This document shows positions 1 through 64,000 of a stretch of DNA of 64,000 bases, piece after piece. Every line of letters starts with the position of its first letter. The first letter of the stretch is position 1. The DNA comes from Macrostomum hystrix (lineage: Eukaryota > Animalia > Platyhelminthes). Location of the stretch: positions 930,001 through 994,000 of the forward strand of contig CATNEN010000028.1 in NCBI GenBank assembly GCA_950097015.1. The letters are read 5' to 3'. Made by a program: the position numbers and the translations under genes. Under the pieces are notes generated by a model. It was not told the DNA's origin and did not search any database. It worked only from the letters and a program-made list of their open reading frames with translations.

Positions 1-719
1 CCAAAGTGACTATAGAATATGCAGAAGTTGATGTAAACATTGAAGTCTTTGTTGATATCTGATCGGTACAGGCTTCTATAGAGATTGAAAAAAGGAATTG
101 CATTTTTGCCCAAACAAATGTCAAACACTGCAGTCAATTACCAGCTCCAGCTAATATTTATACATTTTTTTGGTAACAAAGCTTTGATTCTGCAGTTGTT
201 GGTCTGGTTGAAATTTTTGGTTGAATAGTTTTCGGTAGGTCTGACTGTGACAGCAGTCGCGCGCGCAGCTTGGGCATCGGTGCAAACCATTTTTCGTGTA
301 AACCAAACCTGTCTCCACAGCTGTGCAAGGCAGCCTCCCACTTGGGCGAACGCCCAGAAGCTTATAAACATTGCACTCAAATTGCATGCATCTGTTTGAC
401 CGGGGGGGGGAACAGCCCAACAGTTGGCACAGTTGGTCACAATGGGACGCACTCGACTGATCCCCACTCAAACTTTCGTCACCTGTCACCTGCGGCAGTC
501 AGTTGCATCGAAATTGTCAACCGCAACCGCCTCTTGCCGCATTCCAGACAGAGAGATTGCGTCACAGATGCCAGATCCACAGGAAGAGATTACCTGATAA
601 GGTGAAATTCGATTGTATGAAATTGGCTAGAGGGAATAATTTTGCATTTAAGATAAATTGAATAAATAGGATACAGCATAGCTAAATGTAGAAATTTCAA
701 AATGAGAGAACTTACTAAA

Positions 720-1290
720 CCCAATACTCCCCAACTCCGAAACTTCTCAACTCCGAAAATTCCCAACACCGAATCTTCCCAACTCCGAATCTTCCGAAGT
801 CAGAAACTTCCAAAATTTGAATCTTTCAAACTCCGAAACTCCCGAACTCCGAAACTTCCCAACTCCGAATCTTCCAAAATCCGAATCTTCCAAAATCCGC
901 AACTTCCGAAATCCGAAACTTCTCAAATCCGCAGCTTCCTAAATCCTCCGAAGCTTCCGAAATCCTCCGAAGCTTCCGAAATCCTCCGAAGATTCCGAAA
1001 TCCTCCGAATCTTCCCAAATCCGAATCTTCCCGAATCCGAATCGTCCCAAATCCGAATCTTTCCAAATCCGAATCTTCCCAAATCCGAATCTTCCCAAAT
1101 CCGAATCTTCCCAAATCCGAATCTTCCCAAATCCGAATCTTCCCAATTCCGAATCTTCCCATTTCGGAATCTTCCCAAATCCGAATCTTCCCAAATCCGA
1201 ATCTTCCCAATTCCGAATCTTCCCATTTCCGAATCTTCCCAAATCTGAAGCTTGCTCAATCAGAAACTTCCGAAATCGAAAAATTCAGAT
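720..1290. repeat. Degenerate 16-bp minisatellite (CCGAATCTTCCCAAAT)
   Basis: The unit recurs directly, most regularly at 1000-1240. It has no stop codon in any frame, which explains the overlapping ORFs 702..1298 and 826..1259. Confidence 0.9.
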
Positions 1291-1773
1291 GTCTCTGATT
1301 TCTAGCTTCCTAATTCGATTCTAAAAATAACGAATCCGAAGATAAAAACATCCCAAACTTAAAATCGAAATGAAAGCGCCAGGAACTTGCATTCTTTCAG
1401 TCTCCTCAGTTAAGCATACTGCCAAATTGCTGGGGGCCAAGTTATTGTTAGCAGATGTTCACTTTGGCGATCTACAAGGTTAAGCCAATTTGCAGCTTTA
1501 GTGCTGACAATTTGACATCTGGCAGGGGGGAATCAGGGACCTCTCGATGCCCTAATATCATTTACAGCTCAAGCTACTTACGCTTGTTAGTGCTTCAAGG
1601 TGAAAAATCTGGTTTATTTTTTACTGCCCATTTTTTAGGTTCCGCCAATCCCCGAGCATTGCTTCGATGGCTAGGGCTTCAGTCTGATGCGATTTGAAAT
1701 TTCAGAATAATTTTCTACTATCAGTTTCATTTGCATCCTGAAATCTGATGGAGGTTGACTAACAGTCAAGATG

Positions 1774-2300
1774 GGCAGCCTGGTGTCTTTAGAGGCAGCC
1801 TGATGTCTTTAGAGGCAGCCTGGTGTCTTTAGAGGCAGCCTGATGTCTTTAGAGGCAGCCTGGTGTCTTTAGAGGCAGCCTGGTGTCTTTAGAGGCAGCC
1901 TGGTGTCTTTAGAGGCAGCCTGGTGTCTTTAGAGGCAGCCTGGTGTCTTTAGAGGCAGCCTGGTGTCTTAAGAGGCAGCCTGATGTCTTTAGAGGCAGCC
2001 TGGTGTCTTAAGAGGCAGCCTGATGTCTTTATAGGCAACCTGAAGTATTTATAGGCAACCTGAAGTATTTGGAGGCAGCCTGAAGTATTTGGAGGCAACC
2101 TGAAGTATTTAGAGGCAGCCTGAAGTATTTGGAGGCAGCCTGAAGTATTTGGAGGCAGCCTGAAGTATTTGGAGGCAGCCTGAAGTATTTGGAGGCAGCC
2201 TGAAGTATTTGGAGGCAGCCTGAAGTATTTGGAGGCAACCTGAAGTATTTGGAGGCAACCTGAAGTATTTGGAGGCAGCCTGAAGTATTTGGAGGCTGCA
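1774..2300. repeat. 20-bp minisatellite, two sub-arrays (GCCTGGTGTCTTTAGAGGCA then GCCTGAAGTATTTGGAGGCA)
   Basis: Period 20 read directly; the unit switches near 2030. Confidence 0.95.
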
Positions 2301-2339
2301 TGAGGTCTGTGTCTTTTAGCCTGAAGATCGTGTAATGCA

Positions 2340-3209
2340 ACCTGAAGTCCGTGTGATGTAGCCTGAAGTCTGTATGATGTAGCCTGAAGTCTGTATGATG
2401 TAGCCTGAAGTCTGTATGATGTAGCCTGAAGTCTGTATGATGTAGCCTGAAGTCTGTATGATGTAGCCTGAAGTCTGTATGATGTAGCCTGAAGTCTGTA
2501 TGATGTAGCCTGAAGTCTGTATGATGTAGCCTGAAGTCTGTGTGATGTAGCCTGAAGTCTGTATGATGTAGCCTGAAGTCTGTATGATGTAGCCTGAAGT
2601 CTGTATGATGTAGCCTGAAGTCTGTATGATGTAGCCTGAAGTCTGTATGATGTAGCCTTAAGTCTGTATGATGTAGCCTGAAGTCTGTATGATGTAGCCT
2701 GAAGTCTGTATGATGTAGCCTGAAGTCTGTATGATGTAGCCTGAAGTCTGTATGATGTAGCCTGAAGTCTGTATGATGTAGCCTGAAGTCTGTATGATGT
2801 AGCCTGAAGTCTGTGTGATGTAGCCTGAAGTCTGTATGATGTAGCCTGAAGTCTGTATGATGTAGCCTGAAGTCTGTATGATGTAGCCTGAAGTCTGTAT
2901 GATGTAGCCTGAAGTCTGTATGATGTAGCCTGAAGTCTGTATGATGTAGCCTGAAGTCTGTATGATGTAGCCTGAAGTCTGTATGATGTAGCCTGAAGTC
3001 TGTATGATGTAGCCTGAAGTCTGTATGATGTAGCCTGAAGTCTGTATGATGTAGCCTGAAGTCTGTATGATGTAGCCTGAAGTCTGTATGATGTAGCCTG
3101 AAGTCTGTATGATGTAGCCTGAAGTCTGTATGATGTAGCCTGAAGTCTGTGTGATGTAGCCTGAAGTCTGTGTGATGTAGCCTGAAGTCTGTATGATGTA
3201 GCCTGAAGT
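2340..3209. repeat. 21-bp minisatellite (GCCTGAAGTCTGTATGATGTA)
   Basis: About 40 near-perfect copies; shares GCCTGAAGT with the adjacent 20-bp array. Confidence 0.95.
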
Positions 3210-4394
3210 TCTCTCCCTTAAGTCTAGAAGGAAAGGAACAGGAAGACTAGACTGACAGAAGAAGAGAAATGCAATATTCTTAGATGCAAGAATGTAAAAA
3301 AAGCTAATCGCCTAGAAGAAAATTTGAGTCAACCATGTGAGACCATTTCTGCTTTTAAGCACATCCCTCACTAAAGAATCAGACAAAGACACCCAATGTT
3401 GTCGATTTCGAGATGAAACACAAGACTATCATTTTACCTCGTTATTGCAATGTACCCAGCCCCTCCACGCTGGACTTGGCTAGAAAAGCAGTCTTTGCTC
3501 TTAAGAAAGGAACAATTTCACATGTCAGCCTCCCGAGCGTCATCAACCACAGCTGAGCTTATCAGGTGACTCAACAGGCTTGAAATTCAATCCCCAACTC
3601 TCTCATCCCATAGAACGAATCGCGTGATTGGCGCCAACATCTTCAAGTGGCAAATTGTCTGCCCCCGTCCCCCAGAATGGGGAAACTAAATCCCTCAAAA
3701 TGGAGACTCGAACAATATATCCCATTTCTTATAGGCGGCCTTAGGCAATCGATTGAATGGGATCATTAATTTAGGCCTACTCCCTAATGAGTGGTGAGTG
3801 GTGTGTGTGTGTGTTCTTTACTCACTTCACCAGTATTTTTACCACGCAATTTTTTCGAAACGAAACAACAGTCAAGTATTATCTCCTCATGTATGTATTT
3901 GATCTACAATGGTAGAATATATTAGATCTATTTTGTTTATTTGTTGATTGTGTCAGTGCGATTGAATCGAAGCGGCGAATGTACACAAACTGAGAGTGAA
4001 CGACTGCTTAAATAAACTGGATCGCTCTCAACTAAGCAATCGCTTATTTTGGAATTGTACTAACAAAAACCGTCGTTGTTATGGCGAGAGAGTCGGCTAC
4101 GAGATTGCTCAATCGGGGATCAAAGTCAAGTGAAATCTTATCTGCGGTGAGTTTTAAGGATGACGCTATTTAATAGGACTTGCCTATTGCAGAAATCATT
4201 GACAAACTGAAATTTATCGCTTTTATCTTCTGAAGGCAACGAGGATACGTGTCGCACTGACAATGGGTTCTATTGTGCCAACTTTCTCATCTAAGTCTGC
4301 CCTCTAACCTGTTCTTCCACCAACTCCGCACCTGTTTACCTCCCTTGCCCCTGACTCCTTTCTCACATTTCTACATTTCGCTCCCACCTACTCA

Positions 4395-6035
4395 CAATCT
4401 CTCCCCTGTCTCATCTCTCCCGTGTCTAATCTCTCCCGTGTCTCATCTCTCCTGTGTCTAATCTCTCCCGTGTCTAATCTCTCCCCTGTCTCATCTCTCC
4501 CGTGTCTAATTTCTCCCGTGTCTAATCTCTCCCGTGTCTAATCTCTCCCGTGTCTAATCTCTCCCCTGTCTCATCTCTCCCGTCTCATCTCTCTCGTGTC
4601 TAATCTCTCCTGTGTCTAATCTCTCCCGTGTCTAATCTCTCCCGTGTCTAATCTCTTCTGCCTATCTCATCTCTCTCCCGTGTCTAATCTCTCGCGTGCC
4701 TCATCTCTCCCGTGTCTAATCTCTCGCGTGCCTCATCTCTCCCGTGTCTAATCTCTCCCGTGTCTAATCTCTCTCGTGTCTAATCTCTCCCCTGTCTCAT
4801 CTCTCCCGTCTCATCTCTCCCGTGTCTAATCTCTCCCGTGTCTAATCTCTCCCGTGTCTAATCTCTCCCGTGTCTAATCTCTCTCGTGTCTAATCTCTCC
4901 CCTGTCCATCTCTCCCGTCTCATCTCTCCCGTGCCTCATCTCTCCCGTGTCTAATCTCTCCCGTGTCTAATCTCTCCTGTGTCTAATCTCTCCAGTGTCT
5001 AATCTCTCCCGTGTCCCATCTCTTCTGCCTATCTCATCTCTCTCCCGTGTCTAATCTCTCCCGTGCCTCATCTCTCCCGTGTCTAATCTCTCCCGTGTCT
5101 AATCTCTCCCCTGTCTAATCTCTCCCCTGTCTAATCTCTCCCCTGTCTAATCTCTCCCCTGTCTAATCTCTCCCCTGTCTAATCTCTCCCCTGTCTAATC
5201 TCTCCCCTGTCTAATCTCTCCCCTGTCTAATCTCTCCCCTGTCTAATCTCTCCCCTGTCTAATCTCTCCCGTGTCTAATCTCTCCCGTGTCTAATCTCTC
5301 CCCTGTCTAATCTCTCCCCTGTCTAATCTCTCCCGTGTCTAATCTCTCCCGTGTCTAATCTCTCCCCTGTCTAATCTCTCCCCTGTCTAATCTCTCCCGT
5401 GTCTAATCTCTCCCGTGTCTAATCTCTCCCGTGTCTAATCTCTCCCCTGTCTAATCTCTCCCCTGTCTAATCTCTCCCCTGTCTAATCTCTCCCCTGTCT
5501 AATCTCTTCCGTGTCTAATCTCTCCCGTGTCTAATCTCTCCCCTGTCTAATCTCTCCCCTGTCTAATCTCTCCCGTGTCTAATCTCTCCCGTGTCCCATC
5601 TCTTCTGCCTATCTCATCTCTCTCCCGTGCCTCATCTCTCTCCCGTGTCTAATCTCTCCCGTGTCTAATCTCTCCCGTGTCTAATCTCTCCCCTGTCTAA
5701 TCTCTCCCCTGTCTAATCTCTCCCGTGTCTAATCTCTCCCGTGTCTAATCTCTCCCCTGTCTAATCTCTCCCGTGCCTCATCTCTCTCCCGTGTCTAATC
5801 TCTCCCCTGTCTAATCTCTCCCCTGTCTAATCTCTCCCGTGTCTAATCTCTCCCGTGTCTAATCTCTCCCCTGTCTAATCTCTCCCGTGTCTAATCTCTC
5901 CCGTGTCCCATCTCTTCTGCCTATCTCATCTCTCTCCCGTGCCTCATCTCTCTCCCGTGTCTAATCTCTCCCGTGTCTAATCTCTCCCCTGTCTAATCTC
6001 TCCCCTGTCTAATCTCTCCCGTGCCTCATCTCTCT
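4395..6035. repeat. 16-bp pyrimidine-rich minisatellite (GTCTAATCTCTCCC[G/C]T)
   Basis: Direct tandem repetition with interspersed variant units. Confidence 0.95.
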
Positions 6036-6840
6036 TTTATCGCACTTATCACGTGTCTCTGTTATTTTTTTCCCTCAGTACGCTCGTACGCCAGCCTTTT
6101 CCCCTCTGCTTTGCTTCTAACCTGTACGTTAGAGTTCTTCCCGTCGATTCGGTTAAATTGTGAGATGCTCCACGAAGAAACACTGCAATTTAAATTTTTG
6201 TTTTAGTCGAAATCAACTCTAAAGAGCGTTGAAAAAGCAAATTTAGATTTATTTGCTGACAGAAAAAAGCAAAAAGAGCTAAAAAACGCCTTTGCTGCAA
6301 ATGATACAGACTACTCAGTAGCTATTGTGAGTAGTAAGCGGGGAGCACAGCTTTCCAACTCGATAGAAATCGGTATTTCAGCCGAGTTCAATTTAAGAGT
6401 CATACAAAAAAAGTAAACAAATTATTTTCACAGAAAAAGCGGCTACAATTGAAAAGTGTTATTTTAATTGAAAAAAAACTCCTACAAATACGCATAAGTA
6501 CTAATATTAGTACTACAGTTCATTACAGACTCAATGCACCAAATGTAAAAGAAACTATTTTAAATCTTAAAAAAATCGGAAAATTTCGTGAATAAATGAC
6601 AATGCCGATAAAAATGTTACAGCAAACACGTCAGCTCCTACTGCTCAGCAGTAGATAGTAGTGCGATGAGATGCATGTTTAACTTTTTTATGGAAAAATT
6701 AGAATGCCGAAATCACTATTTTCTAAATTGTCGTATAATTAATAATCAGAGGTACGCGCATTGAGATGAGAATGCCATGAGATGAGAAGCAAACACCATG
6801 CCAAATAGTTTGAGATCAAAACAATTTAAGTTTAATAAGA

Positions 6841-7706
6841 AGATCCCAGATCCTCAGATCCCAGATCGTCAGATCCCAGATCGTCAGATCCCAGATCGTC
6901 AGATCCCAGATCGTCAGATCCCAGATCGTCAGATCCCAGATCGTCAGATCCCAGATCGTCAGATCCCAGATCCTCAGATCCCAGATCGTCAGATCCCAGA
7001 TCGTCAGATCCCAGATCGTCAGATCCCAGATCGTCAGATCCCAGATCGTCAGATCCCAGATCCTCAGATCCCAGATCCTCAGATCCCAGATCCTCAGATC
7101 CCAGATCCTCAGATCCCAGATCCTCAGATCCCAGATCCTCAGATCCCAGATCCTCAGATCCCAGATCCTCAGATCCCAGATCCTCAGATCCCAGATCCTC
7201 AGATCCCAGATCCTCAGATCCCAGATCCTCAGATCCCAGATCCTCAGATCCCAGATCCTCAGATCCCAGATCCTCAGATCCCAGATCCTCAGATCCCAGA
7301 TCCTCAGATCCCAGATCCTCAGATCCCAGATCCTCAGATCCCAGATCCTCAGATCCCAGATCCTCAGATCCCAGATCCTCAGATCCCAGATCCTCAGATC
7401 CCAGATCCTCAGATCCCAGATCCTCAGATCCCAGATCCTCAGATCCCAGATCCTCAGATCCCAGATCCTCAGATCCCAGATCCTCAGATCCCAGATCCTC
7501 AGATCCCAGATCCTCAGATCCCAGATCCTCAGATCCCAGATCCTCAGATCCCAGATCCTCAGATCCCAGATCCTCAGATCCCAGATCCTCAGATCCCAGA
7601 TCCTCAGATCCCAGATTCTCAGATCCCAGATCCTCAGATCCCAGATTCTCAGATCCCAGATCCTCAGATCCCAGATTCTCAGATCCCAGATCCTCAGATC
7701 CCAGAT
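6841..7706. repeat. 15-bp minisatellite (AGATCCCAGATC[C/G]TC)
   Basis: About 57 near-perfect copies; source of the IPDPQ and LRIWD ORFs. Confidence 0.97.
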
Positions 7707-7780
7707 AACCAAATCCTCAGAAATTTGGGGTCCAAAACATCAGTTTTTTCGAATTTCCAGTCCAGATCCCCTTTAACTCT

Positions 7781-9321
7781 TCAGACTCGCACATTGCGTA
7801 GCCGAGCAAGCCGCAGCTCTCGCTCGAGCATCTCCAAGTCGTCATAATACCTGCCGTAGTAGTACGGGTAGTAATGCGAATAATAGGGATAATAATAGTA
7901 GGGATAATAGTAGGGCCTGTACGGCCGGTAGGGCGAGCCGCTGCGCCGCAAAGTGTCGGCGACTCGTTCGTGTAGGCCGGACGAAGTCAGGTTGGGGTAG
8001 CGCTCAGCCAGGCTCGGTCGAGACGGCGAAGGCGATGGTGACGGAGAACGCGGACGGGCCGGCGCCGTGGCCGACGTTGAACGACGCAAATCGGCTGCCG
8101 AGCGACTTCGCCGGATGCGGCCGCCACCGCCGCTGCTGCCGCCGACAGTTCCGCTTTTCGCCTTCGTCTCTCCGAAGTTATCGTGAAACATCGGCGTGCG
8201 GCCAACCAGCGAGTTCTCTACTCGGCGAACAACAAACGGCGGCCGACCGTTCGACATCGCCGCGGACGATTTCGCCGTCCTGGTTGACGGCTCGTCGAGA
8301 TCATCGCAGAGGGCCTTCAGGCGAGGACTCGGCGAGCGCGAACGCATCGCTGCGGCCAGGGTCTGCCTCTCGTAGTTGTTTGACCCAGCGCCGCCGCCGC
8401 CGCTGCCACCATTACCTGACTGTCTTGATTTTCGAGATCTGGATCGCGACCGCGACCGGCGTCCACCTTCGACTCCAACGGAGCCGTTGGTGGTGGACAG
8501 CAGCCCGCCGCCTGGCAGCAGCTCCTCGATGGCGGCGTAGGTGGCGAACTCCAGCCTGGGCGGAACTCCGGGGAAGTCAACGGTGCGGGTCATGAGGAGG
8601 TCGCGAGTTGCCGAGTGGCTGGTCCGACCGGCCAGGGGACCAAAGAAGTCGCGACAGTTGGTCTCATGATAGGCCAGGAGGCAACCGCCCAAGTAGATAT
8701 CGGTCACCTGTTAAAGTAGCGAGAGGTTGAGATCTAGCCATGTGAGGGATGTTTTCAGCTCTTGTAGATACCGACATTATATAGACGCTGTCGGGGTTGA
8801 GGTCGGGGGTTCGATTCCCGACTTCAACTGGAACAATTTGAGTCCCTTAGCAATACTTTAAAACTCTGCTTAAAGCAATGCTTTATTTCTCTCAGAAATT
8901 GTGTTGGGGGTACTTGAGGTTTTGTGGCGTTCCCTTTCCCCCAGTCCATGGACAGAACAGCGCAGCTTTCAGATGCGCCACGCAATAGCTGGGGCTGTGC
9001 TGTGGGCTGTATAATCAATTATTATTTCAATTATTAAAATATACGCTAACAAACCTGTCTGAGCTCCAATGTCACTGGCGCGTCAGCCAGAAGGTCGGCC
9101 ACCACAAAGGCGTCCTCGGCCGTCCAGAAGATTCTTTCAAACTGGAAGCGCTCGCGCACGCACAATGGGAAGGCGGCCTCGAGTAGGCGAGTTCGCTTAG
9201 CTTGACCGAAGACCACCACAACCAGGAATAGGTCGTCACGGATTGGCAGACGAGTGCCAGGCGATGAGACAACATCCAGCGTCAGCTCTAAGGTGCATTT
9301 GAATCCGCCGGCGCTAGACAT
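7781..9321 (-). CDS. SPATA6: Spermatogenesis-associated protein 6-like; join(complement 9055..9321, 7781..8707), ~397 aa
   Basis: The N-terminus (FKCTLELTLDVVSSPG...DDLFLVVVVFGQ...FPL...FQFERIF...TLELRQ|VTD...LAYHETNCRDFF...TRDLLMTRTVDFPGVPPRLEF) matches the SPATA6 N-terminal domain pattern from memory. A GT..AG intron at 8708-9054 joins the exons in phase 0. Confidence 0.85.
8785..8870 (+). mobile_element. Truncated tRNA-derived SINE inside the SPATA6 intron
   Basis: B-box GGTTCGATTCC at 8808-8818, followed by GACTTCAACTGGAACAA...CTTAGCAA, similar to the copy at 18393. Confidence 0.55.
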
Positions 9322-11369
9322 TGTTCCGCTGCGGAGTAGTTGCGGTTGTAATTATGTTTCTCAGTTTTTTTTGTTTACCGAATCCTTTTTATTGAAATAA
9401 TTAGATTTTTCCTAAACTCATTGTGTACTTCCGTGGTATTTACCGCTGGATATGAAATTATGATAAAATCCCTGCCATTTATTTATAAAACGTGTTACTA
9501 CGCCGTGTCAAAAATTATAAGAAGCTCGTTTGCAAAAGAGAATATTAAAATTATCATAAATATTTTTTGTGTTCTATGGTTAATTTTTTAAATAATCTTA
9601 TATAAATGACAATATAGTAATTAGTATACTAATATGTTGATTACTATGCCTATATATCCGTTTCTGTTTCAAGTTTAGGTCTAAACCAACTTTAAATTAG
9701 TTCTAACATACATATAAAAATATTATATGATAAAAACTTTCTATAAGTTCTATAAGTATAAAACTTGCTTTCTATAAATAAATGCAACAATTAGGAACCG
9801 GCCAGGGGACCAAAGAATAACAAAGCATATAAGAAAGCATAACAACAGAGGAAACAATACGAAAATATGTAAGCCAATATCAAGCGTGCTAATTTATATC
9901 TATCTGGATAAAATAATAAATAAAGATATCCGCACCACAAATTAAACAAGTCTATATATATGAGTCATACAGTCATACGGCTAATAAAGTTAAACTCAAG
10001 CGCAACTTTAATGATAGTGATAACTGTGTGTGGAAAAATTTACACAAGATACATAGTTTTCTTTGGCCAAACTCAATTAATATACACACTGGGGCTGACC
10101 AAAATGTTGTAAAAAGAATAAGGTTCTAAAATACAGGGAAATCGAAATGATCACGATGCCCAATAATGAAAGAACGTCCTGTCAGAATGGATGCTCCAAC
10201 TTCCGTTATATTAATAATCTTACGGAAAAGGTAAGTCAGAGATCTATTAAAAAATCTGAAGTCAGTTGGTTGTCAGGTGACAAAATGAAATTAATTTTCT
10301 AAATAACATTAAAGTTCTAGTTATTATTAAAATATAATTTCTAGTATTTTACGGCGTTCAAATTAAAATATTTTGTTACTCTCTTGTTTTAGGAGCTACT
10401 AATTTGTTTAAAAGAAATCACGAGCATTCCGTACATGATTGTGGGAAAGCAATCTTTCATATCGATGATATGAGAAGTGTAGTTGAAAAAAATGTGTTTC
10501 AATCGTAGAGACCATCATTACTGAAACATTAGCGTGAATTAATTTAGGGTTTAAAACCAAAGTTTTCGATGTCTTTAATTAAATCCTATATGATGGAAAA
10601 AAAACTAGAAAAAAGTGAACCTTAAAAAGCAGGAAGCATTTCCTACCCTTCCGAAGCTAAAAACGCGCATATCTTCAAAATATGTACCCCAAACGCTCAC
10701 TAACGATGAATATAAATAGAAGTTCATGCCGAGAATCTTAATATTTCTTATTTTTTTTAGGAAATTCCTGCATATAAATAATCCAATGAGCGACAATTTA
10801 TTCGGAAAATTATATGGTTGTTTTTGCTTGATCGGAAAGTAGTATATTAGACTATGAAATTTTTTCGTAACAGGACCGTCATAGCTTAAAATGTAATTTT
10901 AAAATAGTATATGTATCCAGATCTGTTTCTCGTAGATTAATTCAAGCAAAAAAGCGGAAAGGAAATTTCTAGCGCGCTGATATGTACAGAGAGTTCGAAT
11001 CTATAGCTGTACATGTTTTACAATTTTTGCGAAGGAATAGCTACGAGCAAATCTTTACGTCGGTGCAATTCAAAATAGCGACGAAGGCCTATCTAATTAT
11101 TTAGGTGCAGGTAATAAATATCATGGTGTCAAATTTCATATATAGCTAATTCGTAACGTTGGGAGAGGATCTTAGAAAGTTTTAATTGACTTTATCATAG
11201 AAATATACCCACTTAAAAAGAAACAGAAGCTGACATCTAACATGACAGCTGCTTTAACAGCATCTCACGTATCAAATCCATTATAAAAAAGGGCATACTG
11301 GCGATCAAAATAATTCGCAATTGAAAGCCCAGTACACGCCACGATTGCACTAAGCAGATTGTTAAATAT

Positions 11370-11981
11370 TCATTCGCAATAGACCCAGAAGGCGGTGGCG
11401 CTCGCTCTGAATGTGGGCCTGTCGAGCGAGCCGGTCACAAAGTCGTCGGTCATGGAGTCGGTCACGGAACGAGAGGCCAGCTGCAGCATCTGCTCGCACT
11501 TCTGGGCGATGGTCACGTGGACGATGATCTTGTAGCGAGGACAGTTGAAGTTGTTCTTCATCCTGCGCTTCACATCCTCCGAGACCATCTTGGCCAACTT
11601 AGGACAGGCCTTCGGGTCGTACTTGGACTCGCCGAGGAAGAACTTCAGGCTGTTGTCGACGATCTGGCGCACCTCGGCCGGCGGGAACTTCTTGGTCGAG
11701 TCCGGCTCCAGGCGGTACGTGTTCTCCATCTTCTTGACGGGCCGGTTCCGCCGCTGCCTCGCCCGGATGTCGCCGATTCGCTTCTTGAGCATCATGAGAG
11801 TCGCCAGGCTCGGCTGCTTCGGTCGAGGCGTCCCGCTGGCTGCTGCCGCCTTCGGCTTGACCGGTGCCTCGTCTCCGTGCTGAGCATCTGGCGACCCCTT
11901 GCCGGCGGCGAGTGTCGGCCTCTGCAGCTGGCTGGGACTCGGCGCCGACACCGTCGAGATTCGCTTCTTGTTGCTGCTCAT
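11370..11981 (-). CDS. TCTEX1D1: Tctex1-domain dynein light chain, 203 aa, intronless (left copy)
   Basis: Motifs MENTYRLEP...KFP, YDPKAC..L.K..SE.VK, PRYKIIVHVTIAQK..Q and SR...D..TDDF are typical of the Tctex-1 domain with a basic N-terminal extension. The exact subfamily (TCTEX1D1/TCTE3/D4) is uncertain. Confidence 0.88.
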   Translation of the reverse strand: MSSNKKRISTVSAPSPSQLQRPTLAAGKGSPDAQHGDEAPVKPKAAAASGTPRPKQPSLATLMMLKKRIGDIRARQRRNRPVKKMENTYRLEPDSTKKFPPAEVRQIVDNSLKFFLGESKYDPKACPKLAKMVSEDVKRRMKNNFNCPRYKIIVHVTIAQKCEQMLQLASRSVTDSMTDDFVTGSLDRPTFRASATAFWVYCE

Positions 11982-12138
11982 CGCTCAAACGCAGGCTGAG
12001 CAGGTCAGTTCGAGTTTGATTACAGAACCCACTCTGAATGAGAAATGCTCAATGTGGCACTATCTTACTAAACGCAGCTTTTGTGACAATTGGTATGTCT
12101 GAAATTCGCTGCTTCAGTTTAGTGCGGGCACGCTAACC

Positions 12139-12152
12139 GTTGCCATGGCTAC
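12139..12152. promoter_or_regulatory. RFX X-box upstream of the left Tctex gene
   Basis: GTTGCCATGGCTAC has one mismatch to the palindromic X-box GTTGCCATGGCAAC and lies ~160 bp upstream of a ciliary gene's ATG. Confidence 0.65.
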
Positions 12153-12582
12153 CCACTGTCTTATCAGCTGTTTTAGCCTAGAAATCGGGAGTGAGCCGAA
12201 ATTTTCAGAACAAGCACAGCACACAATCAATGAGACTTGAGTTGCATACTGGCTGAGTCCTGCGCTCTCATTTCCTAAAACACTGCCATTAAGCAAGTGA
12301 GTGGTGTCAGCCTTTAGTACACTTTTTAGTTGCCTTGTGCCACTTACAAGTGTTATTGCGGTGACTATCAACTCTTACAAATTTGATCAATAGAGCCTTA
12401 AGTGCAAAAACAGCTCACCAGAAAAAAACTGGTACAATTTTCAAAGGTGCCGCAAAAAAGAAAACTGATATTTACGCTTCAAGAAAACAAATCTGAAAAG
12501 AATCTGAAATATAGTTCAATGGTCGACCAGACGCTCAGGACAATGTTTACTATAAAAGTACACGATGCGAATGTTGAATCCA

Positions 12583-13719
12583 TCAGTCGGATGGCATTGC
12601 AACCCGGTTCGTGCGAATAACGAATGCCAAGTTGCAGAGCATTGCTGGCACGTCCAGGTAGTCAGTCTCCCACAGGACACTGCTGGATGTAACCACCCAG
12701 AACAGAGCCCAGAAGTAGGCGAATTTCATGTTGTCCAATGCGGCCTCCTCGGAGAATGGCACCGGGCTGCCAGTCTTGGCCTCGTAGATCTGCTTGAAGG
12801 TCCTGTAGAACTCTCTCGGGATCCTGTCCGCGTGCTCCAGCATGGCCTCAGTCGGCAGGCTGGAGACCATCAGCAGGCCGAGGTCGAAGCCGAACAGTCC
12901 AATGTCCCAGAACTGCCAGTCGAAGAGGCGGCAAATCAAGCGGTTCTCGGAGCTCTTGAACATGAAATTGGAGAACCAGAGGTCGCCGTGAACAACACCA
13001 ATCGGCCGATCTCCGCAGCTGGGCAATGCGCTGGCGGTGTCGCGAGTCATCTTCTCGACAAATTCCTTCAGAATGGCAGAGATCACTTCTTCGTCGAGCT
13101 TTGTCTTGACTCGTTTGCTCAGATTGGCTGAAAAGTACTCAGAATTGCGCAGTATCATCGGTCGGAAATCCATGCCACTCTTTTTCACACTGTTGGTGAA
13201 GAATGTGTCCGAGCCGAACAGCACGGAGTCCAGAGAGTGGTTGAAGTTCGTCCGAGCGATCCAGAACGCGGCCTGCAGTCTGGCCAGAGTCCTCACAACA
13301 CAATAAGCCTGCTCGATGCCGAATGACTTCCGGTCGATGAGGTTGAAGCCTTGCTTGGTCATGTCCTCCATTATCAGAATGGTTCCTTTGTCGCTGATCT
13401 TCTGTCCGAACGCTTTCGGGAAAACGGGCTCGATATTGTACTGGTTCATGACGCGCTCGAGCACCGGCGCCATCAGACCGTAGAACACGACCTCCGTGCG
13501 GCAGAAGTGATTGCTGACCTGCTGCAGTTGATCTAGCTCATTGCGAGTGGCATCGCTCAGTTTGACGAAAACGTGCAACGGCGGCGAGTCTGCTCTCGTG
13601 ACTGTAACAGACCTGCGAAAGCTGAGGTAGCCGCCCTGGCCAACGACTTCCATTTCCTGTGAAATCTCATCGCTTGACTTTAAATTGAATAGTCGAGCTA
13701 ATTCTGCTTCAATGTTCAT
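12583..13719 (-). CDS. Ecdysteroid kinase-like (EcKL/CHK, choline/aminoglycoside kinase fold) copy 1, 378 aa, intronless
   Basis: HVFVK (ATP-binding Lys), RTEVVFY, ILIMEDM, Brenner motif HGDLWFSN and metal-binding FDWQ, followed by a FDLGLLM helix. Confidence 0.88.
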   Translation of the reverse strand: MNIEAELARLFNLKSSDEISQEMEVVGQGGYLSFRRSVTVTRADSPPLHVFVKLSDATRNELDQLQQVSNHFCRTEVVFYGLMAPVLERVMNQYNIEPVFPKAFGQKISDKGTILIMEDMTKQGFNLIDRKSFGIEQAYCVVRTLARLQAAFWIARTNFNHSLDSVLFGSDTFFTNSVKKSGMDFRPMILRNSEYFSANLSKRVKTKLDEEVISAILKEFVEKMTRDTASALPSCGDRPIGVVHGDLWFSNFMFKSSENRLICRLFDWQFWDIGLFGFDLGLLMVSSLPTEAMLEHADRIPREFYRTFKQIYEAKTGSPVPFSEEAALDNMKFAYFWALFWVVTSSSVLWETDYLDVPAMLCNLAFVIRTNRVAMPSD

Positions 13720-13964
13720 TCTTTAATTACGCTCGTAAGTAGACTTTAATCAGCAAACTAAAACTAGTCACTGTACAAATAATTGCCTAGACTGGTGTCA
13801 CTTTATAAAGCGTCTGACTTATCACCTGTCCGATTTCAAGCAGCCATTTGGCATGAGGGCGATATGAGCTGATGACCTGCGGCCCAGTTGGTTGCAACTT
13901 GCAATGGCTATCGGCTAACTCACTGGAGTTACAAGTACCAGAAATAGAGTGCTTAAAGTTTAAA

Positions 13965-14955
13965 GTAGAGTGTCTGCAGGTCTCTCACAGGAGTAGAGTG
14001 TCTGCAGGTCTCTCACAGGAGTAGAGTGTCTGCAGGTCTCTCACAGGAGTAGAGTGTCTGCAGGTCTATCAAAGGAGTAGAGTGTCTGCAGGTCTCTCAC
14101 AGGAGTAGAGTGTCTGCAGGTCTCTCACAGGAGTAGAGTGTCTGCAGGTCTCTCACAGGAGTAGAGTGTCTGCAGGTCTCTCACAGGAGTAGAGTGTCTG
14201 CAGGTCTCTCACAGGAGTAGAGTGTCTGCAGGTCTCTCACAGGAGTAGTGTCTGCAGGTCTCTCACAGGAGTAGAGTGTCTGCAGGTCTCTCACAGGAGT
14301 AGAGTGTCTGCAGGTCTCTCACAGGAGTAGAGTGTCTGCAGGTCTCTCACAGGAGTAGAGTGTCTGCAGGTCTCTCACAGGAGTAGAGTGTCTGCAGGTC
14401 TCTCACAGGAGTAGAGTGTCTGCAGGTCTCTCACAGGAGTAGAGTGTCTGCAGGTCTCTCAAAGGAGTAGAGTGTCTGCAGGTCTCTCACAGGAGTAGAG
14501 TGTCTGCAGGTCTCTCACAGGAGTAGAGTGTCTGCAGGTCTCTCACAGGAGTAGAGTGTCTGCAGGTCTCTCACAGGAGTAGAGTGTCTGCAGGTCTCTC
14601 ACAGGAGTAGAGTGTCTGCAGGTCTCTCACAGGAGTAGAGTGTCTGCAGGTCTCTCACAGGAGTAGAGTGTCTGCAGGTCTCTCACAGGAGTAGAGTGTC
14701 TGCAGGGCTCTCACAGGAGTAGAGTGTCTGCAGGGCTCTCACAGGAGTAGAGTGTCTGCAGGGCTCTCACAGGAGTAGAGTGTCTGCAGGGCTCTCACAG
14801 GAGTAGAGTGTCTGCAGGGCTCTCACAGGAGTAGTGTCTGCAGGTCTCTCACAGGAGTAGAGTGTCTGCAGGTCTCTCACAGGAGTAGTGTCTGCAGGTC
14901 TCTCACAGGAGTAGAGAGTGTTTGCAGGTCTCTCACAGGAGTAGAGAGTGTTTGC
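13965..14955. repeat. 28-bp minisatellite (AGAGTGTCTGCAGGTCTCTCACAGGAGT)
   Basis: About 35 tandem copies, with a block of the GGGCTCTC variant at ~14700-14820. Confidence 0.97.
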
Positions 14956-15460
14956 AATGCCATGCTGCGTACGGTTTTCGAAGTGCGCCGTGGCCCAGGC
15001 AGCGAGACCAGCGCGGCCCTCTACGAAAGGGCGCGCTTGACGCCTGAGCGGGCGGCGACTTTGACTGGCTGGTGACGTCATTTGGTCGGAGGCCCACTGC
15101 CCTGAGCCGCTGCATGACGTGCTGCTGCTCAAGCTGCAGAGACCGCGCAGGCGAGGCCAAGGGCAAATAGCAAGATACCCTGACTAGCTATTGCTGATGC
15201 TGGCGCCCCGGACAAAGCAGGGGGTAAAAAAATGATAACATTTGCTGGAGGGCTGAGGGTTCTCGCAATCAAATGATTTCAGTAAACAGGCAGCCAGTGA
15301 GGAGGCAACTCTCCCCAATTTGCTTGACTCCTGAGCACACACGCACATGGATACTTTAGGCAGGCACGCAGTCACACAGGTGTATAAATCTGCCGTGAAT
15401 TTTTCATCGTCAGGCAGTGTACACTCTCACTATGCCTTGGAGGTTGGCGCTCAAGGGGCA
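14955..15460 (+). mobile_element. Decayed non-LTR retrotransposon 3' end (RTE-like C-terminus plus 3' UTR)
   Basis: Frameshifted translation NAMLRTVFEVRRGPGSETSAALYERARL / LSGRRL*LAGDVIWSEAHCPEPLHDVLLLKLQRPRRRGQG resembles the post-RT 'LY...RRLRLAGH' region of RTE-group LINEs. Positions 15290-15457 recur inverted at 24505-24663. Confidence 0.6.
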
Positions 15461-16216
15461 AATCGCACGACAAACGTCCAAGCCTTCTCTCCGTTGCTGC
15501 GCCCCAAATGAATCGAGCTCAGGGACCTTAGTGCGAGAGGCAAACACGTTAGACCGCTCACTAACCCCCAGGTGGTGTGATTTTTTAGATCGATGGCCCA
15601 GACTGCTCAGAAAAGCTTGAAATAAGACACCACCAGTGTCAAAAAGCTTGATAGTGTGAATCCAGTGCAGTTTGTGGCACACTTCAACTTATCCACCTTT
15701 GATTTAAGAGCACTTTTAATCTGATTTTCTGAGAGGGGGAATCAGAGCGAATCTGATTCATTAGCTCTGGTTTGATTGGGAATGGGAGCAGATGTAAAGA
15801 GGCTGTAGCAGATCAGCCATCTCTTCCCTATTAAAAAGATTGGGGTATCCAAGTAGCCAGCATAAAACACCAGGCTATTCCAGAGAATTTTGAGTGATAA
15901 TCAATGGCTAATTTCTAAAATTCTGTTAAATTCATGAAAATTGCTTTGTGCATGAGGAGCACAACTATCTTATCTGAAAAGTATGCAGCTTTGGTGAACC
16001 ACTTGGCCATGAGCCTTCGGGACAAGACACGTGGCATAAGTATACCTTGGCTCCAAGCAGCAATCAAGGGGTCCGAGCACTTCTTCGGTTATCGCTGGGC
16101 TCCTGCGATAGCGTTATCAAATCGGAGACTATAAACTGGGAAATAAGGACAAACCTCTGGAGGACTCTCGAGTTTTAAGTTTCGCAAAAAATTATTCTTT
16201 AGAACAGGTGATTAAA

Positions 16217-17353
16217 ATGGACATTGCTGAGGAGTTAAACCTGTTGTTCGAACTGAAGTCCGATGGCGAAGTCGATCAGAGCGATGAGATGTTTCGCAAG
16301 GGTGGCTACATGAGCTTTCGCAGGGCAGTCACGATCACGAAGAAAGGTGCGCCTCCGCTGCACGTGTTCGTGAAATGCAGCGACGTGACGCGCCCTGAGC
16401 TGGATCAACAGCAGTTCCTGAGCTTCTATGTCTGCCGCACCGAGATCGTGTTCTACGGACTGATGGCACCGGTGCTCGAGCGAGTCATGAACCAGTACAA
16501 TATTGAGCCCGTGTTCCCGAAAGTGTTCGGGCAGAAGATCAGGGACAAAGGTACTATGCTGGTGATGGAGGACCTGTCGAAGCAGGGATTCACTCCCGTC
16601 GACCGAAAGAATTTCGGCATCGAGCAGGCTTATTGTGTTGTGAGGACTCTGGCCAGACTGCAGGCCGCGTTCTGGATCGCTCGGACAAACTTCAACCACT
16701 CGCTGGACTCCGTGCTGTTCGGCAAGGAGTCGCCATTTAGCGACAGTGTGAGGAAAAGCGGCATGGATTTCAAGCCCATGATCGAGCGTAACTCCAAGTA
16801 CTTCTTTGACAACTACAAAAAGTATGTGAAGTCAACTGAGGACGCCGAACTGATTCAAGAATATGTGACCAAGTTTATCGAAATCCTGGTGGACGATCCG
16901 ATGAAGGGCATGCCCTGTCTTAACGATGAAGCACTTGGCATTTCCCATGGCGACCTCTGGTTCTCCAATTTCATGTTCAAGGGCGAGGGCGACGGCATGA
17001 TCGCTCGACTGTTCGACTGGCAGTTCTGGGACATCAGCATCTTCGGCTTTGACCTTGGCCTGATGATGGTGACGAGCCTGTCAACAGAGGCATTGCAGGA
17101 GCACGTGGACAAAATCCCGAAGGAGTTCTACAGAGTGTTCAAGGAAATCTACGAGGCCAAGACTGGCAACCCGGCGCCATTCACGGAGGAGGCCGCGCTT
17201 AGAAACATGGGCCAGTCACTGTTCTACTCCATGTTCTGGGTGATCGGCACATGCGAACTGATCTGGGAAAGCGGCAACATCGACGTGCCCAACATGCTGG
17301 CCAATGTCGCGTTTGCCATTCGCACAAATCGGGTCAAGCTGCCCGCATTCTGA
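16217..17353 (+). CDS. EcKL kinase copy 2, 378 aa, intronless
   Basis: ATG at 16217 (MDIAEEL) aligns with the paralog starts. HVFVK, MEDL, HGDLWFSN and FDWQ are intact. Confidence 0.88.
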   Translation: MDIAEELNLLFELKSDGEVDQSDEMFRKGGYMSFRRAVTITKKGAPPLHVFVKCSDVTRPELDQQQFLSFYVCRTEIVFYGLMAPVLERVMNQYNIEPVFPKVFGQKIRDKGTMLVMEDLSKQGFTPVDRKNFGIEQAYCVVRTLARLQAAFWIARTNFNHSLDSVLFGKESPFSDSVRKSGMDFKPMIERNSKYFFDNYKKYVKSTEDAELIQEYVTKFIEILVDDPMKGMPCLNDEALGISHGDLWFSNFMFKGEGDGMIARLFDWQFWDISIFGFDLGLMMVTSLSTEALQEHVDKIPKEFYRVFKEIYEAKTGNPAPFTEEAALRNMGQSLFYSMFWVIGTCELIWESGNIDVPNMLANVAFAIRTNRVKLPAF

Positions 17354-18392
17354 TGTCTATTGAAGCCAAGAAGCATAACAGGGACATACATGTGCTTCAT
17401 TTAACTTTTTTTTAAACATTTAAATTCTTAGAAATGTTTTTTTGTAGTAGTGGAGGAACTTTGTTTAATTTTTCAATACAGAGTTCTTCATAGTTTTTAG
17501 AATGTACAATTACACGCTCATTAAGAAAAGTTCGTTTCGACCTGTGTTTTTTACTCTGACTTATGCATGCCTTTAGTGCGTGAAACAGCAATTATGGAAA
17601 AGTTTATCAACTATTTATTCTTGTGATTTAGGAGAGAGGTTGCTCGAAAAGGTGAAAGTTCACGCATTGCTTCAGCTGTTGTTGATAAAGACAGTGTTGA
17701 GAATTGAGATCGCGTGAGCAATCACAGGATCTGTGGCGCCACTCAGTCGTCTCTGATTGAACTCAGAGCTTTAGCAGCTCGGTGGGGCACATGACAAGTT
17801 TGTTCAATTATCTGCCATAAAGAAAGCTACCAAAGACACTAGCCGCTTCAAGAGACTGCAGTTCGATCACCAAAGGCTAGGAAGCGTTTTGTTGGTGACC
17901 CCTAAATCGTTTACCATTCGCATAAACTGTTCGATTTGAGTCTGATAGCATTCGCCAATTCATGCCTCTTAAGGTAAGATCAATGCGTACTTCATTCGGG
18001 CAGATTAGGTCTTAGACTGCGAATGTCTTTGACTTAGCTTGAATCTGTTGCACTAACAAGACCACTATAGAAATAGCAGCGTATATGCTAGCGACTTCAG
18101 TAGTCATATTGGCGTTGCGGCGTCTACTACAAGTAGTGAAGAGTGAGAAAGTCAGTTCTACGATTTACGAATTCGTAGATCGGAACAGAATCACCAAAAT
18201 GGATGCTATTAAAAATACACTTTGGCCTTATAACCTAGACCAACCTTGGCCTAGTCATTTGAACTACAAATTCAATATAACAATTCAGGATAGCACAGAA
18301 TGATGCTTTTCATAAACAGAAAAGTACCGAATATATCATTGTTATTTTTGGTTAATAATATAATAGGTCAACATACTATAGGGTTGTAGTTC

Positions 18393-18600
18393 GCGCAGCC
18401 CAGTGGTTAGAGCGTCGGACCACGACGTGAAAGTCGTGGGTTCGATTCCTGACTTGACTGGAAAAAGTCGTGTTCTTTAGCAAGAAACTTAGCCCTGCAT
18501 TGCTTCAATTCATTCAGCTTTTAACTTGGTACTAGCATCAGCCGGTTTACTTGAGGGTCGGTGCGTCTTCCCACCAGTGGACTACCAACTGGGGCAGGTG
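18393..18600 (+). mobile_element. tRNA-derived SINE (most complete copy)
   Basis: A-box-like GCCCAGTGGTTAG and B-box GGTTCGATTCC (18439-18449), then a conserved body (CTTTAGCAAGAAACTTAGCC...CAGCTTTTAACTTGGTACTAGCATC) shared with 8785 and 40845. Confidence 0.65.
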
Positions 18601-19140
18601 TAATGAATTATTTTATTATTCTTATTATTAATTACTAGAAGGTCCATATTGCTTTTATGGGTCTAAAGCAACAATGGCTCCAAGACTGCAATCGGAAATG
18701 CGACTGTATTTGTCTGAATCAGTGAATTAGCGAATACACACAAACTTCTTTAGCTGTATCACATTTTCTAGCTTTCGAGTAATGCAAACCTATTTGCAGG
18801 GTATTTGACCGCCTTCGATGTGTAGAGTGTATGGGACAAGTAGCTAAAATAAAGCACTGTTGTGTATCGGTAAGGACGCTCCGTGTATCAACATGACTGT
18901 CGAAACACTGCACTTTTAACTCCAGTTTCTACAGCAAAACTAGCTGGACTTGCTTTCGGCACAGCAAGATATCTCGTCTTCCTCCTGAAATCCGCTAAAT
19001 TGTAGCTCAGAAGATTTCGAAACACAAGCAAACCAGTCCTTCGTTGCGCGTTTTCAAATAAGTAGTCACACAAGGACCAAAGAACAAGCAATTGCTTGGC
19101 CAAGTTAGAATTCTCCACAATCGAGCCTAATCACAGCACA

Positions 19141-20285
19141 ATGGACACGGTGGCAGAACTGATTCGCCTCTTCGGTCTGAGTTCAAAGGACGAAATCGAA
19201 CAAGGAGAAGAGGTGTATGGACAGGGCGGATACCTCAGCTTTCGAACAACAGCAACAATTAAAAAGAACTGTTTGATGGAGCTGCACATCTTCATCAAGA
19301 GAAGCGATCCAACTCGCAATGAGCTAGATCAACTGCAGCAGCTCACAATCACTTCTGTCGCACCGAGTGCGTGTTTTATGGTTTCGTTGGGCCGGTACTC
19401 GAGCGAGTCATGAACCAGTACAATATCGAGCCCGTTTTCCCGAAAGCGTTCGGACAGAAGATCAGCGACAAAGGAACCATTCTAGTGATGGAGGATATGA
19501 CCAAGCAAGGCTTCAACCTCATCGACCGGAAGTCGCTCGGCATCGAGCAGGCCTACTGTGTTGTGAGGACTCTGGCCAGACTGCAGGCCGCGTTCTGGAT
19601 CGCTCGGACGAACTTCAACCACTCACTGGACTCCGTGCTGTTCGGCAAAGAGTCTCAGTTTATTGACTGCATCAGAATGAGTGGAGTTGACTTCAAGCCA
19701 ATGCTGAAACGGAATTCAACATATTTTCTGAGAAACCTTGGCAAGCACGTGCAATCCAAAGAGGACGCGCAGATTATTCGAGAGTATGTCAATCGGTTCA
19801 TAGAAATATTGGTGAAAGACCCAATGAAGGGCATGCCTTGCCTTGCTGACGAGCCTGTCGGACTGTCTCATGGCGATCTCTGGTTTTCGAACTTCATGTT
19901 TAATGGCTTCAGTGAGGACATGATCTGCCGACTGCTTGACTGGCAGTTCTGGGACATCAGCATCTTTGGCTTGGACCTAGGTCAGCTGATGTTTACTAGC
20001 TTGTCATTCGACGCCATGCAGGAGCACGTAGACAAGATCCCGAAGGAGTTCTACAGAGCCTTCAAAGAGATCTACGAGGCGAAGACAGGTAAACGGGTGC
20101 CATTTTCTGTGGAAGCAGCCATGGGAAACATGGGCAAGTCGCTGTTCTACGCCTTGTTCTGGGTCATTCGCACTGGAACCCTGCTGTGGGAGAGCGGCAA
20201 CATCGATGTGCCCAACATGCTGGCCAACGTTGCGTTCGCCATTCGCACCAATAGAATCAAGCTTCCACATTCGCTGATTGAATAA
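19141..20285 (+). pseudogene. EcKL kinase copy 3 with a single 1-bp deletion at 19345/19346 (pseudogene or assembly error)
   Basis: MDTVAELIRLF start. CAGCTCA^CAATCACTTCTG versus paralog CAGGTCAGCAATCACTTCTG; the downstream frame 19371..20285 is intact with HGDLWFSN and LDWQ. Confidence 0.8.
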
Positions 20286-21066
20286 CAGTTATTGATAAAG
20301 CAGTTTTTTATGGAAATATTAAATTATAGAAGCTGACCTATTAACAAGTAAGGCCCTAGCTTGTAGATGCAGAACGCGTACTGAATGGTTTTCATAGTTT
20401 CCTATTTTATCTCTATTTATTGCTTCATTGCGATCAACAGGATGGAGCTGCTTTGCCAATATCGAGCATTAATTTCTGCTTCCCGCAAAACTTATCTCAA
20501 CTTACTCAATAAACTCAACTCAACTCAATAAAAACAGGCCTCTTATAGCTGTACAATGATTTTCGCCTACTACCTCGTGAATAAGTTTAGGGGATACAGA
20601 AATAAAAAATCCAGTAATAGGCATCCGAAACTCTCTGAAACCGATTGTTAAAATTCGTGTATTTCCTCCGTCCCGAGAGTGCCCTTGGAGCATACGCTTA
20701 ACACTCTACTTTATAAGTAGTCAGTCAATTTGGGAAGAAAAAATGTAATTATTGTGAGCTGTTCTCAAGAAAGAAGAAATAATTTCTTCTGCGACTCAGT
20801 TAACCTCTAAGTGACACACAGCAGACCAAAAAACTGTTGGCACTTTAATGACGCCCGAACGCGCAGCCAAAGGCGATAAAAAACTTTCGGCTCAAAAGGG
20901 CTAAAAAAGCAAGAGCTCGTGAAGTTCATATCTTATCGACGAGACAAAATAATTTAAGCTTCAACTGTCAAGAGTTGAATATTCGCACCGAAGTCGATTC
21001 GCAAATAGGACAATAATACCGAAGCGCCCAGCGGACAGATTCACAAAAGGTCATCTGACAGCACAA

Positions 21067-22209
21067 ATGGACATTGCCCAAGAATTGACTCTACTGTTCG
21101 GTCTCAAGTCCGAGAGTGACATAACCCAAGGCGGTGAAGTATTTGGCCAGGGTGGCTACCTCAGCTTCCGCAGGCCAGCTACGATCAACAAAGAAGGCGG
21201 CCCGCCGCTTCACATCTTTGTTAAATCAAGCGACGTGTCCCGCTCAGATCTCGACCAGCTGCAGCAGGTCAGCAATCACTTCTGCCGCACGGAGGTCGTG
21301 TTCTACGGTCTGATGGCGCCGGTGCTCGAGCGCGTCATGAACCAGTACAATATCGAGCCCGTTTTCCCGAAAGCGTTCGGACAGAAGATCAGCGACAACG
21401 GAACCATTCTAGTGATGGAGGACATGACCAAGCAAGGCTTCAACCTCATCGACCGGAAGTCATTCGGCATCGAGCAGGCCTACTGTGTTGTGAGGACTCT
21501 GGCCAGACTGCAGGCCGCGTTCTGGATCGCTCGAACGAACTTCAACCACTCACTGGACTCCGTGCTGTTCGGTCGCGAGTCACCATTTAGCGACCGCGTC
21601 AGAAAGAGCGGCGTTGACTTTAAGCCTCTGATGGCGCACAATATTAACTACTTCTTTGAGAACTTGGACAAGCATGTCAAGTCGCCTAAGGATAGTCAGG
21701 TTATTCAGGAGTCCGCCACGAAGTTCATCCAAAGCCTGATCGAGGACCCTTTGAAGGGAATGCCGCAATTTACACACGAACCAGTGGGTCTGTCACATGG
21801 CGACCTCTGGTTCTCGAACTTCATGTTTCAGGGCGATGGCGAACACATGATTTCTCGCCTGTTCGACTGGCAGTTCTGGGACATCAGCATCTTCGGCTTC
21901 GACCTAGGTCTGCTAATGGTCTCAAGCTTGTCGACTGAAGCAATGCAGGAGCATGTCGACAAGATACCGAAGGAGCTCTACAAAACATTCAAGGAGATCT
22001 ATGAGGCCAAGACTGGCAACCCGGTCCCCTTTTCCGAAGAGGCCGCACTGGGCAACATGGCCCATTCTCTGTTCTTCGCCATGTTCTGGGTCATTATTAC
22101 ATGTACTCCGCTGTGGGAGAGCGGTCACGTGGATGTGCCCAGCATGCTGGCCAATGTAGCGTTCGCCATTCGTACAAAGCGCATCAAGTTCCCGTTCGAT
22201 AAGAATTGA
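21067..22209 (+). CDS. EcKL kinase copy 4, 380 aa, intronless
   Basis: Same motifs (HIFVK, MEDM, HGDLWFSN, FDWQ) and full length. Confidence 0.88.
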   Translation: MDIAQELTLLFGLKSESDITQGGEVFGQGGYLSFRRPATINKEGGPPLHIFVKSSDVSRSDLDQLQQVSNHFCRTEVVFYGLMAPVLERVMNQYNIEPVFPKAFGQKISDNGTILVMEDMTKQGFNLIDRKSFGIEQAYCVVRTLARLQAAFWIARTNFNHSLDSVLFGRESPFSDRVRKSGVDFKPLMAHNINYFFENLDKHVKSPKDSQVIQESATKFIQSLIEDPLKGMPQFTHEPVGLSHGDLWFSNFMFQGDGEHMISRLFDWQFWDISIFGFDLGLLMVSSLSTEAMQEHVDKIPKELYKTFKEIYEAKTGNPVPFSEEAALGNMAHSLFFAMFWVIITCTPLWESGHVDVPSMLANVAFAIRTKRIKFPFDKN

Positions 22210-23089
22210 ATTTTGTTAATTTTTTTTAGCGCGACAGACATTCTACAAGCTAATTACTGGTGCAGTACAGTACAGTCAGTGACATTGAATTAATACACAG
22301 GTTCCGTGTCTAGGTAATCATTCTGCAAAATATCTGATAGTTCGTTGAGATAACGAGCTATCTGCAAATTAACCGTTTGCTTTCTAAATCTTTTTAATAT
22401 TTACTTTGTGAGGCATTGGAAAATGATGGACGATATACTCGTACAGTTCGATCTTAGTAAGTTCGATCTAGCAAATCGCTTAAATTGGTTTGACGATAAA
22501 TAAAAAATTGGCAGTGAAGTATCGAACGGTTTAGTTAGTAAATTACGCTTTTTAGACTAGGTTGCAATCACGAAATTTTTTTCATGAAAAATCTACTACT
22601 AAAATTGACACACGGACTAAAAATGAACACAATTGTTGTTCCAGCAATTATTCGATACTGATGAGCTCTCTAGAATGATAAGAGATAATAGAATAGTCAA
22701 GTCAAGCGAGGAGACTCTCTGAGACTGGCAGTTAAAAGCTGCATTATGACTGTCACGCGGGCTGTTTGCGCACACAAAATATATGCCTCGGCATTGGCAA
22801 ATAGGAAAACACTGCCTGTATCTCGCGAGCGGATAGCATTGCGCGCAGACTCCGCTTCGCATCGGCAATAGGGAGTTAGCCGATGTCAAATGTTTACCCT
22901 AGCCTTTTGTGCTCAGCTATCAAGATGCGAGAGAATACTGCACCAGTTCCCATGGAGTCTCGCTCTATCCCTGAGCGTACAATGCTGCCAAGTCGTTGGC
23001 ATGAATAAAATGCCATGCAATCGCACAGACTAGAAAGTCAAGGGCAAGCGTTGCTAGTATTGTACCTCGAATTGTCAATTATTTGAGCG

Positions 23090-23701
23090 ATGAGCAGCAA
23101 CAAGAAGCGAATCTCGACGGTGTCGGCGCCGAGTCCCAGCCAGCTGCAGAGGCCGACACTCGCCGCCGGCAAGGGGTCGCCAGATGCTCAGCACGGAGAT
23201 GAGGCGCCGGTCAAGCCGAAGGCGGCAGCAGCCAGCGGGACGCCTCGACCGAAGCAGCCGAGCCTGGCGACTCTCATGATGCTCAAGAAGCGAATCGGCG
23301 ACATCCGGGCGAGGCAGCGGCGGAACCGGCCCGTCAAGAAGATGGAGAACACGTACCGCCTGGAGCCGGACTCGACCAAGAAGTTCCCGCCGGCCGAGGT
23401 GCGCCAGATCGTCGACAACAGCCTGAAGTTCTTCCTCGGCGAGTCCAAGTACGACCCGAAGGCCTGTCCCAAGTTGGCCAAGATGGTCTCGGAGGATGTG
23501 AAGCGCAGGATGAAGAACAACTTCAACTGTCCTCGCTACAAGATCATCGTCCACGTGACCATCGCCCAGAAGTGCGAGCAGATGCTGCAGCTGGCCTCTC
23601 GTTCCGTGACCGACTCCGTCACCGACGACTTTGTGACCGGCTCGCTCGACAGGCCCACATTCAGAGCGAGCGCCACCGCCTTCTGGGTCTATTGCGAATG
23701 A
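23090..23701 (+). CDS. TCTEX1D1: Tctex1-domain dynein light chain, 203 aa (right copy, inverted relative to 11370..11981)
   Basis: The protein is identical to the left copy except M/V in VTDS[M/V]TDD. Confidence 0.88.
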   Translation: MSSNKKRISTVSAPSPSQLQRPTLAAGKGSPDAQHGDEAPVKPKAAAASGTPRPKQPSLATLMMLKKRIGDIRARQRRNRPVKKMENTYRLEPDSTKKFPPAEVRQIVDNSLKFFLGESKYDPKACPKLAKMVSEDVKRRMKNNFNCPRYKIIVHVTIAQKCEQMLQLASRSVTDSVTDDFVTGSLDRPTFRASATAFWVYCE

Positions 23702-24122
23702 ATATTGTTAAACTAAGTTAACAACTTGGGGTATTCAAAATCAAGAAACACTTTGAAGCCAAATTAAACAGCTACAAATTTACTTTAATTAACACCAATT
23801 GAAAATACATTAACATTGACCATGTCGCTTTGTAAAGCGTATGCTTCATAGGTTATAACTTATATTTCTAACACATCAATAGCGATTTCAAATAGAATCA
23901 TGAGTAATCATTTGTACAAGCGAGGAAAGGCAAATCAAATCATAGCGACAGAGCACAGTGAGCGAATGGCAACAACTTTGAGATAACCAGGCAATCGATA
24001 CACAAGATAAACAAACCACAATAATTTGAGAAGAGATTAAATTTGAAAACTAAATTAAAAATTCCGATTTCCACACTAGAAGGAAGGCACAGACAGGGAG
24101 GGGACGCATTGTGATGCAACTG

Positions 24123-24338
24123 TCAGTAGAATAGTACACAGACAGCCATGACTAGGCAGCAGCAGGCCACGTAGGGCGACTTTCGCTCGCCGATGCGGGC
24201 GCACTTCCAAAAGATTCCGGGCAGGCCGGTCTTGTAGCGATCAATCAGTCTAGGAAATAGGTGGCGGAAATAGGCGCAGGTGCAAATTAATAGTAGAACA
24301 ACGGTTAGCAAGGATTGAAAGTTGAATACGGCCGACAT
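24123..24338 (-). CDS. TMEM167: Protein kish (TMEM167), 71 aa, intronless CDS
   Basis: [23 protein letters not shown]...[27 protein letters not shown] is the characteristic kish sequence. Confidence 0.95.
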
Positions 24339-24504
24339 GATTGCTTTTGGAGAGGCTGCAAATGAAACGGAAATTAGATTATTCATTTCAGTAGATACAA
24401 AACGCGTTTGCCTCTCGCGCCAAGGTCCCCGAGCTCGATTTCGCGGCGACGCCACTTTCATTTGGGGCGCAGCCGCGGAGAGAAGGCTTTGTGATCATTT
24501 TACG

Positions 24505-24815
24505 CCCTTGAGGGCTAACCTCCAAGGCACAGTGAGTGTACACTGCCTGACGATGAGAAACTCAGGGCAGATGTACACTCCTGTGTGACCGTGCGTACAG
24601 TATCTGTGTGCGTGTGTGCTCGGGAGTCAGCGAAATGGGCAGAATTGCCTCTTCGCTTGCTGCGGGTCTAGTGTCAGCAAATGATGTTCCATTGCCCACA
24701 GCCCTCGTGCAATTATTGTTATTGTTAGGGAATAAGTGTAAAGGTCGTAGTTTTGAATCCATCGAGATTGGAATCGAACTCCTGACCTTTTGGCCCGAAG
24801 CTAAAACCACTAAGC
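24505..24815 (-). mobile_element. tRNA-headed SINE with a LINE-related tail
   Basis: Minus strand reads GCTTAGTGG (A-box)...GAGTTCGATTCC (B-box) at ~24815-24770. The 3' ~160 bp is homologous to 15290-15457. Confidence 0.5.
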
Positions 24816-25184
24816 AAAAAACCTTAGAGGATATGTTAAATCGACTGAAAAAAATAAAATAAACAACTAATGTTTCATTACAAATTAAACTAGAAGCTTA
24901 TAAAAAACAAGCAAGCAATAGTTCAATTATACGATTTATATTTCTTCTTGTCTACTAACATTCAAATAATAACAAGCAGAGAACAATAGCAGTAATGCAT
25001 TTTTTATGCAAAATAACTACACTTTAAGGTTGACTTATTTATTTGCTAACAATCTAACAGACTCTCCTATGTCCACAATAGGATAGCTTTACAAAGTTTA
25101 AAAAATGGGAGCGGCTAATCAAAACAAGACTAACAGGAAGGCTGGCATTTAATTGATATGGCCATGACAGGGTTATGAAGGAAG

Positions 25185-25475
25185 CAGCCAATAAAAATTT
25201 TGATAGGGGTAGGAGGGTGGCAGCCAATTAAAATGTGGATAGGGTTAGGAGGGTGGCAGCCAATTAAAATTTGGATAGGGGTAGGAGGGTGGCAGCCAAT
25301 TAAAATGTGGATAGGGTTAGGAGCGTGGCAGCCAATTAAAATTTGGATAGGGGTAGGAGGGTGGCAGCCAATTAAAATTTGGATAGGGGTAGGAGGGTGG
25401 CAGCCAATTAAAATGTCGATAGGGGTAGGAGGGTGGCAGCCAATTAAAATGTCGATACGGGTAGGAGGTTAGCAG
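25185..25475. repeat. 36-bp minisatellite (GATAGGGGTAGGAGGGTGGCAGCCAATTAAAATTTG)
   Basis: About 8 copies between MRPL37 and kish. Confidence 0.9.
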
Positions 25476-25635
25476 CTAATCATAATGAGAGGACAGTAAG
25501 AAGATGAAGGCTATATTATAATTTTCTGCTTTTCACCAACCACTTCAAATTCCGAAAAAATTCGTGATCAAAATAAGCGATACAAATGCAACGCGAATCC
25601 CGGTGAAAACTCTTAGTCCGAAATAAAGAACACTC

Positions 25636-27745
25636 TCAATCCATTCCATAGCGATACAGAGTCAGCAGTTTAGCATAGACGCCAGCATCCAAGTCGCTAT
25701 AAGTGGAATAGCGTACTTTATCATCTAGCGGCACCTGTTTATTAACTAGCCGATTCCCAGCGTCAACCCAGGCTAGATTCTTAACGCCAGAGTCATCGTT
25801 CAGCGCCAGGGTGTTCAACTGGTAGCAGACGAAATCGAAGTAGACACCGTCAGTGCACACAGCCAGCGTTACCACTGGTCTGGGCAGTATTTTGCCGTCC
25901 ACGCTACTGGCGCCAAATTCGGCTCGAGCCTGCGCCACGGCCTGGCCGAAACAGTTGACAACGCCAGCTGCCGAGCGGTGCTCCAATCCGATTGGTCTGG
26001 ACTCTGGGGCGTCGAAATTGCACCATAGATTTGGCAGATCAAATGACACGGCGGCCAGATGGCAGTGGGCCAAGCCTGCAGAGTCATCGATGCCGGAACT
26101 GGACACGTTGCTGTCATATCGATCGGTGTCCTCCAGATCAATCAGCGGACTCAGTGGGTACAGGCTAGGCAGGCTGGCGGACGACGTGGCCTCCACAGAT
26201 TGACTGTCGGCTAATGCGGCTAGAGGTCGTCGACCAATCAGATGGAATGGGCGGTGCTCCTATTCGAATAGCAGAGGGGCGTTTAGAGTTCGCCTACTTA
26301 GAGTAGCAATGAAAGTATTCTTTGCATAAAATAAACTAAAAGATAAGAAATAAAGGAATTATTTAATTAACCAGACGATTTTGAATTCTACGAGCTATAT
26401 TGAAGCATAATTAATAGGAGGCCAGTGTCTATGGCAAATACCTGAAAATGCACCGGCACGCCGCGCCAATGAAACGCAGTCTCTAATAAGCAGTCGCGCA
26501 GCAATTGTCTATTACAGTCCGGATGCCGCAGGGCGGCCCAGCGCAGCAGATTTGACATCAGGTGGCGAACAATGCGATCCGGTGGTATGCCAAAGTCGGC
26601 CAGGTATTTTTGAGTTATATCCTGCATTTTCAGCGGCATTTTAAGATATTCAAGGAAGGTATGGGAATTAAAATGGAATAAGGTACTAGAGGAGATCGAC
26701 CCAGTCAGGTGTCAGGGGCGGACCGTGGCCCAGTCAGGTGTCAGGGGCGGACCGTGGCCCAGTCAGGTGTCAGGGGCGGACCGTGGCCCAGTCAGGTGTC
26801 AGGGGCGGACAGTGGCCCAGTCAGGTGTCAGGGGTGGACAGTGGCCCAGTCAGGTGTCAGGGGCGGACAGTGGCCCAGTCAGGTGTCAGGGGTGGACAGT
26901 GGCCCAGTCAGGTGTCAGGGGCGGACAGTGGCCCAGTCAGGTGTCAGGGGCGGACAGTGGCCCAGTCAGGTGTCAGGGGCGGACAGTGGCCCAGTCAGGT
27001 GTCAGGGGCGGACAGTGGCCCAGTCAGGTGTCAGGGGCGGACCGTGGCCCAGTCAGGTGTCAGGGGCGGACCGTGGCCCAGTCAGGTGTCAGGGGCGGAC
27101 CGTGGCCCAGCCTAATGACCAAAGCCCAAAGCCATCCGCGTACCTGCGGGTTGAATCGTTTCGGCAGCTTGGCATCGTCAGCATGCCAGTGATGTGCGTG
27201 CATAACGGCCCGCTGCAGAGCGTCGGTGTCAATCGCTGTCAGAGATTCTGTCAGGCTAGGCAATTTAGCAGACAGGCAGTCAGGTAGGCCTTGATTAATA
27301 AGAGTCTTGGTGAGGGCTGAAGCCTGCTTCTCTGGATGCTCCCACAGCAGGCGCCAGTTGAACAGTTTGGCCGGCTGCTCTTGTTTCCTGGAAAAAAATT
27401 TAATCCTAACAATAAAACTAACGAATTTAAGATAATATAAAAATAAGAAGATTCGAATTGAACTAGCCTCGGATTTTTCCACAGCCAATTAGAGAAGTCC
27501 GGCGGTTGCCAATCCAGATGGGGAGTGGTGGCGGCCAGCAATTCTTGTTCGTAACGATCAGACTCAAACATGTCCTCCGGCTGGTGCTTAGACAGCTCAG
27601 CGGCCACCTCAGGCCTGGGTCTGGGCACAATGACATTCATAAACCGGCCCTTGTCGCGCCACATAATTTTAGACAAATATTCATATTTCTGAGTTCGGCC
27701 AGAGCGCACACCTTGGGCATAATAGAGTAGCCTGGTTAGCCTCAT
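25636..27745 (-). CDS. MRPL37: Mitochondrial ribosomal protein mL37; join(complement 27468..27745, 27144..27387, 26442..26621, 25636..26259), ~441 aa
   Basis: C-terminal LPRPVVTLAVCTDGVYFDFVCYQLNTL...GVKNLAWVD and FGIP..RIV match mL37. Exon phases are consistent and the length is in the expected range. Confidence 0.85.
26700..27110. repeat. 29-bp GC-rich minisatellite in MRPL37 intron 2 (CCCAGTCAGGTGTCAGGGGCGGAC[C/A]GTGG)
   Basis: About 14 copies; source of ORFs 26709..27287 and neighbours. Confidence 0.95.
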
Positions 27746-28319
27746 TGGTGCTGTAAACCAAATAGAAAGTATAAAAATGTTAAAAAATCAATACGCCCTG
27801 GTTAGCTTTTGAAATTTTAAAAACAAAACTGTCACAAATCAAGAATAAAGTAGTACATAATATTTATGTTGGTAGCTAGGCTATAATAAATAAAAACATA
27901 ACTTAACAAAGTTATCAAAGAATATCAAATGTGTTTTTTTCACGACATAGATATATTGATATCAAAGCACATATACAAAAGTTAATAAAATTTCTCAGGA
28001 AACTAAAATCTCTTGAAATTAAATTGCTCAAAACTATAATTAATTGTCTAGGCAGAAACAATAAGCCAGAAAAAAACTAATGAGACAAATATGAAAACCT
28101 TCAACTAAATGTCTAGCTTGTCCTTTTATTTTACTTGGTTAGCAACACTATTATAGAACTCAATGATGTGGAGTGTGCTGCGGGAATCGAGTGGGAGTGT
28201 GAGCCAGCATAATTTTTCAAATTTTTAAGTATCTAATAATTGCGACCCACATAGCAGCTGGACGCAAACAAGATCATTAATCTTAGGGCCGGGTTTTGGG
28301 CGGCGGTGAATTAAGTAGC

Positions 28320-29850
28320 CGTCGAATCCCTTCTCCCTGGATCTGTCTAGACCCCTGTAGGAATGACTGATCGCGGCCATAGCTTTTATTGTATGAGTAG
28401 TTTAGGTCATAATTCCCTCCCAAACCGCGATCAGATATCGGGAATCACTCGGGCATTATGAGTGATCATTAATTCTTCATGTCCCCATTTCTTTACAGTA
28501 TTCAAGCCCAGCTCGACTTTACGACCTCCCTCTCTTTAGATACATGTAAATGTCACTGTAAGCAGGTCGGCGCCTGCGCTTCCCATTGTCCCGGCGGATC
28601 GACCTCCTACTTCCACTTAGGGCTTAGACCCTAGAGCTATAAGCTCAGACCAGTTTTACAGGCACATTGCCTGCTCCTAATCCCCTAAGTTCAAGCCACC
28701 TCTTTGGGTGAGCCTTCAAATTGAGCCATAGAGCTCCCCTAGTGTGTTGGCCCCTGCCAGCTCATTTTAGCTTTTTCCCTTCTCTGACTTTGCTATTTTG
28801 CCCTGCCCTCCTTCAAGAACGACAGGCCTGTGGCACACAATCGGCACCCAGCTAAGTAACCCGCGCAGCGGCTTTGTAATTGTTAATCCTAAGGGACTTT
28901 TCTTTAATTAGGCGGAACTTTAGTGGGGAAAGGGCACTTGGACTTTTTGGCCTAAAAAATTAGTACAACTATTGCCAAATCTATTAACCATAGGCAAATC
29001 TTTAATAACAATTTAAATCCTCTCTGCTTTATTCTCCATGTTTATTTTATCTCTTAGACAGCCCTCAGAGATGAGTGGCTAATCTCCTAGGGGGTGGGCT
29101 CTGGTGATGCCGAGCTGAAGGCTGCGGCAGGAAGACAACTGTGAACGCGCACAAGAGTAATATGGAGCTAGGGATTCGCGGGCAGATGCAGAGCGTAGCA
29201 TGTGCACCTCTGCCGGGGTGCGGGGGATTCCTTGGCGGGCTTCTCTCTCTCCCCGGCAGATCAAAGGGGTACGTGTCGAACTCCCTTGCCAATGGAGTTC
29301 CCCTTCTTTTCCCCCTCCTCTCGCAACTACCGCCACAGGGGCGGGAGCGAGGTCTAAATAGTCTTTCGCTTGCGTAAGCACTCAGCCAGTGTTCTGCCTA
29401 ATCTCTCCTGCCTCTGATTTCCTCATCTCACACAGATTCGGATTTGTTAGTTATCTAATGTGTAGGCTGCAATCTAATGTACGGAATGTGTCTGATGTTT
29501 CATGAGTAGGATTCTGGCTATGGATTTTCATTCGAGTTCTTAGTACCACCTTTCTAGACCCCTGTAGCGCGAATTCAGGAATCCCCTGTTGAGGCGTGTC
29601 TCGATCCATTCTGGGGTTCTCACCCCAGTCTAAAACGGAAGTTGCAGAATGCCCTATTTTTCGGCTTGTCTAGATCTGTGTGATGAACTGGGAGCTGTGT
29701 ACTCCGGGGACCCAAGTTCCCAAATGTCTGCGGTGGCAACGTAGGCGCATTGGGTGGTGGCGCTACCCGAGATCTTTTTCCGCTTTGCCAATAGCCTTTC
29801 CGCATTTCTGTGACAAGAGCCTGGGCCGATTCGACCACCGCTACCAAGAT
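28320..29850 (-). mobile_element. Possible decayed LTR-retroelement gag/protease fragments
   Basis: A GC-richer island with broken minus-strand frames containing a knuckle-like KNRAFCNFRFRLG and protease-like VEVGG...MGSAGADLLTV. No intact domain is present. Confidence 0.3.
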
Positions 29851-30067
29851 TAGGAGTCAGTTATTTACATGCTACTGATGACAGTAGGCTCTCTAGTCTT
29901 GTCCTATCCGATTGCGGGTAGTCCGACACCTCACTTTAGACTTTTAGCCTGTAGAGAGTTGTAAAATGTGCTTTTTGCTTAACGCGCTACTTAAAGTAAT
30001 GCCATAAGGAACTCTTAGCTACAACATTTAATCTATTTTTAGGAATGAGTCATACGCTATTTTTAGA

Positions 30068-30906
30068 AACAGTCATGTGACATGAAACCGGAGAACCGGT
30101 TCTTGACAGCTGTGTTTGCTTGAATTCCAAATATGGTAAAGCAAACAATTATGACTCATCGGGTTCTGCGTCTGTGTTTGCACTGTATTCCAAATATGGT
30201 AAAAACTCACAATCATGACTCACTAAACAAATATGTGTGACCTAAGTAAACACCCGGTAGTAGAACCGGTTTTTCCCCAAGGTTTTGCTATAAATACAAG
30301 CGAAAATCCGAGCTAAAAATTCAGACTCGGAGCGGTCCACCGGACTTCAAAACACCTTACGAAGAAGAGGACTCATCTCTGAGGGAAAGACAAGTGGTAA
30401 GCGCTTTACTAGACAGAGTAATTTATTGCTAGCAATAGTTGTTGAATTGAACTAAGTTTACGAGAGCCACATATCGTCGATACATTTGAGAAAGGCCTCC
30501 TTGTTTCCTAGGATACATTCCTAGAGGATTATTGATTGATTTGATTTGAGTTATCCGTTATCTTTCGGAGGTAACGAAGAAGACGCCCTTCAGGAGGACC
30601 TACTAGAGATATACAAGAGAGATTTCAATTGTTCACTAGGGCGCACGTTTCTATTGTGAATTCCGAGCTCGAGGAAACCGAAAAGTAATCTGATTCGCTC
30701 TCGTCATTTATTGGCCAACAGACAAACTCAAGCAGCTGCCAGGAAGACAAAAGAAGACAAGACTACCAAGACTCAAGAAACACAGACTCGAAACCTCACG
30801 GTCGACCAGAATAAGAAGAAGAAGAACTACCGGATTTCAAGGACCCAGAAGACTACGAACTACTTAAGGAAGAAGAAGCAATTGCAGTAAGTGTCACGTG
30901 ACTGTT
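30068..30906 (+). mobile_element. ~840-bp segment bounded by 15-bp inverted repeats, with an LTR-like promoter and a decayed ORF
   Basis: AACAGTCATGTGACA (30068-30082) / TGTCACGTGACTGTT (30892-30906). Inside: a duplicated CCAAATATGG + TGACTCA block, CTATAAATA near 30288, a donor-like GGTAAG and a stop-interrupted acidic frame. Confidence 0.4.
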
Positions 30907-33900
30907 ATAAATTCCTAGGCAATTGTTCCCCATTGTCTAGAAGTGGGAGTTTCGTGTGTCTGATCAACACGCAAAACTCTTCAAGCCGGGTTCGAGCATC
31001 GCTAGGGGTAGGCACGGCAGTCATGCCTGTGGCCTATGGGACGAGTGGGACTGGCCAGCCTGAGGCCAATAGGACCACTCCCTGCATCCTTTGTACTGCC
31101 TCATCTCTCCCTTCATCTCTCCCTTCATCCCTCCCTTCGTCTCATCCCTCTCCGCGACAACTCGCGGCAGCAGCGAGATCGACCTCCGACTCGACTGTCG
31201 TTTTCCACACTCCTATCTTTCACGAGGGCGGTCATTGGCTTGCAAAAGCCCTAACCATTTCATCAATAAATATCCATACAAAAGAAGAAGAAATTGCATC
31301 ATAAATAGCAATTTTGATAATTTAAACATGAATCACAATATGTCTAAGTTGGCATTTATCTGTCCATTTTAATTTATTACTTTAATACAAAAGTAACATT
31401 AATTTGTCAGCTACATGGTTAGGCCAAAATACTCCAATATATATATAGAAAATGTGTTATTCTTGCACTTGCCAGTGCCAAGACAGCTAAAGAGTAATAG
31501 TGAGATAGGGCCCCCATTTGAATAAATTCCTAGAAACTATTTCCCACAAAATTAATATTTTGTTTTTAATTTATGTAAATTTTGTTTAAATGCACCATTT
31601 GTTTGTTCTCAAGCACTTATTTCAGTTATATTGCACAACCCAAATACTAAACTGTAGTGATTTTTACTTATGTATTTTTACTTACTTACCAATAGAAAAC
31701 AACAGCATATAAACAAAACTATTGTAAATTGAGGACTTGTAACAACCAGAGGATGTGTTAAGTTATAGTGAAATCATTTTGTTATCTTCTCAGATAACAT
31801 CTAAGTAGATTACCCATTGAAAATATCTTTTCTCAAGCATTTACAACAGCTTCTATGCATAGCCTGAATGCTTAGAAAGCTGCTAGCAATGAAATTAGAA
31901 GAGTAAATAGTAATAAAGTAATAAGCCTCATTACAATTATAGGTTTTTTAAACTAGGGCCTAGTTATTTAAATTACATGAAAAAATTAACTGATAGGCCT
32001 ATAGAATGTAGCTTAATTAGTTTAAGCATTTTGCTTTAGAGATTGCCTAATTGACAAGGTCATTTTCTGTCTATCGATGTTCCTTAACAAAAATCAATAA
32101 CTGCTCCTTAATATAATAATTTATAAGAATATAATATAATAGAATAATATAAAATAGTATAATATAATAAGATGGGCATACGGTAAAAACTTAGCATTTC
32201 TTTTTTAAATGATTGTTCTGCTATAGTTTACAAAACAATTTTATTATTGCTATTTATATAAGCCTATATTATATATAAGTCAGATCATGGCTCATGCCCA
32301 TGACTACTTGTAAGTTGCTTGGTGGTGACGTGGTGTTAGCAATAATACCAATAATATAATTACTTAAAACGAATTTATGAATTTTGAGCTGATCTTGACT
32401 AGATTAGTAAGAGTAGTAGAGAGAAAAGCGATTCTTATTTCTTTATTGTGTCAGGGATTATAGGAGCCTAAGTATTTTTAAGTTGTCGCAATACTTAAAT
32501 GATAATCCGAACTTGATGAACAATGTTGAGTTAGGCCCTACTAATAAACGAGCTACCAAGCAATAGCGAACACGATATTTAAATCATTTGGTGCTAATTC
32601 TAACAATATTATATTTTGCAATGTCGGCGATTCAGCGATACTGAATTAAAAACAAGTACTGAAGATATTGAAATGAAGTAATGGTTAAAACTTTTTAAAA
32701 CTTTCGTCGATTATTCGTTGTCTTTTCACAGAAACGCATAATCAGCACAGCCAGCGCATGATGAAAAAGTGAAATAAACAAAAAATTGTAGACAAAATTT
32801 TATTTTCAACGAAATCTTTGCTTGGTTTCTGCTTTGTAGTACAGGTCTGCAGGGTGCCAATGATCGATGTGTAAATTTAAGCTTCCATACTGCAGACAAT
32901 ATCATTTTCTTTTTATTATTAATCGATTCATCCTTTTTTCATCCATCCATCCTCTATTCATCCTTTCTTCTTTTAAAATGTTTAGCTGTGGTTTGATAGC
33001 CATGGAAAAGGAACTTAAAAAAGCATATAACTTGTCGGTATGCAGCAGAACGCCTGTTCAACTAGCTGCAGGCGGCCATGGCAGAGTTGTGACCGGCCTC
33101 ATCAAGAATACCATAAGAGAGACGAGAGATTCGACTACTGACATTCCGGCATGATACAGCTACTAGTACCTGCTGCTATCCGCTGTCGAGATGAAAATGT
33201 GCATGGCGCTCACGGTCTTTATCCAGTACCTCGGCGGTCTGGTATGTCACAAGCGTGCAAGACGACAACGCGGGGGCAGCCTGGGTGCTCGGCTTCCGGG
33301 GGGTGGTCGCTCCCTGCGGACTCTACACTATACTGGCCAAGTGACCTGCGCTGCTTCCAGGCCGGCTGTAGGGTTCTTTTGTACTACGCCTAGACCCTTG
33401 TGGTAGACCCTGACCAGCCCGCAAGGAGCGGCAGCTGGGTGCCATGAGGCACACTGCGCTTCTCCCCGTGTACAACAATCCGACATCGGCTGACTTTCCC
33501 GACGTCACGGCGACGTCCAACGACGTCGATGGCAAATGGGAACTTTTACACAACGCCGACGAAATTCGACGAAATCCGTCGATTGAACGTTCCCATTTGT
33601 AAAAGTTATTATTAACCATCGACGTCACTGGAAGTCAGAAACGGTGCCAGCGACGACCGACGTCAGATTGTTGTACGGGGCTTTAGGTAGGAGTTCACTA
33701 CTCGTGGAAAGTCAAGACTAACATCAATAATTAATGAGCTTTATCGCCGAGCTCAGCTTCGCTGCCCGAGCCAGCTTTTGCGCTTTTAAATGGCTGAATA
33801 AATCTACGTAGCTAATTGAACTGTGATGAATAAACTGTATATTAATATATAGCTGTCAGACAAAGCTGGATAATAGTGGAATCGCTGTTGTATGCACAGA

Positions 33901-34438
33901 ATTTACTGTAAATATGCAAGTCTAATATTTTCATAAACTATATACTCATACATACAAAAGAGATTATCGGCTTATTCACAAGAAAATCAAAAATGTTCTC
34001 TTCTTTCTTCGTACCAATGGTATCCCCTGTAGTAGTTTGATGGTAATTTTAATTCTCAGCTTTCTGTTTTTTTCTGTTTCCAAGACACATTGCCTCACCA
34101 TCATTTGTTCGGACAGTAGGGCAATTATTAAGCAACAGCGCCTGAGCGGAATTGTGTTTTAAAAATAGCAAAACTACAATCTACTGCCACTAAATCACTA
34201 AAAGCATTTTTAAGCGCATAAAATCTACGTGGCATTGTCAGGCAATACGAGTGAGTGAGAGAGATGCATCGGCGATGCTGAGTATTGTTGCTGCTGCGTT
34301 GCTTGCTATGGAAGCCTAGGCAATTCGCTTGTGCTGACGGAGCTGCACACGGCTCTAGGAAATGGGAAAGCATGCCGGGGAAGGAGGGTAAGCTAGACTG
34401 CAACTGGGAAGAGAGAAGGGAGAAACAACAAACTGACC

Positions 34439-34452
34439 TTCGCCATGGCAAC
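34439..34452. promoter_or_regulatory. Partial RFX X-box upstream of the coiled-coil gene
   Basis: TTCGCCATGGCAAC has a perfect right half-site and lies ~340 bp upstream of ATG 34793. Confidence 0.4.
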
Positions 34453-34792
34453 TGACAACAGTTGGCCAGTCCGTAGCTCCACCTCAGCTGCAGCTCTCCC
34501 CTCTTTCTGGCCCCAGTCTTTCTCTGGCTGTACTAGCAATTTCCCGAGTTTTCTTCCCTCTTGGATGCACTTCTCATCTGGCTGCTGCAGCTGGCGCCTC
34601 TCCCCCCATTCAGGACTCAATTGTTCTCACCGTAGCAGCGAGGGCTGGACTCACGGAGTATAGGAACAAATATTAGGGGAGCGAAGTGGGAGAAAAGCCA
34701 AAGAGAAAGAGAAGGGAAGGATACCAAGGAGCCTCATTGTTGCATGCTGCATTGAAGCTGATTCCAGCACCCCGGGCATCCAGCTAGCAAGA

Positions 34793-37792
34793 ATGCCGCT
34801 ATTCGGCAGACGGTCGGTGGAGCCGGCAGACCGCCAGCGAAAACGCATCTACACGGAGGAAGAGATCAAGGAGCGACTCGAGGCAATGAATCCAGATATG
34901 CAGGTGTGTGCACACAGTTCACTCAATTAGGGCTGTACGAGGCTATTATACGATTGAATCAAATGAGACAGTCAGTCAGGCCTTAATTAATCTGAAGTTG
35001 ACAATTGCTGTGCCATGATATGAAATTTTCCGCAAATACAAACATATTGTTAGAGTACTTCACTAAAGTAACTATTGACAAGGCGACGGCCAATTCCTGA
35101 AGGCATATATATATAGACGATATAGTCTGGAGCTTAAACTGGAGGCTTCCAGAAAAACCAAAAAAGTATCAACTAAGCTTTCTAGACCGTCATCATCCTC
35201 GCCAACTATCTCCCCAAACTTCGCACCGTCGTGGCAGAACACTTTCATCCGGCTAGCCGAGATGCTGATGCACAAGGAGTCGCAGATGTTCCTGGACATT
35301 GTGGCCAAATCGCGCCAAGACATTCAAGAGGTCGGCGACTCGATCAAGGAAGAGCAGGAGGTGCTCAAGACGACGGCTAAGATACTCGGTGAGAAAATTT
35401 CGTTCGTTAACCGTCCGTGCCATCGAAGTGATGTTACAACGTTCTACCAAGCAAGCATTTTAACAATGCATGATGTCTGCAGCAGCTCTTGTGCATCTTC
35501 GGGATTGTTTTTTAGTTGCAAGCCTTAATAGACAAATTCATTTTTATACTTTCACATTTTTTTCTAGATGGTTGCCATGGTGACATAAATAGAGAATCCG
35601 TCTCTATCTCTGTTGTTCAGAATATTCCAGGGTGCCATTTCCGTCTCCGAGACTAAAATTCTTATAATATACTGTTCTCAGCCCCTTCAGGTTGTTTGAG
35701 TAGTGGAATTCGGCAAAAAGTGACCCACGATCGAGACTTTGCATGCTAATTTTTTATGCGCTGAGCTTGGCTATGACACCTTCATTAATATTTAGTAAAG
35801 TAAATCCACGTGATATGGTTCTTGCGCCCAAAATAGTATAGAACTAGCAACTTATAGCCCCCCTCCAGGTGGCCCTAACATAATCCTCAAAGAGGATAAA
35901 AGTGGGCAAACACCCTTAGACGAAAAATTTCTCTTTCCCATCAGGAAACCAACACGGGGGAGATGTCCGCCTGCAGGCAACCATTGCCCTCCCTGCAGAG
36001 TTTGACCCCTGCACCAGAAAAACAATGCCACCCTAGGCAGAGTGAGTTTTCCCCCTCCCCTTTAGTAAAGAACCAATGCCCCCTTCAACAGTCAACAAAT
36101 GATTCCTTTCGCAGAAAACTCGTAATTCCCCTTTTTAGCAGAGAAGCAATAACCTCTGATTTAATTCCTTTAGAATTGAAGCAGATGGATGAAATTTTCA
36201 AGGTCTAATGCGAGCAACATTTGGAATGTTTAGAAAAAAGGCGAGTAAGTCTGGTCAGAGCTACGCTCCACAGATAGACAAACTTTAAAGATTTAGTATT
36301 GGTGAATGGAAGTGCTTCTCTAGTAATATTGTGCAAATAACTAAAATTTATATAGAAAGACCAGCTAATCATGCGTTATAAAATGCTCATCGCTTCCATT
36401 GTGCTACAGATTTCTTATTATTGTCATTCTTCTAGCTACTACCTTGAAGGGCATTAACCAATCAATATAGTGACCACACATCTTCCCCTTGTCAATTATT
36501 CAACGCAGCTCGCGAACGCGGCGGAGCCGACAGTCTGGAATATGCCGACGTTGAAGACGAAGATTCCCAGACAAAGATCCACTTCGAGAGCGAGTACAAC
36601 AAGAAGGTTGTACAGGACTACCTGAAAGCGGTAGGCAGAGACATGCCAAACCGGAGCACTGAGGTGCAGAAACGGCGGAACTACAAGCTGAAGATGGATG
36701 GCGCCGGAGCCTCGTATGTACCGGAGTATGCTCGCCGCATCGGCCCGGACTCCGCGAGCAGCTCTGATCAGCGGCCCTACACAGCGGGCTCCAGCTCGCG
36801 CCCCGGCACCGCCTACCGGATGCGCATGAGCCGGCCTGGCGAGGACGAGGGCGCCTCGGCGATGGTCTCCGCCAGCTGGCAGGGCGACGAGGCTCCGCCG
36901 TCACGACAACGTGAGCGCACCATGGAGGAGGAGGCCAAAGTCAAGGAGGAGAAGGAGGAGCTGATGGAGCAGATGAAGATGATGGACGACATGATGCAGG
37001 GCGAGAAAGCGCGTCAGCAGGAGGCTTTGCAGGCGCGTAAAGAGGCTCGCAAGGCTCTCAAGGAGAAGAAAAAAGCCGATGAAGAGACTCAGGCGATGGA
37101 ACTGATGGAAACAAACCAGGAGGCTGAGGAGCAGTAAGTAGACTGCTAAACTACTAAGTCATCTCTTGACACTTCTTAATACGTTCATTTAAATCAATCT
37201 TTGCAGAAAGAGAAAGAACAAGGAGCGCCAGGAGCAGATTCTGAAAGAGAGACTGGCTAAGAAGCGCCTTGAGCGGCGCAAAACTCTGCAGGACATGGCT
37301 GCGGAGGAGCCGTCCGCGTCACACGCCGGTGGCAGCCATGTGCCAGCAGAGGAGCTCGCCCAGGAGCTGGAGCGAGAGCGGGGCATCACGCGCGCCAAGA
37401 CGAGCTTGGTGGACGAAGGAGCCGCCGCAGACGAATCTAAGGCAACCATCAAGAAGAAGGGCAAGAAGAAGCAGGCCGAGGAGGCGCCACCACCGCCACC
37501 TCCAGTAGAGGCTGACTGGGACGTTGCCGACGAAGCGACCAAGAAGACTCCTAGGAAGAAGAAAGGGAAGAAGGCCGACACCACCGAGCCGGAGGTGGTC
37601 GAAGAGGCCGCTAACGATGGCAATAAAAAGAAAAAGAAAAAGAAAGCCGCAGCTACTGCAATTGAGGCTCCGGGCGCCGAAGACACGGTGCTGAATTTGG
37701 AAGTCGGCAGCGCCGACGCACCTGTCCAGCGGAAGAAGAAGGGAAAGAAGAAGCTATCAGAGGATTTAGACCTGACTGTTTCCGAAGTCTAG
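34793..37792 (+). CDS. Uncharacterised coiled-coil protein with Lys/Glu-rich C-terminus; join(34793..34903, 35238..35388, 36509..37133, 37207..37792), ~490 aa
   Basis: Four GC-rich exons with GT-AG boundaries and compatible phases (0, 1, 2) give one continuous frame. No family recognised; additional upstream exons are possible. Confidence 0.7.
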
Positions 37793-40700
37793 CAAATGAC
37801 AGCCTTCTCTTTGCTTCTACTGCAGTGTATCTCACGTAGCTCGTAATTACTCTTAGATTCAGATTGGCATGGTCTTTATTTAATTTTTTCAGAGCCGGAA
37901 ATTCATAGATAAAATTGCAGCTATTTATCTCTGCAACAGAAAAGAGCACTTAATATAATTATTTGATCTTCATTTTTAGTTTCAGTTGTTTATTTTTCTT
38001 ATATAGTATACTCACTAAATGTAACAGCATCTCATCCAATTACTTGACTGCATATCTTTCTGAAATTTGCGGTATATAATGGTATAAATATATAACAAAA
38101 CTACTTGTGCTGCTTAATACTTCAACCATGCACTCGTCGAAAAAACTTTATGAAATGAAGAGCAATTAGATGTTGCATCTAAAATGCAGATTTACTGTGA
38201 AACCGACATCCAGTGACTTTGATAGAAAATAAGCACTTTTCATTGTGCCGTCGTAAAAATCTAACGAATGAAACGTATAAAACATTGAAATCCATCAACA
38301 GATGCAGCATGCATCAGCTCAGCGTCGTCGTCTCTCGACGTCGGAAAATCTTCCGACGCACTTGATGCATTTTTATGGTACAAAAAATTTTTTCGAAAGA
38401 ACCTGAAAAATTGTTGGATCTAAAATTCATCAGGTCTACAGCAACGGCGTGTTTGTGAGCGGCGATGATGATTCAGGCATAAAAACGCAGTGTAACCCCT
38501 AATCCGACGGAGAATCCCCATCTGGGCGTTTGGCAAGCACCTGCAAGAGTTGTTGGCTATCTATCTATCGAAGCAAGAAGAATCAAATTCTTCCGGCTCA
38601 AGCCATGAAATACAAGCGCAACAAGTGCATAGACGGTAATTTTAAGCAAATGCGGAGGAGCCTATTGGCATACATTACCCATAGGCTAAAACAAGAACTT
38701 TTGTTCGCATTTGTTTACACAATTTTTATATCGATTTTACCTTCTTAGACACTTCATTTTTGTTATATACATATGTTTTGTTATTGCGCGCTTTTTGAAT
38801 GTATTCGACTCTTCATTTTCAACTTGTAAACTTGTGATGCTTGCTTTATTGTCCAGCTATAACTGAAGCGACTGGTGCTATCACATTCTATTGTTTATCT
38901 AACTCATAATAGTGTGATATATAATAGTACCTAGTGCTAGACGATCCCTAGCGATCACATTCTCGATTTTCTTTAGTGAAGTTTCATATCATCTGCACCT
39001 GCACATGCTGCATGCATGCTCACTTACACTACAGTATGTCATATCGTAACATAATAGCTATAGAAGTAAAGAATAGTGTATATTAGATTATTTATTTGTA
39101 TTGGTGTATTGGCTCAGTGATATTGCATATGTCTCTGCGCTCACTGGCCTATGTTTCTACATATCAGGCTGTATAGAAAGAAGTAGGCCTAAAACAAATT
39201 TGAACCTGTTCTCCCGTGTTTAACTTTTTTAAATGTTAATCATTTTAAATCACTCTCTTTTAAATTGTATCACTATGTTTGTCTTGGCAATTCTAAAAGA
39301 AGCTTATGAAGAATCAATTAATTTGGTCTAGGCCAATCAAATAATTAATAAAACCAGGCATAAATAGGCAATCTGCTAGTTAAAAAAACAATTGAAATTT
39401 GGACATTTGAAAGCTTTACTATAGTGCTGTTTAAAGTTAAATTAGATATAATGTACAGTGAATGCATTTTAATTAGCCCATAGTTCAGATAGATCCTAGC
39501 TGGCGGAGACCATCACCGAGGCACCATTGTCCTTGCTAGGACAAAGTTGTAAGATGACGAATTGTCCAGGTACCAGTTCAGATCATGGCATAATGGATAC
39601 CAAACTGAGATTTCAGATTTTTTGATTGTATGTCAAGAACTATTCCTTGTATGCAAACTCCCAAAACTGTTACTAAGTGTATGCCAATAGGCCCCTACAC
39701 CAATTCTAAATGAAAATAGAATAAAAATTGTAACAAACAATTTAAGCTAATTCAGTAGCAAAGAAGCATTTTTTAATAACATGTATAATAAATATTGGAC
39801 AGATTGATTGAAAAAAAAATTGTAGCATATCATATTATTTATGTTTACCTAGTTAGTTTTCACTATTTTTTTTAAAAAATGTGGGTAAAATTATTTAAAA
39901 ATAAGAATTGTTTTCTTGACAGTTACTTTAGCTCATCCACAACTTGGTGCTTACATATAATTATACCAAGTGGATAGCTATACTATTTATCTACATACAC
40001 TAGGTGGAATGGACACTGGTTTGTGGGCCAACTTTATTTACTTATATAAATATATGCCAAGTGTATGTCAACAGCCATTCAAGACCCAAATGAATGCTGA
40101 ACTAGTATAGGCCACCTTCTGGACTATAGTAGATAGCATTGTGATCTATAATTCTAAATCATTAGTTAAATTGTTTGAGTTCAAAGTCAAGCCAAAGTGG
40201 AGTTTACTAATAGCAATTACAGTTTTGGCAGTTTTGTTGATACATGCATTAAGAGAAATAGTTCTTGAAAAGAGAATTGCTTGAAGATAATTTCACATGT
40301 GCTATGAGACTTGATTGGAAAAGCATTTTTACTTATTTGAAATTTGTAATTTGTAAAGTAAAAAAATATGACACAAATTATTTTGCATATCCTAAAAATT
40401 TCATTTTATATGTTAGACATGCCAAAATAAAAGAATTATATCATTTTGTATTGTTGTAGTAAAATATAAATTTATTCATAAGTGGGATAGTAATACAATC
40501 AGCAAGACACATTAAGACAAATTGTAATTATCCTGAAAGGGCTGATTAGCAACATTATGGTATTGCTAAAAAATCAGTTGGTCAGAAAACTTACATGTTA
40601 AAAGTAGCATAATGAAGCATTCCTATAAGATATTTTGTGGTATAAATTCAGTGACAGTGGTTGAGGTTGAATTGGCTTGATTTTTTGTTGGTAGACAGTT

Positions 40701-40844
40701 AGTTAAAAAGCTAAAAAGAACTCATTTGTATGTTATGCGGATAAATTGGCAGCAGAACAATTGGCAATTAGGAACCTAGTTGATTTGGCAACATAGAGTA
40801 TTGCATAGCAGGCAATATTCTATATTGCATAGTGTGTAGCTTGT

Positions 40845-40995
40845 AACCCAGCAGTCAGAGCTTTGGACTTCTGACCCAGAGGTCAAGAGTTCAAATCACA
40901 GCCAATCTCAGACAATTTGTGTCCCTGAACAAGAAAATTAATGCCTCAGTTTCTCAGTTCTCCCAGCTCTAAAATTAGTACTAGCATTCGATGGG
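40845..40995 (+). mobile_element. Diverged tRNA-derived SINE
   Basis: B-box-like GAGTTCAAATC, then GTGTCCCTGAACAAG...CAGCTCTAAAATTAGTACTAGCAT, homologous to the 18393 body. Confidence 0.5.
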
Positions 40996-41039
40996 ATAGA
41001 AATTATGGCAGGTAATTTGGCCTCCCCAGAGTCTTGGCT

Positions 41040-41228
41040 TGGCTAAACCAGAGTTTGAATCATGACAAAACCAGCATTTGAATCATGGCAAAACCAGAGT
41101 GTGAATCATGGCTAAACCAAAGTTTGAATCATGGCAAAACCAGAGTTTGAATCATGGCTAAACCAAAGTTTGAATCATGGAAAAACCAGAGTTTAAATCA
41201 TAGCCAACCAGAGTTTGAATCATGACTA
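41040..41228. repeat. 23-bp minisatellite (AAAACCAGAGTTTGAATCATGGC)
   Basis: About 8 copies. Confidence 0.9.
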
Positions 41229-41394
41229 AATTTTTCTTTTGTCATTGAATTGAATTCTCTACATTTTGATGATGTCATACATCTTATAACGTCATAATGA
41301 TATATACTCGTATTTGTATGATAATAATTTTGCCTAATATTCATTTAATTGTTGTTTTTCTCCATTTTCTACAAAAGCAGCTAATAAAAAACTC

Positions 41395-41585
41395 AACTGG
41401 GGAACATTTTCAACTGTGGATCATCATCAATGGGGAGTCATCATCAAATGGGGGATCATGGTCAACTGGGGGATCATTGTCAACTGGGGGATCATTGTCA
41501 ACTGGGGGATCATTGTCAACTGGGGGATCATTGTCAACTTGGGATCATCATCAACTGGGGGATCATTGTCAACTGGGCGATCATT
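41395..41585. repeat. 18-bp minisatellite (TCAACTGGGGGATCATTG)
   Basis: About 9 copies, ~350 bp upstream of the WDR33 ATG. Confidence 0.9.
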
Positions 41586-41940
41586 TTAGCTAAAAAAAAC
41601 TGAAAATACAGCTGCTAAAAAGTATATACTAAACGAATTAAAAATATTTCTGCTCCCCGAAGTGGGGCAAAACTTGCTAGTCCATGGACTAAAGCCTTTA
41701 AAAGTGCCACTCTATAGCTGCACCTGTGCCGGTAGCTGTGCATCTAGGGCGAAATTCGATTTTTATTCAATTCTATCACTTGGCATACATGTATATCCAA
41801 ATGTAAAACATTAGGTCACCAAATTTTTAATCCTCTTATTTCAGTTATGAAATGTTGCTCTAAACTGTGCCATACTATTGCTTTTTCAAAAGACAACATC
41901 TTTATATACTACCTGAAACAATTTCGGTTTCTAAGACCTG

Positions 41941-44900
41941 ATGGATTTCGAGCGTGACATGGACGAGGATGAGCACATTCCTGCCGGCTATGATGGAAAA
42001 CGGGCCAAGAAGGCGGTGTTCAGAAAGACCATAGACTATAATCATTCCGGCTTGAAGTATCTGACTGTAAGTACGCATCATAGATACTGGTGACGTAATC
42101 AGTGCCAGTGGAGGATTAGGGAGTGTGTATTATCAGTGCCAGTAGAGGATTAGAGAATGTGTGTAATCAGTGCCAGTAGAGGATTAGAGAATGTGTGTAA
42201 TCAGTGCCGGTAGAGGATTAGGGAATTTATGTAATCAGTGTCGGTAGAGGATTAGGGAATGTGTGTTATCAGTGCCGGTAGAGGGTTAGGGAAGGTGTAT
42301 TATCAGTGCCAGTAGAGTATTAGGGAAGGTGTGTTATCAGTGCCGGTAGAGGATTAGGGAAGGTGTATTATCAGTGCCAGTAGAGGATTAGGGAAGGTGT
42401 ATTATCAGTGCCAGTAGAGGATTAGGGAAGGTGTGTTATCAGTGCCGGTAGAGGATTAGGGAAGGTGTATTATCAGTGCCAGTAGAGGATTAGGGAAGGT
42501 GTATTATCAGTGCCAGTAGAGTATTTGGGAAGGTGTGTTATCAGTGCCAGTAGAGTATTAGGGAAGGTGTGTTATCAGTGCCGGTAGAGGATTAGGGAAG
42601 GTGTATTATCAGTGCCGGTAGAGGGTTAGGGAAGGTGTGTTATCAGTGCCAGTAGAGTATTAGGGAAGGTGTGTTATCAGTGCCGGTAGAGGATTAGGGA
42701 AGGTGTATTATCAGTGCCAGTAGAGGATTAGGGAAGGTGTATTATCATTGCCAGTAGAGGATTAGGGAAGGTGTGTTATCAGTGCCGGTAGAGGATTAGG
42801 GAAGGTGTGTTATCAGTGCCAGTAGAGGATTAGGGAAGGTGTATTATCAGTGCCAGTAGAGGATTAGGGAAGGTGTGTTATCAGTGCCGGTAGAGGATTA
42901 GGGAAGGTGTGTTATCAGTGCCGGTAGAGGATTAGGGAAGGTGTATTATCAGTGCCAGTAGAGGATTAGGGAAGGTGTGTTATCAGTGCCAGTAGAGGAT
43001 TAGGGAAGGTGTGTTATCAGTGCCGGTAGAGGATTAGGGAAGGTGTGTTATCAGTGCCAGTAGAGTATTAGGGAAGGTGTGTTATCAGTGCCAGTAGAGG
43101 ATTAGGGAAGGTGTGTTATCAGTGCCAGTAGAGGATTAGGGAAGGTGTGTTATCAGTGCCGGTAGAGGATTAGGGAAGGTGTGTTATCAGTGCCGGTAGA
43201 GGATTAGGGAAGGTGTATTATCAGTGCCAGTAGAGTATTAGGGAAGGTGTGTTATCAGTGCCGGTAGAGTATTAGGGAAGGTGTGTTATCAGTGCCGGTA
43301 GAGGATTAGGGATATGTGTAATCAGTGTCAGTAGTAGTAGAGCATTTGTAATATGTAACTAATTTTGTACTTTTAGTAGAATTCGAAAGTTAAAATATGA
43401 TCGTTTCATCAGGCAGTTTTTTTCCACCGTTGCTTCTCCCATAGGAGCGAGTGTTTCGTCCTGACTATTTCACTCGTCCGTTCATTGAGCCGGACTATCT
43501 ATTCCACGGAGAGGTAATATTAATAAGACTAACCCCGTGCTAAAAGTACTAAAAGTAATCTGAATTGAATAAGTTGTTGACTTTGTTTAACTATTCCTCT
43601 CAGATGCTACCTCCACTCGGCATGCTGGACTGTCCACTGAACTGCGTCACAGCCAAGCACATTCGGACATCGACTAACAAAAATAAATGCCCCATCTTCT
43701 CTGTCTGTGTAAGTTTTGCTTCGTGTCACAAGTTCTATTATGAGTAGATGATCATTTTCTTCGAGTATGACTATCCAAAATTAAATTAACACCGCAGTGG
43801 ACACCGGAGGGCAGGCGACTTATTACCGGCGCTGCTAGCGGCGAATTCACCCTGTGGAACGGATTGACATTCAACTTTGAAACCATTCTGCAGGTTAGAG
43901 ATTATCAAAGCAATCATTCGATTACTAAGCCTTGACTGTATTCAACAAAAATAATTATTAACTGCCAGGCTTAAAATTATTCATTAAATTACTGAACCCT
44001 TAAATCAATCACTTCATTTTCTAAAATCAATCATTTCATCACCAAAACCGTAAATAAATCATTGCCAAATCCTAAAATCAATCACTTCATTATACCTAAT
44101 CCTAAAATCACCCGCTAAAAAATAAGGATGTTTCTTTTGGTGATTCCAGTTGGAATCTGCGGTGTTTCCAGAAAAAGAAACAGCCGAACGCTGGAAACAT
44201 ACCAATCGGATGATTCCATGCTTAGAATCTACCCAACTGGGCGTCTTCTCGGTGCTTCTTGGTGGCGAAATGGAATCAACCAAAGAATCCTCCAGTTCGG
44301 AAGATTCCATGCTCAGAAACCGCCGAGGAATCGCCCTTAAATAAATCTCTGGTTGTCCCATGGGCCACTGGTTCGGGTGATTCTTCGGCGGTTTCCGCAC
44401 AATTTACGGTTACATCGGCTGCTTCCTGGGTGGTTTCTTTAACTCTTGCGAGATAGGGGGGATTTTGGTAGATTCCACTCCTATTTTGCACAAAAAACCC
44501 GCCGAAGAAGCACCCGAATTTTTTACAGGGCAATCACTTATTTACCAAATCCTAGAATCAATCACTTCATTACCAAATCCTAAAATCAATCACTTCAGTA
44601 CCAAATCCTAGAATCAATCACTTCATTACCAAATCTTAGAATCAATCACTTCATTACCAAATCCTAAAATCAATCACTTCATTACCTAATCCTAGAATCA
44701 ATCACTTAATTACCAACTCCTAGAATCAATCACTTCATTACCAAATCCTAAAATCAATCACTTCATTACCAAATCCTAAAATCAATCACTTCATTACCAA
44801 ATCCTAGAATCAATCACTTCATTACCAAATCCTAAAATCAATCACTTCATTACCAAATCCTAGAATCAATCACTTCATTACCAAATCCTAAAATCAATTA

Positions 44901-47900
44901 CTTCATTACCAAATCCTAGAATCAATCACTTCATTACCAAATCCTAAAATCAATCACTTCATTACCTAATCCTAAAATCAATCACTTCATTACCAAATCC
45001 TAGAATCAATCACTTCATTACCTAATCCTAGAATCAATCACTTAATTACCAAATCCTAAAATCAATCACTTCATTACCTAATCCTAGAATCAATCACTTC
45101 ATTACCAAATCCTAAAATCAATCACTTCATTACCAAATCCTAAAATCAATCACTTCATTATCAAATCCTAGAATCAATTACTTCATTACCAAATCCTAAA
45201 ATCAATCACTTCATTACCAAATCCTAGAATCAATCACTTCATTACCAACTCCTAGAATCAATCACTTCATTACCAAATCCTAAAATCAATCACTTCATTA
45301 CCAAATCCTAAAATCAATCACTTCATTACCTAATCCTAGAATCAATCACTTAATTACCAAATCCTAGAATCAATTACTTCATTACCAAATCCTAAAATCA
45401 ATTACTTCATTACCAAATCCTAGAATCAATCACTTCATTACCAAATCCTAAAATCAATCATTTCATTATCAAATCCTAGAATCAATCACTTCATTACCAA
45501 ATCCTAAAATCAATCACTTCATTACCTAATCCTAGAATCAATCACTTAATTACCAAATCCTAGAATCAATTACTTCATTACCAAATCCTAAAATCAATCA
45601 CTTCATTACCTAATCCTAGAATCAATCACTTCATTACCAAATCCTAAAATCAATCACTTCATTACCAAATCCTAAAATCAATCACTTCATTATCAAATCC
45701 TAGAATCAATTACTTCATTACCAAATCCTAAAATCAATCACTTCATTACCAAATCCTAGAATCAATCACTTCATTACCAACTCCTAGAATCAATCACTTC
45801 ATTACCAAATCCTAAAATCAATCACTTCATTACCAAATCCTAAAATCAATCACTTCATTACCAAATCCTAGAATCAATCACTTCATTACCAAATCCTAGG
45901 ATCAATCACTTCATTACCAAATCCTAAAATCAATTACTTCATTACCAAATCCTAGAATCAATCACTTCATTACCAAATCCTAAAATCAATCATTTCATTA
46001 CCAAATCCTAGAATCAATCACTTCATTACCAAATCCTAAAATCAATCACTTCATTACCTAATCCTAGAATCAATCACTTAATTACCAAATCCTAGAATCA
46101 ATTACTTCATTACCAAATCCTAAAATCAATCACTTCATTACCAAATCATAGAATCAATTACTTCATTACCAAATCCTAAAATCAATCACTTCATTACCAA
46201 ATCCTAAAATCAATCACTTCATTAACAAATCATAAAATCAATCACTTCATTATCAAATCCTAGAATCAATTACTTCATTACCAAATCCTAGAATCAATCA
46301 CTTCATTACCTAATCCTAGAATTAATCACTTCATTACCAAATCCTAAAATCAATCACTTCATTACCAAATCCTAAAATCAATCATTTCATTATCAAATCC
46401 TAGAATAAATTACTTCATTACCAAATCCTAGAATCAATCACTTCATTACCAAATCCTAAAATAAATCACAAATCCTAGAATCAATCACTTCATTACCTAA
46501 TCCTAAAATAAATCACAAATCCTAGAATCAATCACTTCATTACCAAACTCAAAACCAATCACTTCATTACTAAATCCTAAAATAAATCATAAATCCTAGA
46601 ACCAATCACTTCGTTACCAAACCTGAAGATCGATCATTTTATTACCCCTTACTCAGGCGCACGAGTCGTCCATTCGCTGCATGCTGTGGTCGCACAACGA
46701 GGACTGGCTATTAACAGCTGACAGCGCCGGCTACGTGAAGTACTGGCAGGCCAACATGAACAATGTGAAGATGTATCAGGCCCACAAAGACCCCATTAGG
46801 GGCTGCAGGTGTGCTACTTAATTTTTTACTCTAAATAAATGATTAATAAAAGTAAATTTAAGTATCGACATTGAAGAGTTTGCGAGGTTTCCATATTTGG
46901 GAGTCTTGATCGCTTCTTCAATAAGACGGTTTTTCTGTCGCGCACATACTTTGATGAAACGCTGGCGCCAGGCTTATATAAACTAAATAAATAAACTATT
47001 AACTGTGCTGGATAAAACTGGATAAAACGATAATGCAGTCAGATTTTAGGTGAAGCAGTGAGAGATTTTAGGTGAAGCAGTGAGAGATTTAAGGTCAAGC
47101 AGTGAGAGATTTTAGGTGAAGCAGTGAGAGATTTAAGGTCAAGCAGTGAGAGATTTTAGGTGAAGCAGTGAGAGATTTAAGGTCAAGCAGTGAAAGATTT
47201 TAGGTGAAGCAGTGAGAGATTTAAGGTCAAGCAGTGAGAGATTTTAGGTGAAGCAGTGAAAGATTTTAGGTGAAGCAGTGAGAGATTATAGGTGAAGCAG
47301 TGAGAGATTTAAGGTCAAGCAGTGAGAGATTTTAGGTGAAGCAGTGAGATATTTTAGGTGAAGCAGTGAGAGATTTTAGGTGAAACAGTAAGAGATTTAA
47401 GGTCAAGCAGTGAGAGATTTTAGGTTAAGCAGTGAGAGATTTTAGGTGAAGCAGTGAGAGATTTAAGGTGAAGCAGTGAGATATTTTAGGTTAAGCAGTG
47501 AGAGATTTTAGGTGAAGCAGTGAGAGATTTAAGGTGAAGCAGTGAGATATTTTAGGTGAAGCAGTGAGATATTTTAGGTGAACCAATGAGAGATTTTAGT
47601 TCTATCATTTACTTACTGCTTTAGGCAATGAAGAGATTGTATAACAGCTCTATTATACTGATTGATCAAAACAGTTCTAATCTCATCGTGAGTTTGAATT
47701 CTTTTATCGAAGACGTTGCCAATAAACTTTTTGCACGCAACAATCTTATTGTGATGGCCAAGAAAATAAACGCTATCGAGTTTAATCTATAGAATGGGAT
47801 CGGACATTTGGCCACACGGTACTAGAATTTAGTTTTGCATTTGTTTCCTTCGATTGCTGTTGCATTTCAAGGCTGTGTGCTGGTTGGTCTTTCCCTTAAT

Positions 47901-50900
47901 TTTGAATTTGATCATTAAATATATGAGATTACTGTTTAATAAATCATATTTAGTTGACGACTAAACAATGACATCTTCATAGCTTGGACTTTGAATTTGT
48001 CAGTAATTTTCATATTAGAATTGAAAATTTAAATTGCACTTTCCTCAAAGTTGTGTACAGCTGTGTTCAGTCCGCGGACTGTGGCCGCCAGACCCACCCA
48101 AATGTCTTCTACACCAGCGTATGCTGATATCCATTTTAAATCAATGGGGCATAAAGTGTTTTGCTAAAGCACCTAAATCTTTCCTTTAAGCTGCGATTCG
48201 AACCCCGGGTATAACAAAAGCACCGAATTGGGATTAGACCAAATTTTGATTACATAAGACATAAAGTAGCTATTTCAAAGTGATTATATTTAGCTAAATA
48301 TATCGTATGGTAGGTTGGTAAATAAAATGGTTGCAGTTTCAAAAGCACATTTTACCTAATTTAGCGTCGGCTATGCCTGTTTCAATTATTTTCTTTATTT
48401 ATTTTTGCACTCAAGCTTCTGCCCGACCGACACTAAATTTGTCACCTGCTCCGACGATGCCACGGTTCGAATCTGGGACTTTGTGCGCTGCCGAGAGGAG
48501 CGAGTGCTGCGAGGTAAACTATTTGCTGAATTGAAATATAACATACTTTTAGGACGTACCGAGCACCGATGTACTGAGAAACACCTATATTTCTAACAAA
48601 CATCTTATATTTCTAGGAAACACCGTATATTTCTAGGAAACATATTATATTTCTAGGAAACACCGTATATTTCTAAGAAACTATTTTTTTTCTAGGAAAC
48701 ATCGAATATTTCTAGGAAACATCGAATATTTCTAGGAAGTATAACATATTTCTAGGAAATATAACATATTTCTAGGAAATATAACATATTTCTAGGAAAT
48801 ATAACATATTTCTAGGAAATATAACATATTTCTAGGAAATATAACATATTTCTAGGAAATATAACATATTTCTAGGAAATATAACATATTTCTAGGAAAT
48901 ATAACATATTTCTAGGAAATATAACATATTTCTAGGAAATATAACATATTTCTAGGAAATATAACATATTTCTAGGAAATATAACATATTTCTAGGAAAT
49001 ATAACATATTTCTAGGAAATATAACATATTTCTAGGACATATAACATATTTCTAGGAAATATAACATATTTCTAGGAAATATAACATATTTCTAGGAAAT
49101 ATAACATATTTCTAGGAAATATAACATATTTCTAGGAAATATAACATATTTCTAGGAAATATAACATATTTCTAGGAAATATAACATATTTCTAGGAAAT
49201 ATAACATATTTCTAGGAAATATAACATATTTCTAGGAAATATAACATATTTCTTGGAACTAGAACATGTTTCTAGGAAGGAATAAACGTATAAAGGAAAA
49301 AAAATGTTACAGTGTACAATAGATGAAGGATGTTTTCTGATTCTCACCCGCCCTCCCTCCACCCACCCTTGCCCGCCGCAGGTCACGGTGCCGATGTTCG
49401 CAGCGTTGCCTGGCATCCGCACAAATCGCTGGTCATCTCAGGCAGCAAGGACGCCCAGCAGCCTATCAAACTGTGGGATCCGAAGAGTGGAGAGTCTCTC
49501 ACTACGCTGTGAGTTGAGCTACCTGATTCTGAGCATACTTCTTTTTTTACTTTTCCTCTCCTCTTCTCTACCCCACTCTAATCTCCTTCTACCCTCCTAT
49601 CTCACCCTCTGTCATCTCCCATCTCCCATCTCACCTTCTGTCATCTCCCATCTCACCATCTGTCATCTCCCATCTCCCATCTCACCATCTATCATCTCCT
49701 ATCTCACCCTCTGTCATCTGCTATCTCACCCTCTATCATCTCCCATCTCACCCTCTGCCATCTCCTATCTCACCCTCTATCATCTCCCATCTCACCTGTC
49801 ATCTCCCATCTCACATTTTGTCATCTCCCATCTCACCCTCTATCATCTCCAATCTCACCTTCTGTCATCTCCCATCTCACCTTCTGTCATCTCCCATCTC
49901 ACCATCTGTCATCTCCCATCTCCCATCTCACCATCTATCATCTCCTATCTCACCCTCTGTCATCTGCTATCTCACCCTCTATCATCTCCCATCTCACCCT
50001 CTGCCATCTCCTATCTCACCCTCTATCATCTCCCATCTCACCTTCTGTCATCTCCCATCTCACCTTCTGTCATCTCCCATCTGTCATCTCCCATCTCCCA
50101 TCTCACCATCTATCATCTCCTATCTCACCCTCTGTCATCTGCTATCTCACCCTCTGCCATCTCCTATCTCACCCTCTATCATCTCCCATCTCACCTTCTG
50201 TCATCTCCCATCTCACCATCTATCATCTCCTATCTCACCCTCTATCATCTCCCATCTCACCTTCTGTCATCTCCCATCTGTCATCTCCCATCTCCCATCT
50301 CACCATCTATCATCTCCTATCTCACCCTCTGTCATCTGCTATCTCACCCTCTATTATCTCCCATCTCACCCTCTGCCATCTCCTATCTCACCCTCTATCA
50401 TCTCCCATCTCACCTTCTGTCATCTCCCATCTCACCATCTATCATCTCCTATCTCACCCTCTATCATCTCCCATCTCACCTTCTGTCATCTCCCATCTGT
50501 CATCTCCCATCTCCCATCTCACCATCTATCATCTCCTATCTCACCCTCTGTCATCTCCGCCCCATCTAACCCTATGTCGCAGCTATGTGCACAAGAACAC
50601 CTGCACTGATGTCCAGTGGAATCGCAACGGCAACTGGTTCCTCACAGCCTCGCGCGACAGTCTAATTAAATTATTCGACGTGCGCAATCTGCGCCACGAC
50701 TTGCAAACCTTCCGCGGCCACAAGAAGGACGTCACTCGCGTCGCCTGGCATCCGGAGTTCGAATCCCTGTTCGCCAGCGGCGGCGCCGACGGCGCCATGA
50801 TGTTCTGGAACGTCGGCACTCGGACAGACGTCGGTTGCGTTGAAGACGCTCACGAGAATATGATCTGGTCTCTAGCCTGGCACCCGCTAGGCCACATCAT

Positions 50901-53900
50901 TGTCACCGGCTCCAATGACTATTCAACGTGAGTATTCACGCATTTGATGTCCCATTACAACAACTCAGTCCATGGACTGGGAAGGCCTCTCCACACCCAC
51001 TTAACACGAAACTCAAGAGCACGGACCAAATTTTTGTTGCGCATCTTCTGAAACAATAATCAAATCGCCAGCTCTTTCTATCGTCGAGATATTTTCATCG
51101 GTTCTGGCCGAAGGTCAGATTTTTTACATAAAGAACTAGTGAAACACACACAAAAGCTCCTAGATTTCAATCCTAATTAGCTTGCCACGGACCTTGATGA
51201 GCTCTCCTAAGTTCACTCAGGAGTCTCATGCGCTCTTTTCAGTTTACTCTTGATTCTATAGCACAGAAACGCTGTTTGATTGCTAATTTTCAACGTCATT
51301 TTCCTTCTTTTTCTACTTTAAGTAGCATAAATTGTAAAAAATCTAAACAGAAAATTCTGGAGCCGCAACCGGCCCGGCGACGTGATTCGCGACGCGCCCA
51401 AAGTGGCCCCGGGTGGCGTCGTCGCTCCTTCCGCCGCCGTCGTCGGCAATCGTCGCGATCAGCAGCAGTCCGGCGGGCATCATCGGCAGCAGATTCAGCA
51501 GCATCGCGATCATCACCGCGATGCTCACCAGCGTGGCGGCGGTCGCGACTTCAGAGGCGGACGCGGCAGAGGCGGCGGTCGGTTTCATCAGGGCTTCCGC
51601 GGCGGCGGCGGCGGCGGCGGCAGCTTTCGAGGCGGCTCCGGCGGCGCGGTAAATCCAGATTATAGGATATTTCGGATTACAGTAAAATATAATCATGGAT
51701 TATTGATCAATGTATTAGTGAACAAATTCAATGGATTATCAAATGTTCAAAGTAAATCGATCGTTCTGAATCGGTTCAAAGGCTCATGTAATTAGCCTAT
51801 ATCTCCGAGTGGATTAACGCAGCTTCCCTATCTCCGAGTGGATTAACGCAGCATCCCCATCTTCAAGCGGATTAACGCAGCATCCCCATCTCTAAGTGGA
51901 TTAACGCAGCTTCCCTATCTCCGAGGAGATTAACGCAGCTTCCCCATCACCGAGTAGATTAATGCAGCTTCCCTATCTCCGAGGAGATTAACGCAGCATC
52001 CCTATCTCCGAGGGGATTAACGCAGCATCCCCATCTCCGAGTGGATTAACGCAGCTTCCCTATCTCCGAGGAGATTAACGCAGCATCCCTATCTCCTAGG
52101 GGATTAAAGCAGCATCCCTATCTCCGAGTGGATTAACGCAGCTTCGCCATCTCCGACTGGATTTACGCAGAATCCCCATCTCCGAGTGGATTAACGCAGC
52201 TTCCACATCCCCGAGTAGATTAATGCAGCTTCCCTATCTCCGACAAGATTAACGCAGCATCCCCATCTCTGAGTGGATTAACGCAGCATCCCCATCTCTG
52301 AGTGGATTAACGCAGCTTCCACATCCCCGAGTAGATTAATGCAGCTTCCCTATCTCCGACAAGATTAACGCAGCATCCCTATCTCCGAGGGGATTAATGC
52401 AGCTTCCCCATCTCCGAGGGGATTAACGCAGGATCCCTATCTCCAAGTGGATTAACGCAGCTTCCCTATCTCCGAGTGGATTAACGCAGCATCCCATCTC
52501 CGAGTGGATTAACGCAGAATCCCCATCTTCGAGTGGATTAACGCAGAATCCCCATCTCCGAGTGGATTAACGCAGCATCCCTATCTCCGAGTGGATTAAC
52601 GCAGCATCCCCATCTCCGAGTAGATTAATGCAGCATCCCCATCTCTGAGTGGATTAACGCAGCATCCCCATCTCTGAGTGGATTAACGCAGCTTCCACAT
52701 CCCCGAGTAGATTAATGCAGCTTCCCTATCTCCGACAAGATTAACGCAGCATCCCCATCTCTGAGTGGATTAACGCAGCATCCCCATCTCTGAGTGGATT
52801 AACGCAGCATCCCCATCTCTGAGTGGATTAACGCAGCTTCCACATCCCCGAGTAGATTAATGCAGCTTCCCTATCTCCGACAAGATTAAAGCAGCATCCC
52901 TATCTCCGAGGGGATTAATGCAGCTTCCCCATCTCCGAGGGGATTAACGCAGGATCCCTATCTCCGAGTGGATTAACGCAGCATCCCATCTCCGAGTGGA
53001 TTAACGCAGCATCCCATCTCCGAGTGGATTAACGCAGAATCCCCATCTTCGAGTGGATTAACGCAGAATCCCCATCTCCGAGTGGATTAACGCAGCATCC
53101 CCATCTCCGAGTAGATTAACGCAGCATCCCCATCTCCGAGTAGATTAATGCAGCATCCCCATCTCCGAGTAGATTAACGCAGCATCCTCATCTCCGAGTG
53201 GATTAACGCAGCTTCCCCATCCCCACCCTTCAGGGCGCGCCGCTGGCCGCTGCCCACCATCACCACGGGCCGGTGCAGACGCCCTCGAATGTTCGCGTCG
53301 GTCCAAACCTGCGCTTCAAGCCCGGCTTCCGCGGCGGCGCAGACGAAGACGAGAGCAGCATCCCGGCCCTAGGCGACGGCACCGCCCAGAACATTCCGGG
53401 CATTCGCAGCAGCGCCGCCGAAGCCGACTCCTCGGCTGGCGCCGGCGGCCTGGACGAATCTGGCGAGCCACGGCAGCCAAGAAAACGGCCAGCCAGCAAA
53501 GCCATACCCAAGAGCTTTCAGGCTGCCTGGGTCAAGGCCCGACACGGCCTGCCTGCTCTGGCTGGAGCTTCCGAGCTCGAGGAGGAGGAGCAACTGCTGC
53601 CGCTGGCGGACACGCCGGCGCCTGGCTCGACTGGACCGTCGGCTGCGACCACGGTGGCTGCCATCGGCGCATCTGCATCGCGTAAGTCACTTAATTATAG
53701 ACTGTGTCAAACCCCTTCCAGCTGTATAGAACCCCTTCCAGCTGTATAGAACCCCTTTCAGAATGTATAGAACCCCTTCCTGCTGTATAGAACCCCTTCC
53801 TGCTGTATGGAACCCCTTCCAGAATGTATCGAACCCCTTTCAGCATGTATCAAACCCCTTTCAGAATGTATCGAACCCCGTTCAGTCTGCATCGAACCCC

Positions 53901-56087
53901 GTTCAGTCTGTATCGAACCCCTTTCAGAATGTATCGAACCCCTTTCAGTATGTATCGTACCCATTCCTGCTGCATCGAACCCCTTTCTAAATGTATTAAA
54001 CCCCTACCTGCTGTATTGAACCCCTTCCAGAATGTATTGAACCCCTTCCAGAATGTATCGAACCCCTTCCAGAATGTATCGAACCCCTTCCAGAATGTAT
54101 CGAACCCCTTTCAGAATGTATCGTACCCCTTCCAGATTGCATCGAACCCCTTTCAGTATGTATCGTACCCATTCCTGCTGCATCGAACCCCTTTCTAAAT
54201 GTATTAAACCCCTACCTGCTGTATTGAACCCCTTCCAGAATGTATTGAACCCCTTCCAGAATATATCGAACCCCTTCCAGAATGTATCGAACCCCTTCCA
54301 GAATGTATCGAACCCCTTCCAGAATGTGTCGAACCCCTTTCAGAATGTATCGAACCCCTTCCAGAATGTGTCGAACCCCTTTCAGAATGTATCGAACCCC
54401 TTCCAGAATGTATCGAACCCCTTCCAGAATGTATCGAACCCCTTCCAGAATGTGTCGAACCCCTTTCAGAATGTGTCGAACCCCTTTCCAGAATGTATTG
54501 AACCCCTTCCTGATATTATCAAACTCTTTCAGATTCTTGCAAACCTCTTCTAGATTGTCTCAAATCCCTTCCAGGCTGCCTCACACCTAATATTTTCGCA
54601 GCTATCTAATCTATATGCTTGAATATGCGATATGCTTCCATGCGCAATTATACTAAAGAGAAAACTTATTTTTACTGATTGCACAATCGATTTCTAGCTT
54701 TGTTAATGAAATGAAAGTGTCGTGAATATTTTGTCAGTCACATTAGCGACTATTGGCATCCAGAAGGAACATTTTGCGCCATCTAACTTCATTGGCTAGC
54801 TAATTACATAAATAATTAAATTTGGTTTTCCTGGTTTTAACACTTCATGTTGTGGCGAGTAGGTGCTTGAGAATTGGTCTTTAGGGAAGATAAGTGGAAT
54901 AGGGAATAGGGACTTACGCTTGCGAAAACAAGAATAGACAATTAAAAGAAATAGACCTTGCGGAAATAAATATTTCAGGGTGATACTCGTACTAGACTGA
55001 CACAACAATTAAACACATTAAGAATATATTCCCTAAACTTTAGATTCAAGACAATATATGTTGCAAATGGAATAAGTATATTGATTCATATACGAGTACA
55101 ATTAACTCTAAGGTCTGTAGATTCAAGTAGAATATATTCTAAAGTCTGTAGATTTAAGTATTATAGAATAGATTCTAAAGTCTGTAGATTCAAGTAGAAT
55201 ATATTCTACAGTCTGTAGATTCAAGAAGAATAGATTCTAAAGTCTGTGATTTAAGTAGAATAGAGTCTAAAGTCTGTAGATTCAGATAGAATATATTCTA
55301 AAGTCTGTAGATTCAAGTAGAATATATTCTACAGTCTGTAGATTCAAGTAGAATATATTCTACAGTCTGTAGATTCAAGAAGAATATATTCTAAAGTCTC
55401 TAGATTCAAGAAGAATAGATTCTAAAGTCTGTGATTTAAGTAGAATAGAGTCTAAAGTCTGTAGATTCAGATAGAATAGATTCTAAAGTCTGTAGATTCA
55501 AGTAGAATATATTCTACAGTCTGTAGATTCAAGTAGAATATATTCTACAGTCTGTAGATTCAAGTAGAATATATTCTACAGTCTGTAGATTCAAGTAGAA
55601 TATATTCTACAGTCTGTAGATTCAAGTAGAATATGTTGACGCCGCCCCCTCCGCAGACCACGAAGGCCCGTACGCGGCCACGCCTGGGCCGATGGGTGCC
55701 TACGGCATTCGGCGCTCCGAGTCGCGCCGCGGTCAGCAGCCGTTCGAGGAGGGCGCTGAAGAGGCGGACGCCTTCTCCTACGGCAGCTACGGGGCCTACC
55801 AGGGCGCCGGCGAGTCCTACGACGAGTCAATGCCGCCGCCATCGTCTCAGCAGCAGCAGCAGTATAGACGCGGCGGCTATCAGCCGCAGTTCCGCGGCCC
55901 GCCACCGCACGGTCAGAAGCGCGGTTGGGACGGCGCGCCGATGGCCCCAGTCGGAGGTCCGCGGCCGTGGGGCGGCGGCCCGCCAGGTGGGCCCAGATTT
56001 TCCGGCGGCATCGGCGGCGGGCAGATTCGGCCAAGGCCGCCGCATTTCCAGCAGCAGCAGCAGCAGCAGCGAGGCGGATGGCGCTGA
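41941..56087 (+). CDS. WDR33: pre-mRNA 3'-end processing factor WDR33 (Pfs2/FY); join(41941..42066, 43445..43513, 43604..43708, 43798..43893, 46657..46808, 48416..48513, 49382..49508, 50583..50927, 51351..51648, 53234..53681, 55657..56087), ~764 aa
   Basis: [91 protein letters not shown] and [10 protein letters not shown] are WDR33 motifs. All 10 introns are GT-AG with consistent phase. Confidence 0.93.
42100..43330. repeat. 34-bp minisatellite, WDR33 intron 1
   Basis: TTATCAGTGCC[A/G]GTAGAGGATTAGGGAAGGTGT[G/A], period 34. Confidence 0.95.
44000..46610. repeat. 28-bp minisatellite, WDR33 intron 4 (interrupted by a MITE)
   Basis: CCAAATCCTA[A/G]AATCAATCACTTCATTA, period 28. Confidence 0.95.
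44111..44530. mobile_element. 420-bp non-autonomous CACTA/EnSpm-type DNA transposon (MITE)
   Basis: Termini CCCGCTAAAAAA / TTTTTTACAGGG; a 2-bp TSD CA splits a minisatellite unit (AAATCA|element|CAATCAC); internal GGAATC/GATTCC repeats. Confidence 0.75.
47040..47595. repeat. 22-bp minisatellite, WDR33 intron 5
   Basis: GATTTTAGGTGAAGCAGTGAGA and variants. Confidence 0.95.
48590..49280. repeat. 20-bp AT-rich minisatellite, WDR33 intron 6
   Basis: TTCTAGGAAATATAACATAT, with a perfect core at 48750-49250. Confidence 0.95.
49570..50565. repeat. Compound CT-rich repeat (CATCTC-based), WDR33 intron 7
   Basis: Mixed ATCTCACC[C/T]TCT[G/A]TCATCTCC[C/T] units; source of ORF 49304..50569. Confidence 0.9.
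51800..53222. repeat. 29-bp minisatellite, WDR33 intron 9
   Basis: CCCCATCTCCGAGTGGATTAACGCAGCAT and variants. Confidence 0.95.
53710..54510. repeat. 21-bp minisatellite, WDR33 intron 10
   Basis: AACCCCTTCCAGAATGTATCG; source of the MYRTP and NVSNPFQ ORFs. Confidence 0.95.
55105..55633. repeat. 31-bp palindrome-containing minisatellite, WDR33 intron 10
   Basis: TTCAAGTAGAATATATTCTACAGTCTGTAGA; contains the perfect 16-bp palindrome GTAGAATATATTCTAC. Confidence 0.95.
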
Positions 56088-56449
56088 GTTATCGATTAGC
56101 ATTGCTGATTAGATGACGAGTCACAGTTACTCCCGCTGTTTACCTAAGTTATTTGCTGTTTTACCTTTTAAAAAACTGCGCATTCAAAAATAAAAAACTA
56201 AATACACATGGCGATAAAATGCAATTTAAAATATCACCTTCAACTACAAATTGTATAATCGTATTAATTTGGGCTTGTAAATATATTTCAGCTGAGATTT
56301 GAGGATTTTTTAAATCCCGGTTTTGCCATGCTTGACGCACTCCAGACTGCTCGATAAGCTAGAATTTATTGGCTATTCAAAATTCGCTTTCTTGATTTTT
56401 GTTCAAATCACTTAGTATTCTGAATAACTACATGTTATTCTTCAGTTTC

Positions 56450-57535
56450 AATCCCGGTCCTCAGATTGGTCATTTATCAATCCCGGTCCTCAGATTGGTC
56501 ATTTATCAATCCCGGTCCTCAGATTGGTCATTTATCAATCCTGGTCCTCAGATTGGTCATTTATCAATCCTGGTATTCAGATTGGTCATTTATCAATCCT
56601 GGTCCTCAGATTGGTCATTTATCAATCCTGGTCCTCAGATTGGTCATTTATCAATCCTGGTATTCAGATTGGTCATTTATCAATCCTGGTCCTCAGATTG
56701 CTCATTTATCAATCCTGGTCCTCAGATTGGTCATTTATCAATCCTGGTCCTCAGATTGGTCATTTATCAATTCCGGTCCTCAGATTGCTCATTTATCAAT
56801 CCTGGTCCTCAGATTGGTCATTTATCAATCCTGATCCTCAGATTAGTCATTTATCAATCCTGGTCCTCAGATTGGTCATTTATCAATCCTGGTCCTCAGA
56901 TTGGTCATTTATCAATCCTGATCCTCAGATTGGTCATTTATCAATCCCAGTCCTCAGATTGGTCATTTATCAATCCCAGTCCTCAGATTGGTCATTTATC
57001 AATCCCGGTCCTCAGATTGGTCATTTATCAATCCTGGTCCTCAGATTGGTCATTTATCAATCCTGATCCTCAGATTGGTCATTTATCAATCCCAGTCCTC
57101 AGATTGGTCATTTATCAATCCCAGTTCTCAGATTGGTCATTTATCAATCCTGGTCCTCAGATTGGTCATTTATCAATCCTGGTCCTCAGATTGGTCATTT
57201 ATCAATCCTGGTCCTCAGATTGGTCATTTATCAATCCTGGTCCTCAGACTGGTCATTTATCAATCCTGGTCCTCAGATTGGTCATTTATCAATCCCAGTC
57301 CTCAGATTGGTCATTTATCAATCCTGGTCATCAGATTGGTCATTTATCAATCCTGGTCCTCAGATTGGTCATTTATCAATCCTGGTCCTCAGATTGGTCA
57401 TTTATCAATCCTGGTCCTCAGATTGGTCATTTATTAATCCTGGTCCTCAGATTGGTCATTTATCAATCCTGGTCCTCAGATTGGTCATTTATCAATCCTG
57501 GTCCTCAGATTGGTCATTTATCAATCCTGGTCATG
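56450..57535. repeat. 29-bp minisatellite downstream of WDR33
   Basis: TCAGATTGGTCATTTATCAATCCTGGTCC, about 37 copies. Confidence 0.97.
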
Positions 57536-58139
57536 AGATTAATTTTTTTCAAACCTAGTTTGTCCTCAGACCGACCATTTTAAATCTTAGTCCTTTTTTC
57601 CCGTTCTGCTCCTCAAAATGCTCAGGTTGGTCGACCGCACTACAGAATTTTTGTTGTAACCTAGATATTATACTAACAAAAGTACATCCCGGTTAGCGAA
57701 AGTTGTCCCGACAGTTGCCGCCCAGCGGAAGCAACTGCTTTGCTTTTTGTTTTAGCAGGCAATTCGTTGGTTTGATGTTCACTAGATGAACAGAAATAAA
57801 GTATGAAGATGGGATGTTGGATGAGCTGCACTAACTACTATAGGTGAGAGCAAACACAGGTTACGCTTGGACCATTTCATCTCATATTCTCTTTCAGTAA
57901 TCCCGTTTTCGGCTGCAACAAATGGAGACATGGAGTGGCTGAATAAACTTTCCAGCTTGGTTTGGTGTCTGTTCTGCCTGTACTAAGCGTCATCGTTGAC
58001 AGGTTTTAACACAATTGACCCTGTCCCGTGCAAATGGACTGCCGATATACTATTTCAGCTCCTAACAGCTGTCTGTAGTAACTCGGTTTACCCCTTTTCA
58101 GATTCGCTTTTGGGCTAAATAAATTTGCTCGCATTTCAC

Positions 58140-58845
58140 TCTGATTTCAAGTCACTCTTCGACTTCCCGTCAACTATCTCTCTAGGTCACTCTGGTCACT
58201 CTCGCTCACTCTTTAGTTCACTCCTGGATTTCTCTCTCTCACCCTCTGTAGGCCACTCCTTGATTTCACTCTTTATCTCTTTAGTTCACTCCTGGATTTC
58301 TCTCTCTCACCCTCTGTAGGCCACTCCTTGATTTCACTCTTTATCTCTTTAGTTCACTCCTGGATTTCACTCTTCAAGTCACTCCCTAGTTCACTCCTAG
58401 ATTTCACTCTAAGTCACTCTCTAGTTCACTCCTGGATTTCACTCTTCAAGTCACTCTCTAGTTCACTCCTGGATTTCATTCTTCAAGTCACTCCCTAGTT
58501 CACTCCTGGATTTCACTCTTCAAGTCACTCCCTAGTTCACTCCTGGACTTCACTCTTCAAGTCACTCCCTAGTTCACTCCTGGATTTCACTCTTCAAGTC
58601 ACTCCTAGTTCACTCCTGGATTTCACTCTTCAAGTCACTCCCTAGTTCACTCCTGGATTTCACTCCTTAAGTCACTCTCTAGTTCACTCCTGGATTTCAC
58701 TCTTCAAGTCACTCCCTAGTTCACTCCTGGATTTCACTCTTCAAGTCACTCCCTAGTTCACTCCTGGATTTCACTCTTCAAGTCACTCCCTAGTTCACTC
58801 CTGGATTTCACTCTCGAAATCACTTTCCAGTTCACTCCTGGATTT
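58140..58845. repeat. 37-bp minisatellite
   Basis: CTAGTTCACTCCTGGATTTCACTCTTCAAGTCACTCC. Confidence 0.93.
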
Positions 58846-59559
58846 CGCTATAGTTGTTTTACTCCAAATAGTGAAGAATGCATAATTTGGGTAACTTGTC
58901 CAATACGAAAGTGCTCTTATGATATTTAGTATTTCAAAAGTTTCTTGCGTAGTGTCCGCTCTCTCATGTCCACCCTTCACGTAGCCATCGCCGCAATATT
59001 GGAATCTTCGAATAGCGAAATCGATTAAGTCCAGCTGGCTTCCTTGGGGCGTATGCTAATGAGCCGGCGCCATCGTCACCTATAATTATGCAGCTTACAG
59101 ACAATTTCTTCCTCTTGACTGTATGCCTTGGCTTCATATTTATGCACTTGTGTTTTCCTATTCCCGGATATGAATTTTCACACAGTGCACTAAACCAGCC
59201 ATTTCGACTGCAGCAACTGCCGCCAATTCAATTCCTCCTGTTTTGGCCGTGTAGAAATAGCAGCAGCATTGGAAAACCTTGGAGGATGAAGGATACTTCT
59301 TATTGAATGAGTCCGATGGCAATCTGTGTTGCTGTCAGATTCAACAAAAACTTTTCTTAGGGCCGAACATCCGGGCTTCTTTCTCTCTGTGATTTCATGC
59401 GACTCCTGTAAGATAATATTTCTTAGAAATACTGTGGGATTCAATGGCGGATCGATAACTGTCAGTGCGGCGTCCAACTCTAAAATCTTTCCGAAAAAAT
59501 TTCCCGCGACTTATCATTCATTCAATAGCATGTGATCGGAGATTGTAATAACTCTTGTG

Positions 59560-60790
59560 TCACTCTGGGTCACTCTCGAGATTACAGGGCACTCCTAGAT
59601 CTCACTCTCTTGTTCACTCTTTGATTTCACATACTCACTGTCTAGGTCACTCTTTTATTTCACTTACTCACTGTCTAGGTCACTCTTTTATTTCACTTAC
59701 TCACTCTCTAGGTCACTCTTTTATTTCACTTACTCACTGTCTAGGTCACTCTTTTATTTCACTTACACACTGTCTGGGTCACTCTTTTATTTCACTTACT
59801 CACTGTCTAGGTCACTCTTTTATTTCACTTACTGACTGTCTAGGTCACTCTTTTATTTCACTTACTCACTGTCTAGGTCACTCTTTGATTTCACTTACTC
59901 ACTGTCTGGGTCACTCTTTGATTTCACTTACTCACTGTCTAGGTCACTCTTTTATTTCACTTACTCACTGTCTGGGTCACTCTTTTATTTCACTTACTCA
60001 CTGTCTGGGTCACTCTTTTATTTCACTTACTCACTGTCTAGGTCACTCTTTGATTTCACTTACTCACTGTCTAGGTCACTCTTTTATTTAACTTACACAC
60101 TGTCTAGGTCACTCTTTTATTTCACTTACTCACTGTCTAGGTCACTCTTTTATTTAACTTACACACTGTCTGGGTCACTCTTTTATTTCACTTACTCACT
60201 GTCTAGGTCACTCTTTGATTTCACTTACTCACTGTCTAGGTCACTCTTTTATTTCACTTACACACTGTCTAGGTCACTCTTTTATTTAACTTACACACTG
60301 TCTAGGTCACTCTTTTATTTCACTTACACACTGTCTAGGTCACTCTTTTATTTAACTTACACACTGTCTAGGTCACTCTTTGATTTCACTTACTCACTGT
60401 CTAGGTCACTCTTTTATTTAACTTACACACTGTCTGGGTCACTCTTTTATTTCACTTACTCACTGTCTAGGTCACTCTTTGATTTCACTTACTCACTGTC
60501 TAGGTCACTCTTTTATTTAACTTACACACTGTCTAGGTCACTCTTTTATTTCACTTACACACTGTCTAGGTCACTCTTTTATTTCACTTACACACTGTCT
60601 AGGTCACTCTTTTATTTCACTTACACACTGTCTGGGTCACTCTTTGATTTCACTTACACACTGTCTGGGTCACTCTTTAATTTCACTTACTCACTGTCTA
60701 GGTCACTCCTCTATTTCACTCTCTCACTCTCTAGGTCACTCCTCGGTTTCACTCTCTCACTCTCTAGGTCACTCTTTGATTTCACTGACT
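59560..60790. repeat. 33-bp minisatellite related to the 37-bp array
   Basis: CTAGGTCACTCTTTTATTTCACTTACTCACTGT. Confidence 0.95.
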
Positions 60791-61239
60791 CTTTATTTCT
60801 CTCTCTCTCTCTTCCATTTCCTTCTCAATCACTTCGCAGAGTGATCTGCAGAGTGATTTCACACCTTCACTAGCTCTCTAGGTAACTCTACACAAACTTG
60901 TTCACTTATTTACTTTCAAAGAAACATGAATTGGTTCAATTGTGTTCGATTGGTAAAGCTAAGCTCGAAAAGTGCACCGCACAATGGGTATGCGACCCCG
61001 CAGAAAAAAAGCTAGTGGAAATGGAAAGTCAGATTGTATATAATTACTTCGAGTATTGGTTTTTCACGTCAGATAGGATCTATATTTAATTGACAGCAAT
61101 TTATGAACCTGCAGACACTTTTAAAATTATGGAGAATAAATTCTTAAACAGAGTCAAGCTGTAGCATGCTGTGTGGATTGCACTGAAGCTAATATATAAT
61201 AATTAGATTATATATTGTAGTTGTAAATGAGACAAGAAT

Positions 61240-61675
61240 AGGAGAGGGGGAGAATATGGAAAGGAGAGAGGAAGAAGGAGAGGAGAAGGATGAGAGAGGA
61301 AGGAGGAGAGGGGAAGGAGGAGAGGGGAAGGAGAGGGGAAGGAGAGGGGAAGGAGAGGGGAAGGAGAGGGGAAGGAGGAGAGGGGAAGGAGAGGGGAAGG
61401 AGGACGGGTAAGTAGGAGAGAAGGAGGATAGAAGAAGGATGAGAGGGGAAGGAGGAGATGAGAAGGAAGAGAGGGGAAGGAGGAGAGGGGAAGAAGAGGG
61501 GAAGGAGAGGGGAAGGAGGAGAGGGGAAGGAGAGGGGAAGGAGAGGGGAAGGAAAGGGGGAAGGAGGAAAGGGGAAGGAGAGGGGAAGGAGGAGGGGGAA
61601 GGAGGAGAGGAGAAGGAGGAGAGGGGAAGGAGGAGAGGGGAAGGAGGAGAGGGGAAGGAGGAGAGAGGAGTGGGA
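61240..61675. repeat. Polypurine low-complexity tract (GGAGAGGGGAA-based)
   Basis: Almost pure A/G on the + strand. Confidence 0.9.
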
Positions 61676-62084
61676 GATACAATACTTTTATATAATTGAG
61701 TGTTAACAGATTTTAGGCAATCGGAGAATCAGACACAGGCTGGGCAGTGGCGCATATATTGCACAATAGTCCAAATTCAGTTCCACTGTAAAGCAAGATG
61801 ATTGGCTGATCCCGAAGCAGCACATAAGTGGCCTCTCTAACTTGACCGAATATGTATGCAATGCGAAACACTTTGCTGCCACTTTAGCTGTGGATCGGCT
61901 CACAAGCAAATTTTGAAACATATTTTGTCAAGTATCTCAGCAGCAATATAGTTCTGGGACCCATTGCTTTCTAACGCTGTATGCAATGCAAGCTGACGGA
62001 GGACATCAACAAGGTGAGGCTAATAAACATTAAATAGGTATTTCCTTTTTTATTAACTTTAACTGTCCTGAAGGTATTGAGATT

Positions 62085-63405
62085 GGATTGGATTGAGAAT
62101 AGACTGAGATCAGATTGAGAATAGGCTGAAATCAGATTGAGTATAGGCTGAGATTGGATTGAGAATAGACTGAGATCAGATTGAGAATAGGCTGAGATCA
62201 GATTGAGTATAGGCTGAGATTGGATTGAGAATAGACTGAGATCAGATTGAGAATAGGCTGAGATCAGAATGAGTATAGGCTGAGATTGGATTGAGAATAG
62301 AATGAGATCAGATTGAGAATAGACTGAGATCAGATTGAGAATAGACTGAGATCAGATTGAGAATAGAATGAGATCAGATTGAGTATAGGCTGAGATTGGA
62401 TTGAGAATAGAATGAGATCAGATTGAGTATAGGCTGAGATTGGATTGAGAATAGAATGAGATCAGATTGAGAATATACTAAGTTTATATTGAGAATAGAC
62501 TGAGATTAGATTGAGAATAGACTGAGGCTGGATTGAGAACATACAGGGATTAGATTGAGAATAGACTGAGATCGGATTGAGAATAGACTGAGATTAAATT
62601 GATAATAGACTGAGAATAGACTGTGTTCATATTGAGAATAGACTAAGTTAAGATTGAGAATAGACTAAGTTTAGATTGAGAATAGACTAAGTTAAGATTG
62701 AGAATATACTAAGTTAAGATTGAGAATAGACTGAGCTCATATTGAGAATAGATTAAGTTAAGATTGAGAATAGACTAAGTTTAGATTGAGAATTGACTAA
62801 ATTTAGATTGAGAATAGACAAAATTAAGATTGAGAATAGACTGAGGCTGGATTAAGAACATACTGAGATTAGATTGAGAATAGGCTTAGATTGGATTGAG
62901 AATAGACGGAGATTGGATTGAGATTAGACTGAGATTGGATTGAGAATAGACTGAGATTAGATTGAGAAAAGACTGAGATTGGATTGAGATTAGACTGAGA
63001 TTGGATTGAGAATAGACTGAGATTAGATTGAGAAAAGACTGAGATTGGATTGAGAATAGACTGAGATTAGATTGAGAAAAGACTGAGAACAGGCTGAGAT
63101 CAGATTGAGAAAAGACTGAGATTGGATTGAGATTAGACTGAAATTGGATTGAGAATAGACTGAGATTGGATTGAGATTAGACTAAGATTGGATTGAGAAT
63201 AGACTAAGATTGGATTGAGAATAGACTGAGATTGGATTGAGAATAGACTGAGATTGGATTGAGAATAGACTAAGATTGGATTGAGAATAGACTGAGATTG
63301 GATTGAGATTAGACTGAGATTGGATTGAGATTAGGCTGAGATTGGATTGAGAATAGACTAAGAATGGATTGAGAATAGACTAAGATTGGATTGAGAATAG
63401 ACTGA
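62085..63405. repeat. 22-bp minisatellite (GATTGAGAATAGACTGAGATT[G/A])
   Basis: About 60 variably diverged copies abutting a LINE 3' end. Confidence 0.93.
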
Positions 63406-63409
63406 CTTG

Positions 63410-64000
63410 ACTTAGCTGCAGGGGGCATCCTTCGGATGCAGCGGGGAGGCGTTGCCGCCCATTCCGCTAGTCCCTGGCGACCACGGGCAACTAAAGCTGC
63501 GGTGTCGCGCAGGGGGATCCGGTGATGCCGGCGTCCGCAGCGCGGTCCTCCTCCGGAGAGTCCAGGAGGTGGAGGGTTGCTCGCCCGGTGGCCCTTAGGT
63601 AACGGACGAGCTGGCAGATGTTTTCAGGCCTTAAAACGTCGGGCAGATCCGGGTTTGGGCCGAGATAGGTGAGCCTGTCCTGAGTGAAGGCGGGATGTCC
63701 TGATTTGCAGTCGCAAATAAAATGCTCTGCATCCTCAACATAGGCGAGGCAGAAGGGGCATTCCTCACTGCGGATTTTGCCTTGCAGGAAGCGGTGCCTG
63801 GCTAAACAGCCGTGGCCAGAGAGGGCCATGGTGACTGCCCTGATGTCCCTGCGGTTAAGCCCAAGCAAGGCTTTGCGAAGGGCAGTAGAGGGACAAGGGA
63901 CAGCAGCGCGAGACTACCGACAATCGGCAGTATCGATCCATCTGTCCTTGTGCTTTGAGGCCACCCACTGGTTAATCCGAGTGTTGACGACGGCGGTAGG
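63410..64000 (-). mobile_element. Non-LTR retrotransposon ORF2 C-terminus and 3' UTR (Loa/R1/I-group-like)
   Basis: [19 protein letters not shown]....[24 protein letters not shown]...PAF..DRL.YLG is the post-RNase H CCHC finger typical of I-group LINEs. An upstream in-frame stop indicates decay; the element continues beyond the window. Confidence 0.8.

Follow-up and report, generated by a model that had tools for sequence, protein, structure and literature searches.

Palindromic gene pairs and concerted evolution

In Drosophila, the amylase genes Amy-p and Amy-d are palindromic copies a few kb apart, whose coding sequences (CDSs) are near-identical via ectopic gene conversion (PMC3924832). 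The 5' and 3' flanks of these genes evolve independently (Hickey et al., 1991; Shibata and Yamazaki, 1995, reviewed in PMC3924832), and a multi-species comparison has shown that the duplication predates speciation (PMC3924832). The heat shock genes Hsp70Aa/Hsp70Ab and Hsp70Ba/Bb are likewise tightly linked, mirror-image paralogs homogenised by conversion (Bettencourt and Feder, 2002, via PMC3924832). Here, the inverted orientation permits conversion without deletion, and for both the Amy and the Hsp70 palindromic pairs concerted evolution is confined to the coding sequence (PMC3924832). A literature search on how coding and flanking regions evolve in concert also brought up the HMA4 triplication of Arabidopsis halleri (PMC3749932) and the KRTAP1 genes (bioRxiv 10.1101/282418).

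Gene layout of the locus

The locus described here lies in the flatworm Macrostomum hystrix, within the window, i.e., the whole stretch of 64,000 nucleotides that was analysed. The genome is assembled at chromosome scale, with 220 Mb in 42 contigs, and positions 9000-27000 of the window contain zero Ns. The features are as follows:

Left arm of the inverted repeat, 11365-11989, minus strand: intronless Tctex-L CDS (11370-11981, 203 aa) with 8 nt upstream, TTTGAGCG, and 6 nt downstream, AATATT
Left spacer, 11990-12582, minus strand: EcKL1 stop to Tctex-L; single-copy in the genome and unalignable to the right spacer
EcKL1, 12583-13719, minus strand: 378 aa; mirror partner of EcKL4
EcKL1 side of the second tract, 13270-13524, minus strand: alignment columns 196-450; 97.6% identical to EcKL4 21262-21516
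EcKL2, 16217-17353, plus strand: 378 aa from the ATG at 16217; tandem paralog
EcKL3, 19141-20285, plus strand: tandem paralog; frame shifted by a 1-nt deletion near 19345
EcKL4, 21067-22209, plus strand: 380 aa; directly upstream of Tctex-R
EcKL4 side of the second tract, 21262-21516, plus strand: dS 0.067 compared with >1 elsewhere
Right spacer, 22210-23081, plus strand: EcKL4 stop to Tctex-R; single-copy in the genome and unalignable to the left spacer
Right arm of the inverted repeat, 23082-23706, plus strand: intronless Tctex-R CDS (23090-23701, 203 aa); 5 of 625 nt differ from the left arm

The profile matches bear out the order and orientation given in the preliminary description, Tctex(-) EcKL1(-) EcKL2(+) EcKL3(+) EcKL4(+) Tctex(+), with the one correction that EcKL3 is probably a pseudogene owing to its frame-shifting deletion. 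The Tctex ORFs belong to Tctex-1 (PF03645, E 5e-20), and the match of 72 bits, compared to a Pfam gathering score of 22.8, covers profile positions 1-95 of 95 with residues 103-198 of the protein. Their nearest solved relatives are DYNLT2B and the outer-arm LC2 (E 2e-12 to 3e-10). The four neighbouring ORFs are EcKL genes (PF02958, EcKL / CHK kinase-like, E 1e-25 to 1e-31) and all of them score 89-110 bits against a gathering cut-off of 22. For EcKL4, the closest public relative is a protein of Macrostomum lignano with 80% identity.

Each Tctex copy is preceded, at a distance of 0.6-0.9 kb, by a kinase-like EcKL gene of the same orientation. This mirrored layout is confined to the locus, the other Tctex paralogs having no EcKL neighbour, and all four members of the Tctex subfamily are intronless. 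The interior between the arms measures 11 kb and holds three further genes. An extension of the arms into the next genes was ruled out by a SPATA6-like exon at the left and an MRPS30-like exon at the right. Short inverted matches (I9-I11, 15315-15550 / 24401-24639) were also rejected as an extension of the palindrome, since they have another symmetry centre; they belong to a dispersed repeat of ~330 nt with thousands of copies.

The inverted repeat of the Tctex genes

A repeat search of the window revealed an inverted repeat with arms of 625 nt (11365-11989 / 23082-23706), which are 99% complementary and separated by 11,092 nt. Both Tctex ORFs are intact and lie within this repeat, which exceeds the CDS by 8 nt on the 5' side and by 6 nt on the 3' side. 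The preliminary description had counted about five differences between the two 612-bp CDSs, and exactly these five were recovered by alignment and base-by-base comparison. Three of them are synonymous (GAC/GAT in codon 37, GCA/GCG in codon 39 and CCT/CCC in codon 127). The remaining two fall in codon 177 (ATG/GTC), where M177V is the sole amino-acid change. This corresponds to a dS of 0.025 and a dN of 0.003.

The limits of the identity are sharp. It begins at TTTGAGCG 5' of the ATG and stops at AATATT 3' of the TGA, and from the next base on it is at chance (~25%) on all four sides. Within the 10-100 nt adjoining each arm edge, the base-by-base comparison gave 15-28% identity, again chance level, so that the abrupt stop reported earlier is real. 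Furthermore, the N-terminal ~55 residues are identical between the two copies and are unalignable to the two other paralogs, which lie on contig C2. This indicates that the near-identity does not stem from purifying selection.

Between the left and right spacer there was no blastn match at E<1e-3, and the Smith-Waterman score was 11 compared to 12.4 +/- 1.4 for dinucleotide shuffles, in agreement with the earlier impression by eye that the spacers do not align. Each spacer and outer flank occurs just once in the genome, by which transposon insertions were rejected as the source of the unalignable spacers, and the alignments of these regions score no higher than those of shuffles. A recent simple segmental duplication, which would show in spacers aligning at high identity, was likewise rejected, because the spacers are unalignable and the flanks of the Tctex genes are unrelated.

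Near-identical repeats are known to cause assembly error, and one Tctex copy might therefore be a false duplicate or have been homogenised by read mis-mapping during assembly or polishing. Had one copy arisen by false duplication or by a haplotig join, however, its flanks would have been carried along, and here they are unique and unrelated. The five differences including one amino-acid change, the match of the identity limits with the gene ends on both sides, the absence of Ns from the region and the chromosome-scale assembly also speak against such an artefact, which is hardly credible.

A second tract in the EcKL genes

The mirror partners EcKL1 and EcKL4 are saturated at synonymous sites, with a dS of 1.09 in the N-terminal part and of 2.12 in the C-terminal part. 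In comparison to the Tctex pair, this amounts to a 40- to 80-fold contrast in dS. Within these genes, a tract of ~255 nt in the middle of the gene (columns 196-450) is 97.6% identical, compared to 65.8% nucleotide identity elsewhere, and a perfect run of 140 nt is found at 13388-13527 / 21259-21398. The pair shares 32 consecutive polymorphic sites (p <= 0.0002, Sawyer-type permutation test). The same test gave p <= 0.0002 for EcKL1 and EcKL3, and the central block of EcKL3 is 91-93% identical to those of EcKL1 and EcKL4.

The EcKL1/EcKL4 tract, which starts and ends within the CDS, is a second, independent arm-to-arm conversion. Together with the permutation p values, it shows that the inverted arms of this locus do undergo conversion with each other.

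The codon composition fits to this. GC3 amounts to 0.87 for the Tctex pair compared to 0.73-0.75 for its paralogs, and to 0.79-0.82 for the EcKL block compared to 0.68-0.71 in the rest of EcKL1/EcKL4. Raised GC3 in the sequences considered converted is in keeping with GC-biased conversion, and it could also mirror an expression-linked codon bias.

Concerning the age of the EcKL copies, the M. lignano protein nests among the copies of the window in both N- and C-terminal EcKL trees. This position hints at a split of the EcKL copies older than the species split, while the AU tests, which are not significant, do not reject the monophyly of the four copies (p 0.12-0.21, with 0.13 and 0.21 among the values). 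For Tctex, word searches with the whole protein and with the domain alone found no orthologs in other species.

Origin of the near-identical Tctex copies

The near-identity most likely goes back to interlocus gene conversion, limited to the surviving homology, within an old inverted duplicate of an EcKL-Tctex unit. Here, an ancestral EcKL->Tctex pair would have been duplicated long ago in inverted orientation, and the EcKL gene of the right arm would have been amplified in tandem afterwards. The neutral DNA around and between the genes would then have diverged past recognition, while recurrent non-allelic conversion across the inverted copies would have kept the two Tctex CDSs nearly the same. 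A conversion tract would extend only as far as homology survives, so that the Tctex identity would drop sharply where the conserved unit ends. This unit would comprise the Tctex CDS and a few adjoining bases, among them a possible trans-splice acceptor (TTTGAG). The EcKL partners would mostly have escaped conversion, except for their most conserved central ~255 nt, which would still be exchanged among EcKL1, EcKL3 and EcKL4.

Recurrent arm-to-arm conversion of an old duplicate, as proposed in the preliminary description, is thus the best-supported reading, given the dS of 0.025 next to saturated EcKL genes and the second tract. The silent sites of the Tctex pair are far more similar than the age of EcKL1/EcKL4 would imply (dS 0.025 vs 1.1-2.1), an age which applies to Tctex through the inferred co-duplication. 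We infer this co-duplication of Tctex with EcKL from the layout only, no residual non-coding homology being left. Conversion would have been recurrent rather than one recent event, and its donor would have been DNA.

Had homology simply eroded until the selected region was left, a looser fit of the tract to the gene would be expected. Both limits lie <=8 nt from the ends of the CDS, despite the weakly constrained N-terminal half of the protein.

Alternatively, just the Tctex coding segment could have been duplicated recently, for example by template switching or as a retrocopy of a short trans-spliced mRNA, with the copy landing by chance downstream of another EcKL paralog. The copies would then be young and conversion would not be needed. 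For a young duplicate a dS of 0.025 would be expected, and all four subfamily members being intronless would suit a retrocopy. Furthermore, the genome contains many dispersed full-length spliced-leader (SL) exons that do not continue into the SL RNA intron and that possibly represent reverse-transcribed trans-spliced RNA that entered the DNA. Nevertheless, a young processed copy at 99% identity should still bear marks of an SL, a poly(A) tail and a target-site duplication. Local alignment of the 60 nt upstream of either Tctex gene gave no significant SL relic (p = 0.22 and 0.79 vs random windows), no poly(A) run or shared 3' UTR was found after the stops and no target-site duplication is visible at the copies. 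The TCAATTATTTG upstream of Tctex-R resembles the 3' end of the SL by eye and was rejected as a relic, since its alignment score is not above background. In addition, with a genome of 220 Mb it is very improbable that a random insertion would hit the mirror position, on the same strand, 0.6-0.9 kb past an EcKL gene and <12 kb from its source, and the separate EcKL1/EcKL4 tract would be left unexplained. Such a young copy is therefore unlikely.

A further option concerns the donor, which could be the cDNA of an SL trans-spliced Tctex mRNA instead of the other chromosomal copy. For such a donor the identity would begin right at the putative trans-splice acceptor (TTTGAG|CG ATG), and an acceptor-like AG does stand at the 5' limit, 2 nt upstream of the ATG. 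For M. lignano, the published acceptor motif is [T/C]TNCAG (PMC8629364), and the SL exon in the M. hystrix genome is the same 35 nt as in that species (compared with PMC8629364). The dispersed SL exons, if derived from reverse-transcribed RNA, would also suit a cDNA donor. However, the 6 nt upstream of the AG are identical as well, although they would be outron and thus absent from a cDNA, and the 3' limit at +6 after the stop is off the expected poly(A) site, the nearest ATTAAA being at +62 for the right copy and at +184 for the left one. Moreover, both ends of the EcKL tract fall within the CDS, which needs no RNA boundary, and intron loss, by which cDNA-mediated conversion is usually recognised, cannot apply where all copies are intronless. 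A cDNA donor thus seems very unlikely. The broader claim, that the CDS-exact limits mark RNA-templated repair with trans-spliced Tctex cDNA repeatedly acting as donor rather than mere exhaustion of homology, appears slightly more doubtful still. The mRNA- or cDNA-templated conversion raised in the preliminary description accordingly found no positive support in SL relics, poly(A) or the 3' limit. If RNA-templated repair were true, trans-splicing flatworm genomes would homogenise their paralogs through transcripts.

Comparison with known systems

If Tctex was indeed converted between the inverted arms, ages of duplicates in the M. hystrix genome that are based on dS can be badly wrong. The locus is also a natural example in which a single protein would be expressed from two unrelated regulatory contexts; moreover, its 625-bp inverted repeat could flip the 11-kb interior.

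The palindromes of the human Y chromosome (P1-P8) have arms of kb to Mb, which are >99.9% identical including the non-coding DNA and enclose a short unique spacer. The inverted arms and the arm-to-arm gene conversion are in common with the M. hystrix locus, in which, however, the homogenised sequence is limited to 625 nt and a patch of ~255 nt of an arm of ~2.4 kb. A palindrome of the Y-chromosome type was rejected, as spacers and flanks align no better than shuffles and, outside the block, the identity between the EcKL arms amounts to ~66%. Since the arms of the Y palindromes are near-identical including non-coding DNA and those of this locus are not, the analogy to sex-chromosome palindromes drawn in the preliminary description fails.

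The HMA4 and KRTAP1 copies are arranged in tandem, in contrast to the inverted Tctex copies. The Hsp70 genes are closer, as the Tctex copies are also tightly linked mirror-image paralogs; the Hsp70 pairs share some regulatory flank, whereas the Tctex pair shares just 8 nt upstream and 6 nt downstream.

With Amy-p and Amy-d, the Tctex pair has in common the palindromic arrangement, the near-identical CDS and the flanks that diverge independently, with the presumed age of the duplication judged here from one genome. It differs from Amy in being an intronless dynein light-chain gene of a flatworm, each copy of which is paired with a diverged EcKL gene bearing its own partial tract. On the favoured reading, the Tctex pair is a clean new example of the known conversion of the Amy/Hsp70 type and reveals no new mechanism. 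What it adds are limits that are sharp to the single base and a built-in control, the EcKL partners, which escaped conversion save for their most conserved block.

Structure of the Locus

In the assembly of Macrostomum hystrix (220 Mb in 42 contigs), a repeat search of the window revealed an inverted repeat (11365-11989 versus 23082-23706) of 625 nt per arm, which is 99% complementary and has 11,092 nt between the arms. Each arm contains one Tctex-1 gene:

11370-11981, minus strand: Tctex-L, the left copy, ORF of 203 aa, complete Tctex-1 domain at residues 103-198
23090-23701, plus strand: Tctex-R, the right copy, ORF of 203 aa, complete Tctex-1 domain at residues 103-198

Among proteins of solved structure, DYNLT2B and LC2 of outer-arm dynein come closest to them. 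The preliminary description of this locus was borne out in all particulars of its observation. The four kinase-like EcKL ORFs are arranged and oriented as it had proposed, Tctex(-) EcKL1(-) EcKL2(+) EcKL3(+) EcKL4(+) Tctex(+), and a base-by-base comparison of the Tctex arms counted exactly five differences, where about five had been estimated. Three of these affect the third position of a codon (37, 39, and 127) and are synonymous, and two fall in codon 177, which reads ATG versus GTC (Met/Val). The identity is indeed abruptly limited, starting 8 nt upstream of the ATG (TTTGAGCG) and ending 6 nt past the TGA (AATATT); beyond these limits the adjoining 10-100 nt are on all sides only 15-28% identical, which is chance level.

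By blastn self-comparison of window 9-27 kb (word 9, E < 1e-3), arm-to-arm homology is confined to the Tctex and EcKL coding sequences. The spacers between EcKL stop and Tctex ATG, in which no alignment had been seen by eye, yielded a Smith-Waterman score of 11 versus 12.4 +/- 1.4 for dinucleotide shuffles, and the 600 nt 3' of both Tctex genes a score of 12 versus 12.0 +/- 1.4; as a positive control, a 75%-identical EcKL segment scores 185. The outer neighbors are also unlike, with a SPATA6-like exon left and an MRPS30-like exon right of the arms. Since both spacers and 1.4 kb outward of Tctex-L are single-copy in the genome, transposon insertions are ruled out as the cause of the missing flank homology.

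Short inverted matches at 15.3 and 24.5 kb (I9-I11) are not parts of the arms and belong to a dispersed repeat of ~330 nt present in thousands of copies (15228-15550 and 24401-24727; ~2,900 first-look candidates genome-wide, 85-88% identity). The divergent intergenic region of EcKL1 and EcKL2 is occupied by a 28-nt tandem repeat (13964-14946, 35 copies, 97% match), and further arrays have 36-nt units (25184-25487) and 29-nt units (starting at 26700). Extreme strand composition (GC skew -0.60 to +0.42, AT skew -0.44) is present at 4001-6000, 42001-46000, and 62001-64000, which are probably satellite or low-complexity DNA.

Exchange between the Arms

All other genomic paralogs of the Tctex pair are distant, being two intronless genes on contig C2 with 60-65% protein identity, and no EcKL neighbor was found for either. 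The four EcKL genes form their own group, their next relatives on contig C38 being 32-37% identical. The mirrored layout suggests that the EcKL-Tctex pair was duplicated as one unit. For dS between the arms, proposed earlier as a check, Nei-Gojobori estimates were 0.025 for the Tctex copies (dN 0.003) and, for the mirror partners EcKL1 and EcKL4, 1.09 (codons 1-60) and 2.12 (codons 173-378), both of which are saturated. If the pair was duplicated as a unit, the Tctex copies are 40-80 times less diverged than their EcKL partners. Purifying selection cannot account for this identity, because silent sites match too, as do the N-terminal ~55 residues, which are the same within the pair yet cannot be aligned with those of the C2 paralogs.

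When the four EcKL genes were compared in sliding windows, a mosaic emerged, with a block of high identity (alignment columns ~196-450). Here, EcKL1 and EcKL4 are 97.6% identical (dS 0.067) and share a perfect run of 140 nt (13388-13527/21259-21398), while EcKL3 is 91-93% identical to either and EcKL2 81-85% to the other copies; outside the block, identity is 64-75%. Sawyer-type permutation of polymorphic sites gave p <= 0.0002 for both EcKL1-EcKL4 and EcKL1-EcKL3, and p = 0.018 for EcKL3-EcKL4. Since EcKL1 lies in the left arm, in opposite orientation to EcKL2-4, exchange between the inverted arms is demonstrated at this locus. Both ends of the EcKL tract are within coding sequence. EcKL3 (19141-20285) is probably a pseudogene, as its frame is shifted by the loss of one single nucleotide near 19345 (CAGCTCA-CAATCAC), at the block's 5' edge; its block identity indicates that it still joins the exchange.

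As descriptive values, GC3 is 0.87 in the Tctex pair versus 0.73-0.75 in the paralogs, and 0.79-0.82 in the EcKL block versus 0.68-0.71 in the remainder of EcKL1 and EcKL4; EcKL2 has no such contrast between block and rest. A higher GC3 of the homogenized parts is what GC-biased conversion would yield.

Comparison with Macrostomum lignano

The sole public relative found for EcKL4 is a protein of Macrostomum lignano with 80% identity. This fits a Macrostomum source of the DNA, as does the spliced-leader exon described below, and no sign of human DNA was seen. Relative to the window copies, P0002, the M. lignano EcKL protein (378 aa), is a mosaic: over its N-terminal 65 residues, identity is 72% with EcKL1 and 51-54% with EcKL2-4, and over its C-terminal 205 residues 67-73% with EcKL2-4 and 54% with EcKL1. 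Its first 12 residues are the same as in EcKL1, and its C-terminus is like that of EcKL4. In rooted ML trees P0002 groups with EcKL1 for the N-terminal part (support 78/71) and falls within the EcKL2-4 group, with EcKL1 outside, for the C-terminal part (74/79). This chimerism suggests that paralogs exchanged sequence in one lineage or the other, and the EcKL1/EcKL4 split may be older than the species split; a single clade of the four copies was not rejected by AU tests (p 0.13 and 0.21). A word search with the whole Tctex protein or its domain alone found no ortholog in other species.

Spliced Leader and Possible RNA Intermediates

The published 35-nt spliced-leader (SL) exon of M. lignano (PMC8629364) is present unchanged in the SL RNA genes of this genome, which form long arrays on contigs C15, C17, and C42, mostly with a period of ~11.6-11.7 kb. 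Before the ATG, both Tctex copies have TTTGAG|CG, which resembles a trans-splice acceptor, and in the EcKL genes an AG likewise lies a few bases 5' of the ATG, so that trans-splicing, and even co-transcription of EcKL and Tctex, appears plausible. One Tctex copy could be a processed copy of a trans-spliced mRNA, which would be expected to have kept a piece of the SL as well as a poly(A) tail. This is unlikely: when the SL was aligned locally with the 60 nt 5' of each copy, the score stayed at background (p 0.79 left, 0.22 right), no A-run follows the stop, and the closest ATTAAA signals, at +184 (left) and +62 (right), lie in unshared sequence. Since the Tctex and EcKL genes have no introns, a cDNA rather than a chromosomal copy could also have been the conversion donor, but this is more doubtful still, as it would account for the 5' limit of Tctex identity at most, and the mid-coding EcKL tract needs no such donor.

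Apart from the SL RNA genes proper, a full-length SL exon (31-35 of 35 nt) occurs at dozens of sites scattered over the genome, where something other than the SL intron comes after it (loci L017-L024, e.g., G000:C7:8556421, C8:629358, C24:365104, and C38:27887531). Eight of these sites were read, and in four of them the exon continues into a common sequence, which shows that there is a repeat family starting with the SL. This family may be a SINE derived from the SL or may stem from retroposition of trans-spliced RNA.

Concluding Remarks

An old inverted duplication with homology-limited interlocus gene conversion of the Tctex coding sequence is the best-supported reading. The duplication would have given the mirrored arms, and conversion would keep the Tctex coding sequences alike, while the adjoining EcKL genes would have escaped it save for their most conserved block. 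The locus is thereby a caution for dating duplicates in the M. hystrix genome. Of the earlier interpretation, arm-to-arm conversion stands through the dS contrast and the EcKL1/EcKL4 tract; the proposed likeness to sex-chromosome palindromes does not, since the arms are not similar over their whole length, in which the locus differs from a Y-chromosome-type palindrome. It is a known kind of phenomenon in an unusually sharp example.
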